Source: Gemmatimonadota bacterium
GTDB taxonomy: Bacteria; Latescibacterota; UBA2968; UBA8231
Reading direction: 5' to 3'
Length of the DNA: 64,000 nucleotides
NCBI GenBank assembly: GCA_038153405.1
Contig: JAYOYH010000001.1
Coordinates: forward strand, 200,403-264,402
Shown: positions 1 through 64,000 of the stretch, in pieces
How the letters are laid out: each line of letters begins with the position of its first letter
How positions within the stretch are numbered: the first letter of the stretch is position 1
Made by a program: the position numbers and the translations under genes
The notes under the pieces: generated by a model
The model's database searches: none
Told to the model about the DNA's origin: nothing
The model's input: only the letters and a program-made list of their open reading frames with translations

Positions 1-483
1 TTCGTCTAAGACTAGATAGCGCGGCTGCATGGCGCTTGCTGCCGCAATGGCAAGGCGCTGCTTTTCGCCCCCGGATAGGCGATTGGGTGCGCTATGGCGA
101 TGGGAAAGCAGGTCGAAGTCGCGCAGGGCGCGTTCGATGCGCGTGTGCATTTCTTCGCGGGAAAGCGACAGATTTTCCAGGCCAAAGGCCAATTCGCTTT
201 CCACCGTCGTGGCGACCAACTGGTCGTCGGGGTTTTGGAACACCATGCCAACCGTGCGCCGAATTGCCGGTAGCTGGTTGTGATCTGCCGTCGACATGCC
301 GTCGATGAGCAGCGCGCCAGCCTGCGGAATCAGGAGCCCATTCAGACAGCGCGCCAGCGTCGTTTTACCCGAGCCATTGGCACCGATAATGGCCACAGAT
401 TCACCGGGGGCAATCTGCAGATTGATGTCCTGTAGCACGGGGGTGTCGCCGAAGTGAAATCGCACATCGCGTATGTCGATCAT
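1..483 (-). CDS. ecfA: ECF/CbiO-type ABC transporter ATPase, runs off window start
   Basis: Manual translation from ATG 483: MIDIRDVRF...GANGSGKTT (Walker A), VGMVFQNPDDQLV (Q-loop), LSGGEKQR (signature), LVLDE (Walker B at window edge). Not in ORF track. Confidence 0.9.
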   Translation of the reverse strand, partial: MIDIRDVRFHFGDTPVLQDINLQIAPGESVAIIGANGSGKTTLARCLNGLLIPQAGALLIDGMSTADHNQLPAIRRTVGMVFQNPDDQLVATTVESELAFGLENLSLSREEMHTRIERALRDFDLLSHRHSAPNRLSGGEKQRLAIAAASAMQPRYLVLDE

Positions 484-610
484 GGCCAGGCAAGAATAGA
501 GCGTTGGCCGGTGGACGTCAAGGTGCCTTTGGTTGACATTGGCCGTGTTGTTGGTTTATTTAGGGCAAGAAGTTAGCGTCTATTGGCTATGGCGTACTAC
601 AGTATGTACT

Positions 611-643
611 GCTCCGCACCTACTGGCGGGGCTTTTGTTTTTT
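611..643 (+). terminator. Intrinsic terminator-like hairpin upstream of the hydrolase gene
   Basis: GCTCCGC-N8-GCGGGGC followed by TTTTGTTTTTT. Confidence 0.5.
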
Positions 644-670
644 GCCCTTCGTGCCGACGAGGAGTTGGAG

Positions 671-1504
671 ATGAAAAAAATCCTGCACATATGGCTATTC
701 GGCTGTGCGTTAGTCCTGGCGGGATGCGGCAATTCAGACGACTATGGCGTCGATATTACCGGTCCAGAAGTCAGCACGGGCCCCGGCCGCGTCTATCCCA
801 TAAGCGAGGTGAGCTTTCTCTCCAACGACGGCGTGCCCATCAGCGCGCTCTACGGCGTGCAGGCTGCCGCCGAGCGGCTGCCTGTCGTCATTCTCTTGCA
901 CGATCTGGGCGGAGCCAAGGAAGAGTGGCTATCGACTACTGATCTCTTTGTCGAATTGCTGGCGCGCGGCTATGCCGTCGTGGCGATCGATATGCGCGGG
1001 CACGGGCGAACGCCGCTGCCCGAAAGGCGACAGGTGCTGCTGGTCGAGGATTTGGAAAACAGTTTCCTCGACGTCCACGCCACGCTCAGCTGGCTGTTGG
1101 GACAGAGGGCGGTTAACCCCAACCGCATTGCCCTTATCGGCACCGGCTCTGGCGGCAACGTGGCTTATGTTAGCTCGGGCGTTTTTCCACAGCAGATCAA
1201 AACCAGCATATCCCTATCGGCGGGTCTGTGGGAAGCGTCTTCGCTGTCTCCGCTGGTCATCGGCAACGGCATCGAGCCCTTTGGTCCCCGTTCTATGCTG
1301 TTCCTCGTCGGTGGTCTAGACGCGCTACAAGGTCCCGATATCGTGCTGAGCTACGCGGACTTTGCCCGCAACTTGGCCGCTGCCACTGCAGAGCCCAAAT
1401 CGCTTCGCATTTTTCAGAATTCCTCCGCTCACGGCGTCGACCTAATTAACGAAGTGCCCGAGGCCAAGGACCTGCTTTTCCTCTGGTTGGAGAACAACCT
1501 CTAA
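671..1504 (+). CDS. Alpha/beta-hydrolase-fold lipoprotein
   Basis: ATG after GGAG; signal MKKILHIWLFGCALVLAGC with lipobox; VILLHDLGG, IDMRGHG, RIALIGTGSGG elbow, C-terminal AHG. Confidence 0.8.
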   Translation: MKKILHIWLFGCALVLAGCGNSDDYGVDITGPEVSTGPGRVYPISEVSFLSNDGVPISALYGVQAAAERLPVVILLHDLGGAKEEWLSTTDLFVELLARGYAVVAIDMRGHGRTPLPERRQVLLVEDLENSFLDVHATLSWLLGQRAVNPNRIALIGTGSGGNVAYVSSGVFPQQIKTSISLSAGLWEASSLSPLVIGNGIEPFGPRSMLFLVGGLDALQGPDIVLSYADFARNLAAATAEPKSLRIFQNSSAHGVDLINEVPEAKDLLFLWLENNL

Positions 1505-1523
1505 GCAGTGCAGGCCGACGTGC

Positions 1524-2216
1524 ATGACAGGTCACCCTTCAATCTGTGTTATTATTCCGGCCTTTAACGAAGAGCGGGCCATCGGTAAGGTCCTCGATGA
1601 AATCCCTGCAGCCGTCGCCGCAATCATCGTAGTCGATAACGGCTCCACCGATCAGACGGCTTCTGTTGCGCGCCAGCGCGGGGCCACGGTCGTGCACGAG
1701 CCCATCAGAGGCTATGGCCGCGCCTGTCTGCGCGGTATGGCCGCCTTGGGCGATCCCGATATCGTCGTTTTTCTCGACGGCGACTACAGCGACTTCCCGC
1801 AAGAAATGCCTTCCCTCTACGAGCCCATTGCTGCTGGACATGCCGATATGGTTATTGGTTCGCGCGTGCTGGGAGAGCGAGAGCGCGGTGCATTGCTGCC
1901 GCAGGCGCGCTTTGGCAATTGGTTGGCAACCCGGTTGATCCGCTGGTTGTACGGCGTATCCTTTACTGACCTAGGGCCATTTAGGGCCATTGACTACGGA
2001 GCGCTGCGGCGATTGCGGATGTGCGATGGTGACTTTGGTTGGACGGTGGAAATGCAGGTAAAGGCGGCGCGCCTTGGCCTGCGCTGTGCAGAAGTGCCGG
2101 TCCGCTATCGCAAGCGCATTGGCACGTCAAAAATCAGCGGAACAATTAGCGGATCGCTGCGCGCTGGGCACAAAATTCTTTGGACCATTTTTCGCCACCT
2201 TGGCCATGGTGAGTAG
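1524..2216 (+). CDS. Glycosyltransferase family 2 (DPM1-like)
   Basis: IIPAFNEE, VVDNGSTD, FLDGDYSD, MVIGSR, FTDLGPFRAI. Confidence 0.92.
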   Translation: MTGHPSICVIIPAFNEERAIGKVLDEIPAAVAAIIVVDNGSTDQTASVARQRGATVVHEPIRGYGRACLRGMAALGDPDIVVFLDGDYSDFPQEMPSLYEPIAAGHADMVIGSRVLGERERGALLPQARFGNWLATRLIRWLYGVSFTDLGPFRAIDYGALRRLRMCDGDFGWTVEMQVKAARLGLRCAEVPVRYRKRIGTSKISGTISGSLRAGHKILWTIFRHLGHGE

Positions 2217-3925
2217 TGGTTTTGCAACGGCGTGAATTGGCCGCCCTGTCCGCGTTGCTCTGCCTCGCCCTATGGCTGCGCGCATGGGGCCTCGATCAGG
2301 GCTATCCGGCGATGTACGGTCACGTCGACGAAGTGGGCGTAGCGGCCAGCATCTGGAATTTCTATCGCGCACAGACCTTGTTGCCCACCGAGTTTACCTA
2401 TCCTGCACTCTACTCCTATCTGACGGCTGCGGCCTTATACATAGTGACCTCGTTGGGCTGGGGGCCGCACGGGCAGGACGTTTCTGATAGCCTCGTACTG
2501 ATATCCTATATCGATCCGGCGCGCGCCGCGCTGGTCGGGCGCTGGATCAGCGTTTTGTTGGGAACGGCTACGGTATATGCCACCTTTGCGCTGGGGCGGC
2601 GCCTAGGCGGAGTTGAGGTAGGCATCGTAGCCGCCCTGCTTACAGCCTTTGCACGCGTGCCCGTGCAGCAGGCTCACCACGCGCTGCCCGATACGGCGAT
2701 GGCCTTCGGGGCGCTGTGCGCGATGAGTGCGGCTTGGCGCATTGTCGAAGGGGATTCGTGGCGCGCCTACCTGGCCGCCGGTGTGGCTGCCGGGTGCGTG
2801 GTGGCCACAAAATACAACGGCGCCTTGATTGCTCTTGCCATACCCGCGGCGCATATGCTGCGCGCGCAGGGGAAGTGGACGGCGCTGGGCGATATTAAAC
2901 TATGGAGTGCCATTGCCGCTTCCTTCCTCGCGCTCTTTGTCGGTTCGCCCTATATCGTTCTTGCCGCCGAAAAATATTGGTCCGTCGCCCGCTACCAATT
3001 CTCGAGTCTAGACTTCTCGCTGACTGAGACGCAGCCGTGGTGGTGGGTCGTGCGTTCGCTGCTGGAATACGAATGGGGAATAGGAGGAGCTATGCTGCTG
3101 GGTATGGGGTGGGCTATTTGGCGGCGCGGACCGTTTGAAATACTGCTCTTATCGACGTGGGTGCCCAGCTTTATTTACATCGGCTCGTGGACGCGCGAGA
3201 GCCTGCACTATGTGCTGCACTTCTATCCGCTGTGGGCCATTGCCGCTGCCCTCGCGCTGAAGTGGGCCCGTAGGCGCATGGGTGTGGGCTGCGCCTGGCC
3301 GTTGATGGGCGTGGCCATTTTGGTCGCGCCCAACCTCTATGCGGGGGCTGAGTCGGGCAGGGAAATGGCACAGCCCGACGTGCGTGAGCAGGCGGCAGAG
3401 TGGATTGAGCAGCGCGCTGCCGAGGGAACGGTGCTCGCTACTACGTGGCTGCCGTACGGGCCGCAATTAGAACTGCAATCGGCGCGGCGTGGACTGCTCC
3501 AGGCGTACCGATCGCAGCCGCAGGTCTTGGCCTTTCTCGAAACATACTGGGCAAAGCGACCGGCCTACGAGCTGGTCAATCTGGAAGTATGGCTCAAACA
3601 GCCCGTCGTTCCCGAAGTGTACCGTCCCCACGTCGACCTCGACGACCCAGAGACGCGCCGCGTCTTCAGCCGAGGTTGGCTTAGCCCCCGTCAGCTCAAG
3701 AGTCGCGGCGTGCGCTACATCGTGCTGCCCGAGGCGGTCTATGGCCGCTATCTGGAGGGCGAGCCGCCGGGCGAACGGAGTGCAGCGCACTACCACTACG
3801 CGAAAAATCGCGCCTATTTTTCCAACCTCATCGATCCGGCTAACGGCCAAGTCGAGCGCGTTGCGCGCTTTGTCGCCCGCTCCGGCGAAAAGGGCAGCGC
3901 CATCGCCATTTATCGCCTGCGTTAG
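2216..3925 (+). CDS. GT-C fold membrane glycosyltransferase (ArnT/PMT-like)
   Basis: First-loop HVDE motif, many TM helices, ATKYNG; coupled to GT2 gene. Confidence 0.8.
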   Translation: MVLQRRELAALSALLCLALWLRAWGLDQGYPAMYGHVDEVGVAASIWNFYRAQTLLPTEFTYPALYSYLTAAALYIVTSLGWGPHGQDVSDSLVLISYIDPARAALVGRWISVLLGTATVYATFALGRRLGGVEVGIVAALLTAFARVPVQQAHHALPDTAMAFGALCAMSAAWRIVEGDSWRAYLAAGVAAGCVVATKYNGALIALAIPAAHMLRAQGKWTALGDIKLWSAIAASFLALFVGSPYIVLAAEKYWSVARYQFSSLDFSLTETQPWWWVVRSLLEYEWGIGGAMLLGMGWAIWRRGPFEILLLSTWVPSFIYIGSWTRESLHYVLHFYPLWAIAAALALKWARRRMGVGCAWPLMGVAILVAPNLYAGAESGREMAQPDVREQAAEWIEQRAAEGTVLATTWLPYGPQLELQSARRGLLQAYRSQPQVLAFLETYWAKRPAYELVNLEVWLKQPVVPEVYRPHVDLDDPETRRVFSRGWLSPRQLKSRGVRYIVLPEAVYGRYLEGEPPGERSAAHYHYAKNRAYFSNLIDPANGQVERVARFVARSGEKGSAIAIYRLR

Positions 3926-5085
3926 TTCTGCAACAGGCCCATGGCCATATTGGCGGCAATATGCGACTGGGTAAGCGTGGCCGCCGACGCCTGCCGGATG
4001 ATTTCGTTGCGCGCTAACTGAGATGTTTCCCAGGCGTAATCGACGTCGCGTATGGTCGCTTCCGAAGCGCTAATGCGCTCGATGGAATTGGTGGTAAAGT
4101 CTAGGGTGTGCGTCAGTCGGTTGACTATGGCGCCCACCTGCCCGCGCACTTTACCAACGCGGTAGATCGCTCCATCCAAATGGGACAGCGCCGCGCGCGC
4201 CGTGTCGCGCGTGCCCATGCTGATGCCGGCCAAGTCCAATACGGTTCCGTCCGTTTGCAGGTCGGCGATATCGTAGTCTAATCGATCGGCAGGTACGGCA
4301 TCGCTGCCCAGTTGGAAGCTGCCGCCAATGTTTTGAATCTCGATAGTTTTTCCGTCTAGTTCGCCGTCGCTATAAGCGCCCAGTGCGCCCTTTACCCCTT
4401 GACCTGCTAGCACGACTTCAATGCCGAGGGAGTCGAAATTGACGACCTGAGTCGTTCCGTCCGCTACGTTGCCGTCCACCGTGCGCGATCCCAAGTTGAC
4501 CGTCTGCGTAATCGTTCCGTTGCCCAGGGTGATTTCGTTATCATCTGGGTTATCCATAAAGGTATACGTGCCCTCTGTCGCACCGGTTAGTTTGATAAAG
4601 CGGACCCCGGTATCGGCTGCGTCGGTCACGGCGGTTGAAGCGTCTTTGATAACGGAGTTGCCAAATCCGCTCAGCACGGTCTGATCGTTATAGCTCGATA
4701 CGCGAACGAGCCGGTCGATTTCCCCCTTCAATTGGTTGAACTCGGCCTCGATGGCTTCGCGGTTTTTGTCGTTGAGCGTGTCGGTAGATGATTCGAGTGC
4801 CAACTCGCGCATGCGGATGAGCATGGCGCTGATCTCGTTCATTCCGCCTTCTGCCGTATGCAGGAGGTCGAGGGCATTTTCCGTGTTGCGCGCGCCTTGG
4901 GCCAGACCTTCTAATTCGGCGCGCATGCCTTCGGACATAGAGAGGCGCGCGGCGCTGTCGCGGGCAGAGTTAATGGCCAGGCCCGACGATAGGCGCGCTC
5001 TGCGATCTAGGCTATCCCGCTCTACTTGGCCAAGCGTGTTCGAGGTCCGCAGGGCGGAAATATTGCTGTTGATGCTGATGGTCAT
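3922..5085 (-). CDS. fliC: Flagellin paralog A
   Basis: ISINSNISAL...RLSSGLAINSARD; AEGGMNEISAMLIRMRELA; C-terminal RGQVGAIVNRL...IRDVDYA. Confidence 0.93.
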   Translation of the reverse strand: MTISINSNISALRTSNTLGQVERDSLDRRARLSSGLAINSARDSAARLSMSEGMRAELEGLAQGARNTENALDLLHTAEGGMNEISAMLIRMRELALESSTDTLNDKNREAIEAEFNQLKGEIDRLVRVSSYNDQTVLSGFGNSVIKDASTAVTDAADTGVRFIKLTGATEGTYTFMDNPDDNEITLGNGTITQTVNLGSRTVDGNVADGTTQVVNFDSLGIEVVLAGQGVKGALGAYSDGELDGKTIEIQNIGGSFQLGSDAVPADRLDYDIADLQTDGTVLDLAGISMGTRDTARAALSHLDGAIYRVGKVRGQVGAIVNRLTHTLDFTTNSIERISASEATIRDVDYAWETSQLARNEIIRQASAATLTQSHIAANMAMGLLQN

Positions 5086-5192
5086 TTTCGAACCTCCTTG
5101 TTCTTATAGACCTTGGGGCAGCGGCCAACTGCGCGGTGGCAGATGGCTCAACAAATATATTAAACTTAGCATTACTTGATACTACATGATAT

Positions 5193-5219
5193 TTATCGGG
5201 ATAAAAAATAGCGACTTTA
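5193..5219 (-). promoter_or_regulatory. Sigma28 (FliA/SigD) promoter for flagellin A
   Basis: Minus strand TAAA-N15-CCCGATAA vs consensus TAAA-N15-GCCGATAA. Confidence 0.75.
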
Positions 5220-5249
5220 CGATTTTTTTAAAAAACTTGAAGAAGCCAT

Positions 5250-5277
5250 TAAAGTTGCGTTGTAAAGTCGCCGATAT
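5250..5277 (+). promoter_or_regulatory. Sigma28 (FliA/SigD) promoter for flagellin B
   Basis: TAAA-N16-GCCGATAT, matching the SigD-type consensus. Confidence 0.85.
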
Positions 5278-5419
5278 ACTGAGTAGGGTCATTGCGATTT
5301 GATCATACCTGTAAACATAACAGCGATTTATATAATTACAAATAGCTGTAAATAATATACTTATCAATTGGGAAAATCATTCCTCCGGCCGGTGGAATTA
5401 AGCGAGGAGCGTATCCTGA

Positions 5420-6577
5420 ATGCCACTCAGAGTCAATCACAATCTCAAAGCGATCAACGCCCAGCGCATGATAAAGCGCAATACCGGTGCCATGAATCGC
5501 CAATTGGAACGCCTGTCTTCGGGCATGCGCGTCAACCGGGCCGCCGACGATGCGGCCGGCTTGTCTATTTCTGAGGGCATGCGCGGTGAGATATCGGGTC
5601 TCAACCAGAACGTGCGCAATGCGGAACACGCGACCAACCTCTTGCAGGTGGCCGAGGGGTCTCTGCATGAGGTGAGTAGCATTCTCTTGCGCATGCGCGA
5701 ATTGGCCGTTCAATCGGCTTCGAGCACGATGAACGATACCAACCGCGAGTCGATGCTGGCCGAATTCACCCAACTGCGCACGGAGATCGATCGCATTGCC
5801 GAATCGACCACCTACAACGACCAGTCGCTATTGGTCGGTTTTGGCAATAGTGCGTCGGCTGATTCCACGGCGATAACGACGAGCAATGAGACGGGCGTGG
5901 TGCGCGTGGGACTGAACGCGGTCCAGGCTGGCACCTACACATTTATAGACAGTGCGGGCGATGACGAAGTCACCTTGGGCAACGGCGTGGTGACCCAGAC
6001 TATCAGTTTGGGGACCAAGTTAGAGGATGGCGCCGTGTCTGAAGGGTCGACGATCATCGCCAATTTTGATCGACTTGGCATTCAGGTATCGCTGGCCGGC
6101 GTCGGTGGTTCGGGTGCTACGGGCAGCTATGTCGACGGAGATCTGGGCGGCGAGAACTTGGTTGTGGAAGAAGGTACGGGCGGCGACTTTCAGGTGGGGC
6201 CGACGGACGCCGCGGTAAATCGCATTGAAGTGGGGATTGGCGATCTGCGCGCCTCGGGCAGCATTCTCAATCTCAATGAAGCATCGGTCGATACGATTGG
6301 CAGCGCGCGTCAGGCCATATCGACAATCGACCAGGCCATTTTCAATCTGTCCAACGAGCGCGGCAAAATTGGTTCGGCGCAGAACAGACTATCGTTCACC
6401 ATCGCCTACAGCGAGAACGAGATTGAGAATATACAGGCTTCTGAGGCGACGATTCGCGATGCCGATATCGCTCTGGAAGTGACGGAGTTCAGCCGTGGGC
6501 AGATTCTCATGCAGAGCAGTACCGCGATGTTGGCGCAGGCCAACGTAAGTGCCGTATCGGTGTTATCGCTCCTGTGA
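5420..6577 (+). CDS. fliC: Flagellin paralog B
   Basis: LRVNHNLKA...RLSSGMRVNRAADDAAGLSIS; RGKIGSAQNRL...IRDADIA...MLAQAN...VLSLL. Confidence 0.95.
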   Translation: MPLRVNHNLKAINAQRMIKRNTGAMNRQLERLSSGMRVNRAADDAAGLSISEGMRGEISGLNQNVRNAEHATNLLQVAEGSLHEVSSILLRMRELAVQSASSTMNDTNRESMLAEFTQLRTEIDRIAESTTYNDQSLLVGFGNSASADSTAITTSNETGVVRVGLNAVQAGTYTFIDSAGDDEVTLGNGVVTQTISLGTKLEDGAVSEGSTIIANFDRLGIQVSLAGVGGSGATGSYVDGDLGGENLVVEEGTGGDFQVGPTDAAVNRIEVGIGDLRASGSILNLNEASVDTIGSARQAISTIDQAIFNLSNERGKIGSAQNRLSFTIAYSENEIENIQASEATIRDADIALEVTEFSRGQILMQSSTAMLAQANVSAVSVLSLL

Positions 6578-6617
6578 GAAGGGCGCCGTAAGAGAGCGCT
6601 ATAACCGCATGACGAGC

Positions 6618-6643
6618 AGGGCCATTTCGCCTGGAGTGGCCCT
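6618..6643 (+). terminator. Stem-loop after flagellin B (weak U tract)
   Basis: AGGGCCATTTC-GCCT-GGAGTGGCCCT, 11-bp stem. Confidence 0.45.
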
Positions 6644-6697
6644 CTCTCCGTATCTGTCTTGACGAATGGGGACGTCTCCACTATTCTCCTCTTCCCC

Positions 6698-7726
6698 ATG
6701 AATCTTTCCGACTACGATTTCGATCTTCCGCAGGAACTGATCGCCCAAGAGCCGGTTGCCCAGCGCGATCAGTCGCGCCTGCTCGTGCTCGATCGCGGCG
6801 AGGGCAGCGTGCGCCATATGCGCTTTGCCGATATTGTCGACCTTGTTGCGCCTGGCGACGTGCTCGTCGTCAACCAAACGCGCGTTTTTCCCGCCCGGTT
6901 GCACGGCACGCGCGCGCAGACGGGCGGCAAGGTCGAACTATTGCTCATCGCGCGCGAGCCCAGCGGCCATTGGTTGGCCATGGGAAAGCCGGGGAGGGCG
7001 CTGCAGGTGGGCAGCGAGCTCGTTTTTGCAGAGGGTAGGCTGCGCGCCTTTGTCGTAGAGCGCACGGTAGGGGGACGCGTCCGACTGCAGTTCGACGCGG
7101 AGGATATCATGCCCATCGTCGAACAAGTGGGAGAGATACCGCTGCCACCCTACATTCGCCGCGCGGCGACGAGCGACGATGCCGATCGCTACCAGACCGT
7201 GTTTGCGCGCGCGCACGGGGCGATTGCCGCTCCGACGGCTGGTCTGCATTTTACGCAACCGCTCTTAGATCAAATCGGTCGCGCCGGCACGGCTATTGAG
7301 CCGGTGTTGCTGCATGTAGGACCGGGCACATTTGAACCAGTGCGCGCGACCGATCCGCGTGCCCATCGCATAGAAGCGGAGTACTTTGAAGTCTCTGCCA
7401 CGGCAGCGGAGGAAATCAATCGGCGGCGGCGGGACGGGGGACGCGCCGTCGCTGTAGGCACGACGTCGGTGCGCGCTTTGGAAACGGCCGTCGACGGTAA
7501 GGGGCTGCTGCACGAATCCAATGGATGGACCGATGCCTTTATTTATCCGCCCTATACATTTGGCGCGGTGGATGTTCTGGTGACGAATTTCCATTTGCCC
7601 AAATCAACGCTGCTGATGCTCGTTGCCGCGTTTGCCGGCTACGAGCACCTGATGAGGGCCTACGCTGAAGCGGTGCGAGAGGGTTATCGATTTTACAGCT
7701 ATGGCGATGCTATGATGGTAGTCTGA
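6698..7726 (+). CDS. queA: SAM:tRNA ribosyltransferase-isomerase
   Basis: DYDFDLPQELIAQEP, PLPPYIRR, YQTVFA, AAPTAGLHFT, LHVGPGTF, YRFYSYGDAM. Confidence 0.97.
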   Translation: MNLSDYDFDLPQELIAQEPVAQRDQSRLLVLDRGEGSVRHMRFADIVDLVAPGDVLVVNQTRVFPARLHGTRAQTGGKVELLLIAREPSGHWLAMGKPGRALQVGSELVFAEGRLRAFVVERTVGGRVRLQFDAEDIMPIVEQVGEIPLPPYIRRAATSDDADRYQTVFARAHGAIAAPTAGLHFTQPLLDQIGRAGTAIEPVLLHVGPGTFEPVRATDPRAHRIEAEYFEVSATAAEEINRRRRDGGRAVAVGTTSVRALETAVDGKGLLHESNGWTDAFIYPPYTFGAVDVLVTNFHLPKSTLLMLVAAFAGYEHLMRAYAEAVREGYRFYSYGDAMMVV

Positions 7727-7729
7727 GCT

Positions 7730-8905
7730 ATGAGTGAGAGGCGAGCAACGGCCATTGTAGTCGCAGGCGGCAAGGGCGTGCGCATGGGCGGCGATCTACC
7801 CAAGCAGTATATGCAGCTGCGCGGTCGGCCGGTTATGTGGCATACACTAATGTGCTTTGAGCGCGCAGAAAGCATCGCGTCGATTGTCGTCGTCGTGCGC
7901 GCAGAGGATCTACAGTACTGCCATCAAGAAGTGCTGGGCGACGGTCTTTTTTGCAAGGTGCGCGCCGTGGTGGCTGGCGGTGCCGAGCGCGCAGATTCCG
8001 TCCGCGCCGGGCTCGAGGCAACGGAGTCCAGCGATGAGATTATACTGGTGCACGACGCCGTGCGGCCTTTTGTCTCTGCCGAGTTGATCGGGCGCGTGGT
8101 CGCTGCGGCCGCTCAGTGGGGAGCGGCGCTGCCGTGCCTACCCGTGAAAGAGACCATCAAAGTCGTCGACGGCAAATGGGTTCGCTCGACGCCTCAGCGC
8201 CAGACGCTGCAGGGCGCGCAAACGCCTCAGGGTTTTCGCCGCGATATACTGTCGAGAGCCCATGCCGCCGATCGAGTACCCGAGGCGACGGACGATGCCA
8301 TGTTGGTCGAAGATCTCGGGCTGCCGGTGCGCGTCGTCGCCGGCGAAGAGGTCAACCGAAAGCTAACTACGCCCGCCGATTGGGCATGGGCACAGCATCA
8401 TCTAGCGGAGGAAGAGCATATGGCCAAAGTGGAGATGCGCGTGGGGCAGGGATACGATGTGCACCGTTTGGGACCGGACCGCAGGCTAGTTTTGGGCGGG
8501 GTAGAGGTGCCATTTCACTTAGGACTCGAGGGGCATTCGGATGCCGATGTGTTGACACACGCAATTATCGACGCGCTAGTCGGAGCCATTGGCGAGGGCG
8601 ACATTGGGCGCCTCTTCCCAGACGACGATGCGCAATACGAGAATATTTCGAGCCTGATTCTTTTGCAGCGCGTCGGTGCTCTACTGGCTCAACGCGGGGC
8701 CGAGATCGTCAATGTCGATGCCGTGGTTATGGCGCAGCGACCCAAACTAGCGCCTCATATCGATGCGATGCGAGCAGCCCTGGCGGAAGTGCTGGGCGTT
8801 GAATTGGCCACTGTTTCGATCAAGGCGACGACGACGGAGCGCCTGGGCTTTGTCGGGCGCGAAGAGGGCATGGCGGCGCAGGCCGTTGCGCTGGTGCGAC
8901 TGTAG
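7730..8905 (+). CDS. ispDF: Bifunctional IspD/IspF (MEP pathway)
   Basis: AGGKGVRMG..PKQY, HDAVRP, QTPQGF; then GQGYDVH, GHSDADV, IKATTTERLG. Confidence 0.95.
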   Translation: MSERRATAIVVAGGKGVRMGGDLPKQYMQLRGRPVMWHTLMCFERAESIASIVVVVRAEDLQYCHQEVLGDGLFCKVRAVVAGGAERADSVRAGLEATESSDEIILVHDAVRPFVSAELIGRVVAAAAQWGAALPCLPVKETIKVVDGKWVRSTPQRQTLQGAQTPQGFRRDILSRAHAADRVPEATDDAMLVEDLGLPVRVVAGEEVNRKLTTPADWAWAQHHLAEEEHMAKVEMRVGQGYDVHRLGPDRRLVLGGVEVPFHLGLEGHSDADVLTHAIIDALVGAIGEGDIGRLFPDDDAQYENISSLILLQRVGALLAQRGAEIVNVDAVVMAQRPKLAPHIDAMRAALAEVLGVELATVSIKATTTERLGFVGREEGMAAQAVALVRL

Positions 8906-8909
8906 GGCG

Positions 8910-9518
8910 ATGGAAGAATTTGTCCAGCAGCATATTATCGAGCGCTTGGAAGGCATGGATGCGCAGTGGGCCTACGGCTTGCTCTTCCTCAGTGCCATTA
9001 TGGAAAATATCGCGCCCCCGGTGCCCGGCGATACCGTCGTGGTGTTTAGCGCGTATTTGGTCGGCCGCGGCGTTTGGAGCTTTTGGCCCGTTTTTTTTGC
9101 AACGGTAGGCGGAGGTATTGCGGGTTTTATGGCGATGTTTTTTCTCGGCGCGCGCTATGGCCGTGCGCTGTTTAGCGGTCGGCACGGGCGCATATTCTCT
9201 GCCGAGGGGCTCGACAGAGCTGAGCAGTGGCTCGCGCGCTATGGTATCTGGCTTATCTTGGGCAATCGATTTCTGTCGGGCGTTCGCTCGGTGATCGCCA
9301 TTGCGGCCGGCATCGGCGGCATGGGGCCAGTGCGCGTAGCGCTTGGCGGCGCGCTGAGTATGGTCGTGTGGAACGGACTTTTGCTGTATGTGGGTATGCT
9401 GCTCGGGCAAAACTGGTCCGAAGTGGGCGAGATGCTGAAACAGTATAATCGCGTCTTGCTGGCTGTCGCCGCCGTTGGTATTCTGTTGTTTATAGGCCGT
9501 AGATGGACAAAGACTTGA
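8910..9518 (+). CDS. DedA family membrane protein
   Basis: ENIAPPVPGD, NRFLSGVRS, hydrophobic helices. Confidence 0.9.
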   Translation: MEEFVQQHIIERLEGMDAQWAYGLLFLSAIMENIAPPVPGDTVVVFSAYLVGRGVWSFWPVFFATVGGGIAGFMAMFFLGARYGRALFSGRHGRIFSAEGLDRAEQWLARYGIWLILGNRFLSGVRSVIAIAAGIGGMGPVRVALGGALSMVVWNGLLLYVGMLLGQNWSEVGEMLKQYNRVLLAVAAVGILLFIGRRWTKT

Positions 9519-9543
9519 CAACCCGAATCAGCGCCTTTAATTT
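9515..9543 (+). promoter_or_regulatory. Sigma70 promoter of rplM operon
   Basis: TTGACA-N17-TAATTT. Confidence 0.65.
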
Positions 9544-9612
9544 TAACGTCTTATTCAATATATGCATTTGTTCGTGCGGCCGTGTGCTGCGCGTTTTTGC
9601 GGAATGGACAGC

Positions 9613-10050
9613 ATGAGCAACAAAACCTTTAGCCCCAAAGCTGGCGACATAGAGCATCAGTGGCACATCGTCGATGCCACGGACAAGGTTCTCGGACGTC
9701 TGGCCTCGCAGATTGCCCAGGTGTTGAAGGGCAAGCACAAGCCGACCTATGCGCCTCATATGGACATGGGCGATCACATTGTCGTCGTCAATATCGACAA
9801 GGTGCGCGTTACGGGATCGAAGGCCGATAAGAAGGTCTACCATCGGCATACCGGCTATCCGGGCGGGTTGCGCACGACGACCTACGAGCGCATGATGGAA
9901 GAACATCCCGATCGCATTCTCAAAAAGGCCGTATGGGGCATGTTGCCCAACAATCGCCTGGGGCGTCAGCTCTTGAAGAAGCTGCGCGTCTACTCCGGCC
10001 CCGAGCATCGGCACGAGGCCCAGCAGCCCCAGCCGTTGGAAATACACTAA
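9613..10050 (+). CDS. rplM: 50S ribosomal protein L13
   Basis: WHIVDA..VLGRLAS, GKHKPTY, HTGYPGG, GMLP, HEAQQP. Confidence 0.98.
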   Translation: MSNKTFSPKAGDIEHQWHIVDATDKVLGRLASQIAQVLKGKHKPTYAPHMDMGDHIVVVNIDKVRVTGSKADKKVYHRHTGYPGGLRTTTYERMMEEHPDRILKKAVWGMLPNNRLGRQLLKKLRVYSGPEHRHEAQQPQPLEIH

Positions 10051-10087
10051 ACGAATCGCTTGACTGCCAACGAGAGGTAGAGCATTA

Positions 10088-10480
10088 ATGCCTGGAGAAA
10101 GCTACGAAGCCACTGGACGTCGCAAGACGTCGGTCGCCCGCGTATGGTTGCGCCCCGGATCGGGAAATATCGTGATGAACGGGCGTCCCGTGAACGATTA
10201 CCTGCGCAGGGGCGCGCTGGAAATGATTCTGGTCCAGCCGCTCGATCTGACCGAGACGCGCGAACAATTTGACGTCCACATTTCGACGCGCGGTGGCGGT
10301 TTGCGCGGACAGGCTGGAGCGGCTTGTCTGGGTATCGCGCGCGCGCTGATCAAGTTCAACCCCGAAATGCGCACTTCGCTGAAAAAGGCGGGCTTTCTAA
10401 CCCGCGACGCACGCGAGAAAGAGCGCAAGAAGTACGGCTTGGCCGGTGCGCGCAAGCGCTTTCAGTTTTCCAAGCGCTAG
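10088..10480 (+). CDS. rpsI: 30S ribosomal protein S9
   Basis: [29 protein letters not shown]. Confidence 0.98.
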
Positions 10481-10497
10481 CAGTAGTGCTGTAAATT

Positions 10498-10603
10498 CGC
10501 ACGCCCTCAGATGTAAGCAGAAGTGTGCCCGCGGGCGTTGCCTGCGGGTATTCTGCTTATAGGTGAAGAGGGCGGAGGCTCAACATAACATAGGAGTTAA
10601 CCC
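10498..10603 (+). promoter_or_regulatory. rpsB leader, S2 autoregulatory RNA-like structure
   Basis: Nested stems CGCCCTC/GAGGGCG, TAAGCAGAA/TTCTGCTTA, GCCCGCGGGC/GCCTGCGGGT; flanked by GCAC and GGAGGC as in known rpsB leaders. Confidence 0.7.
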
Positions 10604-11368
10604 ATGGCAGAGATCAATATTCGCGATCTGCTCGAAGCCGGCACCCATTTTGGGCACCAGACCCGCCGTTGGAATCCGAAAATGCGCCCGTTTATTTTCA
10701 CCGAGCGCAACAAGATCCACATTATCGACCTGCAGAAGACCGTTGGCAAGATCGAAGAAGCATGCCAGGTCGTGCGCGAGACGGCCCGCGCCGGCAAGTC
10801 GATTCTCTTTGTCGGCACGAAAAAACAGGCAGCCGATATCGTGCGCCAAGAAGCCGAGCGCTGCGAGCAGTTTTACGTCACCGATCGCTGGTTGGGCGGC
10901 ATGCTGACTAACTGGCCGACCATTCGCCAGAGCATTCGCCACCTCGACCACCTGGACCGAATCGCTACCGACGGCACCTACGACAAGCTCAAAAAGAAGG
11001 AAGTGCTGCTGCTGGAAAAGGAGCGCGCCCGCCTAGTGCGCACGCTGACGGGTATTCGCAATATGGGCGGCATTCCCGGTCTGGTCGTCATCGTAGATAT
11101 TCGCAAAGAGCACATCGCCGTGCGCGAGGCGACGAAGCTTTCCATTCCTGCCGTCGCCATCGTCGATACCAACTGCGACCCGGGCTTGGTCGACTATCCG
11201 ATTCCCGGCAACGACGATGCCATTCGTTCCATTGGCCTGATTGCCCAATATCTGGCCGATGCCGTTATCGAAGGACGGGCAGAGGCCGCCGCGGCCAAGG
11301 GCGAAGATAAGGGCGAAGCCGTCGGGGCTGCCGCTCAAGTGGTGGAAAAAACCGAATCCGCACAGTAG
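10604..11368 (+). CDS. rpsB: 30S ribosomal protein S2
   Basis: LLEAGTHFGHQTRRWNPKM, RWLGGMLTN, IPGNDDAIRS. Confidence 0.98.
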   Translation: MAEINIRDLLEAGTHFGHQTRRWNPKMRPFIFTERNKIHIIDLQKTVGKIEEACQVVRETARAGKSILFVGTKKQAADIVRQEAERCEQFYVTDRWLGGMLTNWPTIRQSIRHLDHLDRIATDGTYDKLKKKEVLLLEKERARLVRTLTGIRNMGGIPGLVVIVDIRKEHIAVREATKLSIPAVAIVDTNCDPGLVDYPIPGNDDAIRSIGLIAQYLADAVIEGRAEAAAAKGEDKGEAVGAAAQVVEKTESAQ

Positions 11369-11423
11369 GTGTGCGCAGAGAACAATCGAAAAAATTCATA
11401 CCCAAATAGCAGAGTAGAATCAA

Positions 11424-12023
11424 ATGGCAGAAATATCGGCAAAAGCAGTAATGCAGCTCCGCAAGCAGACGGGGTTGGGCATGATGGACTGCAAGAAGGC
11501 CTTGCAAGAAACCGAGGGCGACGTCGACAAAGCGGTTGAGTACTTGCGCAAGCAAGGGATGGCCGCTGTCGAAAAACGCGCAGGTCGCGATGCGACCGAT
11601 GGGCTCATCGTCTCCTATATTCATCCGGGTAGCCGTCTCGGCGTGCTGGTAGAAGTCAACTGCGAGACGGACTTTGTCGCGCGCACCGATGATTTCCAGC
11701 AATTTGCCCGCGACGTGGCCATGCACATAGCTGCTGCCCAGCCAATGGCTGTGGATCGCGATGGTATTGATGCACAGGTATTGGATAAGGAGCGGGTTAT
11801 CTACCTCGAGCAGGCCAAAAACGAGGGCAAGCCGGAGAATATAGCCGAGAAAATAGTTCAGGGGCGCGTGGAGAAGTTCTTCCAGGAAAATTGCTTGATG
11901 GAACAGCCGTTTGTGAAGAATCCCGACCAGACGATTGATGAGATGATCGTCGAGCTAACGGCGAAGATCGGCGAGAAAATAGGCGTGCGCCGCTTTGCCA
12001 GCTTCCGTTTAGGTGAAGAGTAG
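11424..12023 (+). CDS. tsf: Elongation factor Ts (short form, 199 aa)
   Basis: GMMDCKKAL, EVNCETDFVA, GKPENIAEKIV. Confidence 0.97.
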   Translation: MAEISAKAVMQLRKQTGLGMMDCKKALQETEGDVDKAVEYLRKQGMAAVEKRAGRDATDGLIVSYIHPGSRLGVLVEVNCETDFVARTDDFQQFARDVAMHIAAAQPMAVDRDGIDAQVLDKERVIYLEQAKNEGKPENIAEKIVQGRVEKFFQENCLMEQPFVKNPDQTIDEMIVELTAKIGEKIGVRRFASFRLGEE

Positions 12024-12063
12024 CGCACGGCAATAACGCGCAGCGCAAGCGGGGGTAGACATC

Positions 12064-12624
12064 ATGTTAGATGAAGTGATTGAGGATGTGAAGGGCCATA
12101 TGAACAGCGCGATTGAAGCGCTGCGCCGAGACTTGGCGGGCATCCGCACGGGGCGGGCATCGACGGCCATGTTAGAGCATTTGAAAGTCGCCTACTACGG
12201 CAACCTATCGCCGATTAACCAGGTGGCTACACTCAGTGTTCCCGAGCCCAGGCTGATTGTGATAAAGCCGTGGGAAGCCAATCTGATCCCAGAGATCGAA
12301 AAGGCAATCCGCGCCGAAAAGAGCCTCGGTCTCAATCCCGCCAATGACGGCGCGATCATTCGCTTGCCGATTCCCGAACTGACGGAGGAGCGGCGGCGCG
12401 ACTTTACCAAGGTTGCGCGTCAGCGCGGCGAAGACGCGCGCGTTGCAGTGCGCCACGCCCGCCGCGACGGCAACGATATGCTGCAGGAAGCGCAGAAGGA
12501 CGGCGAGATTTCAGAGGATGACTCGCGCCATGGTCAGGATCAGGTGCAAAAACTGACGGATGAGTTCATTGCCCGCATAGACGAGATTGTCAAGAACAAA
12601 GAAGCTGAGATTATGGAAGTGTAG
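12064..12624 (+). CDS. frr: Ribosome recycling factor
   Basis: IRTGRAS, GLNP.NDG, PELTEERR, KEAEIMEV. Confidence 0.97.
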   Translation: MLDEVIEDVKGHMNSAIEALRRDLAGIRTGRASTAMLEHLKVAYYGNLSPINQVATLSVPEPRLIVIKPWEANLIPEIEKAIRAEKSLGLNPANDGAIIRLPIPELTEERRRDFTKVARQRGEDARVAVRHARRDGNDMLQEAQKDGEISEDDSRHGQDQVQKLTDEFIARIDEIVKNKEAEIMEV

Positions 12625-12646
12625 ATCGGCGCAGTTCAAGCGGTCC

Positions 12647-12692
12647 AAAGCGGTCTATTTCTCTCGCGAGATAGGCCGCTTTACCTTTTTTT
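12647..12692. terminator. Terminator hairpin between convergent genes
   Basis: AAAGCGGTCTAT...ATAGGCCGCTTT followed by ACCTTTTTTT. Confidence 0.65.
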
Positions 12693-13175
12693 ACCCGCGT
12701 TGAGCCGGTTTATTTTATCGAGCAACTGGTTTTCTATCTGGCCGCGATTGTTCTGTATGGATTGGGGTGGTGGTTCGTCTTTGGCCGCTGGCGGGCGGGG
12801 AGATCCTTCTTTGGTCGCCGGTGACAGGGTTTCGGATGCGGCGATCTCCTCGCGGTATAAGTCGATCTTATAGGCCTGCAAATGGGCTAGGTCTGCGTAG
12901 TTGAGCAGATGAGCCTGCCGCTCTACCAACGCGACATTCAGGCCGTCTAGGGCCTCTTCGGCGCGCTGTTGCAGGGTTGCCACGCGTTTGGCATCAACGG
13001 CTTGTAGGGCGGCGGACTGCCGCGCGATTTCTTCGTCGATGAGATGGCGCCTGCCGTTGAGCAGGCGCAGCTGTGTGGTCGCCTCTTTGTTGCGCCTGTG
13101 TACCCAGATGAGGACCAACGAGGTCAGGGCAGTCAAAGCGGAGAGCGAGACAATCAGATAGATGGTGCTCATCAT
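12681..13175 (-). CDS. Hypothetical membrane-anchored coiled-coil protein
   Basis: N-terminal TM helix, heptad-like helical body; fills gap between frr and GGDEF gene. Confidence 0.65.
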   Translation of the reverse strand: MMSTIYLIVSLSALTALTSLVLIWVHRRNKEATTQLRLLNGRRHLIDEEIARQSAALQAVDAKRVATLQQRAEEALDGLNVALVERQAHLLNYADLAHLQAYKIDLYREEIAASETLSPATKEGSPRPPAAKDEPPPQSIQNNRGQIENQLLDKINRLNAGKKR

Positions 13176-13268
13176 CGGCGCAAGGCTTGTAATAGGGGTG
13201 GGATGTCTGTTAATTTATCACTGGGCAACGAGGTTGGCAAACGCATTGTTTGCCGCGTTTAAATAGGG

Positions 13269-13925
13269 ATGGAAAGCAATATGTCCGATGGGCGTGATGC
13301 GAACGACTCCATAGAAGACCTGCGCGCCGAAGTTGTGCGTCTGCAGCAAGAAAACGAAAAGCTCCGCGCCAGCAATCGACGGTGGATGCGCATTGCGGGT
13401 ACAGATGATCTGACGGGATTGCCCAACAAGGTGTACTTCTCATCGGCGATTTTACCCCAGCTTATAAGCCAGGCGAAAGCCGGCAGTGAGAATTTTGTAT
13501 GCATTATAATAACTCCAGATAAGCTCGGAGAGATCAACCAGAACTACGGGCGGGCCGCCGGCGATCAAATCGTTTGCGATATGGCGAAATTTTTGAAAGA
13601 GCACGTGGGAAAAGATGAGAAGATTATCCACAGTGATGGCGCCAATTTTATCTTGCTCATACCTAACGGCGGCGAGGAAGCCTGCAAGCGGCGCACGCGC
13701 CAAATTCGAGCGCGCATCGTTTCGCGCCAGTTTGAATGCGGAAGCAGTTCGGTCAGCTTGACCTTGAGTATGGGAACCGTAATAGTCGAGCCCAGCACCA
13801 TAGGCGAGGCGATGCAGGCCAAGGACGTTGCCGACCAAATAATGACCCAACTAAGCGCTGCGCTGGATCAGGCAAAAAAGGCCGGCGGCGATCAGATCAT
13901 AGACGGCGAAACGGTGCACTGCTGA
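13269..13925 (+). CDS. Coiled-coil + degenerate GGDEF domain protein
   Basis: TDDLTGLPN, INQNYGRAAGD, LTLSMG, ALDQAKKAG; A-site reads HSDGANF. Confidence 0.85.
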   Translation: MESNMSDGRDANDSIEDLRAEVVRLQQENEKLRASNRRWMRIAGTDDLTGLPNKVYFSSAILPQLISQAKAGSENFVCIIITPDKLGEINQNYGRAAGDQIVCDMAKFLKEHVGKDEKIIHSDGANFILLIPNGGEEACKRRTRQIRARIVSRQFECGSSSVSLTLSMGTVIVEPSTIGEAMQAKDVADQIMTQLSAALDQAKKAGGDQIIDGETVHC

Positions 13926-13952
13926 CGTGTTAGATGTGCGTACAAAGGGCCG

Positions 13953-14828
13953 TTGATGCTCTCTTCGCTCGTACTTTCGACGCGCCCTCGCCAGTGGGTT
14001 AAGAATGTCTTCGTCTTTCCTGCGCTTCTATTCTCCCAACACCTCTTTGATGCAGAATACGTGGCGCGCAGCGCGCTGGCAGCGCTGTGCTTCTGCTTGC
14101 TGAGTGGAGCAGTCTACTTGTTTAACGACGTGCTCGACCGAGAGCGCGATCGCCTGCATCCAACGAAGAGCAAACGCCCCATTGCCTCTGGTCGCCTGCC
14201 GGTGTCGTTGGCATTGGCTTCGTCATGCTTTCTCGGCGCCATCGGCATCGGCGCTAGTTTTGTTCTGCACGTCGATTTTGGCTGGGTCGCACTGACCTAT
14301 GCGCTGATGAATCTGGCCTACTCGCTGCACCTAAAGCACGTTGTTCTCTTGGATGTGCTTATCGTGGCCGCAGGTTTTCTCCTGCGCGCCCTAGGTGGGG
14401 CGCTGGCTATCCAAGTCTATATATCGACTTGGTTTGTGCTCTGCACATTCATGTTGGCGCTCTTTTTAGCGTTGGTTAAGCGCCGTCAAGAACTGGTCGT
14501 CCTCGATGAAAGGGCGGGTCAGCATCGGGCCATTCTCGAGGAATATAGCCTGCCCTTCCTCGATCAGATCATATCCGTGTTGACCGCATCGACCTTGGTG
14601 TGTTACGCGCTGTACGCGATGGGCGTCGGCGACGAGACGGGGATGGGAGCGCGGATGCAGTGGACCATTCCGTTTGTGCTGTATGGCGTGCTGCGCTACC
14701 TCTACGTCGTCTATCACCAGGGCCAGGGGGAAAATCCCACCACTGTGGTCTGGAGCGATCGGCCGCTACAGTTCTGTGGCGTACTGTGGATCCTCGCTTC
14801 GGCCTATGGCGTTTATAGCACGCCATAG
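13953..14828 (+). CDS. UbiA-family polyprenyl-phosphate phosphoribosyltransferase
   Basis: RPRQWVKN, YLFNDVLDRERDRLHPTK..RPIASG, KRRQEL, GENPT. Confidence 0.9.
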   Translation: MMLSSLVLSTRPRQWVKNVFVFPALLFSQHLFDAEYVARSALAALCFCLLSGAVYLFNDVLDRERDRLHPTKSKRPIASGRLPVSLALASSCFLGAIGIGASFVLHVDFGWVALTYALMNLAYSLHLKHVVLLDVLIVAAGFLLRALGGALAIQVYISTWFVLCTFMLALFLALVKRRQELVVLDERAGQHRAILEEYSLPFLDQIISVLTASTLVCYALYAMGVGDETGMGARMQWTIPFVLYGVLRYLYVVYHQGQGENPTTVVWSDRPLQFCGVLWILASAYGVYSTP

Positions 14829-15056
14829 GTCGCTCTTAGACAGAGCCGTGCACCTTGATCCGGCTATCAATCGATTCTTCTGTAATATGCGATGGATTCG
14901 CCGTCGCACGCTGCGCAGTGCGAGTTACCACCGGGGCGTGCCGCGGCGGTTGACTCCGGAATTGGGGAAGGCGGTCCGGCGTCAGGTGTGTGAAATTGGG
15001 TGGCGTGTTTGACGGTGTTGAGCTTATTTTCGGTGGGATGCCGAGTGCAGCGAGGG

Positions 15057-15097
15057 GAGGTCTGCTAATCCACAGCTTAGCAGACCTCGGGTTTTTT
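15057..15097 (+). terminator. Perfect 12-bp hairpin just beyond the tRNA 3' end
   Basis: GAGGTCTGCTAA-N8-TTAGCAGACCTC then GGGTTTTTT. Confidence 0.65.
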
Positions 15098-15172
15098 GGT
15101 GGAGCTGGACGGGATCGAACCGACGACCTCAGGCTTGCAAAGCCCGCGCTCTCCCAACTGAGCTACAGCCCC
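15097..15172 (-). tRNA. tRNA-Ala(TGC)
   Basis: GGGGCTGTAGCTCAGTTGGGAGAGCGCGGGCTTTGCAAGCCTGAGGTCGTCGGTTCGATCCCGTCCAGCTCCACCA; G3:U70; encoded CCA. Confidence 0.97.
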
Positions 15173-15180
15173 AAACTAAG

Positions 15181-15411
15181 TTATTCGCGTGCGGCTTTTT
15201 CGGAGGATTCGTCCTTCTCAAACGTGAGTAGGACGGTGGAGGCAATAAAGAGAGAGAAAAAGGCAAAGCCGAAAATATCGGCGCGAAACGAATCGTACGC
15301 CTCGTGTAGAGCGTCGATGGGAATGGCGTAGCCACCCAAACACACGAGGTAGAGCACGATGCTTATCAGCTGTACTTTCTCAAGAAACTCTTTGCTCTTT
15401 TCCCAGGCCAT
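15181..15411 (-). CDS. Small two-TM hypothetical protein (76 aa)
   Basis: GGAG RBS, ATG, two hydrophobic helices, upstream sigma70-like promoter. Confidence 0.6.
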   Translation of the reverse strand: MAWEKSKEFLEKVQLISIVLYLVCLGGYAIPIDALHEAYDSFRADIFGFAFFSLFIASTVLLTFEKDESSEKAARE

Positions 15412-15440
15412 GCCGTTCTCCAAACCGCTTTAGTTATAGA

Positions 15441-15469
15441 AAAATAGAAATAATGCGTCCAACCGTCAA
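15441..15469 (-). promoter_or_regulatory. Sigma70 promoter for small ORF + tRNA-Ala
   Basis: Minus strand TTGACG-N17-TATTTT. Confidence 0.55.
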
Positions 15470-15485
15470 TTAGAGTGAATGTCCT

Positions 15486-16667
15486 ATGAGCGAAGTTGTA
15501 GTCGTCAATGCCGTGCGCACGCCGACCGGGCGTTTCGGCGGTTGTTTCAAAGCGTTCGGCGCCGTGCCCCTGGCTGCCCGCGTCATTGAGGATGTACTGA
15601 CTCGAACGGGCATGGATGGATCATCGGTCGATGAAGTTATCATGGGCATGGTGTACCAGGGCGGGGCGCGCGCTAATCCGGCGCGCCAGGCCGCACTCGC
15701 TGCCCAGCTGCCGCATGAGGTGCCGGCTATGACGATCAACAAGTTGTGTGGATCAGGACTCAAATCGGTCGGCCTGGCCTGGCAGGCACTGCAGGTGGAT
15801 GCGGCCGATATCGTCGTAGCCGGTGGCATGGAAAATATGAGCCAGGTGCCCTATGTGCTACACGGTGCGCGCTGGGGACAGCGACTTGGCCACGGTCAGA
15901 TAGAAGATATGATGCTCTTAGACGGGCTTTGGGATTGTTTTTACGATTGTCATATGGGCGTTACCGCAGAGAATTTGGCGGAGCAATACGGCATCGATCG
16001 GCAGGCACAGGATGCCTTTGCTATAGAGAGTCAGCAGCGCTGGTCGCGCGCCCACGCGGCCGACCTGTTCCGGGACGAACTTACCACAGTGCACGTCGAA
16101 GCCAAGGGGGGGACAGTGGCCTGTGTCGTTGACGAGCACCCGCGTCCGGAAACTACGGCAGAGCAGTTGGCGACACTAAAACCCGCTTTTAAACGGGATG
16201 GCACGGTGACCGCGGGAAATGCGTCGGGTATCAACGATGGTGCTGCTGCGCTACTGCTGATGCGCGCGGAGGGCGCGCGGGCAGCGGGCTTGAAACCGCT
16301 GGCTTTTGTGCGCGATGTCGTTAGCGTCGGCGTGGATCCCCAAGTGATGGGCATCGGCCCGGCTCCGGCCATTCGCAAGCTGCTCGAACGCGCCGGTATG
16401 CATCTGGATGCCGTTGGGCGCATTGAGCTCAACGAAGCGTTCGCCGCCCAGAGCTTGGCCGTCGGCCGCGCGCTGGACTTGGACTGGCAGCGCGTCAATG
16501 TAAACGGTGGAGCCATTGCTATGGGGCACGCGGTTGGGGCCAGCGGTGCGCGCGTGGCGACGACGCTTTTGCACGAGATGGCGCGCAGCGGTCAGCGCTA
16601 CGGCGTGGCGTCGCTGTGCATCGGCGGGGGCATGGGCATTGCCGCCCTATTTGAGCGCTGCGAATAA
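15486..16667 (+). CDS. Acetyl-CoA C-acetyltransferase (thiolase)
   Basis: NKLCGSG, GGMENMS, NEAFAAQ, NGGAIAMGH, SLCIGGGMG. Confidence 0.95.
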   Translation: MSEVVVVNAVRTPTGRFGGCFKAFGAVPLAARVIEDVLTRTGMDGSSVDEVIMGMVYQGGARANPARQAALAAQLPHEVPAMTINKLCGSGLKSVGLAWQALQVDAADIVVAGGMENMSQVPYVLHGARWGQRLGHGQIEDMMLLDGLWDCFYDCHMGVTAENLAEQYGIDRQAQDAFAIESQQRWSRAHAADLFRDELTTVHVEAKGGTVACVVDEHPRPETTAEQLATLKPAFKRDGTVTAGNASGINDGAAALLLMRAEGARAAGLKPLAFVRDVVSVGVDPQVMGIGPAPAIRKLLERAGMHLDAVGRIELNEAFAAQSLAVGRALDLDWQRVNVNGGAIAMGHAVGASGARVATTLLHEMARSGQRYGVASLCIGGGMGIAALFERCE

Positions 16668-16743
16668 ATGACCGGCGGGCAGTGCGCGGCGCGTCTCGTT
16701 CGTCTGCCGACTGCACCGGACCGCCCGCCGAGTCATGGGGGGA

Positions 16744-17154
16744 TCAGGCTGCTTCCAAGAGCTCGTCTGAGTCGCCTTCGTCAATAGGCGCCTCGTCTGC
16801 TGCCGATGCGCTCCTTTCCAGGATCTGCAGGTTGCGCACCTGGATATCGATTTTCGAGTGGCTTTTTTCCTCTTCGTCGCGCCAGGTTCGGCTTTGCAGT
16901 CGCCCGCTGGCGAAGACGGGCGTGCCTTTGTGCAGGCGTTGGGCAAACGACTCGGCTGCTTTCTGCCACAGTACGATATCGAAGAACGACGTTTCTTCCT
17001 GCCACTCGTCGTTGCGATCGCGGTAGGTTCGGTTGACGGCCAGGCGCGCCGTCAGGCGTGCCGTGCCGCTGTCGCTGAGCGCAAACTCGGGGTCTTGGAC
17101 GAGGCGTCCGCTGAGGGCGACTTGGTTGATATGGGGCATTTTGAGCAGCGACAT
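16744..17154 (-). CDS. ssb: Single-stranded DNA-binding protein paralog
   Basis: GGAGG RBS; INQVALSGRLVQDPE, LAVNR, GRLQSRTW; tail DELLEAA. Confidence 0.9.
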   Translation of the reverse strand: MSLLKMPHINQVALSGRLVQDPEFALSDSGTARLTARLAVNRTYRDRNDEWQEETSFFDIVLWQKAAESFAQRLHKGTPVFASGRLQSRTWRDEEEKSHSKIDIQVRNLQILERSASAADEAPIDEGDSDELLEAA

Positions 17155-17300
17155 AGAGTACCTCCGGTTGGCTTGGGGGATGAGACGCAACGCGTTGTGT
17201 GGACGCCTTAAGCAGGAAGTGTGCCACGTCGTCGCTCTATTGTGTAACATGCTGATTTACCGGGTTTTTCTGAAGCAAAGTTGGCTTGCGATGAGCTACT

Positions 17301-18848
17301 GTGTGTAACGACAGGGATACGGTCTTGGGTAACCATCTATACGAGCCCCATCCGGATGGAGCGCTAGCACAGCACTTCACGCCGCTAGGCGTAGCGCAGC
17401 GCATTTGGCAGATCGTGAAAATGCGAGGGCGCCCTGCGCTGGCTGCGCAGCCGCGCGTTATTGATCTGGCGGCCGGCGCGGGTGCGTGGCTAGAGGCGGT
17501 ATTGGAAAGCGGCGATGTGCAACGGGAAGATGCACACGGCATTGAAATCGACCGCCGCTGGCAGCTGCGCTCGGGCATCAGCCACACGGGGGATGGTCTG
17601 CTGGGCGACTTTCCCGGCGTCGAGGCTGATAGTTTCGATGCGGTAATTGGCAATCCTCCATTTGGTAAGCTGGGGCCATTTCTCACGGCGATGGGCGACC
17701 CAAGCGCCCACGCGTTAGCGGCGCGCTTCCAACTGTGGAATATCATTGGGCAAAGCGCATCGAGCTTTCCCGTCGAATGGCTATTTGTCGAGCGCGCGCT
17801 GCAGGTCGCGCGTCCGGGTGGATGGGTTGCGCTGATCCTGCCCGAAGGGCTGCTGACCAATGCGCGCTGGCAAAAGGCGCGCGACTGGCTGTTAGAACGG
17901 GTGCAGCTATGCGACGTCGTTGGACTGCCCGCCGCGGTGTTTCGCGGGGGGGGACTCAACGCCCGCACGGCATTTATCGTCTTTCAGAAGGGAGCGGGAC
18001 GCCGCGCGCGGCGCGTGCGCCTGGTCGGGGTAAAGGGGCCCGAGGTCGGCATAGATGTCGACGCCTATTTGCGCCAGGTATGTGAAGGGAGCGGCGACCG
18101 CTTGTGTTCGATGAGCATTCAACAGCGCCAGTTGATGGACAGGCGCTGGGATTGCAGCTACTGGCGCGGTGCCGCGCACGTGCGCCGGCTAGCGCGGCGC
18201 TTTGGGCTGCGGCCGTTGGGCGACTTTATCGAACACCTAACCTATGGGCCCATTATTACTGGGCGCAGACCCGAACACGTCGAGGGGGGGATACCCGTTA
18301 TTCGCCAGGGGGATATCGCCGAAACGGGCCTTGAGGAAAGCACTTTGCTCAGGGTAGAGGCCTGCGGTGACTTTGATCCACAGCGCAGCCGCGTGCGGCG
18401 GGGTGACTTGCTTCTGCCGCGTTCGGGTGCCGGCGCGCTGGGGCGCAATCGCACAGCAGTATACGCCGGGCGCGCGCAGGCCAATATCGGCTGCTTCGTC
18501 GATCTGGTGCGCCTGCGCGGAATTAATCCGTACTATGCTTGGTTTTTCTTTAAGACGCCCACGGGTTGGGAGCAGATCGCCGCGCTGATTAATGGCGTGG
18601 GTACACCCAATATAAATTTCGGTGAAATTCGCTCTTTGTCTGTAGTGGAGGCGCCAGAGCAGGTGCAGCAAGCCGTAGAATGGCGCTACCGTCACGAAGT
18701 GCTGCCGTGGCACCGAAAGCGGTTGCACAGCGCGCAGGCCCGTGCCCAAGGCGAACGCCAATTCCGCGCTATTGTCGGCGACTTACAGCGCTTTCTCTCC
18801 GGTGGAATGCGCGAGTCCTTTCTTGTCGGGCGTGCGGGAGCTGCTTAG
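17301..18848 (+). CDS. N6-adenine DNA methyltransferase fused to an HsdS-like target recognition domain
   Basis: QHFTP, IDLAAGAG (motif I), VIGNPPF (motif IV), LILPEG; C-terminal LGDFI..YG, IPVIRQGDI, GDLLL.RSG, NIN..EIRSL. Start uncertain. Confidence 0.8.
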   Translation: MCNDRDTVLGNHLYEPHPDGALAQHFTPLGVAQRIWQIVKMRGRPALAAQPRVIDLAAGAGAWLEAVLESGDVQREDAHGIEIDRRWQLRSGISHTGDGLLGDFPGVEADSFDAVIGNPPFGKLGPFLTAMGDPSAHALAARFQLWNIIGQSASSFPVEWLFVERALQVARPGGWVALILPEGLLTNARWQKARDWLLERVQLCDVVGLPAAVFRGGGLNARTAFIVFQKGAGRRARRVRLVGVKGPEVGIDVDAYLRQVCEGSGDRLCSMSIQQRQLMDRRWDCSYWRGAAHVRRLARRFGLRPLGDFIEHLTYGPIITGRRPEHVEGGIPVIRQGDIAETGLEESTLLRVEACGDFDPQRSRVRRGDLLLPRSGAGALGRNRTAVYAGRAQANIGCFVDLVRLRGINPYYAWFFFKTPTGWEQIAALINGVGTPNINFGEIRSLSVVEAPEQVQQAVEWRYRHEVLPWHRKRLHSAQARAQGERQFRAIVGDLQRFLSGGMRESFLVGRAGAA

Positions 18849-18924
18849 TTTCGATGGGGGGCGCGATATCCAATTACACCGCTTACACCGCGCGCGTGCA
18901 GCGCGGTTGTCCGCGAGTCGACCG

Positions 18925-19188
18925 ATGCTTCGCCGAAGCGTAAAAGAGGGCGTGCACTATCGCGCGCTGGTCGATGGTGGAATGCTGTACGACGCCGAAC
19001 AGGGTTTAGTGCACCACCTGAATGCCACGGCAGCGCTCGTCTGGGAAGGGTGCCAAGCCGGCGCGTCGTCCGATGATCTGGAGGGGCAATTTGCCCATGA
19101 GTTTGGCGTCGCTGCGGCCGTTGCCCGCCGAGATGTCGAGCGCGTTATCGCCGACTTCATAGAAAGTGGATTGCTGAAATCGTGGTAG
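18925..19188 (+). CDS. PqqD-family (RiPP recognition element) protein
   Basis: LYD....VHHLNATAALVWE.C, A.RDV..VI..F...GLL; ~87 aa. Confidence 0.8.
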   Translation: MLRRSVKEGVHYRALVDGGMLYDAEQGLVHHLNATAALVWEGCQAGASSDDLEGQFAHEFGVAAAVARRDVERVIADFIESGLLKSW

Positions 19189-20285
19189 ATGTTGCCGGCA
19201 TATTAGAGCGCGCTGTCCTGGGCGACGACGACTCGGCGCTGCGGCGCTGCGGGAGCGGAGCGTGGTCGGTTGCAGGAGCGCGGGCAATCGACGATGGCGT
19301 GGCTGGCTGGCTGTATTGGCACAGCGTGCGCGGTGCATGGGACGTGCCGCCCGACGTGGGGGCGGCCTGGCAGCGCGCCTATCGAAAAAATGCGGCGCGC
19401 AATATCATTGCGTTGGAGCGCCTGAGTCACTGCCTTGCTGGATTAGAGCAAGCCGGGATAGAGGTGTTAATACTGCCGGGGGCGCCGCTGCTGGCTCACT
19501 ACCCCGACCTCGGCTGTCGGTCGATGGTTGACGTCGATATACTCGTCGAAGCAGGTTCGGCACCGTCTATCGCCGCATGGCTGCGCGCTTCGGGCTTTGC
19601 CTGTCCGCCGCGTCATCCGGACCTGTTTATCGGCAACGGCCTGGTGCTCGACGTCCATACCGATCTGTTTCACAGCGAGCGGATTGCCGCGCGCGGCTAC
19701 GTAGGGCAAATGCGTTTCGATGAAATGCGCGCGCGCGGCATCGAGTGCGACGTCAGCGGATTTGTGCTGCCTGCGCTCTGCCCAGAAGATGCTCTGCTCT
19801 ACTGTGCTGCGCACGCGCTGCGCCACAGCTATAGCCGCCTCGGTTGGCTGCTGGACCTGCGCTTGCTCATCGAAAGTTCCATTGACGAAACCGTAGTCTT
19901 GCACCGTGCCGAAGCGGACTCTATGCAGCGGCCACTGCTCTATGCCCTGCTCTTTCTACAGCGCTATAGAGCGCTTCCATCGCACTTGGCCTACTGGAGT
20001 TCAAGTCGTTCGGTAGCTATCGGAGAACGGTGGCTCATGAGGCGCATGTGGAGGGAGCGCAGGGATCGCGCATTAGGAGATTTTCTCTGGGCGTTTAGCG
20101 TCGACGGTGCGTGGCGTCGCGCGCGATTTATATTGGAGACGGCATTTCCCCGTCCGGCGGTTCTCATGCAGATATTCTCATTTCTTCCGACATCGCTCTT
20201 GCCGTTGGCCTATGTGCTGCGCCTTGGGCAGCTCCTGCTGCGCGGCGGGCGCCTGTTCGCCAGTATGGTTAGGAACGCGGGATGA
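19182..20285 (+). CDS. Nucleotidyltransferase family protein (NTP_transf_5-like)
   Basis: RSMVDVDILV, LDVH, CAAH..H, WLLDL. Confidence 0.8.
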   Translation: MVDVAGILERAVLGDDDSALRRCGSGAWSVAGARAIDDGVAGWLYWHSVRGAWDVPPDVGAAWQRAYRKNAARNIIALERLSHCLAGLEQAGIEVLILPGAPLLAHYPDLGCRSMVDVDILVEAGSAPSIAAWLRASGFACPPRHPDLFIGNGLVLDVHTDLFHSERIAARGYVGQMRFDEMRARGIECDVSGFVLPALCPEDALLYCAAHALRHSYSRLGWLLDLRLLIESSIDETVVLHRAEADSMQRPLLYALLFLQRYRALPSHLAYWSSSRSVAIGERWLMRRMWRERRDRALGDFLWAFSVDGAWRRARFILETAFPRPAVLMQIFSFLPTSLLPLAYVLRLGQLLLRGGRLFASMVRNAG

Positions 20286-21460
20286 TCGTTCGCACGGCCG
20301 TAATCTACTCATTCCTATTTTTGCCGTGGTGGCTGTTGGGCTGTGGGGGGCCGCCGCCGCCCGAGCTGCCCCCTCCACAGGTTGAGCGCCCCGCTGCTGC
20401 GCCCGTCATGCCGACCGATCCGCTGCGCCAGGCCTATGTCGAGAAGGGGCTATTCCCCGAGTATGTCGTAGGCCCCGACGATGAGTTGGAGATCGTTCTG
20501 CGCGACATCGACTTGCTGACGGAGGTTATCAACGTGCGGCTGGATGGCAATATATCCTTCTCGCTTGTCGAAAACCTCTACGTAGCGGGGATGACGGTCG
20601 GAGAGGTCGACTCAGCTCTCACGCGCGCACTGGGCGATTACCTGCGCCAGCCGAGGGTCGATGTGCAGGTTACGGAATACCGCAGCAAAGTCGTGTCGGT
20701 GCTGGGGGCCATTGAGGCGATTGGCCAGCAGGGGGTTAAGTCTGGACAGGGGCGTTACGCGCTGCGCAACAAGACGCGCTTGCTCGATATTATTCTCGAG
20801 GCAGGGGGCGCTACGCCGGATGCCCAACTCAACCAGGTCCAACTCATACGCGGGGGCGCTTCCTATACCTTTGATCTGCAGCGGGTGCTCAATACGGGGG
20901 ATCCCAGCCACAATCCAGTGCTGCAGGGCGACGATATTATCATCGTTCCCGGCACGTCGCGGCTGACGAAAAAAGTCATTATCCTCGGCGAGGTCCGCGC
21001 TCCCAATGTGTATCTCATGGCCAATGACGCCAGTCTCCTCGAAGTGCTGAGTCGCGCCGGCGGTTTGAGCGATGTGGCGCTGAAGGACGACATTCGCATT
21101 ATTCGCGGGGCTCAGCAGGGACCGACGATGTTCACCGTGAACTTTCAGCGGATCACTAGCGACGCCGACCTGCGGCAAAATGTCGTACTGGAAAACAACG
21201 ACATCGTCTTTGTGCCACGCAGCTTTATGGGCGATGTAAATGATGTGCTCACAAAAGTAGAACCGCTGTTGAATATTTTGCTGCTGCCGGGTACCTACCG
21301 ACAGTTCTACACAACGGGCGGCGGTCTGCGCTTGGATACCGGATCGCCTCCCGAAGCGGAGGCGGGCACCCAGATTTTTACCCAGCCGCTACCCGGCACA
21401 GGCGGCGGGGCCGGCAAAGTCGTTGCGCCAGAGGACGAAGAGGAAAAAAATGAACCCTAA
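20282..21460 (+). CDS. Polysaccharide export lipoprotein (Wza-like, SLBB repeats)
   Basis: LLGC lipobox, YVVGPDDEL, VRLDGNIS..L, repeated LGEV..P / L..DDII.VP. Confidence 0.88.
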   Translation: MIVRTAVIYSFLFLPWWLLGCGGPPPPELPPPQVERPAAAPVMPTDPLRQAYVEKGLFPEYVVGPDDELEIVLRDIDLLTEVINVRLDGNISFSLVENLYVAGMTVGEVDSALTRALGDYLRQPRVDVQVTEYRSKVVSVLGAIEAIGQQGVKSGQGRYALRNKTRLLDIILEAGGATPDAQLNQVQLIRGGASYTFDLQRVLNTGDPSHNPVLQGDDIIIVPGTSRLTKKVIILGEVRAPNVYLMANDASLLEVLSRAGGLSDVALKDDIRIIRGAQQGPTMFTVNFQRITSDADLRQNVVLENNDIVFVPRSFMGDVNDVLTKVEPLLNILLLPGTYRQFYTTGGGLRLDTGSPPEAEAGTQIFTQPLPGTGGGAGKVVAPEDEEEKNEP

Positions 21461-22406
21461 CCAGGCGCGGGTGGCCGAAAGCATTCTCGATACCGTCGGT
21501 TCGACGCCGCTGATCCGACTCAATCGCATCGCGCCACAGGATGGCTGTGCCATCTACGGAAAGCTGGAGTCGCGCAATCCGGCCGGCAGCGTAAAAGACC
21601 GCATTGGCATTAGTATGATTCGCGCCGCCGAGGAAGGCGGACAGCTGCGACGGGGGATGACGATCGTCGAACCTACCAGCGGCAATACGGGCATTGCCTT
21701 GGCCATGGCGGCAGCGGCTTTGGGCTATCGCCTGGTGCTGACGATGCCCGAAAATATGAGCGTTGAACGTCGCCTGGTCATGGCCAGCTACGGGGCCGAA
21801 CTGGAACTGACGCCCGCGGTCGCAGATATGCCGGGGGCCATACGCCGAGCCGAGGAGATCGTCGCCGGTGATCCGGCCAACCACTTTATGCCGCAGCAGT
21901 TTCACAATCCGGCCAATCCAGAAACCCACCGGCAAACGACGGCGCGCGAAATTCTCGACGCTACGCAGGGGCAGTTGGATGCGTTTATCGCCGGCGTGGG
22001 CACAGGGGGGACCATTACGGGCGTCGGTGCCACTCTCAAGGAGGCCTTGCCCGCCCTGCGCGTCGTCGCGATTGAGCCTGCGCGCTCGGCCGTTCTCAGC
22101 GGCCAAAAGGCGGGACTACACGGCATTCAGGGTATTGGCGCTGGCTTTGTGCCCGATGTGTTGGACCGCAGCGTGATAGACGAGGTGATAGCCATAGACG
22201 ACGACGAGGCGTTTCACTACGCGCGTCGTCTGGCGCGCGAAGAGGGCTTGTTGCTCGGGCCCTCTTCGGGGGCCAATGTCGCCGGCAGTTTGCGCATCGC
22301 CCAAACCATGAAGGCTGGGCAGCGCCTGGTGACGCTATTCTGCGATACGGGTTTTCGCTATTTCAGCGTGGAGGGTTTTGTCGAGGCTTCAGCGCAGGAG
22401 AAGTAG
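21450..22406 (+). CDS. cysK: Cysteine synthase A
   Basis: KLESRNPAGSVKDR, EPTSGNTG, QQFHNPAN, GVGTGGT, IQGIGAGF. Confidence 0.95.
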   Translation: MNPNQARVAESILDTVGSTPLIRLNRIAPQDGCAIYGKLESRNPAGSVKDRIGISMIRAAEEGGQLRRGMTIVEPTSGNTGIALAMAAAALGYRLVLTMPENMSVERRLVMASYGAELELTPAVADMPGAIRRAEEIVAGDPANHFMPQQFHNPANPETHRQTTAREILDATQGQLDAFIAGVGTGGTITGVGATLKEALPALRVVAIEPARSAVLSGQKAGLHGIQGIGAGFVPDVLDRSVIDEVIAIDDDEAFHYARRLAREEGLLLGPSSGANVAGSLRIAQTMKAGQRLVTLFCDTGFRYFSVEGFVEASAQEK

Positions 22407-24950
22407 TTTGCGCGCCTGCTGCAGTTGGCCCACGCGCAGCGAGAGCACATAGACGCCGCTAGAAACGGCATGCCCTCTATTGTCGCGTCCGTTCCAGCGG
22501 GTGCGGTGCACGCCCGCTTCAAGGCGCGCATGGAGCAGTTGGCGCACCGGCTGTCCCAACGCGTTGTATATTGCCAACTGGACCGTTTGATTCTCGCTCT
22601 CTGCGGGCAGGCTAAAGGCGATTTGGGTTTCGGCGTTAAATGGGTTGGGATAGGTCGGCTCCAGCGCAAAGCGCAGCGGAGCGGAATCGCTTGCGGAAAC
22701 CGCCGTATCGGCCGCGGGGAAGGTGGGCATCGCAACAGCGATGCCGCGCGGCTGCACGCCGGCGCTGTACTGTCCGATGCGCTCGTCTCCATCGCCGTCG
22801 ATCAGAATGGTTTCATCGGAAAACTCGTTGGTCACGAATACGCGCTTGCCGTCCGGCGAGAAGGAGATACCGCGCGGGTTTTCGCCGACCGATAGCTGGG
22901 CTCGCACCCGCAGCGTTTCGACGTCGAGAATCAGCAGTGCTCCCTCGTCATGTGCCGTCATGTAGAGTGTATTCCCGGCTGGGTTGAGTGCGATGGCGAA
23001 GGTGCCGGCCACGGGGAGTTCCACCTGTCGGGTCACGCGCTCGCTTTCGGCGTCGATGACCGTCAGCTCATTTGCGCCCATGTTGGCCACGTAGAGCGTG
23101 CTGCCGTCATCGCTGATGGCCAGCGAGCGCGGCTGCGAGGCTACGGCGATGCGCGATTGCACCGCGCCTTGCAGATCCATGACCAGCACGCGGTTGTTGG
23201 CCAGGTCGGTCGCAAAGAGTTTGTCGCTGCTTGCGGCCATGCCGTAGGGCCCCCTCTCGATCCCGGAAATCCACACCGTGCGCGCCGAAGCCGATTCCAC
23301 ATCGACGAGGGTGAGTGCCCCTGCGCCTGAGTTGGTCGCGTAGAGCCTGCGGCCGTCCGGACTGAGCGCCATATCGAGAGGTTCAATCGCCGTTTGTATG
23401 CGCTGTATTTCCTGGAAGGTCGTCGTGGAAATGACGCTTATTTCATTCGATCCCAGGTTGGATGCGTAGAGGGTGCTTCCATCTCGGCTCAGCAAGACCT
23501 GGATGGGCTCGTCGCCAACGGCGATGCGCGCCATTTCGCTGCGCGTCTCTGTGTCGACGACGCTGATTACGTCTTCGCCGCGCAGGGCGGTAAATGCCAA
23601 CGGTGCTCCGCTTAGCTTAACTACGTCAAATCCCAGCCATTGTCCCTCACTGGGAAAAAAGGATTGGGCCACGCTGTCGTTGCGCGCTTCGATGCGGTAC
23701 TCGACGCGCGTGCCGGCCGGTTGGCCGGGGATTTCAGCGGAAAAGAGGTCGTCGGCCTCTGCGCGCATGGCGATTCGACGGGATGCTGCAGCGCCGTCGA
23801 TGCGATAGTGCAACCATATCTGGTCGGCGTAGAGGACCTGCATGCGAATGGCGTAGGGACCGGCGGTATCTGGGGTATTGGCCGCTAGACCATAGGGTTC
23901 TACGCTGGGATAGCCAGGCCGCGTAAATCCCGTGACAAAATCGATGGGGGCCAGGGTTTGCCCAGCGGCTACATCGAGAATGTAGGCCAGGTTTTCGTCG
24001 CGGCTGTTATCGTAGTACTCCTCTGCAAATCCAGTGGAAAAGTTGGTGAAGACACCGCCGAAACTCTCCTCGTCGATTGCGCCTTCAATGGTGGATAGGA
24101 GGAGTCGGTAGCGGCCCGGAGTTAGCCCGTCGAGTTGGTAGGCACCCCCGCGTCCATCGTAGGCGCCTGAAACCGCGCTATACTGCGCTCTCGTCTCGAG
24201 ATTGAGGGCGGTGATATGGGTGCCGAAGAGCCCGTTGCCGCCGATATCGCTGACCGTGCCGCCAATGCTGCCGACGCTGAGCGGATATGTGCTGGTCGGG
24301 TAGAGAAAGCTAATGCCGGCTATATCGTCGGCTTCGAGGCTTTGCCCTAGGCCGGGGCCATCGCCGCGATTAAAGGGATTCATCGTCGGTCGCACGCTGG
24401 CTGGACCGTCGAGCGGGGTGTGTTCCAAGCCGAGCAGGTGGCCGATTTCGTGCACGGCAACGTCCTTTAGATCGACCCGTCCGACCGTGGGCGTCGACGG
24501 CCCCGAAAAGCGGAAGTCGCGCCCGTTGAATATGATGTCGGCATCGACAATTTCTCCCGTGAGCGCATCGGAATTGATGCGCGTTACGGCGATGATGCCC
24601 GATCCCTGCGGAACCTGGAGAAAGGCGTTGGTCTCGTCAAAGTAGACCAGGTTGCGGCGGTCGCGCCGACTGGGTGTGCGCGCGGATGTTTCGCCTAGAT
24701 CGGAGAAGGCGACGCGTGACCCCGGCACATCTTCCCAGATTTGAAAGCTCTCGCGCAGCAGGCGGTGTGCTTCCTCTGGGGGCATATCGTCCGATCCGGC
24801 GCTAAACAGGACAAAGGGAATGCGTTCTGGGGTGCGCCAGACCTGCTGAACGGGCCCGGAGTCGCCTTGAAACGTTTGGATGAGGAACGCCGCGCTTGGT
24901 TGGGCAAGGGAACAGCACAGCGCGAGGAGTGCCCAAAGCCTAATGCGCAT
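22389..24950 (-). CDS. Secreted matrixin-type zinc metalloprotease with YVTN beta-propeller and FlgD/T9SS-like C-terminal domain
   Basis: Signal peptide; DADIIFN; HEIGHLLGLEH; PTMNP Met-turn; LYASN/LYATN/LYVAN/VFVTN repeats; YPNPFN...IYNALGQ...WNGRD..G..VSSGVY...KLLLLR. Confidence 0.88.
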   Translation of the reverse strand: MRIRLWALLALCCSLAQPSAAFLIQTFQGDSGPVQQVWRTPERIPFVLFSAGSDDMPPEEAHRLLRESFQIWEDVPGSRVAFSDLGETSARTPSRRDRRNLVYFDETNAFLQVPQGSGIIAVTRINSDALTGEIVDADIIFNGRDFRFSGPSTPTVGRVDLKDVAVHEIGHLLGLEHTPLDGPASVRPTMNPFNRGDGPGLGQSLEADDIAGISFLYPTSTYPLSVGSIGGTVSDIGGNGLFGTHITALNLETRAQYSAVSGAYDGRGGAYQLDGLTPGRYRLLLSTIEGAIDEESFGGVFTNFSTGFAEEYYDNSRDENLAYILDVAAGQTLAPIDFVTGFTRPGYPSVEPYGLAANTPDTAGPYAIRMQVLYADQIWLHYRIDGAAASRRIAMRAEADDLFSAEIPGQPAGTRVEYRIEARNDSVAQSFFPSEGQWLGFDVVKLSGAPLAFTALRGEDVISVVDTETRSEMARIAVGDEPIQVLLSRDGSTLYASNLGSNEISVISTTTFQEIQRIQTAIEPLDMALSPDGRRLYATNSGAGALTLVDVESASARTVWISGIERGPYGMAASSDKLFATDLANNRVLVMDLQGAVQSRIAVASQPRSLAISDDGSTLYVANMGANELTVIDAESERVTRQVELPVAGTFAIALNPAGNTLYMTAHDEGALLILDVETLRVRAQLSVGENPRGISFSPDGKRVFVTNEFSDETILIDGDGDERIGQYSAGVQPRGIAVAMPTFPAADTAVSASDSAPLRFALEPTYPNPFNAETQIAFSLPAESENQTVQLAIYNALGQPVRQLLHARLEAGVHRTRWNGRDNRGHAVSSGVYVLSLRVGQLQQARKLLLLR

Positions 24951-25488
24951 CGCCTTGAACCCCTGCCAGCGCGCGCACGCGGTTGAGAAAAAGGCGCAGG
25001 TCAGCGCCCTGAACGGGCTCGATGCGCCCGGCCGGCTTCGCGACTGCATTGCGCATAGTCAAGCCCTCTAGTCGCTGGTACACGCGCGCGGCGCTGTCGA
25101 TACTGCGTTCAATGCGGAAGGCGCCCTGGCCCAAGCCGATGGGCCAGGCATGCCCCAATTCGTTTTGGGCGGTGAGAAAGAGAACGCTCTCCGATCCGGA
25201 GGCAAAGGTCGGCATACCGGCGATGCGCGATTGGATCCCCTGAAAGAGGCCGCCGGGCAGGTGCAGTTTAATCTGCTGCTGAGAAGGGCCCTTCACGGTT
25301 TCGGATACGGCAAATTCGTAGCGCGTATAGACCGCGCCGTTGATCAATTCCGGTTCGCTCTTGAGGCAGGTGACGACGAGGATGCGCGCGGCTTGGCCCG
25401 CCAACTGATCCAGGCTAAAGCGCTCGACGGTCGTCGCGTGGATCTGGGCGGTAAAGAGCGAGGTAAGGGCGATGAGAAAGTAGGGCAT
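24940..25488 (-). CDS. Secreted hypothetical protein resembling the N-terminal module found on matrixin proteins
   Basis: Signal peptide; ATT....LDQL, YT.Y.F.V.ETVKG, LPGG, GMPTF..G..VLFL, GLGQG.FRI; stop overlaps protease start. Confidence 0.75.
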   Translation of the reverse strand: MPYFLIALTSLFTAQIHATTVERFSLDQLAGQAARILVVTCLKSEPELINGAVYTRYEFAVSETVKGPSQQQIKLHLPGGLFQGIQSRIAGMPTFASGSESVLFLTAQNELGHAWPIGLGQGAFRIERSIDSAARVYQRLEGLTMRNAVAKPAGRIEPVQGADLRLFLNRVRALAGVQGDAH

Positions 25489-25692
25489 GGCGGTCCATTT
25501 CTCGAGTCAACGCGCTTGCGCGCATGGAGAATATACGCAGAAATATGCACCGTGCACGCGGCGACGTGTGTACTACAGCACTGCAGACTGTCCGTTGGCG
25601 CAAAAGTTGCCCGGTTGCCACGACAGGAGGAAGAAGGGAAAGCAAATTATTGCGAGCGGTGGGTCAACTCGGGGACGATCTAAACCGGCCCA

Positions 25693-25704
25693 TTTGTATA
25701 CAAA
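25693..25704. promoter_or_regulatory. Perfect palindrome, GntR-type operator-like
   Basis: TTTGTATACAAA in a divergent intergenic region. Confidence 0.4.
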
Positions 25705-25764
25705 CTGGTCCATTTAAATGCAAATGCGGGGGACTGCAAGGTCGGCCGTACCCCCTGCGTGCAG

Positions 25765-25796
25765 TTGACTGACATTCACGTTTACGTTAATATAAA
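25765..25796 (+). promoter_or_regulatory. MerR-type promoter/operator
   Basis: TTGACT, then dyad ATTCACGT-TT-ACGTTAAT within the spacer, then TATAAA. Confidence 0.65.
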
Positions 25797-25837
25797 ACAA
25801 CACTGTGGTATGCCCTTTTAGTGAAGAAGATGAACTC

Positions 25838-26302
25838 ATGATGCAAATTGGCGATCTGGCAGGTCGAGCAGGGGTCACGACGCGCACCATCCGCTATTAT
25901 GAGGAATTGGGCATTGTTGAACCTGAGGAACGCACCGAGGGCGGATTTCGCCTCTATTCCGAGGCGCAGCTGCGTCGCTTAAAGATCATACAGGGCCTTA
26001 AAGAGCTCGGATTCGAGTTGGAGCGCATCCGCGAGCTGTTCAGCTTGAAAGAGTGCAGCAAAACGGGCGGTGAACTCGCCACATCACTGGTCGAACACCT
26101 GCGCTGGCAACAGGAGGAGATTGATGCGCGCATCGCGCACTACTCAAAAATGAGAGCGCGCAATGACAAGGCCATCGATATTCTCAAGGGATGTCTCTGC
26201 TGCGACAAGCGTATTGTTGAACGGGACTGCCATCACTGCGGCGTGTACTGTCAGCACGATGAGGTGCCCGACGTAATCGAATCGTCCATATTTGAGAAGT
26301 GA
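25838..26302 (+). CDS. MerR-family regulator with Cys-rich C-terminus
   Basis: IGDLA..AGVTTRTIRYYEELGI, RTEGGFRLYS; tail CLCC-x8-CHHC-x3-C. Confidence 0.92.
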   Translation: MMQIGDLAGRAGVTTRTIRYYEELGIVEPEERTEGGFRLYSEAQLRRLKIIQGLKELGFELERIRELFSLKECSKTGGELATSLVEHLRWQQEEIDARIAHYSKMRARNDKAIDILKGCLCCDKRIVERDCHHCGVYCQHDEVPDVIESSIFEK

Positions 26303-26351
26303 GAACGCGATGCCGAAGCTCGTGGGGGATCTTCTGGGGAAGGAATGCGGT

Positions 26352-26675
26352 ATGGTTATTGTCACGGATGCAGCCGCTGAAAAAATCAAGACGCTGATTG
26401 CCAAAGAGGGCGATGCGCACAGCGGTCTGCGCATGGGCGTCATGGGTGGGGGATGTTCCGGCTTTCAGTACAAGCTGGAATTTGCCGCCGAGAGCGGCGA
26501 TTTGGACCACATCTTTGAAACAAAAGGCGTAAAGCTATTTATCGACATGAAGAGCAGCCTCTACCTGAACGGCGTGACGCTCGACTATCACGATGGGCTG
26601 ATGGGCGCGGGGTTCAAAATCGAGAATCCCAACGCGCGCACGACGTGCGGCTGCGGCGAGTCGTTTAGCGCCTGA
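26352..26675 (+). CDS. iscA: A-type Fe-S carrier (IscA/ErpA/HesB)
   Basis: GGGCSGFQY, NPNA..TCGCGESF. Confidence 0.93.
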   Translation: MVIVTDAAAEKIKTLIAKEGDAHSGLRMGVMGGGCSGFQYKLEFAAESGDLDHIFETKGVKLFIDMKSSLYLNGVTLDYHDGLMGAGFKIENPNARTTCGCGESFSA

Positions 26676-26687
26676 AGCGCATCGGGC

Positions 26688-27884
26688 GTGCACCCACCTA
26701 CCATTTACATGGACAACCTGGCGACGACGCCGGTTGACCGCCGCGTCCTCGACGCCATGCTGCCCTATTTCTCCGAGCAGTTCGGCAACGCGTCGAGTGC
26801 GACGCATGCCCTAGGCAACGATGCGGCGATAGCCGTGGCGCAAGCCCGTTGTCAAGTCGCCGCACTCCTCAACGCACGCGATCGAGAAATCCTCTTCACT
26901 TCGGGTGCAACCGAAGCCAATAATCTGGCGTTGAAGGGCGTCGCCGAGCAGGTCGGCGGCGGCCATATTATCACTGCCAAGACCGAACACAAAGCCGTGC
27001 TCGACACCTGTAAGAGTTTGGAACGGCGCGGTTTCAGCGCGACGTATCTCGATGTGGACCGGCATGGCTGCATCGACATAGACGCGTTGGAGCGGGCCAT
27101 TTCCGACGAGACGATTCTGGTTTCCCTGATGGCGGCTAATAACGAAGTGGGCACGCTGCATCCGCTGGAAGCCATTGGCGCGCTTTGCAAGGCGCGCGGC
27201 GTGCTTTTTCACTGCGATGCGGCGCAGGCTGTTGGAAAAATTGAAATAGACGTCGAGGCGCAGGGTATCGATCTATTGTCCCTATCGGCGCATAAGTTTT
27301 ACGGACCCAAAGGGGTTGGCGCGCTGTATGTGCGCTCGCGCTCGCCGCGCGTCCGCCTCTGTCCCCAGCAGGATGGCGGCGGTCAAGAGCGCGGTTGGCG
27401 CGCCGGCACGCTCAACGTGCCTGGGATCGTCGGCCTGGGTATGGCCTGTCAACTCGCTGCAGCCGAATGGCCAAGCGAGGCAGAGCGCCTGATAGCCCTG
27501 CGCTGCCGATTGCGTGCGGGCCTGTCGAGGGTGTTATTAGGGGACGAGTTGAACGGCCATGAAAGCCGGCGTTTGCCCGGCCATTTAAGCCTTAGCTTTG
27601 GCCGGATCGACGGGGCGGAATTGCTGGCCAAGTTGCGGGGGATTGCCCTGTCGTTGGGTGCGGCGTGTTCATCCGATTCGCCGACGCCTTCGCACGTTCT
27701 GGCCGCTATGGGATTCGATGATATGCGGGCGCGTTCGACGCTGCGCTTTGGCCTCGGTCGCTTCACCACAGAGCGCGAAGTCGACTGCGTTGCAGAGCGC
27801 GTCGCCGCGGCCGTCGAACACCTGCGCGGTGCAGACCTCGATCTGCGCCCGTCGAATGGAGTGGATAAAACAGCGGTAGTTTAA
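26688..27884 (+). CDS. iscS: Cysteine desulfurase (IscS/NifS group I)
   Basis: YMDNLATTP, FTSGATEANN, SAHKFYGPKGVG, GGGQE, SLGAACSS. Confidence 0.92.
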   Translation: MHPPTIYMDNLATTPVDRRVLDAMLPYFSEQFGNASSATHALGNDAAIAVAQARCQVAALLNARDREILFTSGATEANNLALKGVAEQVGGGHIITAKTEHKAVLDTCKSLERRGFSATYLDVDRHGCIDIDALERAISDETILVSLMAANNEVGTLHPLEAIGALCKARGVLFHCDAAQAVGKIEIDVEAQGIDLLSLSAHKFYGPKGVGALYVRSRSPRVRLCPQQDGGGQERGWRAGTLNVPGIVGLGMACQLAAAEWPSEAERLIALRCRLRAGLSRVLLGDELNGHESRRLPGHLSLSFGRIDGAELLAKLRGIALSLGAACSSDSPTPSHVLAAMGFDDMRARSTLRFGLGRFTTEREVDCVAERVAAAVEHLRGADLDLRPSNGVDKTAVV

Positions 27885-27905
27885 GGATCATCGGGAGGAG
27901 GAAAT

Positions 27906-29093
27906 ATGAGCGTGACGTCGAGTCAGCTTCTCAATCAGGTCAAGCAAAGCATTGCCGAAGTAACGGCGACCCAAGTTCAGCAGACCCTCAAGGACGGCAA
28001 GGACGTCCACATTGTGGATGTGCGCGAGCGCGACGAGGTGATGGACGGCTATATTCCCGGGGCGGCGCTAATCCCGCGCGGCTTTCTCGAACTCAATATC
28101 GAGGAAGACGTGACGATGAACCGGGAGGCCGAAATCGTGCTCTACTGCGCCGGGGGCAATCGCTCAGCGCTAGCGGCGCGCGATCTGGCATTTATGGGCT
28201 ACACCAACGTGAAGTCCATGATCGGCGGTTTCAAGGGATGGAAAGATGCCGGCTACGATTTTGAGCAGGGGGGGCTGCTGTCGGAGGAAGACATGCAGCG
28301 CTATGCGCGCCATATCATTTTGCCGGAAGTTGGTGAGCAGGGCCAGCAGAAATTGCTCAAAGGTCGCGTGTTGTTGGTTGGCGTCGGCGGCTTGGGATGT
28401 CCCACCGCGCTCTATCTGGCTGCGGCGGGTATCGGTCGAATCGGTTTGGTCGATGCCGACGTAGTCGACAAGAGCAACCTGCAGCGGCAAGTGCTCTTTA
28501 GCGAATCGGATGTCGGCCGTCCCAAGGTCGAGGCGGCGCGCGATCGCTTACTCGGATTAAATCCCGGCATTGACGTGCGCACGCACTACGAATTGCTTAC
28601 GTCGCACAATATCTACGATGTGATGGCCGATTACGACATCATCGTAAACGGCTGCGACAACTTTCCGACGCGCTATTTAGTCAACGATGCGGCCGTATTG
28701 ACGGGCAAGCCAGTAGTCGACGGCAGCATCTTTCGCTTTGAAGGTCAGGCGACGGTTTACATGCCCGGCGATGGTCCGTGTTATCGCTGTCTCTATCCAG
28801 AACCGCCACCGCCCGGAGAAGTGCCGAGCTGTGCCGAGGGCGGCGTTTTGGGCGTGCTGCCCGGCACGGTCGGGCTGATGCAGGCGACGGAGGTAATTAA
28901 GCTGGTCTTGGGCGAGGGTAAGCTGCTGATCGGGCGCGTGCTGCTTTACGATGCCATGGATATGAAGTTTCGCGAGCTAAAACTGCGCCGTGACAGCGAG
29001 TGTCCTGTATGCGGTGACAATCCAACGGTCACGGAGCTGATCGACTACCAGCAGTTTTGTGGGTTGCCTTCGCACAGCGAGGCAGCGGGTTGA
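27906..29093 (+). CDS. moeB: Rhodanese + MoeB/ThiF adenylyltransferase (MoeZ-like)
   Basis: DVRE, LYCAGGNRS; RYARHIILPEVG, GVGGLG, SNLQRQ, CYRC, CPVC. Confidence 0.92.
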   Translation: MSVTSSQLLNQVKQSIAEVTATQVQQTLKDGKDVHIVDVRERDEVMDGYIPGAALIPRGFLELNIEEDVTMNREAEIVLYCAGGNRSALAARDLAFMGYTNVKSMIGGFKGWKDAGYDFEQGGLLSEEDMQRYARHIILPEVGEQGQQKLLKGRVLLVGVGGLGCPTALYLAAAGIGRIGLVDADVVDKSNLQRQVLFSESDVGRPKVEAARDRLLGLNPGIDVRTHYELLTSHNIYDVMADYDIIVNGCDNFPTRYLVNDAAVLTGKPVVDGSIFRFEGQATVYMPGDGPCYRCLYPEPPPPGEVPSCAEGGVLGVLPGTVGLMQATEVIKLVLGEGKLLIGRVLLYDAMDMKFRELKLRRDSECPVCGDNPTVTELIDYQQFCGLPSHSEAAG

Positions 29094-29121
29094 TTTAAAT
29101 CGCGCATAACCCGATATTTTT

Positions 29122-29156
29122 TGGGCGTCGATCCCGGGATCGACGCCCATTTTTTT
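29122..29156 (+). terminator. Intrinsic terminator (perfect 28-bp palindrome)
   Basis: TGGGCGTCGATCCCGGGATCGACGCCCA followed by T7. Confidence 0.8.
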
Positions 29157-29196
29157 GTCGTATGGACCGTATTCATTTCCTCCCGCGGAGCGATGT

Positions 29197-29805
29197 ATGC
29201 CGATTGGCGCAGATCTTGAACTTTTGCTGCAATTGACCGATATCGATGAGGTGGATCCCACCCTAGATTGGACCGATATATTTGCCAATAAAAATCCAGT
29301 AGAAGTGGAGATTGGCATCGGCAAGGGGCGCTTTTTAATCGATTCGGCTCAGCGCCGTCTCGACGTAAACTTCGTCGGCGTCGAATGGGCGATGAAATAC
29401 CTGCGCATGGCCCATGCTCGCTGCATGCGTCGGTCGTTGGAAAACGTGCGTTTTGTGCGCGCCGACGCGCGCGAATTCGTCGAGTTTTTCATTCCTACGC
29501 GTTCGGTGCAAGCGTATCATATATACTTTCCCGATCCCTGGCCCAAGAAGCGCCATCACAAGCGTCGCTTGTTCAATCGCGACTTTCTCGCCGAAGTGGA
29601 GCGCACGCTGATGCCCGGTGGCCATCTGTGGCTGGCCACCGATTTTGTCGAGTATTTTGACGTCATACTCGAAGTGTTGGATGAGAGCGACCATTTGCGC
29701 GCGGTGGAGGCCGAATGGGATGGGGCAAAGACCAATTACGAGGAAAAGTACATCGCCGCCGGCAAGCCCATCTACCGCCGCGTATTGGCATATTCGCCCG
29801 ATTAG
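29197..29805 (+). CDS. trmB: tRNA (guanine-N7)-methyltransferase
   Basis: VEIGIGKG, FPDPWPKKRHHKRRL, ATD, TNYEEK. Confidence 0.95.
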   Translation: MPIGADLELLLQLTDIDEVDPTLDWTDIFANKNPVEVEIGIGKGRFLIDSAQRRLDVNFVGVEWAMKYLRMAHARCMRRSLENVRFVRADAREFVEFFIPTRSVQAYHIYFPDPWPKKRHHKRRLFNRDFLAEVERTLMPGGHLWLATDFVEYFDVILEVLDESDHLRAVEAEWDGAKTNYEEKYIAAGKPIYRRVLAYSPD

Positions 29806-29817
29806 CAAGGGCCGATA

Positions 29818-29850
29818 GGGACCTCCCGTAGAAGGGGGGTCCCATTTTTT
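29818..29850 (+). terminator. Intrinsic terminator after trmB
   Basis: GGGACCTCC...GGGGGTCCC followed by ATTTTTT. Confidence 0.75.
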
Positions 29851-29960
29851 CATCCCCAATGAGCACAAAATAGTGTCATTAATACACTTATCTGTGTGCA
29901 CATGGGCGAAAGGGCGATCACGGCGTGAAAAAATCTCCTATCTAGCTGATAAAATTATGC

Positions 29961-29989
29961 TTGACAGCTATAACTAAAAGTGAGATAAT
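29961..29989 (+). promoter_or_regulatory. Sigma70 promoter of dcw operon
   Basis: TTGACA-N17-GATAAT. Confidence 0.75.
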
Positions 29990-29994
29990 TGAGA

Positions 29995-30040
29995 AAGTGG
30001 TGTAAAAGGGTGTAGTAGGGTGTGTTGCGGTTGGCGGTGT
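29995..30040 (+). repeat. 10-bp-phased direct repeats, MraZ operator-like
   Basis: GGTGT at 29999, 30009, 30019, weaker GGTTG at 30029, just downstream of the promoter. Confidence 0.7.
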
Positions 30041-30063
30041 AATTCAGGACTAAGGGTCTGATA

Positions 30064-30504
30064 ATGGAGCAATTTCTCGGCGAATACGATGTGCCAGTGG
30101 ATGAGAAGGGGCGCATATTTGTTCCAGCTGAGTTTCGGCGCAAACTGCCTGCCGCGGCCGATAGCACCTTTGTCGTCGTGCGCGGCTACGACCACTGTCT
30201 GACGGCTTATCCTCAACACGTGTGGGAAGAAACGGCGAAGAAACTCATGCGCCTCCCGCAGACAGAGCGGCGCAATCGCGTATTCATACGCGCGATGCTG
30301 TCGCAGGCTGCCGAAGTAAAAATGGACCGACAGGGCCGCGCCGGCATTCCGCGCAAGCTGTTGGGTCGCGCCGGTATTGGCGAGCACATGGTGGTGATTG
30401 GTGCGCTGGACAAATTGGAATTTTGGAATCCAGATGACTGGCACAAGTTCATGGAAGAGGCCGACGAGGGTATGGAAGCGGCGGCCGAACATCTCGACCT
30501 ATAG
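30064..30504 (+). CDS. mraZ: Division/cell wall cluster repressor
   Basis: VDEKGRIFVP and MDRQGRAGIP motifs. Confidence 0.95.
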   Translation: MEQFLGEYDVPVDEKGRIFVPAEFRRKLPAAADSTFVVVRGYDHCLTAYPQHVWEETAKKLMRLPQTERRNRVFIRAMLSQAAEVKMDRQGRAGIPRKLLGRAGIGEHMVVIGALDKLEFWNPDDWHKFMEEADEGMEAAAEHLDL

Positions 30505-30524
30505 CGGACAGTGAATTCTAGGCT

Positions 30525-31454
30525 ATGTCATATCACGTTCCCGTGCTGTGCAATGCGGTTGTCGAGTATCTGGCCATTGAGCCCGGTGGAATCTACCTCG
30601 ATGCGACAGCCGGCGGGGGCGGGCACAGCGCTGCCCTGTTGCACGCGCTGGACAGTGGTGCGACGGTATGGGTTGTCGACCGCGACGCCGATGCCATCGA
30701 ACAGGCAACGCGCACGCTGGCAGGAGACGAGCGCGCGCGGGTTCGACGGGCCAGCTTTGCCGAATTGGGTGCTCTGTTGGAGGCCGAAGGCGTGTGCAAC
30801 CTCAGCGGGGTGCTGTTTGACCTGGGGGTTTCGTCGCACCAAATCGATGCGGCGCACAGGGGGTTTAGCTACCGGTCGGCGGGGCCTTTAGATATGCGAA
30901 TGGATTCGACTCAGGGGAGGACGGCGGCCGATATTATCGGAGCGGCTTCGGAGAAAGAACTATTGCAAATCGTGCGCGATTTCGGCGAAGAGCGCCGTGC
31001 CGGAGCGGTCGCTAAGAGCATCGTGCGCATGCGGTCGGGAGCGCCGCTACAGACCACCGACGATCTGCGTAGGGCAGTGGAAAATACGCGTCCACAGATG
31101 CTCAACAAAACGCTGGCGCGCGTTTTTCAGGCTTTCAGAATTGCCGTCAACGGCGAGTTAGACCAACTATCAGATGGGCTTGCTGCCGTCGCTGGTCGTT
31201 TGGCGGTGGGGGGGCGTCTAGCCGTCATCGCCTATCATTCGCTCGAAGATCGCCTCGTCAAACAGGGCCTGGCCGAACGCATGCGCGGGTGTATTTGCCC
31301 TCCTCGCATGCCGGTGTGCGCATGCGGGCGAAAGCCCGAATTTGCCAAAGTCGATCGCGGTCGCATAAAACCTAGTGCTGATGAAATTGCCAACAATAGC
31401 AGGGCGCGCAGCGCCGTTTTGCGCGTATTCGAAAAAATAGAGGAATGTGCATGA
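30525..31454 (+). CDS. rsmH: 16S rRNA m4C methyltransferase
   Basis: HVPVL, DAT.GGGGHS, DLGVSS.Q, PLDMRM, FQA.RI.VN, YHSLEDR, RARSA. Confidence 0.96.
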   Translation: MSYHVPVLCNAVVEYLAIEPGGIYLDATAGGGGHSAALLHALDSGATVWVVDRDADAIEQATRTLAGDERARVRRASFAELGALLEAEGVCNLSGVLFDLGVSSHQIDAAHRGFSYRSAGPLDMRMDSTQGRTAADIIGAASEKELLQIVRDFGEERRAGAVAKSIVRMRSGAPLQTTDDLRRAVENTRPQMLNKTLARVFQAFRIAVNGELDQLSDGLAAVAGRLAVGGRLAVIAYHSLEDRLVKQGLAERMRGCICPPRMPVCACGRKPEFAKVDRGRIKPSADEIANNSRARSAVLRVFEKIEECA

Positions 31455-31765
31455 CGCGTGATGTTCGTAGATTCAACCATTCTTTTCGATGCGGCCGCGG
31501 GGTCGCTCTGATCGGCCTGTTGATCGGCGCTATGCTCTTTCGCGTATGGCAAAAAGTCGAAGTAGCGGCTATCGATCGGCAGTATTGGGAGGCGCAGCAG
31601 ATGATGGATGAACTGGGCCACGAGCGAACAAAGCTCATGGCTGGCATTGCCTTCAAAAAGAAGTTAGAGATGATAGAGCACGTCGCCGTGGGACAGATTG
31701 GTATGGTCTACGCCAGGGGGAGTGAAGCGGTGGCGGGTCATTGGACGGCAAAAGACATCGACTGA
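31451..31765 (+). CDS. ftsL: FtsL-like cell division protein
   Basis: Single TM plus coiled coil between rsmH and ftsI. Confidence 0.65.
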   Translation: MTRDVRRFNHSFRCGRGVALIGLLIGAMLFRVWQKVEVAAIDRQYWEAQQMMDELGHERTKLMAGIAFKKKLEMIEHVAVGQIGMVYARGSEAVAGHWTAKDID

Positions 31766-33768
31766 TGATCGACAGTCGGCGACAGGCGACCTGGTGTGGT
31801 CCGCGGCGGTTGCGCATTGCCGCCTGCTTTGGCCTGCTCTTTTGGGCGGTGCTGGCCGGCCGTCTGGTGCAGGTGCAAGGCGTGCTGGGGACGGCCTATG
31901 CCGAGCGCGCCCACGACCAATACGTGCGGCGCACGGCCTTGGAAGCGCGCCGCGGTAGCCTGTTGGATCGCCGCGGCACCGAAATGGCCACCGACGTCAA
32001 AGCGCGGTCGTTTTACGCACGCCCCGATCGCGTCGAGGATCCACAGGCTGTTGCCCAATTTTTTGCGCGGCTGAGCGGCGCAAATGCTGCGGCGCTCGCC
32101 GATCAACTGAGCAGCGAGCGCCCCTTTGTTTACCTGGTGCGCCAAATAGACGGGGATGGGCTCAGCGCCCCGGCCGATTCCTTTGCCGGCGTATACAGCC
32201 ACAGCGCAACGCGGCGATTTTACCCGTTAGGGCCGCTGGCCGGACAGCTCTTAGGGCACACGGATATTGACAATCGAGGTCGCGAGGGCATCGAACGCTC
32301 CTTTGACGACCAACTGCGCGAGATGGACGGGGCGATGGTCTCCTACGTCGATGCGCGCGGCCTACAGGTGCCCGGTCGCGTCCAGGCGCAAGACCAGCCG
32401 CAGGACGGCCGCAGCATGGTCGTTACAATAGATGCCCTCTATCAGAGCATACTCGAAGAAGAACTCGCGCGCACAGTAGACGAAGTGGATGCCAATGGGG
32501 CAATGGGCGTGGTGCTCGACCCCCATAGTGGTGAAATTCTGGCGATGGCCAACGTTCCCCTATTCGATCCGAATAGAGCGGGCAGGTCGACGGCCGCGCT
32601 GCGGCGCAATCGGGTCATAGCCGATGCCTACGAACCGGGTTCCACCTTCAAGGTCATTGCGGCCGCTGCAGTGCTGGAAGATCGTTTGGCGCGCACGCAC
32701 GACCGCGTCGATTGCCAGCAGGGGATTTTGAAGTTGGCCAACGGCGAGGTGATCCGCGATATCGCCCCGCACGGCGAGTTGAGCTTTGCCGAGGTGATCG
32801 AAAATTCCAGCAACATCGGCTTGATAAAGTTTGCGCGCCGACTGCCGCGCGCGCGTTTTTACCAGTACATCCGCAGCTTTGGCTTTGCCTCGCGCAGCGG
32901 AGTAGAACTGCCGGCTGAAAGCAGCGGTCTATTGCAGCGAGTCGATGGCTGGTCCGAGCGCTCGTTAGAGACCATTGCCATCGGTCAGGAAATCAGCGTT
33001 ACGGTGCTGCAGCTGGCACAGGCCTATGCGGCCATTGCCAACGGTGGAAAGCTGATGGCGCCGCAAATCGTTAGGGGATATGCCGGGGAAGATGGCCGGA
33101 TTATCGATGCGGCTGTCCCGGCAGTCGTGCGGCGCGTAATCGGCGAGGAAACGGCCGCTGTGATGCGGCGGATATTGCGCGGCGTCGTCGATAGCGGCAC
33201 GGGCCATCGCGCGCAAATTGCAGGCGTAACGGTTGCCGGGAAGACGGGTACGGCACAGAAGGCCGCCGCCAACGGAAGCGGGTACGATCCCGACGCGAGT
33301 ATTGTCTCATTCGCTGGTTTCCTGCCCGCCGAAAAACCGCGCTATGTATGTGTTGTCGTCGTCGATGAACCGCGCAAGGATAAATGGGGTGGGAGCGTTG
33401 CCGCGCCGACCTTCCAGCGCGTTATGGAGCGCATCGTCCATCTACCGGGAGGGCTGCTGGCTCACGCACCTATGGCCGGTCCCGTGCCGGCGACGATAAC
33501 GGTGCCCGACCTGCGCGGCATGACGCGGGCTGCAGCTCGTCTAACGGCGCGGCTGCGCGGAATGGAGGCGGTCGCCGAGGGGGGTGGAACCGTCGTCGTG
33601 GCTCAGCGGCCTGCACCTGGAGAAGAAGTCCTCGTCGGCGTCGACATTCGCTGTCAAATGGGAGAAGACCTGTCCTATATGGATGGCGCGCAAGAGTTGC
33701 AAGGAAGGCAGGCGCGTTTGTTCGAAGCTATGGAAGCGACGCCACCGATTTCGCGCAAGAGGCTCTAG
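31765..33768 (+). CDS. ftsI: Class B PBP (FtsI/PBP3) with PASTA domain
   Basis: RGSLLDRRG, EPGSTFK, SSN, AGKTGTAQ, VPDLRGM. Confidence 0.93.
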   Translation: MIDSRRQATWCGPRRLRIAACFGLLFWAVLAGRLVQVQGVLGTAYAERAHDQYVRRTALEARRGSLLDRRGTEMATDVKARSFYARPDRVEDPQAVAQFFARLSGANAAALADQLSSERPFVYLVRQIDGDGLSAPADSFAGVYSHSATRRFYPLGPLAGQLLGHTDIDNRGREGIERSFDDQLREMDGAMVSYVDARGLQVPGRVQAQDQPQDGRSMVVTIDALYQSILEEELARTVDEVDANGAMGVVLDPHSGEILAMANVPLFDPNRAGRSTAALRRNRVIADAYEPGSTFKVIAAAAVLEDRLARTHDRVDCQQGILKLANGEVIRDIAPHGELSFAEVIENSSNIGLIKFARRLPRARFYQYIRSFGFASRSGVELPAESSGLLQRVDGWSERSLETIAIGQEISVTVLQLAQAYAAIANGGKLMAPQIVRGYAGEDGRIIDAAVPAVVRRVIGEETAAVMRRILRGVVDSGTGHRAQIAGVTVAGKTGTAQKAAANGSGYDPDASIVSFAGFLPAEKPRYVCVVVVDEPRKDKWGGSVAAPTFQRVMERIVHLPGGLLAHAPMAGPVPATITVPDLRGMTRAAARLTARLRGMEAVAEGGGTVVVAQRPAPGEEVLVGVDIRCQMGEDLSYMDGAQELQGRQARLFEAMEATPPISRKRL

Positions 33769-35229
33769 TTGAGGCTGAGCCAATTGCTCGAAGCCTTGCC
33801 TGAAGCGGTCGTAACAGGCCCCGTGGACGGCGTCGTTGGCAAACTGTGCAGCGATTCCCGCCTAGTCGAGAAGGGGGATGTCTTTGTCGCGCTGCGCGGT
33901 GGCCAGCAGCAGGATCGCCATCGCTTTGTCGACGATGCCCTCGGGCGCGGTGCCAGTGCCGTCGTCGTCGAAGAAGAAATACAATGCAGTGCTACGCGCA
34001 TCGTTGTCGCTAGTTGTCGGGCCGCGCTGCCGCGCATGGCGCGCCAATTCTACGGAGCTCCGGGTGATTCAATGCTCAATATTGGCGTCACTGGCACCAA
34101 CGGTAAAACGACGACAGCCTACGTAGTGAGCGCGCTGTTGAGGGCTGCCGGCGTGCCGTGCGGTTATCTGGGCACGCTGGGTTGCGGTGGCGATGAGCCA
34201 TTAGAAAAAATGCCCAATACAACGCCGGAGGCCGATGTGCTGCAGCGCTGTCTGCGCCGGCTCGTCGACGAGGGCATGCGCGCCGCCGCCCTTGAAGTGT
34301 CGTCGCACGGATTGGCTCTTCAGCGCGTAGATGGCATCGATTTTAACGTGGCGATATTCACTAATATAACGCGCGACCACTTAGATTTTCATGGCGATTT
34401 CCCCAGCTATCTGGCTGCAAAGTCGCTGCTATTTGAAGGCTTGAAAAGCGATGCATTTGCGCTGCTTAATGGCGACGATCCCCATGCCGCTGACTTAGCT
34501 GAACGCACGGATGCACAGGTTGTGCGCTATGGGTTGAGCGAGGACGCCGACTGGCACCCGTTGGCAGTGGATATGCGCTGCGACGGCATGAAAATGCAGA
34601 TCGCGTCACCCGGTGGACCGTTTTTTGTCGAGACGGCCCTTACTGGGCGCTTCAACTGTTATAATGTCACCGCGGCGCTGGCGGCGGCGGCTCTCTTGGG
34701 CATTGAGCGCCAGGCGCTATGCGATGGGTTGCGATCGATAAGGGGAGTGCCCGGTCGCTTTGAGTCGCTGCGCGAAGGGCAGGATTTTTCCGTCATCGTG
34801 GACTATGCGCACACACCCGATGCACTCGAGCGCGCCCTGCAGAGCGCGCGGCCGCTGACCGACGGTAGGCTATGGTGTGTATTTGGCTGCGGCGGTGATC
34901 GCGACAGGGGCAAGCGAGCGCTTATGGGACGCGCTGCCGCCCAGTGGGCTGACCGCATTGTGCTCACGTCCGACAATCCGCGCAGCGAAGATCCGGACGC
35001 CATACTCGATGAAATTGCTGTGGGCATACCTGGTGGGCTAGTGTTTGAGCGCGAGGTCAACCGGGGCATCGCCATCGAGCATAGCCTGCGTGCCGCCGGG
35101 CCGGGAGACGTTGTATTGATTGCCGGTAAGGGACACGAATCCGAGCAGATTCTCTCTGATCGCGTCGTTTCCTTTGATGATCGGGATGTTGCGCGGAGCA
35201 TTCTCAGATCGCTCGGCAAGGCTAACTAA
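33769..35229 (+). CDS. murE: UDP-MurNAc-dipeptide:meso-DAP ligase
   Basis: TGTNGKTT, TTP, EVSSH, DHLDFH, DYAHTPD, DNPR. Confidence 0.95.
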   Translation: MRLSQLLEALPEAVVTGPVDGVVGKLCSDSRLVEKGDVFVALRGGQQQDRHRFVDDALGRGASAVVVEEEIQCSATRIVVASCRAALPRMARQFYGAPGDSMLNIGVTGTNGKTTTAYVVSALLRAAGVPCGYLGTLGCGGDEPLEKMPNTTPEADVLQRCLRRLVDEGMRAAALEVSSHGLALQRVDGIDFNVAIFTNITRDHLDFHGDFPSYLAAKSLLFEGLKSDAFALLNGDDPHAADLAERTDAQVVRYGLSEDADWHPLAVDMRCDGMKMQIASPGGPFFVETALTGRFNCYNVTAALAAAALLGIERQALCDGLRSIRGVPGRFESLREGQDFSVIVDYAHTPDALERALQSARPLTDGRLWCVFGCGGDRDRGKRALMGRAAAQWADRIVLTSDNPRSEDPDAILDEIAVGIPGGLVFEREVNRGIAIEHSLRAAGPGDVVLIAGKGHESEQILSDRVVSFDDRDVARSILRSLGKAN

Positions 35230-35248
35230 TACCGGCAGAGAGGTATCC

Positions 35249-36607
35249 ATGCACGATGTGCAGTTGGATGAAATTCTACAGTGGACGGAAGCAGAACTTG
35301 TTGGTATCTTAGATCGGCCAATTAGACCGTCCGGCGTATCGACCGACAGTCGGAGCACGGTCTCCGGCGAGTTGTTCATCGCCCTGCGTGGCGAACATTT
35401 TGACGGTCACGATTACGTAGAAGCTGCGCTTCTGCGCGGCGCCTGTGCCGCGGTAGTAGAGAAGGAATCCGTCGCTCGGTATGCATCGGGAATAGGGCCT
35501 TTACTCGTCGTAGACAGTGCCCTAAAAGCCCTCGGCCAGATGGCCGCTCGCTATCGGGCTCGTTTTGATGTACCCGTTATCGGCATTACCGGTTCGTCCG
35601 GCAAGACGACGACGAAGGAAATGGTCGCGGCGGTGCTCGGGCATCGCTTCAATGTGTTGAAGACCATTGCCAGCGAGAATAACGAAATAGGCGTTCCGCG
35701 CACGCTGCTCAATCTCAACCGGCAACACGAGGCGGTGGTGCTGGAGTTGGCAGCGCGCAAAGAGGGCGATATACATTACCTGTGTACCATCGCCCAGCCT
35801 ACCATAGGGGTCCTGCTGAACATCGGCAGTGCCCATCTCGAGTTTTTTGGATCTGTAGAGGGGGTGGCCAAGGCTAAAGGGGAGCTCCTGGAGTATCTGG
35901 ATGAGTCTTTAACAGCTCTCATCAATGCTGATGACCGTGTCGTGTGTCAGGAGGTTTTGAGGACAAAGGGGAGACTCCTGACCTTCGGTTTTCAGTCTGA
36001 GAGCACGTTTCGTGGGGAGGGACTCATCTTAGACCAGGAGGGCTGCGGCCACTTCCTTCTACAAACGCATTCCATCGACTTAAAAATCCCCGGTAAACAT
36101 AACGCCTATAACGCATTAGCTGCTGCCGCTATAGGCGGAATTTTGGGCGTTGAGCCCGGCGATATTCGCCGTGCCCTGTCGGAGTTTAGGCCGGTAGACC
36201 GGCGCACGGAAGTCGTGCAGGTGCGGGGGATGACGATCGTCAATGACAGCTACAACGCCAATCCCGGGTCAGTCGGCGCCGCGTTGGACATGCTCTCGGC
36301 AATGCGCGGAGGGCGCAAAATCGTCCTGTTAGGCGATATGTTAGAATTGGGTGAGACGGCGCCCCAATTGCATGAAGAAATCGGCGGCAGGGCCGCTGAG
36401 GTTGCCGATGTCGTACTCGCAGTAGGGCCGCTCGCTCGGCATATTGCCCGGGGGGCGCGCGCTGCTGGTGCCGCGCAGGTGACGCACTTTGATCTGAAGG
36501 AAGAAGCCACAGCCCATCTCAACGCAACGCTAGAACCCGATGACATTCTCCTTGTCAAGGCTTCGCGGGGCATGGGACTGTGGGACGTCGTAGACGCAAT
36601 CGGCTGA
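35249..36607 (+). CDS. murF: UDP-MurNAc-tripeptide:D-Ala-D-Ala ligase
   Basis: STDSR, GEHFDGH, TGSSGKTTTKE, NNEIGVP, NDSYNANP, GDMLELG, VKASRG. Confidence 0.95.
   Translation: MHDVQLDEILQWTEAELVGILDRPIRPSGVSTDSRSTVSGELFIALRGEHFDGHDYVEAALLRGACAAVVEKESVARYASGIGPLLVVDSALKALGQMAARYRARFDVPVIGITGSSGKTTTKEMVAAVLGHRFNVLKTIASENNEIGVPRTLLNLNRQHEAVVLELAARKEGDIHYLCTIAQPTIGVLLNIGSAHLEFFGSVEGVAKAKGELLEYLDESLTALINADDRVVCQEVLRTKGRLLTFGFQSESTFRGEGLILDQEGCGHFLLQTHSIDLKIPGKHNAYNALAAAAIGGILGVEPGDIRRALSEFRPVDRRTEVVQVRGMTIVNDSYNANPGSVGAALDMLSAMRGGRKIVLLGDMLELGETAPQLHEEIGGRAAEVADVVLAVGPLARHIARGARAAGAAQVTHFDLKEEATAHLNATLEPDDILLVKASRGMGLWDVVDAIG
35854..36063 (+). other. Long rod-like RNA structure embedded in murF coding sequence
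   Basis: Seven nested helices (~67 bp) about a common centre near 35964; G-U pairs work on the sense strand; CpG depletion. Confidence 0.75.
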
Positions 36608-36741
36608 GATTTCCCTAATCTTAGCCCTTATCCATCTGCTCCCACCAGATGGTCCCTTTGTTCCAAGTTTGACTAGGCCGTAGTCCATCCCACGGACTCG
36701 CTGCTTGGCTTTCCCCGTTCGAGGCACGGAGAAGCCGCTTC

Positions 36742-37860
36742 ATGTACGCCGTACAGCGTGCTGGAACGCATTTGCTGCTGGTTTGCTTGGTATTGGTCGG
36801 GCTTGGACTGGTAATGATTTACAGTGCTAGCTCCGAACTAGCACGGGTGCGCTTTGACGATAGCAGTTTCTTTCTCAAGCGGCAGAGCGCGCGCGCCGCA
36901 TTGGGCCTAGTCGTGATGTGGGTCCTCTCGCGTGTGCCGCTGCTGGCGTGGGCGCGCTTTTCCCGCTCCATTATGCTGTCGGCCATCGCCCTTCTCGTAC
37001 TCGTCTTATTTTTTGGCACAGGACCCGCGCAGCGCTGGTTGTCCATGCCGGCCTTCCTAGCGGGCGTAACCTTCCAACCCTCCGAATTTGCCAAGCTGGC
37101 TCTGGTCCTCTACCTGGCCGATGTATTGGTGCGCAAAGAAGGCGATCTGCAGGAGTTTAAGCGAGGCCTGCTGCCCCGCCTCGTCGTCGTCGGACTCGTA
37201 CTCATACTAATCGCGGCCCAGCCCGATTTGGGCACCGCCATAGCCGTCGGCAGCATTGCCATGGTTCTCCTGTGGGTTGGCGGAGTGCAGCCCATGCAGT
37301 TGGGGGCTGTGCTGCTTGCTGGCGGCAGCGGCGTGGTGCTTTCGCTGCTCACCTCGCCTTATCAGATGGCCCGCTTGACCAACTTCATCAACGGCAGCGG
37401 CGAGGACGCTGGAAACTATCAGGTTACTCAGTCGCTGATCGGCATGGGCAACGGCCAACTTTTGGGCGTGGGTTTGGGCAATAGCATGCAGAAGCTGCAG
37501 TATCTGCCCGAGCCGCATACGGACTTCGTATTCGCTTTTGTCGGCGAAGAACTGGGTCTGGTAGGGGCGCTCGGGATCATCGCTCTCTTTATCGCCTTTG
37601 CCCTCTACGGACTGCGCATTGCACGCGATGCGGAGGACAGCCACGGCTTCCTGCTGGCGACGGGTATAACGGCCATGATATCTATATATGCGATGCTCAA
37701 TATGGGGGTGGTTACAGGTATTCTGCCGACGACGGGATTGCCCCTGCCCTTTCTCAGCTATGGTGGCTCGTCTCTGCTGTGGAATATGGCGGGCGTTGGC
37801 ATTTTAATGGGCGTAGCGCGCCAATCGGCGGGCAGCGGACAGGGGAGACGGCGCCGATGA
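36742..37860 (+). CDS. ftsW: SEDS peptidoglycan polymerase
   Basis: GLVMIYSAS, FQPSEFAK, QPDLG, LPEPHTDF, GEELG, PFLSYGGSS. Confidence 0.95.
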   Translation: MYAVQRAGTHLLLVCLVLVGLGLVMIYSASSELARVRFDDSSFFLKRQSARAALGLVVMWVLSRVPLLAWARFSRSIMLSAIALLVLVLFFGTGPAQRWLSMPAFLAGVTFQPSEFAKLALVLYLADVLVRKEGDLQEFKRGLLPRLVVVGLVLILIAAQPDLGTAIAVGSIAMVLLWVGGVQPMQLGAVLLAGGSGVVLSLLTSPYQMARLTNFINGSGEDAGNYQVTQSLIGMGNGQLLGVGLGNSMQKLQYLPEPHTDFVFAFVGEELGLVGALGIIALFIAFALYGLRIARDAEDSHGFLLATGITAMISIYAMLNMGVVTGILPTTGLPLPFLSYGGSSLLWNMAGVGILMGVARQSAGSGQGRRRR

Positions 37861-39236
37861 CGCTGGAGCAGCGCTTTAAACACGCCCACCTCGTGGGCAT
37901 CGGCGGCATTGGAATGGAAGGGCTAGCGCGCCTGCTGCGCGCGCGCGGTCTGCGCGTGACCGGGTCGGATATGGCACCGTCAAAAGCGCTGGGCCTGCTG
38001 CGGGAAGATGGTTTCGAGGTGCATGTGGGACACGCTGCGCACCAGATTGGCAATGCCGATCTACTCGTCTATTCGGCGGCCGTCCCCGCCGACAATGCCG
38101 AGCGTCAGGTCGCACTTCGACGCGGCATTGCCTGCGCCAGTCGCGCAGAAGTGCTCGGCCAATTGAGCCGCTGGCGGCGCACGGTGGCCGTTGCTGGAAC
38201 GCACGGTAAAACCACTTCTGCGGCCATGTTGGCGGCCGTTCTGCACCGTGCAGGGCTGCAGCCGGATATCTTGGTCGGGGGATGGGTTGGCGGGCGCGCC
38301 CACGCGGAAATTGGGCGCGGCGAATGGCTGGTCGTCGAGGCCGATGAATACGCGCGCAGTTTCTTGGACCTCCACCCCGATGTGGCGCTGGTAACCTGCG
38401 TCGAAGCGGAACACCTCGACTATTATGGCACGCTGAGCCAAGTCCAAAGTGCCTTTACTGAGTTCTTGGATCGCTTGCCCTTCTACGGAGTGGCCTTTGT
38501 CGGCGGGGACGACTTGGTCGCGGCAGAAATTCTGTCCACTACCCGCCGAGCGAGCCGCACCTACGGCGTTCGGGCCGACAGCGACTTCCGCATTGTCGAC
38601 GTGGAGCTGAGCCCTTGGGAAAGCCACTTTTCGCTGCTGTGTGAGGGCGCCCAACGGGTCGATTTAGCGCTGCGCGTGCCGGGTTTACACAACGTGCGCA
38701 ACGCCGCTGGTGCCGCCGCCGCTGCGCACCATATCGGCGTCGATGGGGAATGCATCGCGGCGGCGCTGGCCGAGTTTGAGGGCATTGATCGCCGCTTTCA
38801 GTTCAGGGGTGAGGCCGGCGATGTATGGGTGGTCGACGACTATGCGCATCACCCGCGCGAAGTCGGCGTTGCATTGGAAACCGCACGGGGCAGTGGGCGT
38901 CGAACCGTAGCTGTGTTTCAGCCCCACCTCTACTCGCGCACGCGCGATTTTGCCGAAGACTTTGCCCGCGAACTATCGGTCGCAGACCGCGTCGTTTTAA
39001 CCGACGTGTACGCGGCGCGGGAACGCCCTTTGCCCGGCGTTGATAGCCATTTAATTCGAGATGCGATGCGCCATTCGGGCTATGAATGCGTCGACTACGT
39101 CGCCGATGTCGCCGATGTCGTGCAGCACTTGGTCGAAGTCTGTCGTCCTGGCGATGTGGTGCTGACGATGGGAGCGGGCAATATCGGTGATATAGCAGGC
39201 CCACTAGTTGCAGCACTTGGCGGAGGTCAGCAGTGA
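37857..39236 (+). CDS. murC: UDP-MurNAc:L-Ala ligase
   Basis: GIGGIGM, AGTHGKTT, EADE, RRF, DDYAHHP, FQPHLYSRT, TMGAG. Confidence 0.93.
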   Translation: MTLEQRFKHAHLVGIGGIGMEGLARLLRARGLRVTGSDMAPSKALGLLREDGFEVHVGHAAHQIGNADLLVYSAAVPADNAERQVALRRGIACASRAEVLGQLSRWRRTVAVAGTHGKTTSAAMLAAVLHRAGLQPDILVGGWVGGRAHAEIGRGEWLVVEADEYARSFLDLHPDVALVTCVEAEHLDYYGTLSQVQSAFTEFLDRLPFYGVAFVGGDDLVAAEILSTTRRASRTYGVRADSDFRIVDVELSPWESHFSLLCEGAQRVDLALRVPGLHNVRNAAGAAAAAHHIGVDGECIAAALAEFEGIDRRFQFRGEAGDVWVVDDYAHHPREVGVALETARGSGRRTVAVFQPHLYSRTRDFAEDFARELSVADRVVLTDVYAARERPLPGVDSHLIRDAMRHSGYECVDYVADVADVVQHLVEVCRPGDVVLTMGAGNIGDIAGPLVAALGGGQQ

Positions 39237-40081
39237 AAAAGAAGATCGAGCGCAAAGGGGCGACGCGTCCAATGGTTGCTCGGGGTGGCGAAGCGCGCCG
39301 TCGCCGACTCAACTGGAAGCTGGCCTGGATGTTCCTGCCGATGCTGATGCTGGCGACGTTGGCGTGGGGATGGTGGGAGTGGCGCCAATCGGGAAGCTTT
39401 GCCCGCCAGTTTGAATTGACCGCTATCGAGGTCAATGGGCTGCGCTTGCTGAGCGGAGAAGACGTGCTGCAGGCGAGCGGATTGGCCATAGGGGACAACG
39501 TCTTGGACATCGATTTGCGCGCAGTGGCGCGGCGACTCGAAGATGTGCCGTGGATCAAGCGCGCCGTAGTGATGCGCAAGCCGCCGGATCGCCTTGTCGT
39601 CGAATTGGTCGAGCGCCAGCGCATGGCTTGGGTCGCCCTCGAGCACACCTACGGAATTGACGCAGAAGGCGTTTTGCTGCCGGCGCAGCGCCTGGCCAAT
39701 GAATCGCTGGGCGACTTTGACTTACCGGTTATTTCGGGCATTACCACCGATGTGGATTCGCTCTATCCGGGCATGGTTCTGGCCGATACCTCACACTCCC
39801 TGCGCGCAGTGCTGGACTGGTGGCAGCGCGCCAGCGCCGTCGATCCTGAGTTTTGCTTGGGCATTTCCGAAATCGCTGCGCTAAGCGACGAGGGGATTGG
39901 TCTGCGCTTGGCCGGCGATGGCTTGGAGGTGCGCTTGCCCTTTGACCGCGTCGACGAGCGCCTGCGCCATCTGAAGCGCATGATGCCGAGAATCTATCGC
40001 GAATATCCCAATCCCACCTACATCGACCTGCGCTATGCCGGCCAACTCGTCGTTGGCGGCAAGGAGGAGGGCGCCGGATGA
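39233..40081 (+). CDS. ftsQ: Cell division protein FtsQ
   Basis: Basic N-terminus, TM, POTRA domain, YIDLRY. Confidence 0.9.
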   Translation: MKKKIERKGATRPMVARGGEARRRRLNWKLAWMFLPMLMLATLAWGWWEWRQSGSFARQFELTAIEVNGLRLLSGEDVLQASGLAIGDNVLDIDLRAVARRLEDVPWIKRAVVMRKPPDRLVVELVERQRMAWVALEHTYGIDAEGVLLPAQRLANESLGDFDLPVISGITTDVDSLYPGMVLADTSHSLRAVLDWWQRASAVDPEFCLGISEIAALSDEGIGLRLAGDGLEVRLPFDRVDERLRHLKRMMPRIYREYPNPTYIDLRYAGQLVVGGKEEGAG

Positions 40082-41316
40082 GCGAGGGCGTAAAGCGCGT
40101 CGTCGGCCTCGATCTCGGCACGACGAAAATATGCACGGTCATTGCCGAGGTAGAGCCGAAGAAAATGCCGCGCATTCTCGGCTTTGGCAGCTGCCCTTCA
40201 CAGGGCTTGCGCCGCGGCGTCGTCACCGACGTCGAAAAGACGGTGCAGTCAGTGGAAAAAGCCGTGCGCCAGGCCGAACTAATGGCCGGCATTGCGGTGA
40301 AGGAAGTGACCGTGGGCATCGCCGGTGAACACGTCAATAGCCTGAACAGCTCGGGCGTTGTGGCGGTGGCCAGTAGCGATGGGCGCATCACCGAGGAAGA
40401 TCGCCAGCGGGTGCTCGAGGCAGCTGGCGCGGTAAAGATACCCATCGACCGAGAAGTGCTGCACATCCTGCCGCAGGAGTTTATCGTCGACGGGCGCCGC
40501 GATATTGCCGATCCGGTCGGCATGCTGGGCGTGCGCTTGGAAGCGCACGTACACGTAGTATCAGGGGCCGTGACGGCTGCGCAGAATATATGTCGCAGCA
40601 TTTTGCGCGCGGGGTTGGAAGTGCGCGACATTGCCCTCGAACCGCTGGCTTCTAGCGCCGCGGTCCTCGACGCCGACGAGCGCCATATGGGGGTTTGTCT
40701 AGTCGACGTGGGAGGCGGCACGACGGATATGGCCGTATTCGCCCGCGGCGGCATTCGCTACACCGGCGTCATTGGCCTGGGCGGACAAAATATCACCAGC
40801 GATGTGGCAATCGGTCTGCGCACGGGATGGCCCATTGCCGAGAAGATCAAGTGCGCCAGCGGCACGGCGGCGCTGTATGCGGTGGGCGAGGACGAGACGG
40901 TGGAAGTGCCGGGCGTGGCGGGTCGCCCACCCCAGCGGGTCGCCCGCCGCCTATTGGCCGATATCATCGAGGCGCGCATGGAGGAGATCTTCGTGCTCGT
41001 GCGCGACCAACTCGGCATTGCGCGCTTTGAACTGGGTGCGGGCATCGTGCTGACCGGTGGTGGGGCGCTGATGGAGGGAGCGGTTGAACTGGCTGAGCGC
41101 ATTTTCGAAGTGCCCGTTCGCCTGGGAATACCGGGCGGCGTAGTCGGCATGAGCGATGGCGTCGATAATCCCAGCTATGCCACGGCTGTTGGTCTGGCTA
41201 GACTCGCCGGTGAGCGCAGCGAGCCCGGCCAGTGGCTCAAGGAGGAAAATTTAGACGAAGCGGGGTTTGAAGCAGTATTCGGGCGCATGAAAGAGTGGTT
41301 CCAAACCTGGGTCTGA
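40078..41316 (+). CDS. ftsA: Cell division protein FtsA
   Basis: GLDLGTTK, DVGGGTTD, LTGGG, amphipathic MKEWF tail. Confidence 0.96.
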   Translation: MSEGVKRVVGLDLGTTKICTVIAEVEPKKMPRILGFGSCPSQGLRRGVVTDVEKTVQSVEKAVRQAELMAGIAVKEVTVGIAGEHVNSLNSSGVVAVASSDGRITEEDRQRVLEAAGAVKIPIDREVLHILPQEFIVDGRRDIADPVGMLGVRLEAHVHVVSGAVTAAQNICRSILRAGLEVRDIALEPLASSAAVLDADERHMGVCLVDVGGGTTDMAVFARGGIRYTGVIGLGGQNITSDVAIGLRTGWPIAEKIKCASGTAALYAVGEDETVEVPGVAGRPPQRVARRLLADIIEARMEEIFVLVRDQLGIARFELGAGIVLTGGGALMEGAVELAERIFEVPVRLGIPGGVVGMSDGVDNPSYATAVGLARLAGERSEPGQWLKEENLDEAGFEAVFGRMKEWFQTWV

Positions 41317-41362
41317 GCGCGGCTTGTACGCATTCAGACACACCTTAGCGAGGAGATCTGCT

Positions 41363-42532
41363 ATGAGTTTTAAAATCGTTGACAATGAACGCAAAGCGCG
41401 CATCAAAGTCGTGGGCGTAGGCGGTGCGGGGGGCAACGCCATCAACCGCATGATTCAATCGGGTATGAACGGCGTAGAATTTATCGCCATCAATACGGAC
41501 GCCCAGGTCCTGGAGACGTCTTCGGCTGACGCGTGCATATGTATCGGCGATGGCGTGACGCGCGGTCTGGGGGCCGGTGCCGATCCCCAGGTCGGACGTC
41601 AGGCCATCGAGGAAGATCGCGACAAGGTAGCCGAGCGCCTAGCCGATGCCGACCTCGTCTTTATAACGGCGGGCATGGGAGGAGGAACCGGCACTGGGGC
41701 CGCCCCGGTGGTGGCCGAAATCTGCCGCGATCTGGGGGCGTTGGCGGTGGGCATTGTAACGGAGCCCTTTGTCATGGAGGGATTTCCGCGCATGCGCAAT
41801 GCGCACACCGGCTTGAACGAATTACAGGAGCGTGTCGATACGCTCATCACCATCAAAAACCAGCGGCTGTTGAGCATCTGCGACCGCGATACGACCTTGG
41901 ATCAGGCTTTTTTCCAAGCCGATGAAGTGCTCATGCAAGCCACGCGCGGCATTGCCGATTTGATTACAATTCCCGGCATGATCAACCTCGACTTCAACGA
42001 CGTAAAGACGATTATTTCGCAGGGGGGCGATGCGATTATGGGCGTCGGCACGCACAAGGGCGAAAACCGCGCCGTCGAAGCGGCGCGCAAGGCCATTCAG
42101 AGTCCGCTCTTGGAAGACGTGTCTATTCACGGTGCCAAGGGCGTGCTCATTAATATCGCCGCCGACTCCAATTTGACCCTCTTTGAAGTCAACGATGCGA
42201 TGTCGCTGATCTACGAAGCGGCTGGGCAGGAGGCCAATATCATTTTTGGCACGGTGAAAGACGATCAAATGCTCGATGAGATTAGCGTTACCGTCATTGC
42301 AACGGGCTTTAATCTCAGCAGCGAAAGCCGGGTGAGTCCGTCCGTTCCCCAGCGCGAAAAGCAAGTCGCTGAAGCGTCGAGTGAAGCACCGGGCGTGCGC
42401 ACGCTCGATCCCCAGTTGAACGTGCCGGCACACACGCGCCGTCGCTCCTTGGCCGCTGAAGGGAACAGTTCATCTGCGGCTAGCGGGGAGAATTTGGATA
42501 TTCCCACGTTTCTGCGGCGAAAGTTGGGTTAA
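41363..42532 (+). CDS. ftsZ: Cell division protein FtsZ
   Basis: GVGGAGGNA, GMGGGTGTG, NLDFND, DIPTFLR. Confidence 0.98.
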   Translation: MSFKIVDNERKARIKVVGVGGAGGNAINRMIQSGMNGVEFIAINTDAQVLETSSADACICIGDGVTRGLGAGADPQVGRQAIEEDRDKVAERLADADLVFITAGMGGGTGTGAAPVVAEICRDLGALAVGIVTEPFVMEGFPRMRNAHTGLNELQERVDTLITIKNQRLLSICDRDTTLDQAFFQADEVLMQATRGIADLITIPGMINLDFNDVKTIISQGGDAIMGVGTHKGENRAVEAARKAIQSPLLEDVSIHGAKGVLINIAADSNLTLFEVNDAMSLIYEAAGQEANIIFGTVKDDQMLDEISVTVIATGFNLSSESRVSPSVPQREKQVAEASSEAPGVRTLDPQLNVPAHTRRRSLAAEGNSSSAASGENLDIPTFLRRKLG

Positions 42533-42711
42533 GCGCGATAGGATGGAGATTGCGCACCGACGCCGATGGAGTATATTATCGGCTGTAAATAGTTGATCCG
42601 TTGCAGTTTAAGAGCAATTGGCTACGGGGCCACTACCCGGTTGAGTGCTGGGCCGTGCCACCGTCGGCGGATTGAAAACCAGAAACCTCCACGATGGGAT
42701 AAAGAGACCAA

Positions 42712-43362
42712 TTGGCAAACAGAAGTCGCATTTCAAAACTCTTGTCGCTCATGCTGCGCCACAAGCCCGACGAGTTTGGCTTGGAAATTGACACCTATGG
42801 CTACGCGCCGGTCGACCAAGTGCTGCAGGCTCTGCAGGAGCGCTATGACGACGCTACAGAGGGTGATTTAACGGCGTTGGCCAACGATCCAACTCAGCGC
42901 CGCTTCGAAATAAACGAGTACGGGATTCGCGCCCTGTATGGACACAGCTTCTTCGTCGAAATGGACGGCGAGCCAATGAATCCACCGCCGGCTCGCCTCT
43001 ACATGGGCACCACGCGCGCCGCAGCGCGCGACTTTGCCCGCGAGGGCATCACTTCGGGAGACCGCTACTACGTGCACCTCTCGCTCGACCAGGACACGGC
43101 CGCCTCGCGCAGCCACGAGAAGAGCGGTCCGCTCGTGGTGGAAATCCTCGCGGATAAGGCCCACGAGCAGGATATCGCCTTCTTTGCGCGCGGCGAAGTC
43201 ATCCTGACGGAGGAAATTCCTCCGGAATGCGTCGGCGCGCTGCTGGGAGCAGAAGGCGCGGTGGGCGGCGGTGCAGTTCAAGCCGACGAGCCGACGTCGT
43301 CGCCGGCCGGTCGCGATCAGGCCGTCACCTACGGTCGCAAACCGCGCTTTGTAACGCGTTAA
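42712..43362 (+). CDS. kptA: RNA 2'-phosphotransferase (Tpt1/KptA)
   Basis: SKLLSLMLRHKP, RRF, IRALYGHS, RYYVHLS; TTG start. Confidence 0.88.
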   Translation: MANRSRISKLLSLMLRHKPDEFGLEIDTYGYAPVDQVLQALQERYDDATEGDLTALANDPTQRRFEINEYGIRALYGHSFFVEMDGEPMNPPPARLYMGTTRAAARDFAREGITSGDRYYVHLSLDQDTAASRSHEKSGPLVVEILADKAHEQDIAFFARGEVILTEEIPPECVGALLGAEGAVGGGAVQADEPTSSPAGRDQAVTYGRKPRFVTR

Positions 43363-43379
43363 TTCTCTCAGGCTGATTT

Positions 43380-46300
43380 ATGGCCCAGTATGAAGTAACC
43401 CTGCGCGACTATTGGCGCATCCTGCGCCGTCGCAAGGGGATTGTGGTTTTTACCGCCTTCTTACTGGGCTTTTTCAGTTTCATCCTTGCCACCCTCTGGC
43501 AGCCCATCCCCGTCTATACCGCTGCGGCCAAGGTCCAGCTAATCTCCAACGAGCAAAACGTAGCCAATATGTACCAGGTCTATTCGGGTGGCGACGATCT
43601 GGAAACCCAGATGTCGGTCATAACGAGCTACCCGTTGCTCAAAAGGGTTATCCGCGAACTGAGGATACCGGCTGAGACGGAGGACGACACGGCGCGGGCC
43701 ATCATCGATCTGCAGGATCGCCTCGATATTGATCAAGAGGGCTACGCCAAGATCCTGCTGGTCAAAATCGACGATACCGACCCCGAGCGCGCCGCCGAGA
43801 TCGTCAATACGGTGTCCCAGGTTTTCAAGGAATACAGCGACGAGCAGAAAAACCAGCAGTCCGACGACCATTTGAACTTCGTCAACGGACAACTGCTGGG
43901 AGCTAAGGATTCGCTGCGCGTCGCAGAGGAGAACGCCCGGCGCTACCGCGAAGAGAACGATATCGTTTCCATCGATGCTGAGGCGAGCATGATGCTGGGG
44001 CAGATCGCCGACGAACGCCGCAACAAGGTGCAACTCGAACAGGTGATCAATGCGGTCGGCGGCATGATGCGCGAAATCGAAGGCGGTCAAGAGCTTTCGC
44101 AGCGCACGCTGCAGGGCGTCAGCCGGGAGCAAGTCGGCGACGCGTTTATGCTCTTTGCACAGCAGCTCAACGCCCTGCGCTTAGATCGCGATGGGCTGCT
44201 CGTCCAATTTACCGAGAATCATCCGGCCGTGCGTCAGGTGCAGGCCAAGATCGACCTGATGGTCGAGAATATGGCCAACGAACTGCGCCAACGCCGGCTG
44301 AAGGTGCAGGACGATTTGCAGTCGGTTGATGGACAGTTGGCTGCGCTACAGGAGAAATACAGCAACCTGCCGGCGCGCGGTCTCGAACTCGATCGGCGCG
44401 AGCGCGAAGTCTATTTGCGTCAGGAGATCGTCGAGGCCCTCGCCGGTGAGTACGAGCAGGCGCGCATGCGGGCCGCCGATCGCGTCGAAACGGCGAAGGT
44501 TTTGCAGCGGGCGCTGGTTCCGACCTTGCCGAACAATCCGCAGAGCCCGGTGCAGCGCGGCGTGCTCGGCATGATCCTGGGTTTGGTCTTGGGCATCGTC
44601 TTTGCCGTTGTTGCCGAGACGCTCGACACCTCCATCGGCACCATCGAAGATGTGCAGGAGTATACGGGGGCCAAAGTCGTTGGCGTCGTTCCCTTTATAC
44701 GCGCCGAGAGCGTAGCCGAGTCGATGGAGCGGCAGGGGTATGATATCGAGAACGAGCGCATGCTGCAGCGCATGGCGCAGCTGGTCGCCTATTTCGACCC
44801 GCAGTCTACGCTGGCCGAAACTTTTCGCACGCTGCGCACTAATATCGAATTCGTCACGGCAGAAAAGGGCGATAAAACGCTTCTGGTAACGAGTTCGACC
44901 AGCGGTGAGGGAAAGAGTACGGTCATGGCAAACCTCGCCATGACGATGACTCAATTGGGCAAGCGCACGCTGCTAGTCGACTGCGATCTGCGCAAGCCAA
45001 CGGTGGCCCGCATGTTTGGGCTCGACAAAGAGCCGGGGCTGGCCGAGGTCATCGTGGGCAATTACCACTGGCGCGAGGTCATTCGCACGGTGACCGATAT
45101 CGTCACCGGCGGCATGGGCATGGAAAACCTGATGCAGACGCAGGGCATCAGCAACTTGCACATCATCACTAGTGGATCCATTCCGCCCAATCCCGCCGAA
45201 CTGCTCAATTCCAGCCGGATGGACGACTTTATTGGCGAAGTCCGAGAGGTCTACGACATCGTCCTCTTTGATGCGCCGCCCATACTGCACGTAACCGATG
45301 CGGCCATTCTCGGCAAGAAGGTCGATGGCGCGCTGATGCTCTATAAGGCAGGCGATATTCCCCGCACCTCGCTCAAGCGCGCCGTAAACTTGCTCAACAG
45401 CGTTGGAGTCGATTTGCTGGGTATCGTGCTCAATGGAATTCGCGCCGAGACCAGTTCGGACTATTACGACTTCGGCTACAATTCCTACTACTCCTATGGC
45501 AACGAAGATGGTCGAGAGTCGTTGACGTGGATGGAAAAGGCGCAGGAGTATCTTTTTAAACGGCACAGAGACGATATCGCTTCAGACGATGACGACGACG
45601 ACGATGGAGAAGATGGCGGTGCCGGATACGATCCCCTCCTGACGGGTAGGATACGAGGAGAACCGGAGGAAGCCGAAGAGCGGGAGGATAAATGGGCACC
45701 GTGGGCGCGCACCGGAAGCGCGGTACTGCTCGTTTGCGCGGCGCTGGGTTTGCTCTGGCAGAGCGGCCTGTTACAGCGTCCACTCGGCGCGGTCCCTGTC
45801 TTCGCGTACTACAATCGGCCGCTTGCCGCCGACGCTCTGGTTGATGGGGTGAGGGGCGGCGAAGCAGACGAGCTGTCAGCCGCTGCACAAGAGGTCGGGA
45901 GCGGAGTCGGCGTGGCGACGGCGAGCATGTCGCTCGACCCTGCTGTGGGGATAGATGCCGATGGGCTATCCGATGGACCCACGCGCGCGCGCGCTGAACC
46001 GGCGGCCAACGTGGACGACGATAGGGTCTGGTCGCCGATGAGTCCCTACACGCTGCGCATCGGCGCCTATACACCTTCCAGCAAATGGGCGGTGCCCAAC
46101 TTAAACACGCTGCGCCAGAGCGGTCAGATGGCCTTTCTCGCCCCTCCGACAGCGGGGGACGCGATGGTCCGCCTGATGTCGGGCAGCTACCCCAGTTGGG
46201 ATGCGGCCTTTCATGATGGGCGCCAGCTGCGCGAGGCGGGCCTGGTCGGCGAGGTCGCGCCGGCCTATCTGCCTTTCGCCCTCGAGCTGGGGCGATTTGC

Positions 46301-46484
46301 CCGCCAGCCGCAGACGCTGGAGTTTCTGCAGAGCTTGGGTGAAAAGGCGCGGTTTTGCTACGTGCAAGTCGGTTCCGACGGGCTTCAGCGCGTGCTGGCC
46401 GGGGCCTTTGAAACTGCAGAGGAAGCCAACGAAGCGGCTGAAGTCATGGCGTTTGGCCGCCCTGCTCGCGTTGGTCGCCGCTGA
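43380..46484 (+). CDS. wzc: Polysaccharide co-polymerase/tyrosine autokinase (Wzc-like) with extra TM and SPOR-like C-terminal extension
   Basis: LRDYWRILRRRK, periplasmic coiled coil, ETFRTLRTN, GEGKST, DCDLRKP, FDAPP, YYDFGYNSYYSY; then acidic linker, TM, LRIGAY, LAGAFET. Confidence 0.88.
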   Translation: MAQYEVTLRDYWRILRRRKGIVVFTAFLLGFFSFILATLWQPIPVYTAAAKVQLISNEQNVANMYQVYSGGDDLETQMSVITSYPLLKRVIRELRIPAETEDDTARAIIDLQDRLDIDQEGYAKILLVKIDDTDPERAAEIVNTVSQVFKEYSDEQKNQQSDDHLNFVNGQLLGAKDSLRVAEENARRYREENDIVSIDAEASMMLGQIADERRNKVQLEQVINAVGGMMREIEGGQELSQRTLQGVSREQVGDAFMLFAQQLNALRLDRDGLLVQFTENHPAVRQVQAKIDLMVENMANELRQRRLKVQDDLQSVDGQLAALQEKYSNLPARGLELDRREREVYLRQEIVEALAGEYEQARMRAADRVETAKVLQRALVPTLPNNPQSPVQRGVLGMILGLVLGIVFAVVAETLDTSIGTIEDVQEYTGAKVVGVVPFIRAESVAESMERQGYDIENERMLQRMAQLVAYFDPQSTLAETFRTLRTNIEFVTAEKGDKTLLVTSSTSGEGKSTVMANLAMTMTQLGKRTLLVDCDLRKPTVARMFGLDKEPGLAEVIVGNYHWREVIRTVTDIVTGGMGMENLMQTQGISNLHIITSGSIPPNPAELLNSSRMDDFIGEVREVYDIVLFDAPPILHVTDAAILGKKVDGALMLYKAGDIPRTSLKRAVNLLNSVGVDLLGIVLNGIRAETSSDYYDFGYNSYYSYGNEDGRESLTWMEKAQEYLFKRHRDDIASDDDDDDDGEDGGAGYDPLLTGRIRGEPEEAEEREDKWAPWARTGSAVLLVCAALGLLWQSGLLQRPLGAVPVFAYYNRPLAADALVDGVRGGEADELSAAAQEVGSGVGVATASMSLDPAVGIDADGLSDGPTRARAEPAANVDDDRVWSPMSPYTLRIGAYTPSSKWAVPNLNTLRQSGQMAFLAPPTAGDAMVRLMSGSYPSWDAAFHDGRQLREAGLVGEVAPAYLPFALELGRFARQPQTLEFLQSLGEKARFCYVQVGSDGLQRVLAGAFETAEEANEAAEVMAFGRPARVGRR

Positions 46485-46517
46485 GCTGGCGGCCTTTTAT
46501 CTGCCGATTGCTGGCCT

Positions 46518-47954
46518 ATGCCTTCTTCTAAACTGAGCGCCGCATTGGGGGGCGGGCAAACGCTCTTCCTGCTCTTTATCGCATTCTTCACCTTTTGTAT
46601 GGCAGTGGTTCTCGTAAAGGTGCCGCCTGCGCTGGGCGGCGTGCTCGTCATTGGCTTGGTCGTCTTTATCTCGGCCTTTGTTAGCGCCGATGCTGGAATC
46701 TATTTCCTCATTATCTCGATGCTTCTTTCGCCTGAGTTTGGCGCCGGAGGACTGAGCGGCAACGACACTACGTCGAGTCGCGGCGTCACGCTGCGCGCCG
46801 AAGATTTCCTACTGGTGCTCTTGGGTTTTGCCTGGCTTGCGCGCACGGCGGTGAATAAGGATCTAGGGCTGATCCGTCCGACGCCGCTCAACTCGGCCAT
46901 TGGCGGTTACGTAGCCGTTTGTCTACTGGCGACGCTCATCGGTTTTATCACCGGTCACGTGCGCGGCATTAACGGCTTTTTCTACGTGCTAAAATACGTC
47001 GAGTACTTCATCGTCTACTTTATCGTTTGCAACAATCTACACAGCCAGAAGCAAATAGAGCGCTTTGTGATCGTCCTGCTAGTAACGGCCTTTATCGTCT
47101 GCCTTACGGCGATTGCGCAGATTCCCAGCGGCGGACGCGTTTCTGCGCCTTTCGAAGGCGAGCGCGGCGAACCCAATACGCTGGGTGGTTACTTGATTTT
47201 GGTTGGTTCACTCACCGTGGGTTTGGCGCTCAATGTGCAATGCAAAAAAAAGCGACGCTACTTATGGCTGCTGTTGGCCTTTATGATCGTCCCGTTCTTT
47301 GCTACGCTATCGCGCGGATCGTATCTCGCGCTGCCTTTTGTCTATGCTGCCGTAGCCTATTTTCGCCGCGGCCAGCGCCTGCGCATGATCGTCCTATTGA
47401 TCATCCTGTCGCTGATTGGCGCGGTGCTAATGCCTCGCACCGTAGTCGACCGAGTAAGCTACACGTTTAATCAGGGCTATACGCAGCAGAAGAAAAAATC
47501 GATCGGTGGAGTGGAATTGGACACGTCCACGAGCGAGCGACTAGCCAGTTGGGAGAACGCGCTTAGCGATGGGTTGAGCAGCCCCCTATGGGGTTTTGGC
47601 GTGACCGGGTACGGCTTTCTCGATGCGCAGTATCCGCGCATATGGGTCGAGACGGGGCTGCTGGGTTTAATGTTTTTTTTCTACATGATACACAGAGTGT
47701 ACGGCGAATCTATGCGCCTCTATCGGGAGACCTCCGTGCCGCTCTACCGCGGTTTGGCGATGGGGTTAATCTGCGGGTTGGCCGGTCTTATGATACATGC
47801 GTTGGGCACCAATACTTTCATTATTGTGCGCATTATGGAGCCTTTCTGGCTGCTGTGTGGAATAGTCGTATCGGCGCATAAGATCGAAAGGGAAGACGGC
47901 GCTGACTCCGACGCTGTAGAGGCCGGTCCTGCGCGTATCGGACATAGCCTTTGA
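46518..47954 (+). CDS. O-antigen ligase/Wzy polymerase family
   Basis: Polytopic membrane protein; EPNTLGGY, TLSRGS, R...W, ETGLLG. Confidence 0.85.
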   Translation: MPSSKLSAALGGGQTLFLLFIAFFTFCMAVVLVKVPPALGGVLVIGLVVFISAFVSADAGIYFLIISMLLSPEFGAGGLSGNDTTSSRGVTLRAEDFLLVLLGFAWLARTAVNKDLGLIRPTPLNSAIGGYVAVCLLATLIGFITGHVRGINGFFYVLKYVEYFIVYFIVCNNLHSQKQIERFVIVLLVTAFIVCLTAIAQIPSGGRVSAPFEGERGEPNTLGGYLILVGSLTVGLALNVQCKKKRRYLWLLLAFMIVPFFATLSRGSYLALPFVYAAVAYFRRGQRLRMIVLLIILSLIGAVLMPRTVVDRVSYTFNQGYTQQKKKSIGGVELDTSTSERLASWENALSDGLSSPLWGFGVTGYGFLDAQYPRIWVETGLLGLMFFFYMIHRVYGESMRLYRETSVPLYRGLAMGLICGLAGLMIHALGTNTFIIVRIMEPFWLLCGIVVSAHKIEREDGADSDAVEAGPARIGHSL

Positions 47955-49402
47955 CTCTGCAGAGCACCATACAGCGCGGCCTTACCTACGTCTTTCTTTC
48001 GACGATGGGCAGCCGCATCGTCGCTCTTTGTGCCGACGTTGCGCTGATGCGCATGCTGCTGCCGTCCGATCACGGCGTGATGCACTTTGGCATGGTGGTC
48101 GTGGGGGCGCTGGCTTTGCTGCGCTCGCTGGGCATCGGCGAAGCGCTGGTCTTTCGCAGCGAAGTCGACCGCGAGAGCTGTGACAGCGCTTTTGTGCTGA
48201 GCGTCGGCGTAGGGCTCGTATTATATGGTGCCGTCTATGCTTGCGCACCGCAGCTCGCTTCCTGGTTAGCCGGTGCCGATCAGGCACAGCTCGTCGAGGT
48301 GCTGCGTGCCCTGGCCGTTATAGCCCTTTTACAGGGCGTGGGGACCGTTCCCAGCGCCCTGTTGGAACGCGCGCTGGCCTTTGATAAAAAAATCTACGTC
48401 GATGCCTTGCCCACGCTGATCTATGCGCTGATCGCCCTGCCGCTGGCTTGGTCTGGACACGGAGTGTGGAGTCTGGTATGGGGCCGCATTATTTCCGTGG
48501 CGGCCGGACAAGTTGCCGCTTGGAAACTGGTGTCATGGCGGCCGCACTGGCGCGTTGATATTGCCCACCTGCGCCAGCTCAGCTCATACGGCCGCTACGT
48601 CAGCGCCGCTGCCATCGTGTCGTTTCTGGTCGTCAGCGTTGACGATATGCTCGTCGCGCGGCTGGGCGGCGAGCGCGAACTGGGGCTGTATGCTCGGGCC
48701 TATCTGTTGGCCAATATACCAGTGACGGCCGTATCGCACGTGGCGGGCCGAGTGGCTTTTCCCGCTTTTGCGCAGCTGGTTCGCGCGCGCGAAAATGTGG
48801 GGCCATTATACCTGCAAATGCTCGGCAGCGTGGCGTTGCTAACCTTGCCCATGGCGCTGCTGTTGGCCCTGTTGGCCAGGCCGTTTACCGCGGCCTTTCT
48901 CGGCGATATTTGGCTGCCTATGGTACCCCTTCTTCAGGGCTTGGCCGCCTATGGTTTTTTGCGCTCGTTGCTATCCAATACGGGGCCTCTATTCAATGGG
49001 CTGGGCACGCCGCAAACCATTTTGAAGATCAACGGCACACAGCTAATGCTATTGGCCCTCCTGCTTTATCCGCTGATTGCGCGCTATGGCGGAGTGGGGG
49101 CGGTGTGGGGGATATTGGCCGCTAGTCTGCTGAGTGCGCCGCTGGCCATGCGCTTTTTAAAGCGCCAAGCCGATATTGGCTTGGTGGATCAACTGCGCGT
49201 TTTGCAACCCCTATTGCTTCCAGCCGCGCTGGCCTGCGGAGTGGTGATGGCGCTGCGCTATGCGCTGCAGCCTCTGGGCGGTGTAGCCATTTGTCTGGGG
49301 GCAGGAATCGGAGGCAGCATGGCCTATTGGGGCTGGCTCTATGTGGCACAGCGGGCATTTTTTCAGCAGGCGCTGGCGATGTTTTGGAGTCGTCCAACAT
49401 GA
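47951..49402 (+). CDS. Wzx-type oligosaccharide flippase
   Basis: MOP-like polytopic protein; LLERALAF, GVWSLV, LGLY.RAY, FPAFA. Confidence 0.88.
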   Translation: MTLQSTIQRGLTYVFLSTMGSRIVALCADVALMRMLLPSDHGVMHFGMVVVGALALLRSLGIGEALVFRSEVDRESCDSAFVLSVGVGLVLYGAVYACAPQLASWLAGADQAQLVEVLRALAVIALLQGVGTVPSALLERALAFDKKIYVDALPTLIYALIALPLAWSGHGVWSLVWGRIISVAAGQVAAWKLVSWRPHWRVDIAHLRQLSSYGRYVSAAAIVSFLVVSVDDMLVARLGGERELGLYARAYLLANIPVTAVSHVAGRVAFPAFAQLVRARENVGPLYLQMLGSVALLTLPMALLLALLARPFTAAFLGDIWLPMVPLLQGLAAYGFLRSLLSNTGPLFNGLGTPQTILKINGTQLMLLALLLYPLIARYGGVGAVWGILAASLLSAPLAMRFLKRQADIGLVDQLRVLQPLLLPAALACGVVMALRYALQPLGGVAICLGAGIGGSMAYWGWLYVAQRAFFQQALAMFWSRPT

Positions 49403-50517
49403 AGCGCGCCACTCGCCCGCGCATCGGCTACCTCGACCACCACGGAGATCTTGTCGGCGGTGGGCAAATTAGCCTGTTGGCTCTTATCGGGGGGTTGCAG
49501 AGCTACGATGCAGTGTGCTGGTGTGGTGCGCGTGGCAGCATGAGCGATGCAGTGCATCAGGCCGGGGTGGATGGCGTCGTCTGTCCCATGCCCGCGCTGC
49601 GCGTCGCGCACGTTGCTGGCATATGCCGCACCGTCATTGAACTGTTGCGCCTAGCGCGTCAAGGCCAAATCGTTCTCCTGCATGCCAATAGCACGCGCAG
49701 CATGTGCTACGCAGCGCTGGTGGGTTGGCTGGCCGGCTTGCCCGTCGTATGGCACGTGCGCATTGCACAAGCCGAACGAGGCTTAGATCGGATTCTCGCG
49801 CATTGGGCACACGGCATAATCGCCGTTTCATCGGCTGTAGTGCGGCGCTTTCCAGCCGACCTGCATTACAAAGTGCACCTCGTGCACAATGGGGTAGACG
49901 TCGAAGCTTTTGCACGCGCCGAACCGGGCACTTGGAAAGAGCAGTGGGGAGCGGGGCCAACAGTTGGCATGGTTGCGCAACTGACTCCGTCGAAACGCCA
50001 GGGCGATTTTATCAGGGCAATGGCTTTGGTGGCTGAGAGCTGTCCCGATGCTCGCTATGTGCTGGCGGGGGAAGAGCCGGGTGGGCCGGGCGCGTACAGC
50101 GCGGGTCTGCGCGACTGCGTGCGTGAAGTTGGCCTGGACGGGTCCCTGCACTTTGCGGGTTTCTGTTCCGATATGGTCTCGCTCTATGCTGATCTGGACA
50201 TCGTCGTACTGTGTTCGGACAACGAGGCCTTTGGTCGAGTACTGATCGAGGCGATGGCCGCCGCCAAACCGGTGGTTGCCACGCGGGCAGGTGGGATCGG
50301 CGATATCGTTGTTGAAGGCGAGACCGGTTATCTGGTCGATGTGGGTGACTGCACTGGCCTAGCGAAGGCTGTCGCAGACCTACTCACCGATCCGGAGCGC
50401 GCGCGGGCCATGGGGGAAGCGGGCCAGCAGCGCGCGCGCCAGCACTTTAGTATCGAGGCCCACGTAGAGCGCGTAGAAGCGCTCTACGCCGCACTGTGCG
50501 AGGGGCATTCGGCGTGA
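49399..50517 (+). CDS. Glycosyltransferase family 4
   Basis: GGGQ, VHNGVD, EAFGRVLIEAMA. Confidence 0.92.
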   Translation: MKRATRPRIGYLDHHGDLVGGGQISLLALIGGLQSYDAVCWCGARGSMSDAVHQAGVDGVVCPMPALRVAHVAGICRTVIELLRLARQGQIVLLHANSTRSMCYAALVGWLAGLPVVWHVRIAQAERGLDRILAHWAHGIIAVSSAVVRRFPADLHYKVHLVHNGVDVEAFARAEPGTWKEQWGAGPTVGMVAQLTPSKRQGDFIRAMALVAESCPDARYVLAGEEPGGPGAYSAGLRDCVREVGLDGSLHFAGFCSDMVSLYADLDIVVLCSDNEAFGRVLIEAMAAAKPVVATRAGGIGDIVVEGETGYLVDVGDCTGLAKAVADLLTDPERARAMGEAGQQRARQHFSIEAHVERVEALYAALCEGHSA

Positions 50518-51635
50518 AAATAGGCATTGATATTCGCGAGCTGGAGCGCGGCAAAACGACGGGTATCGGGCGCTATGTGCGCAATTTCATCGCCTACGCA
50601 CAGCGGGAGCGGCCGCAGCACGAAGTGATGCTCTATGGCAATCAGCACAGCGAGTCCGACTGGTCGGGGGACAATGTGCGCACGCGTATCGCGCCAGAGG
50701 GGTGGACCCAGTGGTGGGACCAGGTCACCTTGCCCAATATGGCCAATGCCGACGGTATAGAGGTGTTTTTCTCGCCGTATATCAAAGGGCCCCTACGCGT
50801 TGGCTGCCCGCTCGTGGTGACCATACACGATTTGATGGACCTGGTTTTTCCCGAATACGGCAGCGGGCCTGTGGCCCGCGTGCTCTTCAGGCAAATGGCC
50901 CGGCGCGTTGGCCTGCGCGCCGATATCGTGCTGGCCGACTCACAGTATTCGGCGGAGGACATCGTGCGCCTGCTGCAGCTGCCGCGCGAAAAGATCGAGG
51001 TCTTGCCGATCGGCATTGAAGAGCGCTATGGGCCGCAGAGCCATGATGGGCTGCCGAGTGCACTGCGCGACCAATACGGCATTTGCGGCGAGTATATATA
51101 CTACTTGGGCAACTTCAAGCCGCACAAAAATGTGCGAAGCCTCATCGAGGTTTACGCCGATTTGCCCTCGCCGCTGCGCGCGCGCTTTCAGCTAGTGCTG
51201 GGCGGGCGTATAGATGATTCCGTCGACGGGCATCGAGCCTGGGCAACGCAGCGCGGCGTAGGCGAGCGCGTGCGTTTTATCGGACCCGTCGACGAAGGCG
51301 ATATGCCGACCCTTTACAGTGCGGCGGCTCTCTTTGTCTTTCCCTCGCTCTACGAGGGCTTTGGTCTGCCGCCGCTCGAGGCGATGGCCTGCGGCACGGC
51401 CGTGCTGTGCTCCAATCGCACGTCGCTGCCCGAAGTGGTCGGCGAAGGGGGCGTTCTCTTTGATCCGGAAGACCGGGCCGGTTGGCAAGAGACTCTGTCT
51501 GGCCTGTTGGCCGACGATGGAGCGCGGAAAGCATGGGGGGAGAAAGGCCTCCAGCGCGCGCGCGCCTTTCGCGTTGAAGCGCTCTGCGAGCGGCAGATGC
51601 AGCTATTGGAAAACGCGGAGAGACGGCGTGGATAG
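50514..51635 (+). CDS. Glycosyltransferase family 4
   Basis: TGIGRY, VTIHDL, HKN, EGFGLPPLEAMACG. Confidence 0.92.
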   Translation: MKIGIDIRELERGKTTGIGRYVRNFIAYAQRERPQHEVMLYGNQHSESDWSGDNVRTRIAPEGWTQWWDQVTLPNMANADGIEVFFSPYIKGPLRVGCPLVVTIHDLMDLVFPEYGSGPVARVLFRQMARRVGLRADIVLADSQYSAEDIVRLLQLPREKIEVLPIGIEERYGPQSHDGLPSALRDQYGICGEYIYYLGNFKPHKNVRSLIEVYADLPSPLRARFQLVLGGRIDDSVDGHRAWATQRGVGERVRFIGPVDEGDMPTLYSAAALFVFPSLYEGFGLPPLEAMACGTAVLCSNRTSLPEVVGEGGVLFDPEDRAGWQETLSGLLADDGARKAWGEKGLQRARAFRVEALCERQMQLLENAERRRG

Positions 51636-52779
51636 AGAGGGCATCGTTCTACTGATAAGCAATGATTTCCCTCCGATATCGGGCGGGCAGTCGCGGTACT
51701 TGTACGATTTGTGGTCCTGTCTTCCCGCAGAACAGATCGTCGTTATGGCGCCCCAAGTGAAAGGGTCGGAATCGGTTGATGCCCAGCTGCCCTATCGGGT
51801 AGAGCGGGTGCCGCTGCGCTTATATGGCGGCCGTCTCAATAAGGTGTTCAAGGCGCTACAGCTGCTGCGCGCTGCGTTTTTCTATTGCCGTTGCCACCGC
51901 GTGCGCGCCATACACTGTGGTCAGGTTTTTTCCACCGGCTTTGCCGGACGCGGCTGTCGCGCCCTACTGGGTATTCCCTACGTGGTCTACGTCTACGGAG
52001 CCGATGTGTTGGAATTTTGCGCGCGGCCCCTGTGGGGACGCGCGCTGCGGACCATTCTGCAGGGGGCGGAACGAGTGGTTGCCATCAGTGGATTTTCGCG
52101 CCGTGCCGCCCTTCGCTGCGGCGCAGTGGAAAGCCGCTTAGAGGTGGTGAAGCCGGCGCTCGATGTGGCGCGTTTTGCGGCGGAGTTCGACCGCGATCGC
52201 GCACGTGCGCGCTTTGGTTGGCAAGGGCGGCGCGTCGTACTCAGCGTTGGACGCTTGGTGGAGCGCAAAGGGCAAGACACTGTTCTGCGCGCCCTGGTCG
52301 ATGTGGCCGGCTCGGTGCCCGAGGTGCTCTACGCCATTGGCGGCAGCGGGCCCTATGGCGATCGGCTGCAGGCGATGGTGGACGAGTTGGGCCTGCGCGC
52401 CCACGTCGAATTTCTCGGCTTTGTGGACGAGGGCCAGTTGGCCGAACGCTACGCGGCTGCCGATGTCTTTACGATGGTCAGTCGCGAGATTGCCGAAGTC
52501 GGCGAAGTCGAGGGCTTTGGCATCGTCTACCTCGAGGCTAACGCCTGCGGCACGCCCGTTGTCGCGGGGCGTTCGGGCGGGGTAGAGGATGCCGTAGTAG
52601 ACGGCGAGACCGGCCTGCTCGTCGATCCCGATGATCCTGCCCAGACGGCGGCGGCCCTGCGATCCCTGCTGGCTGACGAAGCGCTGCGCCGCCACCTCGG
52701 TGCGCAGGGGCGGCGGCGGGTATTGGCCGATTTCGACCGGCGTCAGCAGGCGCGGAACCTCTGGGCGTTGAGTCCGTGA
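51628..52779 (+). CDS. Glycosyltransferase family 4 (PimB-like)
   Basis: NDFPP.SGG, GRLVERKG, EGFGIVYLEA. Confidence 0.92.
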   Translation: MDREGIVLLISNDFPPISGGQSRYLYDLWSCLPAEQIVVMAPQVKGSESVDAQLPYRVERVPLRLYGGRLNKVFKALQLLRAAFFYCRCHRVRAIHCGQVFSTGFAGRGCRALLGIPYVVYVYGADVLEFCARPLWGRALRTILQGAERVVAISGFSRRAALRCGAVESRLEVVKPALDVARFAAEFDRDRARARFGWQGRRVVLSVGRLVERKGQDTVLRALVDVAGSVPEVLYAIGGSGPYGDRLQAMVDELGLRAHVEFLGFVDEGQLAERYAAADVFTMVSREIAEVGEVEGFGIVYLEANACGTPVVAGRSGGVEDAVVDGETGLLVDPDDPAQTAAALRSLLADEALRRHLGAQGRRRVLADFDRRQQARNLWALSP

Positions 52780-53945
52780 GGCGCGTGCGCGTTTTGCACG
52801 TCATTACGCGGTTGGAGCGCGGCGGTTCGACGGACAATACGCTGCTAAGCGCGGCGATGGCCAATCGGCAGCGCTATGAAGTGGACCTCGCTGCGGGGCC
52901 GCGGCCGGGCGCGCCCAGTCCGCTGGAGCTACGCGCCCGACAAGCCGAAATCGGCTGGATTGAGGTGCCCGACTTGGTGCGTGCCATCCGTCCCTTGCGC
53001 GACTTGCGCGCCCTCCTTCAGCTGTGCCGCCTCATGCGCAGTGGGCGCTATGATATCGTGCATACCCACACCTCTAAGGCGGGTCTGTTGGGGCGGTTGG
53101 CCGCTTGGTTGGTGCGCGTTCCCTGCGTTGTACATACGCCGCATGGGCACGTTTTTTACGGGTATTACGGGCCCGTTATAAGTCGATTTTTTGTTCAGCT
53201 GGAGCGTCTGGCAGCCCGTTGGTGCAGCCGCATTATCACGCTCACGGAGCGCGGGGCGCGCGACCACGTCGAATTGGGGGTGGCGCCGCGCGAGAAGTTT
53301 GCCATCGTGCACAGCGGCATTGCTTTCCCCTCAGGATCGTCGTGGCGCCAAGAGCGCGGTCGGCTGCGCGCGGAGTGGGGTATGCCTGACAGCGCCGCGG
53401 TCATCGGCACTCTGGGGCGGTTGACGGCAATTAAGGGGCAGGCCGATCTGATCCTGGCCTTTGCCGAGCTATCCAAGGAGAGCGTTGATCGCTGGCTGCT
53501 GCTGGTCGGGGAGGGCGAAGAGCGCGCCGCGCTCGAAGCGCTGGCCACGCGCTGCGGCGTGGGCGATCGCGTCGCGTGGGCCGGTTGGCGAGACGATGTG
53601 TATGCCGCGCTGGCCTCGATGGATATATTTGCCCTACCTTCGGTCAATGAGGGGATGGGCAAGGCGCTCGTAGAGGCGATGTTTGTCGGTCTGCCGTGCG
53701 TGGCAACGCGCGTGGGGGGGATCCCCGAAATCGTCCGCGACGGAGTGGAGGGCATATTGGTTGATCCCTCGTCGCCGCTGCAGCTGGCGGCCGGCTTGCG
53801 CGCCCTGCTGGACGATGCCGCCCTGCGCGCGCGCTGTGCTGGAGCGGCGCGGCAACGCGCGGCGGCCTATAGCGCCGAGGCGATGGTGGAATCTATTGAG
53901 AAGCTGTACGAAGAGGTGCTGAGGGAGAAGGCATGGCAAGCATAG
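52776..53945 (+). CDS. Glycosyltransferase family 4
   Basis: VITRL..GG, HTHTSKAG, HTPHGH, EGMGKALVEAM. Confidence 0.92.
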   Translation: MRRVRVLHVITRLERGGSTDNTLLSAAMANRQRYEVDLAAGPRPGAPSPLELRARQAEIGWIEVPDLVRAIRPLRDLRALLQLCRLMRSGRYDIVHTHTSKAGLLGRLAAWLVRVPCVVHTPHGHVFYGYYGPVISRFFVQLERLAARWCSRIITLTERGARDHVELGVAPREKFAIVHSGIAFPSGSSWRQERGRLRAEWGMPDSAAVIGTLGRLTAIKGQADLILAFAELSKESVDRWLLLVGEGEERAALEALATRCGVGDRVAWAGWRDDVYAALASMDIFALPSVNEGMGKALVEAMFVGLPCVATRVGGIPEIVRDGVEGILVDPSSPLQLAAGLRALLDDAALRARCAGAARQRAAAYSAEAMVESIEKLYEEVLREKAWQA

Positions 53946-55354
53946 CGCGGCTCGTCGTTTTTTTTATTTCGTGCATCGCTGCATATGGCGCAGAGGATGG
54001 GGCCGTTGAATACCTAGCGCTGAATGCCGCTGTGCAGGTGCGAGTTGGCGAGGGCTTGGATGTTGAACGCATAGCGCAGGAGGCGCGTGCGGCGGGGGTG
54101 GACGCCGTCGTCTTTACCGAGCCCGACGTGCGCCGCGTCGACTATGGCCCGCCCTTTCTTCGCTCGCTGCTGCGCTCTTCCTACCAAGAGCACAGCCTCT
54201 ACTCGTCCAATGGGACCGCCCAGTATCTGCAAAACGTTGAGCGCGCTCAGCAGCGCTTTCCGCAGATGGTATTGGTCGAAGGCGTAGAGTCGCGTCCGTT
54301 TTACTATTGGGCATCCGGCGGCGATGGTCCCTGGGCATTAGAACAGTGGAACCGGCGCATAGCCGCCGTGGGATTGAGCGACGCCGAGGCCTATGGCGGG
54401 CTGCCCGTGAGTGGAGGAGCCGGCATAGGAGTTTGGAACCTTTCAAGTGTGTTGCTGCTCTGGCCCTTGCTGGGGCTGGCTTATGCCGTCGTCGCACGCG
54501 CGCATCCACTCGCGCTGCGCCTGGTTATCGGTGCGGCGTCGCTGCTCTGCTTGGTCGAAAACGTACCGTTTACAGTCCCCTTGTGGGATCCGTATAAGGG
54601 CGATTTGGGACCGGCGCCCTATCAGCACTACATAGACCGCGTAAACGAGGGCGGGGGATTGGCTCTTTGGCTGCCGGTCGACGAGGCGCTTTCGCAGCGG
54701 AGGATCGCGCTGTTTTTCGGGCAACTGACGGCGTTTGTGCCGCCGGCGGAAATGGGCGATGAGTTGCTCAAAACGCGGGGTGCTACCGCCTTTGCCGCGC
54801 TGCATTCGGGGCGGGCAAGTGCCGCCGATCTCGGGCGATCATGGGACAAAGTGCTCATCGAATACCTCAACGGCGAGCGGCGTCAGCCACTGTGGGCGCT
54901 GGGCTGTGTCGATTACGACAGCGGGGCACAACTCGATTCCATATTGACCGTCTTCGGCGTCCGCCAAGCGAGCCGTGCGGGACTCTTTGAGGCCATGCGG
55001 CAGGGGCGCATGTACGCGGTGAGCGGCGGTGCGCTGCGCCTGCAGTTGGAGGACTTTCGCGCCGAGAGTGCAGACCGCTCGGCGGGGGCTGGAGAAACGC
55101 TGGTCGGTGCGGGGAGCGTCGAAGTGATAGCGCGCCTATCGAGCCAAAACGGTGCAGTACAGCAGGTGCGCGCGCAGCTGATTCGCGCCGGTAAAATCGT
55201 CAGAGAAGTGCGCGGTACGACGCCCCTTGAGATGCGCTACGTCGAGGAAGTCGAAGGAGGGAAGCCCGTCAAGACCTACTTTCGCCTGATGGCGCAAAGT
55301 GGCGATTCGCGGCTGGTTTCCAACCCCATTTTCGCGCGAGTGGAGGGGCTGTGA
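53933..55354 (+). CDS. Membrane-anchored PHP-like domain protein, metal ligands apparently lost
   Basis: A...GVDAVVFTEPD, LVEGVE, GCVD, FEAMRQGRMY pattern; signal peptide; two internal TMs. Confidence 0.6.
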   Translation: MASIARLVVFFISCIAAYGAEDGAVEYLALNAAVQVRVGEGLDVERIAQEARAAGVDAVVFTEPDVRRVDYGPPFLRSLLRSSYQEHSLYSSNGTAQYLQNVERAQQRFPQMVLVEGVESRPFYYWASGGDGPWALEQWNRRIAAVGLSDAEAYGGLPVSGGAGIGVWNLSSVLLLWPLLGLAYAVVARAHPLALRLVIGAASLLCLVENVPFTVPLWDPYKGDLGPAPYQHYIDRVNEGGGLALWLPVDEALSQRRIALFFGQLTAFVPPAEMGDELLKTRGATAFAALHSGRASAADLGRSWDKVLIEYLNGERRQPLWALGCVDYDSGAQLDSILTVFGVRQASRAGLFEAMRQGRMYAVSGGALRLQLEDFRAESADRSAGAGETLVGAGSVEVIARLSSQNGAVQQVRAQLIRAGKIVREVRGTTPLEMRYVEEVEGGKPVKTYFRLMAQSGDSRLVSNPIFARVEGL

Positions 55355-56037
55355 TCATCGCCATTCACCAGCCCCAGTTTATGCCCTGGCTCGGCTACTT
55401 CGATAAGATGGCCCAGGTTGATGTCTTTGTATTGCTGGACAATGTGCAATACAAGAAAAATGAATTCCAGAATCGCAACCGCATTAAAACCCCCACTGGA
55501 CCGCAGTGGCTGACGGTGCCCGTCTCCTATCGCTTTCCGGCGTTGATAAACGAGGTGGCCGTGCCTGCGGGCGACCCCTGGCGGCGCAAGCACCTACAGG
55601 CGCTACAGGCCAACTACGGCAAGGCGCCCCACTGGCCAACCTACGGGGCTGCACTGCAGGCCCTCTATGCCGACGAGCAGCCGCTGCTGGCAGCGGTCAA
55701 CGCTGCCTCGGTCGAGTGGCTGCGCGACCATTTGCACATTGAGACCCCGCTGGTGGTTGCCTCGCAGATGCAGGTGAGCAACGATCCGACGCAGCGCCTG
55801 ATCGACCTGTGTCATCAGCTGGGAGCCGAATCCTATTTGGCCGGAGCCGATGGGCGCAAATACATGCAATTGGACCGCTTCGCCGCAGCGGGCATAGAAG
55901 TTTTCTTTCAGGAGTATGAGCATCCGATGTACGAGCAATTGCACGGGGTATTCACATCGCACCTATCCACGCTGGATCTGCTGCTCAACTGCGGTCCAGA
56001 AAGTGGGAAAATAGTGCGTGGGAAAGGGAAAAAATGA
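55351..56037 (+). CDS. WbqC-family protein
   Basis: AIHQP.FMPWLGYFDK, QNRNRI, WLTVP, LS.LDLL.N.G. Confidence 0.92.
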   Translation: MIIAIHQPQFMPWLGYFDKMAQVDVFVLLDNVQYKKNEFQNRNRIKTPTGPQWLTVPVSYRFPALINEVAVPAGDPWRRKHLQALQANYGKAPHWPTYGAALQALYADEQPLLAAVNAASVEWLRDHLHIETPLVVASQMQVSNDPTQRLIDLCHQLGAESYLAGADGRKYMQLDRFAAAGIEVFFQEYEHPMYEQLHGVFTSHLSTLDLLLNCGPESGKIVRGKGKK

Positions 56038-56675
56038 CCGATAATAATAGGGAGAGGCCGATGAATATCCTGGCGATCGGCGCCCATCCAGACGATTTGG
56101 AATATGGCTGTGCGGGCACGCTGATTCGCCATGCACGGCGCGGCGACCACGTCTACCTTGTCATCGTGACCGACGGCAGCGCCGGAGGCGATCCGGCCCT
56201 GCGGCGGGCAGAGCAGGAAGAGGCGGGTAGGCTGATTGGGGCGAAAGAGGTGTTTTTTCTCGACTATCCCGATACGCTGTTTGAGTGCAATCGCGAGTCG
56301 ATTATGCGAATTGAAGACATCGTTCGCCGCGTGAACGCCGACACGGTGTTGACCCACTGGGTCGAGGATACACACCAGGATCATCGAAATATTGCTCGGG
56401 CGGTCGTGCCGGCCGCGCGTTCGGTCTCCAATTTGCTGTATTTCGAGGGGTTGTCGTCCCAGGACTTCAACCCCACGGTCTTCGTCAATATCGGCGAGGT
56501 AATAAGCCAGAAGCTCGGCGCGCTGGAAGCGCATGCTTCGCAGGTAGAGAAGACCAACATAGAAGATCTGAATATCGTCGATATTTCGCGTTCGGCCGCC
56601 CATTTCCGCGGCATACAGGGCCGCGTGACCTTCGCCGAAGGGTTTATCCCCGTGCGCTACTTTATCGACTTTTAG
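56034..56675 (+). CDS. PIG-L family deacetylase
   Basis: GAHPDDLE, HQDH, H.SQ. Confidence 0.92.
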   Translation: MTDNNRERPMNILAIGAHPDDLEYGCAGTLIRHARRGDHVYLVIVTDGSAGGDPALRRAEQEEAGRLIGAKEVFFLDYPDTLFECNRESIMRIEDIVRRVNADTVLTHWVEDTHQDHRNIARAVVPAARSVSNLLYFEGLSSQDFNPTVFVNIGEVISQKLGALEAHASQVEKTNIEDLNIVDISRSAAHFRGIQGRVTFAEGFIPVRYFIDF

Positions 56676-56685
56676 AGAAAGTGAG

Positions 56686-57834
56686 TTGGCGATGACGGCA
56701 ATACCCCTACAACGCGTTGAACGCATGCAGATTCCCATGAACGACCTGGGCCAGCAGCACGCCCAGCTACGCGAAGAAATAGAGGCGGCCATTGCCGAAG
56801 TAATCGACGGATGTAGTTTTATACTTGGCCCGCAGGTAGAGCGTTTTGAAGCGGCATTTGCCTCTTATTGTCAGGCCGCGCACGGCATTGGCGTGAGCAG
56901 CGGCACCGATGCGCTGCGCCTAGCGCTGCAGGCCAGCGGCGTGGGGGAGGGGGACGAAGTGATAACGACCCCGCTGACCTTCGGCGCGACGCTAGAAGCC
57001 ATATACCAGGTGGGGGCGCGCCCCGTGCTAGTGGACGTAGATCCGCAGTACTTCACGCTTGATCCCCGGTGCGTCGAAGGGGCGCTCAGCGCGCGCACGC
57101 GTGCCCTGATTCCCGTCCATCTCTACGGTCAGCCCGTCGATATGCAGCCGCTGATCGACCTGGCCGCGGCGCGCGATTTAGTGCTTATCGAAGATGCGGC
57201 GCAGGCGCACGGCGCGCGCTACAACGGCGTGCCCGTCGGTGGGTTGGGGCGCGTGGCGTGTTTCAGCTTTTATCCCGGCAAGAATCTGGGTGCCTACGGC
57301 GATGCGGGTGGCCTTACCACCAGCGACGACGTGCTGGCCGAACGCCTGCGCAGACTGCGCAACCACGGCCAGGCGCGCGGCGATAAATTCAATTACCTGG
57401 AGGTAGGTGGCAACCACAGGATGGACGGCATCCAGGGGGCCATTCTCGAAGTTAAGCTGCGCCATCTCGAGGGATGGAATAACCATCGCCGCCTGCTGGC
57501 CGCACGCTACACCCAGGCACTGGCCGGCTTGGCAGAAGTCGGAGTGCCGCAGGAGGCACCCTACGCACATCACGTCTACCACCTATATGCGCTGTGCGTG
57601 GACGACCGCGATGCGCTAGCGGCCAGTCTGCGCGCTGCCGGCATCGAATCGGCCGTGCAATACCCGCACCCGCTCCACCTCACCCCGGCTTTTGCCGATC
57701 TCGGATACGGCCCCGGCGACTTTCCCCACTGCGAGCGCATATGCAATCAGCTGCTGTCGCTGCCGCTGTATGCCGACATGAGCGCTGAACAGGTAGACTA
57801 CGTGGTGGATGCGATATACCGACACTATGCATGA
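56686..57834 (+). CDS. DegT/DnrJ sugar aminotransferase
   Basis: PVHLYGQ, EDAAQAHG, FSFYPGKNLGAYGDAG; start may be 56725. Confidence 0.93.
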   Translation: MAMTAIPLQRVERMQIPMNDLGQQHAQLREEIEAAIAEVIDGCSFILGPQVERFEAAFASYCQAAHGIGVSSGTDALRLALQASGVGEGDEVITTPLTFGATLEAIYQVGARPVLVDVDPQYFTLDPRCVEGALSARTRALIPVHLYGQPVDMQPLIDLAAARDLVLIEDAAQAHGARYNGVPVGGLGRVACFSFYPGKNLGAYGDAGGLTTSDDVLAERLRRLRNHGQARGDKFNYLEVGGNHRMDGIQGAILEVKLRHLEGWNNHRRLLAARYTQALAGLAEVGVPQEAPYAHHVYHLYALCVDDRDALAASLRAAGIESAVQYPHPLHLTPAFADLGYGPGDFPHCERICNQLLSLPLYADMSAEQVDYVVDAIYRHYA

Positions 57835-58883
57835 ATAAGTCGATACCCCATTCGCGCCCTTCCCTGGGCGAAGCCGAAGCCGAGGCCGCCGCGCGCGTCG
57901 TGCGCTCGGGCCTGCTTGCGCAGGGGCGCGAGGTCGAATTATTCGAGTGCGAAATGGCCGACTACGTCGGGCGCAACTATGCAGTGGCTGTCTCCTCGGG
58001 GACGGCCGCTTTGCATTTGGGGCTAATGGCCTTGGGGATGGGGCAGGGCGCAACGGTGGCCATGCCCAGCTACGTGTGCACGGCGCTGCTGCACGCCACG
58101 TGGGCGGCGGGCGCGCGTCCGCTGCTATGCGATATCGATGGGACGACGGGCAATATTGATGCGGCGGCGCTGGCCAAACTAGACGCTCCAGATGCCCTTA
58201 TCGTGCCGCATATGTTCGGTTGCCCCGCCGATATAGACGCCGTAGAGTCGCTGGGTATACCCTTTATTGAAGACTGTGCGATGGCGCTGGGCGGTCACTG
58301 CGGTGATCGGCCCGTAGGCAGCCGTGGAGCGCTCTCCATCTGTTCATTCTACGCGACAAAGGTGCTGGCAGCCGGTGAGGGGGGCATGGTGCTGACGGAT
58401 GATGCCAACCTAGCCGAGCGCGTGCGCCAGCTGCGCGCCTACGATGGTCTACACGCACGCACGCCGCGCTTTAATGCCAAGATGACGGACGTGCACGCGG
58501 CCATCGGGCGCGTGCAGTTAAGCCGGTTGGATGAGTTTGTCGCCCGGCGACGCTGGTTGGCCGACTTTTATCGCGAGAGCCTTGCAGACTTGCGCGACAT
58601 TACGTCCCCTCTGGTATGCGAAGGACACATTTATTATCGTTATATTGTTAAAACGCCGCGCAAAGCCGAGGTGTTTATGCGTCGTTTAGAGGATGCTGGC
58701 ATTGCGGCTAGGCGTCCGGTATATGCGCCGCTGCACCGCGAGTTGGCACTGGCAGACGGCGACTTTCCCCGTGCCGTAGAGGCCCACGAGTCGGACCTGT
58801 CGCTGCCCCTCTACCCAAGTTTGAGCGATGGGGAGGCACGGCGCGTGGTCGCGGCGGTGTGCGCACTGGAAGCACGACGATAA
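57831..58883 (+). CDS. DegT/DnrJ sugar aminotransferase
   Basis: SSGTAALH, EDCA, SFYATK, GEGG, LSLPLYP. Confidence 0.92.
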   Translation: MNKSIPHSRPSLGEAEAEAAARVVRSGLLAQGREVELFECEMADYVGRNYAVAVSSGTAALHLGLMALGMGQGATVAMPSYVCTALLHATWAAGARPLLCDIDGTTGNIDAAALAKLDAPDALIVPHMFGCPADIDAVESLGIPFIEDCAMALGGHCGDRPVGSRGALSICSFYATKVLAAGEGGMVLTDDANLAERVRQLRAYDGLHARTPRFNAKMTDVHAAIGRVQLSRLDEFVARRRWLADFYRESLADLRDITSPLVCEGHIYYRYIVKTPRKAEVFMRRLEDAGIAARRPVYAPLHRELALADGDFPRAVEAHESDLSLPLYPSLSDGEARRVVAAVCALEARR

Positions 58884-58893
58884 TGAGGTGGTT

Positions 58894-60054
58894 GTGGAAG
58901 TCGAAAAACGCCTTTCCCTGATTAACACCGACAAGCTGATTATCACTCTCTTTGTCCTTTTTCTATTTAGTCCAACGGCTCAGGATCTCCTGTTAAACTC
59001 GGGTTTGCGCTGGGCCTATTTGCTGCTTTTGGGCTTTGGCATTGCCTATGTTGGGACGCCAGCCTTTCACTGGCTCGCGCATCGGACGGGCGCAATCGAT
59101 ATGCCCAAGGGGCGCAAAGCGCACGAGATGCCCACGGCGCTGTTGGGCGGCGTGGCCGTGTTTGTCGCTTTTGCCGTCACCGTGCTATACAACTTTAGCT
59201 TTAACGATGAGCTAAAGGGCGTGCTGTTGGGGGGCCTGCTCGTTTTCTGCGTTGGTCTGCTCGATGATCTGCGCGAAATATCGGCCACCATCAAACTGGT
59301 TGCACAGCTGGGGGCGACGGCGATACTGATCCAGCACGGCGTGGTCATTAGCTTCTTGCCCGATGAGCTATGGGGCAATATCTGCGAGTGGATACTGACG
59401 GCTCTGTGGATCATCGGCATCACTAATGCCATCAATTTTCTCGATGGAATGGACGGACTCGCAACGGGTATTTGCGGCATTGTAGGCGTGTTTTTTGGCC
59501 TCGTAGCGCTGCAGAACCACCATGACTTTATGGTCTATCTGGCCTTGCCCTTAGTTGGATCCTGTCTGGGTTTTCTCCCCTATAACTTCCGCTTTTCGCG
59601 CGCGGCAGCGATTTTCCTGGGCGATGCTGGTAGCACGTTTCTCGGCTTTACCGTCGCCGCGCTAGGCATTATGGGGGAATGGGCTAGCGACTACGCCGTG
59701 CGCCTAATCGTGCCCGTGCTGATTCTCGGCGTGCCGATATTCGATATGACCTTTACGACATTTATGCGCATCAAGAGCGGCCATGTGCGCTCGTTTAAGC
59801 AATGGATTGACTACACGGGGCGAGATCACATACACCACCGCTTGGCCGGTCTGCGCATCGGTAACCGCAACGCGGTACTCGTCGTCTTCGCGGTGACGAT
59901 TTGGCTGGGGATGTCGGCCCTCGCCCTGAGAAATACTACCGGACTCAATGCACTGCTGCAGATCGGGCAATCGATTGTCGTGTTTCTCCTACTCGGTTTT
60001 TTTATGGTCTTTGTCCAGCGCAAATACGAGGAAATCGAGCAATCCAAGTCGTAA
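58894..60054 (+). CDS. Undecaprenyl-phosphate GlcNAc-1-P transferase (WecA/TagO-like)
   Basis: RKAH..PT.LLGG, GLLDD, NAINFLDGMDGL, FLGDAGS, HIHHRL. Confidence 0.9.
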   Translation: MEVEKRLSLINTDKLIITLFVLFLFSPTAQDLLLNSGLRWAYLLLLGFGIAYVGTPAFHWLAHRTGAIDMPKGRKAHEMPTALLGGVAVFVAFAVTVLYNFSFNDELKGVLLGGLLVFCVGLLDDLREISATIKLVAQLGATAILIQHGVVISFLPDELWGNICEWILTALWIIGITNAINFLDGMDGLATGICGIVGVFFGLVALQNHHDFMVYLALPLVGSCLGFLPYNFRFSRAAAIFLGDAGSTFLGFTVAALGIMGEWASDYAVRLIVPVLILGVPIFDMTFTTFMRIKSGHVRSFKQWIDYTGRDHIHHRLAGLRIGNRNAVLVVFAVTIWLGMSALALRNTTGLNALLQIGQSIVVFLLLGFFMVFVQRKYEEIEQSKS

Positions 60055-60254
60055 CTGCGCGGCTGTGGAAACTGTGCTGCGCTGGGGTTCAGTAGGACTT
60101 GGTATAGGTCGATACAACTTGACATTAAGCTAAGCAATCGCTATCCTTTGGTCCTCCTGCGCAGTTGGCCGCATCCCCAATAGATCACTGCCACAGCGGC
60201 TGATGGGCGCATGGGATACGAGGCGATTGACATGAGTCAAGAGAGGGGGCGGCG

Positions 60255-62444
60255 GTGCTGACACTAGACCAACTGGTGCCGGGTATCTCCGTCCTGGGCT
60301 TATCTCCCCACGGCGCGGCGACCATCCACCAGGTGCGTCGCTTTGGCACGGCCGGCGCCGAAGTTGCATTTATCGACGAGCGCGGCCGTTTGCAGCGCGC
60401 GCTGCTGTGCCGCGAGCACGAGGCGCAGCTTGCACTTGACGCCGATGCGCTGGCGTGGGATTTTGCCGCCGATTCAGCGCACTGGCGTTTAGCTGCTACG
60501 GCCAGCGATGTCCTACTCAATACTTTTCCCGGTGAAGTCGAGGACGCGCACAGTAGGCGCTTTCTCGCCGCCTCGCTGTCCAATGCCAAGCAAGATCGCC
60601 TGATCGACTTGGTCGACGAGCTCATGAGAGCCCCTGGTTTTCTCTACGACAGCGCCGTCGCCGCTACGCATATCCCCATAGACGCTTTTTTTCACGCCGC
60701 GCTGCTGGCCAGCGGTGGGCAGGGGAGCCGCGATACCAACGGGCTCTACGAAATTGCCGCCCTGCCCTCTTCGATTCGCGGCGAGCTGATTCCGCAGACG
60801 ATATCCTTTGCGCCCTATAGCGGTCAACGCAGTGCCGTCGAATGGCTGCACGCACAGCACCCGCTGCTGCGCGAACTGGCCGAGCAGGTCATGGCTAGTT
60901 ACGGCCGTGCTCTCCTGCAGGGTTCGGTGCTGGTCGTGCCCGGCCGCGGTCCGGTGCGCTTAGGTGCTCTGGTCGAGCACGGCATCGATGACGGCGGCGA
61001 CGAGGAGGCGAGCGCTTGGCGTTCGCTGCGCTGCATAGAGGTCGATGCCGACGGCCGGGTTGCCCTGGCCGGACAAAATCCGTGGTGGGCCTATCGCGTG
61101 CCCGACGAGCAAGAGTGCGCTCAGCTGCGGTTGGCGCACGGCACGTGGGACGTCAGGCCGCTGTTCGAGCAGGTCCTCGAGTGGAGCATCGCCCATACCG
61201 TGCCGACGCACCTAGAGGCGGTTCGGCGGGCGCGCCAATCCTTTTGCCAGCGTCTGGCCGAAGGGCTCAAGGTGCGCAGGAGCAGCGGCGATGATCCCGC
61301 GCGCGTCGACCTGCTGCGCGCCTTTATCGACGCTTGGGAAAGGGTGCCAATCATGCCTTCTCTACCCAAGATTGTCGGCGGGGTTTTACTGGTGCCCGAA
61401 GTGGTGGCCGAAGGCGAGTGGGAGCCCGGTGCGGCCGGTGCCGATGCGGCCGATGCGCTGCAGTTTATGAGCGAGAGCGCGGCGCCGCCGCCCGGCGCGC
61501 CAACAGGCCAGGACGAACGCAGCCGAAAAACGCATGCCGAGCGCAGTGCACTGCGCAACAGCCGCGGGCTCTATGCGGATATTCCCGGTTTGGTCGGCTC
61601 GGGTCCGCCGCCGGCGCATCGCACGGGTTCGGCGCGCGGCGCGCGTCCACCGAGGCTCGCCCAGTCGCAGGTCGGGCGGCTGGAAAAGGACGTGCAGCGC
61701 GCGTGGCGTGCGCACGAGGAGCGGCTGCAGGCGCTGGGTGTGGAGGTCGATGCCGACGTCGAATTGGCGCGGCGCAATCCGCTCGACAGGGGCATGGCGT
61801 TGTGGATTCCCAGCGGAGCATTTACCATGGGCGATCGCCTGGGCGACCGCGATGAGAAGCCCGTTCACCAGGTTCAAGTCGATGGGTTTTACATGGATGT
61901 GTATCCCGTCACACAGGGGCAGTTTCAACGCTTCGTGTTGGAAACGGGCTATCGCGTGGGCGAATGGAAGGGCCGGCCAGAAGCCGACGACCATCCCGCC
62001 GTTGAGGTGAGCTGGGACGATGCCGTACACTACTGCCAGTGGGCCGGCAAGCGCCTGCCCACGGAGGCCGAATGGGAGAAGGCGGCCCGAAGCGCCGACG
62101 GCAGGACCTACCCTTGGGGTAGCGACTACGACGCATCGCGCGTGTGCACTGTCGGGCGCGATTTTGACGGCACGGCGCCGGTGGGCAATTTCGCCACCGG
62201 CAACAGCCCCTATGGCCTGGGCGATATGGCGGGCAACGTATGGGAGTGGGTGGCCGATTACTATGCGGAAGACTACTATCGCTGGTGTCCGCTGAAAAAT
62301 CCCTACGGTCCGGACAGCGGTCAGCAAAACGTCCTGCGCGGTGGTGCGTGGATCTGCCATCGGCGCTACTTGCGCTGTGCCAAGCGCGAGCACCAACCCC
62401 CGCAGATGCGCAGCCGCTCTATCGGATTTCGCTGCGCCAGCTAG
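60255..62444 (+). CDS. SNF2-helicase-scaffold-like N-region (no motor) fused to FGE-sulfatase/SUMF1 domain
   Basis: C-terminal FTMG, E.PVH, VSWDDA..YC.W.GKRLPTEAEWEKAAR, DMAGNVWEW, RGGAW, GFRC; N-region has no Walker motifs. Confidence 0.8.
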   Translation: MLTLDQLVPGISVLGLSPHGAATIHQVRRFGTAGAEVAFIDERGRLQRALLCREHEAQLALDADALAWDFAADSAHWRLAATASDVLLNTFPGEVEDAHSRRFLAASLSNAKQDRLIDLVDELMRAPGFLYDSAVAATHIPIDAFFHAALLASGGQGSRDTNGLYEIAALPSSIRGELIPQTISFAPYSGQRSAVEWLHAQHPLLRELAEQVMASYGRALLQGSVLVVPGRGPVRLGALVEHGIDDGGDEEASAWRSLRCIEVDADGRVALAGQNPWWAYRVPDEQECAQLRLAHGTWDVRPLFEQVLEWSIAHTVPTHLEAVRRARQSFCQRLAEGLKVRRSSGDDPARVDLLRAFIDAWERVPIMPSLPKIVGGVLLVPEVVAEGEWEPGAAGADAADALQFMSESAAPPPGAPTGQDERSRKTHAERSALRNSRGLYADIPGLVGSGPPPAHRTGSARGARPPRLAQSQVGRLEKDVQRAWRAHEERLQALGVEVDADVELARRNPLDRGMALWIPSGAFTMGDRLGDRDEKPVHQVQVDGFYMDVYPVTQGQFQRFVLETGYRVGEWKGRPEADDHPAVEVSWDDAVHYCQWAGKRLPTEAEWEKAARSADGRTYPWGSDYDASRVCTVGRDFDGTAPVGNFATGNSPYGLGDMAGNVWEWVADYYAEDYYRWCPLKNPYGPDSGQQNVLRGGAWICHRRYLRCAKREHQPPQMRSRSIGFRCAS

Positions 62445-62467
62445 GCGGCGCAGGGACCTGCGCTGCT

Positions 62468-63652
62468 CTACTTTTCCAACAAGACAGCTTCGTCTATAGC
62501 GGGATCGACGATATAGAGCATGGGCTCTTCTTCGAGGTGGATGAGCTGTGTGTGTTGTACGTGTTTGCCGCGGTGGTCGAGCAGCGTTTCCACCAGCGGG
62601 CGCGTGGGATAGAGCTTGTTGGCGCCGACTACGCGGCCTATCTGGTTGTTATTTAATTTGACCAGACTGCCCAGAGGGAAAATCGATACGATGTTGATGA
62701 GGGCCTTGATGAGGCGCGGATCGAAGTGCTTGTTGCGCGTGTCAATAATCGTCGTCAGCGCGTTGTAAATGACGTGGGCCTTGCGGTCCGAGCGCGGATG
62801 GCCCAAGGCCTCATACATATCGGCCAAGCCGATGATGCGCGCATACTCGTGGATCTCATTACCGCGCAGCCCCTGGGGGTAACCGCTGCCGTCGTGCCGC
62901 TCGTGCACTTGGGCGATCACGTCGCCAGTCCACGCCAATTCTGCGCCCAGCGCCTCGACCATTTCGCGCGATTTGTTGGGGTGGTCGCGCAGTAGGCCGA
63001 GCTGCTCTGCGCTGAGCGTGGGGCTGTCGAAGACCTCTGCGGGTATGGTCAGCATACCGATATCGTGTGTGAAAGTGCACTGTCCGAGTTTGCGCAAGGC
63101 GCTTTCGTCGTAGTCGATCTCCAGTCCGAGACGGGTGGCGAGCAGCAGCGTGTTGGCCACCCGCTGGGTGCGTGGGGTATTGATCGTGCGCTGGCGAATG
63201 GCCTCGGTCAGCAGCTGATCGTCCTGGGCAAACGAGCGATATACCTGCTGCAGTATCTCGCCAAGCGCTTCCGTCTCGAGCGTGGAGCCATTTTGAGCTG
63301 CTTCAAAAACGCGTTGGACCACCGCGACCAGTTCGCTGTAGATCTGACTGGCTGCCAGCGTCTCCGACGGGGGATCGGCTGGCGCTTCGGTGGGGGCATG
63401 CGGCGGCGCCGATGGTGCGGATGGCTCTTGGATAGGCGCCTCTACCCGTTCGTCGACCTGGACCTTGTCCCTCTCGTTGTCGACGGGAGAGGGCGTCGCA
63501 AGGTCGGTTGGCTGCGAGGGGAGACTGGCCGCTGCCTGCGGTTTGTCCTCCGGCGTCGGGGCCGGAGCGAGCTGGGGTTGCTCTCGTTGAACGAGGGGCC
63601 CCGCATCGCGCGCCTGCCGGGTAGTGCGCAGCATATGGCGCATTCTAAACAC
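62468..63652 (-). CDS. HD-GYP domain protein with Pro-rich N-terminal linker
   Basis: HDIGM, HERHDGSGYP, ARIIGLAD.YEAL, FDP, FP.GS.V.L. Confidence 0.88.
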   Translation of the reverse strand: MFRMRHMLRTTRQARDAGPLVQREQPQLAPAPTPEDKPQAAASLPSQPTDLATPSPVDNERDKVQVDERVEAPIQEPSAPSAPPHAPTEAPADPPSETLAASQIYSELVAVVQRVFEAAQNGSTLETEALGEILQQVYRSFAQDDQLLTEAIRQRTINTPRTQRVANTLLLATRLGLEIDYDESALRKLGQCTFTHDIGMLTIPAEVFDSPTLSAEQLGLLRDHPNKSREMVEALGAELAWTGDVIAQVHERHDGSGYPQGLRGNEIHEYARIIGLADMYEALGHPRSDRKAHVIYNALTTIIDTRNKHFDPRLIKALINIVSIFPLGSLVKLNNNQIGRVVGANKLYPTRPLVETLLDHRGKHVQHTQLIHLEEEPMLYIVDPAIDEAVLLEK

Positions 63653-63788
63653 GGCTGTCGTTTCTCTCTGATGACATGGCCAATATCTAAGAATTATCTG
63701 AGATCGCGCAGGTGGGAGTGTTGGGATAAATAAAGCAAATATAGGTAATATGGGGGTTACGGGCTACCGCAAATCCGGATGGGGTCGA

Positions 63789-63826
63789 CAACTTAGACGC
63801 GTACGAACTCGCACTCGTCTAAGTTG
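63789..63826. repeat. 11-bp perfect inverted repeat upstream of HD-GYP gene
   Basis: CAACTTAGACG-N16-CGTCTAAGTTG. Confidence 0.55.
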
Positions 63827-64000
63827 CTGGTGGGCGTGTAGCTTCTGACTAGCCCGTCTGTCCCAGAATCAATTGATCAAATTGGCTGGCGGCCTCTTGG
63901 CCGCGAATGGTCCGAAGCTAGGGTTTGGTATTGAGGTATTTGATATTGACCGGATGCGTTGATTTGGTCCGTTTAGGTTGAGAGGTTTTGGGTTAGAATG

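Follow-up and report, generated by a model that had tools for sequence, protein, structure and literature searches.

murF and the rod encoded within it

The window analysed here, i.e., the whole 64-kb stretch of DNA, carries a polycistronic cell-wall cluster, within which the plus-strand open reading frame (ORF) at 35120..36607 encodes MurF, the UDP-MurNAc-tripeptide--D-Ala-D-Ala ligase. This assignment follows from a profile match (TIGR01143, 413 bits vs. a cut-off of 288.6) and from homolog alignments; as the latter open near residue 40-44, the true start is probably the ATG at 35249. The feature of interest is an RNA rod on the sense strand of this cluster, spanning ORF residues 245-315 and falling within the middle domain of the Mur ligase fold as assigned by Pfam (residues 156-338). 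The MurF reading frame runs through it unbroken, as the initial annotation of this DNA had stated, and an overlapping ORF was rejected, with stops present in all five other frames in 29-30 of 30 murF homologs. The same annotation had counted 5 CG dinucleotides in 35841-36040 against 23 in 36301-36500, and both figures are exact; GC dinucleotides are equally low (6 vs. 28), and the depletion is therefore not CpG-specific. Arg codons within the segment comprise 2 CGT, 1 AGG, and 1 AGA, those in the remainder of murF being 10 CGG, 10 CGC, 3 CGT, 2 AGG, and 1 AGA.

From the fold and the alignment of relatives, the whole rod occupies 35849..36068 (~220 nt), with 66 consensus pairs in 9 helices, all parts described below lying on the plus strand. 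Its best-kept portion is 35854-36063, the interval to which the element was originally assigned. All six helix arms proposed at the time match the sequence at their coordinates; a suggested extension to 35804/36109 is unsupported, as conservation and consensus pairs stop at 35849/36068. The closing helix joins a 5' arm at 35849..35875 to a 3' arm at 36041..36068 through 24 pairs, of which 9 are altered on both sides among relatives, with 92.5% of cells paired. A 9-nt bulge on the 5' side then holds the first of three invariant motifs, the unpaired AAAGGGGAG (35876..35884; codons K-G-E), and is followed by helix 2, in which CTCCTGG (35885..35891) faces CCAGGAG (36034-36040); here 99.2% of cells are paired, and one pair changes from CG to UA in 17 of 92 rows. 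In helix 4, which has GATGAGTCTTT as its 5' arm (35899..35909; partner 36019-36029), two U-G pairs are invariant. The register of central helices 5-7 (5' arms 35913..35936; partner 35987-36006) is family-dependent, with three neighbouring pairs swapping UA/CG, CG/GU, and UA/CG.

The apical stem (35944..35953, partner 35975-35983) is also retained in outgroup family f9. It carries a 21-nt apical loop (35954..35974) that is 6 nt shorter in five relatives, the stem being retained, and that holds the second invariant motif, again AAAGGGGAG (35965-35973; codons K-G-R). On the descending side, a conserved U-rich tract (36007-36013) lies just 5' of the GGGGAG core (36014-36019) of the third invariant motif, GTGGGGAGGGACT (36012..36024; codons G-E-G-L), the core being placed in a 3'-side internal loop. 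The largest consensus loops of the rod measure 9/0, 9/3, and 7/3 nt, and its centre is almost fully paired in the present genome.

Fold, silent-site constraint, and covariation

The interval 35854-36063 (plus strand) folds as a single rod with a minimum free energy (MFE) of -94.8 kcal/mol (z -4.70), and 0 of 200 dinucleotide shuffles were as low. Comparison with codon-preserving shuffles of 35852-36064, the first check proposed for the element, likewise placed the real fold lower: z was -4.44 when synonymous codons were permuted and -4.08 when codons were drawn anew according to their frequencies in five neighbouring genes, with 0 of 400 reaching the real MFE in either case. In an Lfold z-score scan of the plus strand of the window, the rod (z -5.18) ranked third among 42 local folds spanning 150 nt or more, its competitors scoring -5.41, -5.20, -5.08, and -5.03; stability of this order is therefore roughly what one would expect to meet in a scan of such extent. 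As judged from the sequences of relatives, it is conservation and covariation that raise the rod above chance, its stability alone being unexceptional.

Among 131 other genomes from the host's class within Candidatus Latescibacterota, blastn located the segment in 124, as a single copy each (71/75 in family f1 and 22/22 in f4). No murF was found in the 7 class genomes without it, and all murF genes detected in the class have the segment. Identity is 98% within the genus and drops with distance, to 69-72% in the farthest family of the class, and conservation does not extend past the base of the closing stem. DNA identity by blastn was rejected as a mark of the rod, however, as other genes in 24001-44000 match distant class members at 65-71%. 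A covariance model (R1), run on 4 class genomes, matched exactly once per genome (209-243 bits), and a single 56-nt pattern from the rod recovered 95 species-level genomes, so that the rod provides a compact diagnostic marker of the clade. Other classes of the phylum are without the element. The segment is of equal length in five outgroup murF genes, with no indel, and four of these five fold without excess stability (z +0.44, -1.72, -1.02, and +0.03). An in-frame insertion was rejected on the basis of the missing indel. The possibility raised at the outset that the segment is a recombined foreign patch is likewise contradicted by the lack of an outgroup indel, by class-wide presence, and by an identity that tracks relatedness. 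Repeat or mobile palindromic elements of the RPE or MITE type occur in many copies per genome and as insertions relative to homologs; such an origin was rejected given a single genomic copy (by blastn and covariance model, remaining blastn matches within the genome having E>=0.1) and, again, no outgroup indel.

Silent sites are constrained in exactly the rod segment, as the initial annotation had predicted for a dual-coded element. Averaged over 10 codons at a time in 30 murF homologs, synonymous-codon conservation is 0.74-0.93 over 35846-36075 vs. 0.38-0.79 elsewhere. Among 16 sequence pairs, the fraction of identical codons at conserved residues is 0.61-0.96 inside and 0.25-0.67 in the rest of murF (Fisher p 4e-4 to 6e-16).

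Compensatory changes are equally apparent. In 92 distinct sequences, 93.7% of cells at the 66 pairs are paired, vs. 41.6-51.8% in slid controls; 25 of the 66 pairs are altered on both sides (8-15 in slid controls), and both-side-changed cells number 249 (29-114 in controls), a count to be read knowing that shared history among kin sequences makes covarying cells overstate independent events. The score was matched by 0 of 500 shuffles. When the window's own MFE structure was imposed on 30 relatives from a protein search, 83.3% of cells were paired vs. 42-51% in controls, with 17 both-side pairs vs. 2-11 and 84 both-side cells vs. 3-38. Some of these compensatory changes cost amino acids, e.g., CTC/GAG to CTT/AAG.

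Might all this arise with no second function, through chance, protein-level selection, a conserved rare-codon cluster, or a mutational cold spot? The rank of the rod in the stability scan and the 65-71% DNA identity of other conserved window genes would be compatible with such an account. Protein selection, however, cannot freeze silent sites, and selection for rare codons gives no pairing-preserving compensation, some of it via amino-acid replacement; the lack of excess folding in four of five same-length outgroup segments points the same way, leaving this account with next to no credibility. A constraint on the DNA itself, either as a cruciform or as a protein-binding palindrome (operator or recombination site), draws on the finding that the minus strand of the rod also lies below its shuffles (z -4.64). 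Yet G-U makes up 15.3% of paired cells vs. 1.4% for A-C (11:1), which favours the sense RNA, while folding the alignment gives -99.1 for the sense strand and a much weaker -63.4 for the antisense strand. Moreover, known protein sites are much shorter than 66 nested pairs, and we regard a DNA-level role as extremely improbable. Folded singly, all 92 sequences also have the lower MFE on the sense strand. The mRNA-strand preference noted at the outset is thus supported by the G-U excess and the weaker antisense energy, and the central proposal of an RNA fold dual-coded within murF by the shuffles, the silent-site constraint, and the compensatory changes. That the rod is a selected RNA structure is, in our assessment, very likely.

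SD-like motifs and candidate roles

In the alignment, none of the three GGGGAG motifs varies or is paired, an invariance to be read alongside the choice of the rows of alignment A2 by a pattern that spans two of the motifs. They are also constrained as codons (KGE, KGR, and GEG). The 16S 3' end of relatives reads GGATCACCTCCTTTCT, and the tail terminates CACCTCCTTTCT in 4 of them; by sequence comparison, all three motifs are complementary to this tail. Paired by eye and with wobbles included, AAAGGGG and GGGGAGG each form 7 pairs with it, GGGGAG being a weaker anti-SD match than GGAGG would be. The genome itself uses SD sequences, with a GGAG peak at -12 to -9 and the core at 37% of crude starts vs. 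10% in the control. GGAG/GAGG cores are dense in the rod (11 in 213 nt vs. a genome mean of 1.39; top 2e-4 of windows), and no ATG, GTG, or TTG lies 5-12 nt downstream of the motifs in a usable frame. Other loci with three GGGGAG or dense GGAG were rejected as kin of the rod: the 5 inspected are unrelated, several being acidic low-complexity coding stretches.

As possible roles, the initial annotation had named a processing site, a translational switch, and an embedded large ncRNA. We tentatively favour a model (probability roughly 0.4) in which the murF rod is an ORF-internal RNA resembling FtsO of Escherichia coli, i.e., a stable hairpin that would present three SD-like GGGGAG motifs to a partner. 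The hairpin is predicted to survive after being cut from the cell-wall operon transcript, such that a discrete RNA would be released or protected; RNase III, which the genome encodes, may be available for this step. The GGGGAG motifs would then contact the partner, which may be a protein, a C-rich RNA, or the 30S subunit through its anti-SD tail. Via the rod, translation or envelope stress could thus be tied to murF expression. A bolder version, in which the rod is an abundant free regulatory RNA of a new family whose motifs titrate 30S or another partner and so couple cell-wall precursors to the state of translation, strikes us as rather doubtful. Excision carries a cost that weighs on any such reading, as one mRNA of an essential gene would be lost with every hairpin released. 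Hfq, used by FtsO, was not found in the present genome, which is 93% complete. A role as a CsrA sponge was rejected because the occurrence of CsrA does not follow that of the element (PF02599 in 55 of 168 phylum genomes: 28/75 in f1, 10/31 in f2, 1/3 in f3, and 2/22 in f4).

Part of the stretch is present in 17 metatranscriptome runs from 14 studies. RNA-library contigs of 4 studies fall on the rod or its flanks; being assembled, these give no ends, strand, or relative abundance. One contig (in X1) extends without a break from upstream murF (35462) into the rod, which fits plain mRNA equally. Several contigs over the rod are deep: depth is 281.6 in X2 for a 165-nt contig covering 35876-36040, with genome-identical flank contigs at 4-8, and in X4 a 460-nt contig has a depth of 169. 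At the locus of a same-genus relative (L013), coverage falls over the rod only, in X2, X6, and X7 (depth 13-282), X5 contributing no contig. The high-depth contigs bear a relative's letters, whose flanks may miss the likeness threshold, and the uncovered parts prove nothing. Contig depth as support for an abundant rod RNA was rejected, as it is a single mean per contig with strains summed. Contig starts at 35876 in two studies were likewise rejected as RNA ends; since the polymorphic silent site 35875 adjoins, these are probably assembly branch points.

The same libraries bear on a second model, in which the rod would never be free and would act in cis on the operon mRNA as an RNase III target or as a transcript-end or stability element. 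So placed, it would determine how much upstream message (PBP, murE) is present relative to downstream message (3' murF, ftsW, murC), or slow or attenuate expression under lagging translation, with the SD-like motifs holding 30S in the fashion of the STAB-SD element. The sense-strand position in a polycistronic cell-wall cluster, the 66 base pairs together with an encoded RNase III, the SD-like motifs without a following start codon, and the conserved U-rich tract after the apical half of the rod all fit such a role. A weak hint comes from contigs of two studies that stop at the same base, 36014, against adapter (X1, TruSeq; X6, Nextera), the upstream X1 contig having a depth of 18.3 and the downstream one 2.1, both identical to the present genome; contig depths and ends are unreliable, however, and adapter junctions can be PCR duplicates. 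Against a cis role, neither cleavage nor pausing needs near-invariant loops and helices across a class, and other classes of the phylum do without the element. The 3' arm past 36014 is, moreover, conserved and covarying, and the full-length read-through RNA must therefore matter. We consider action purely in cis somewhat unlikely.

Could the rod instead be the 6S-like, RNA polymerase-binding RNA of the clade, hidden in murF? It is a ~200-nt rod, single per genome and universal in the clade, and the Rfam 6S model finds no 6S RNA in the present genome at E<=1. The genome is only 93% complete, however, and that model is positive in only 5 of 14 control genomes. 6S RNA has a large central bubble between long helices, binds sigma-70 holoenzyme, and templates a product RNA; the two-sided bubble is absent here, given the modest consensus loops described above, and the sequence is much more conserved than is usual for 6S RNA. 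With no Rfam match to the rod at E<=10, 6S included, beyond chance matches of 11-15 bits, this identity is very improbable. A stimulator of -1 programmed frameshifting on the T-run at 35843-35848, yielding a truncated MurF, is scarcely credible: TTTTTT, a 5-nt spacer, and a strong structure make a classic layout, but the T-run is not conserved (relatives have TATTTT, ATATTC, and GTGTTC), its frame lacks the X XXY YYZ pattern, the -1 frame ends after ~12 codons in 30 of 30 homologs to leave a dead fragment, and a stimulator needs far less than 220 nt with invariant loops.

Relation to known systems

Searched with Rfam 15, positions 35000-37000 gave no match overlapping the rod at E<=10; 35830-36090 alone gave 5 chance matches (11.7-15.1 bits vs. 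gathering scores of 41-60), and the whole window gave one tRNA and nothing else at gathering score. The contention that no such element had been described holds among the papers listed on RNA structure in the murF coding sequence, none of which treats it, and a search for noncoding RNA in Latescibacteria gave no paper.

Large conserved RNA structures are not usually expected within the coding sequences of bacteria. Here, a rod much larger than FtsO, with 66 pairs, is found class-wide in an essential peptidoglycan gene, its base pairs saved at amino-acid cost. If functional, it would represent strong dual selection on one stretch of DNA over hundreds of millions of years, offer a handle on gene regulation in a phylum without a cultured member, and make a case for scanning coding regions, beyond intergenic DNA, for structured RNAs. 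Were it a free decoy, it would be a large ORF-embedded decoy RNA conserved throughout a class of a candidate phylum.

Several known systems share parts of this design. STAB-SD, reportedly described by Agaisse and Lereclus in 1996 as an mRNA stabiliser in the cryIIIA leader of Bacillus thuringiensis, is SD-like, has complementarity to the 16S 3' end, and lacks a following start codon, and 30S binding there is reported to prolong mRNA half-life. The rod motifs are likewise SD-like, complementary to the 16S 3' end, and followed by no start codon; STAB-SD, however, consists of one perfect GAAAGGAGG located in an untranslated 5' leader, whereas the rod has three weaker GGGGAG in its loops, inside a coding sequence. 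CsrB/RsmZ decoys display several short purine motifs with GGA in unpaired parts of a structured RNA. The rod also shows a repeated GGA-containing purine motif in unpaired regions, but differs in having three motifs only, with CsrA not tracking it and no Rfam match. In synonymously constrained elements of viral coding sequences, such as cis-acting replication elements, suppressed silent-site variation coincides with conserved RNA structure (PMC2377429). Those elements lie in the genomes of RNA viruses, where the RNA is the genome, whereas the rod lies in a chromosomal bacterial housekeeping gene.

The closest parallel is FtsO, an ORF-internal sRNA inside ftsI of the E. coli cell-division cluster. 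In its published description (PMC7815308), wobble identity is 91% vs. 67% in the rest of the gene, FtsO reads surpass mRNA reads by orders of magnitude, and the authors present FtsO as the first ORF-internal sRNA in bacteria for which a regulatory role is documented. FtsO itself is short, associates with Hfq, and acts as a sponge of the sRNA RybB, its transcript having been mapped and its target tested, whereas the rod is known from sequence and contigs. The rod also differs in its 220 nt, 66 pairs, and three repeated purine motifs, and it lies in another gene and phylum, without sequence likeness and in a genome in which Hfq was not found. The two are nonetheless alike in three respects: (i) both are sense-strand elements embedded in an essential coding sequence of a cell-wall or cell-division cluster; (ii) silent-site conservation is raised in both (91% vs. 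67% for FtsO, 0.61-0.96 vs. 0.25-0.67 for the rod); and (iii) each carries a conserved unstructured stretch as its proposed contact site.

The rod within murF

About 220 nt of murF (35849-36068, + strand) are predicted to fold into a rod-like RNA hairpin, for which every helix proposed in the initial annotation was found as written. The best-conserved part (35854-36063) forms a single rod of -94.8 kcal/mol (z -4.70), a value reached by 0/200 dinucleotide shuffles. The suggestion that codons had been chosen to build this fold held up with the protein fixed, under both permutation of synonymous codons (z -4.44) and resampling of codons from local usage (z -4.08), with 0/400 shuffles reaching the real value in either case. 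The reported CG counts (5 around the rod, 23 farther along murF) were likewise exact, but the depletion is not particular to CG, as GC dinucleotides are equally depleted. When the whole window was scanned by Lfold z-score, the rod ranked third of 42 + strand local structures of ≥150 nt, with four others within 0.3 z units of it, and its reverse strand also folds well (z -4.64). Stability alone does not put the rod beyond chance; the comparative evidence decides.

From its foot, the rod comprises a closing helix (35849-35875 / 36041-36068), a 9-nt bulge of AAAGGGGAG (35876-35884), helix 2 (35885-35891 / 36034-36040), helix 4 (35899-35909 / 36019-36029), central helices (35913-35936 / 35987-36006), and an apical stem (35944-35953 / 35975-35983) capped by a 21-nt loop with AAAGGGGAG at 35965-35973; a 3'-side loop carries GTGGGGAGGGACT at 36012-36024 (all + strand). 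Length variants among relatives amount to whole codons and are confined to loops, among them an apical loop 6 nt shorter above an intact stem (loci L058, L063, L102, L112, and L116) and a 3-nt insertion in the 5' internal loop between helices 2 and 4 (L025, L027-L029, and others).

The host ORF (35120-36607, + strand) encodes MurF, scoring 413 bits on TIGR01143 (cut-off 288.6), with the Mur ligase N-terminal, middle, and C-terminal domains all found. Read from TTG 35120, its longest form would share 110 nt with murE; homolog alignments begin near residue 40-44, which favours ATG 35249 as the start. The surrounding cluster (31741-39236) runs from an FtsI-like PBP with a PASTA domain through murE (33769-35229, directly before murF), murF, and an FtsW/RodA-family gene (36742-37860) to murC; mraY and murD are absent from the murF-ftsW interval, where they usually lie. 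Within 36499-36741, murF and the FtsW/RodA-family gene are set apart by a 134-nt spacer, and a local fold lies across the murF end (36499-36665, z -4.78). Elsewhere in the window, local folds at 14276-14515, 29757-29926, 43302-43501, and 10421-10582 are at least as stable as the rod (z -5.0 to -6.1), the first being ~600 nt from a tRNA gene (15100-15172, minus strand).

Silent-site conservation and covariation

Across murF homologs of 30 genomes, ranging from congeners to more distant members of the class (protein identity down to 46-49%), mean synonymous-codon conservation is 0.74-0.93 over 35846-36075 versus 0.38-0.79 in the remaining murF, such that the 71 codons covered by the rod stand out; the limits of the conserved region coincide with the foot of the closing stem at both ends. 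Among 16 sequence pairs, 4 of them without the window's genome, identical codons at identical residues make up 0.61-0.96 inside the rod versus 0.25-0.67 outside (Fisher p 4e-4 to 6e-16). An overlapping ORF was rejected, with the five other reading frames all closed in 29-30 of the 30 homologs.

Compensatory changes in homologs uphold the pairing: RNAalifold (30 sequences) retains the rod, with 10/45 pairs altered on both sides. A larger alignment, A2 (the window plus 91 distinct full-length sequences, from 95 loci found by pattern scan in one genome per species), yields a consensus of 66 pairs in 9 helices, in which 93.7% of cells are paired versus 41.6-51.8% with partners slid by 1-3 columns. 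There, two-sided changes affect 25 pairs (controls 8-15) and 249 cells (controls 29-114), and the covariation score of 0.232 (controls 0.062-0.089) is reached by 0/500 shuffles. Because two of the motifs had served to collect the A2 loci, and the A2 structure had been derived from A2 itself, the count was redone on 30 protein-chosen relatives with the window's own MFE structure, giving 83.3% paired cells versus 42-51% in controls and two-sided changes at 17 pairs versus 2-11 and in 84 cells versus 3-38, all covariation counts exceeding the number of independent events because relatives share ancestry. The pairing is firm in helices 1, 2, and 4 and in the apical stem; the central-helix register moves between families. 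Some compensations carry an amino-acid change (e.g., a Leu codon going from CTC to CTT opposite a Glu-to-Lys change, GAG to AAG).

The mRNA-strand preference, originally read from G-U pairs, was supported: alignment fold energy is -99.1 for sense versus -63.4 for antisense, single-sequence folding is better on the sense strand in 92/92, and G-U accounts for 15.3% of paired cells versus 1.4% for A-C. Selection for the pairing has therefore acted on the mRNA strand.

Distribution and origin

A blastn survey of 168 genomes of the phylum found one copy in 124 of the 131 others of the window's class (by family, f1 71/75, f2 28/31, f3 3/3, and f4 22/22) and just three weak partial matches in 36 genomes of other families; in the 7 class genomes without a match, murF was not found with this query. 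A covariance model of the rod gave exactly one match per genome in 4 class genomes (209-243 bits), full-length but weaker matches in the murF of outgroup families f9 (84 and 86 bits) and f11 (42 bits), faint ones in f6, f10, and f12 (17.6-18.8 bits), and none in f5, f7, f8, f13, and f14. The f9 sequence retains the apical hairpin and loop motif, is without the third motif, and shows excess folding (z -4.57), which is absent from the other 4/5 outgroup segments (z +0.44 to -1.72). Aligned with the five outgroup murF genes, the segment shows no indel, so the rod arose by overwriting codons already there, without an insertion.

Most of the 95 loci come from records titled Candidatus Latescibacterota. 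Near-identical rods (L039-L133) appear under MAG titles of Latescibacterota, Gemmatimonadota/Gemmatimonadetes, Gemmatimonas phototrophica, Handelsmanbacteria, and Planctomycetota; deposited labels for this clade thus look inconsistent. In two MAGs (G003, contigs C115 and C8; L104), the assembly breaks off within the rod, at rod positions 145 and 76, as expected if co-assembled strains share an ultra-conserved stretch.

Exposed motifs and possible function

All three GGGGAG motifs of the rod are invariant and unpaired in the A2 consensus. The 16S rRNA 3' end in four relatives reads GGATCACCTCCTTTCT, and by our reading each motif could form about 7 pairs with this tail. The window's genome uses SD sequences, and the rod is among its densest SD-like clusters, a stretch of 213 nt holding 11 GGAG/GAGG cores versus a mean of 1.39; no start codon follows any of the rod's GGGGAG motifs. 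The evidence shows the rod to be a sense-strand RNA structure under selection, in which three invariant, anti-SD-complementary motifs lie exposed.

Parts of the stretch are present in 17 metatranscriptome runs from 14 studies; among RNA-library contigs, the rod occurs in three studies and its flanks in a fourth. High-depth rod contigs (up to 282 versus 4-8 on this genome's flanks) were set aside because contig depth and ends cannot rank gene parts. One weak hint is left: in two studies with different adapter chemistries, contigs share an end at 36014, where they abut adapter sequence; this base lies in the loop immediately ahead of the third motif.

In the likeliest reading, the rod would survive as a stable ORF-internal RNA, either released from the operon transcript by cleavage or protected as a part of it; this genome encodes RNase III. 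Such an RNA would bind a partner, as does the closest known system, the E. coli sRNA FtsO, from inside ftsI (PMC7815308), and in the rod the GGGGAG motifs would make the contact. The main rival is an element working purely in cis, to stabilise the transcript, form its 3' end, or direct its processing. Other readings that were tested proved weak or were rejected, namely a CsrA sponge, a mobile element, a site acting as DNA, a 6S-like RNA, and a stimulator of frameshifting. No Rfam family matches the rod, and full-text searches found no description of it. Functional RNAs inside ORFs are known, though rare; the murF rod is set apart from them by its size, shape, gene, clade, and motif layout.
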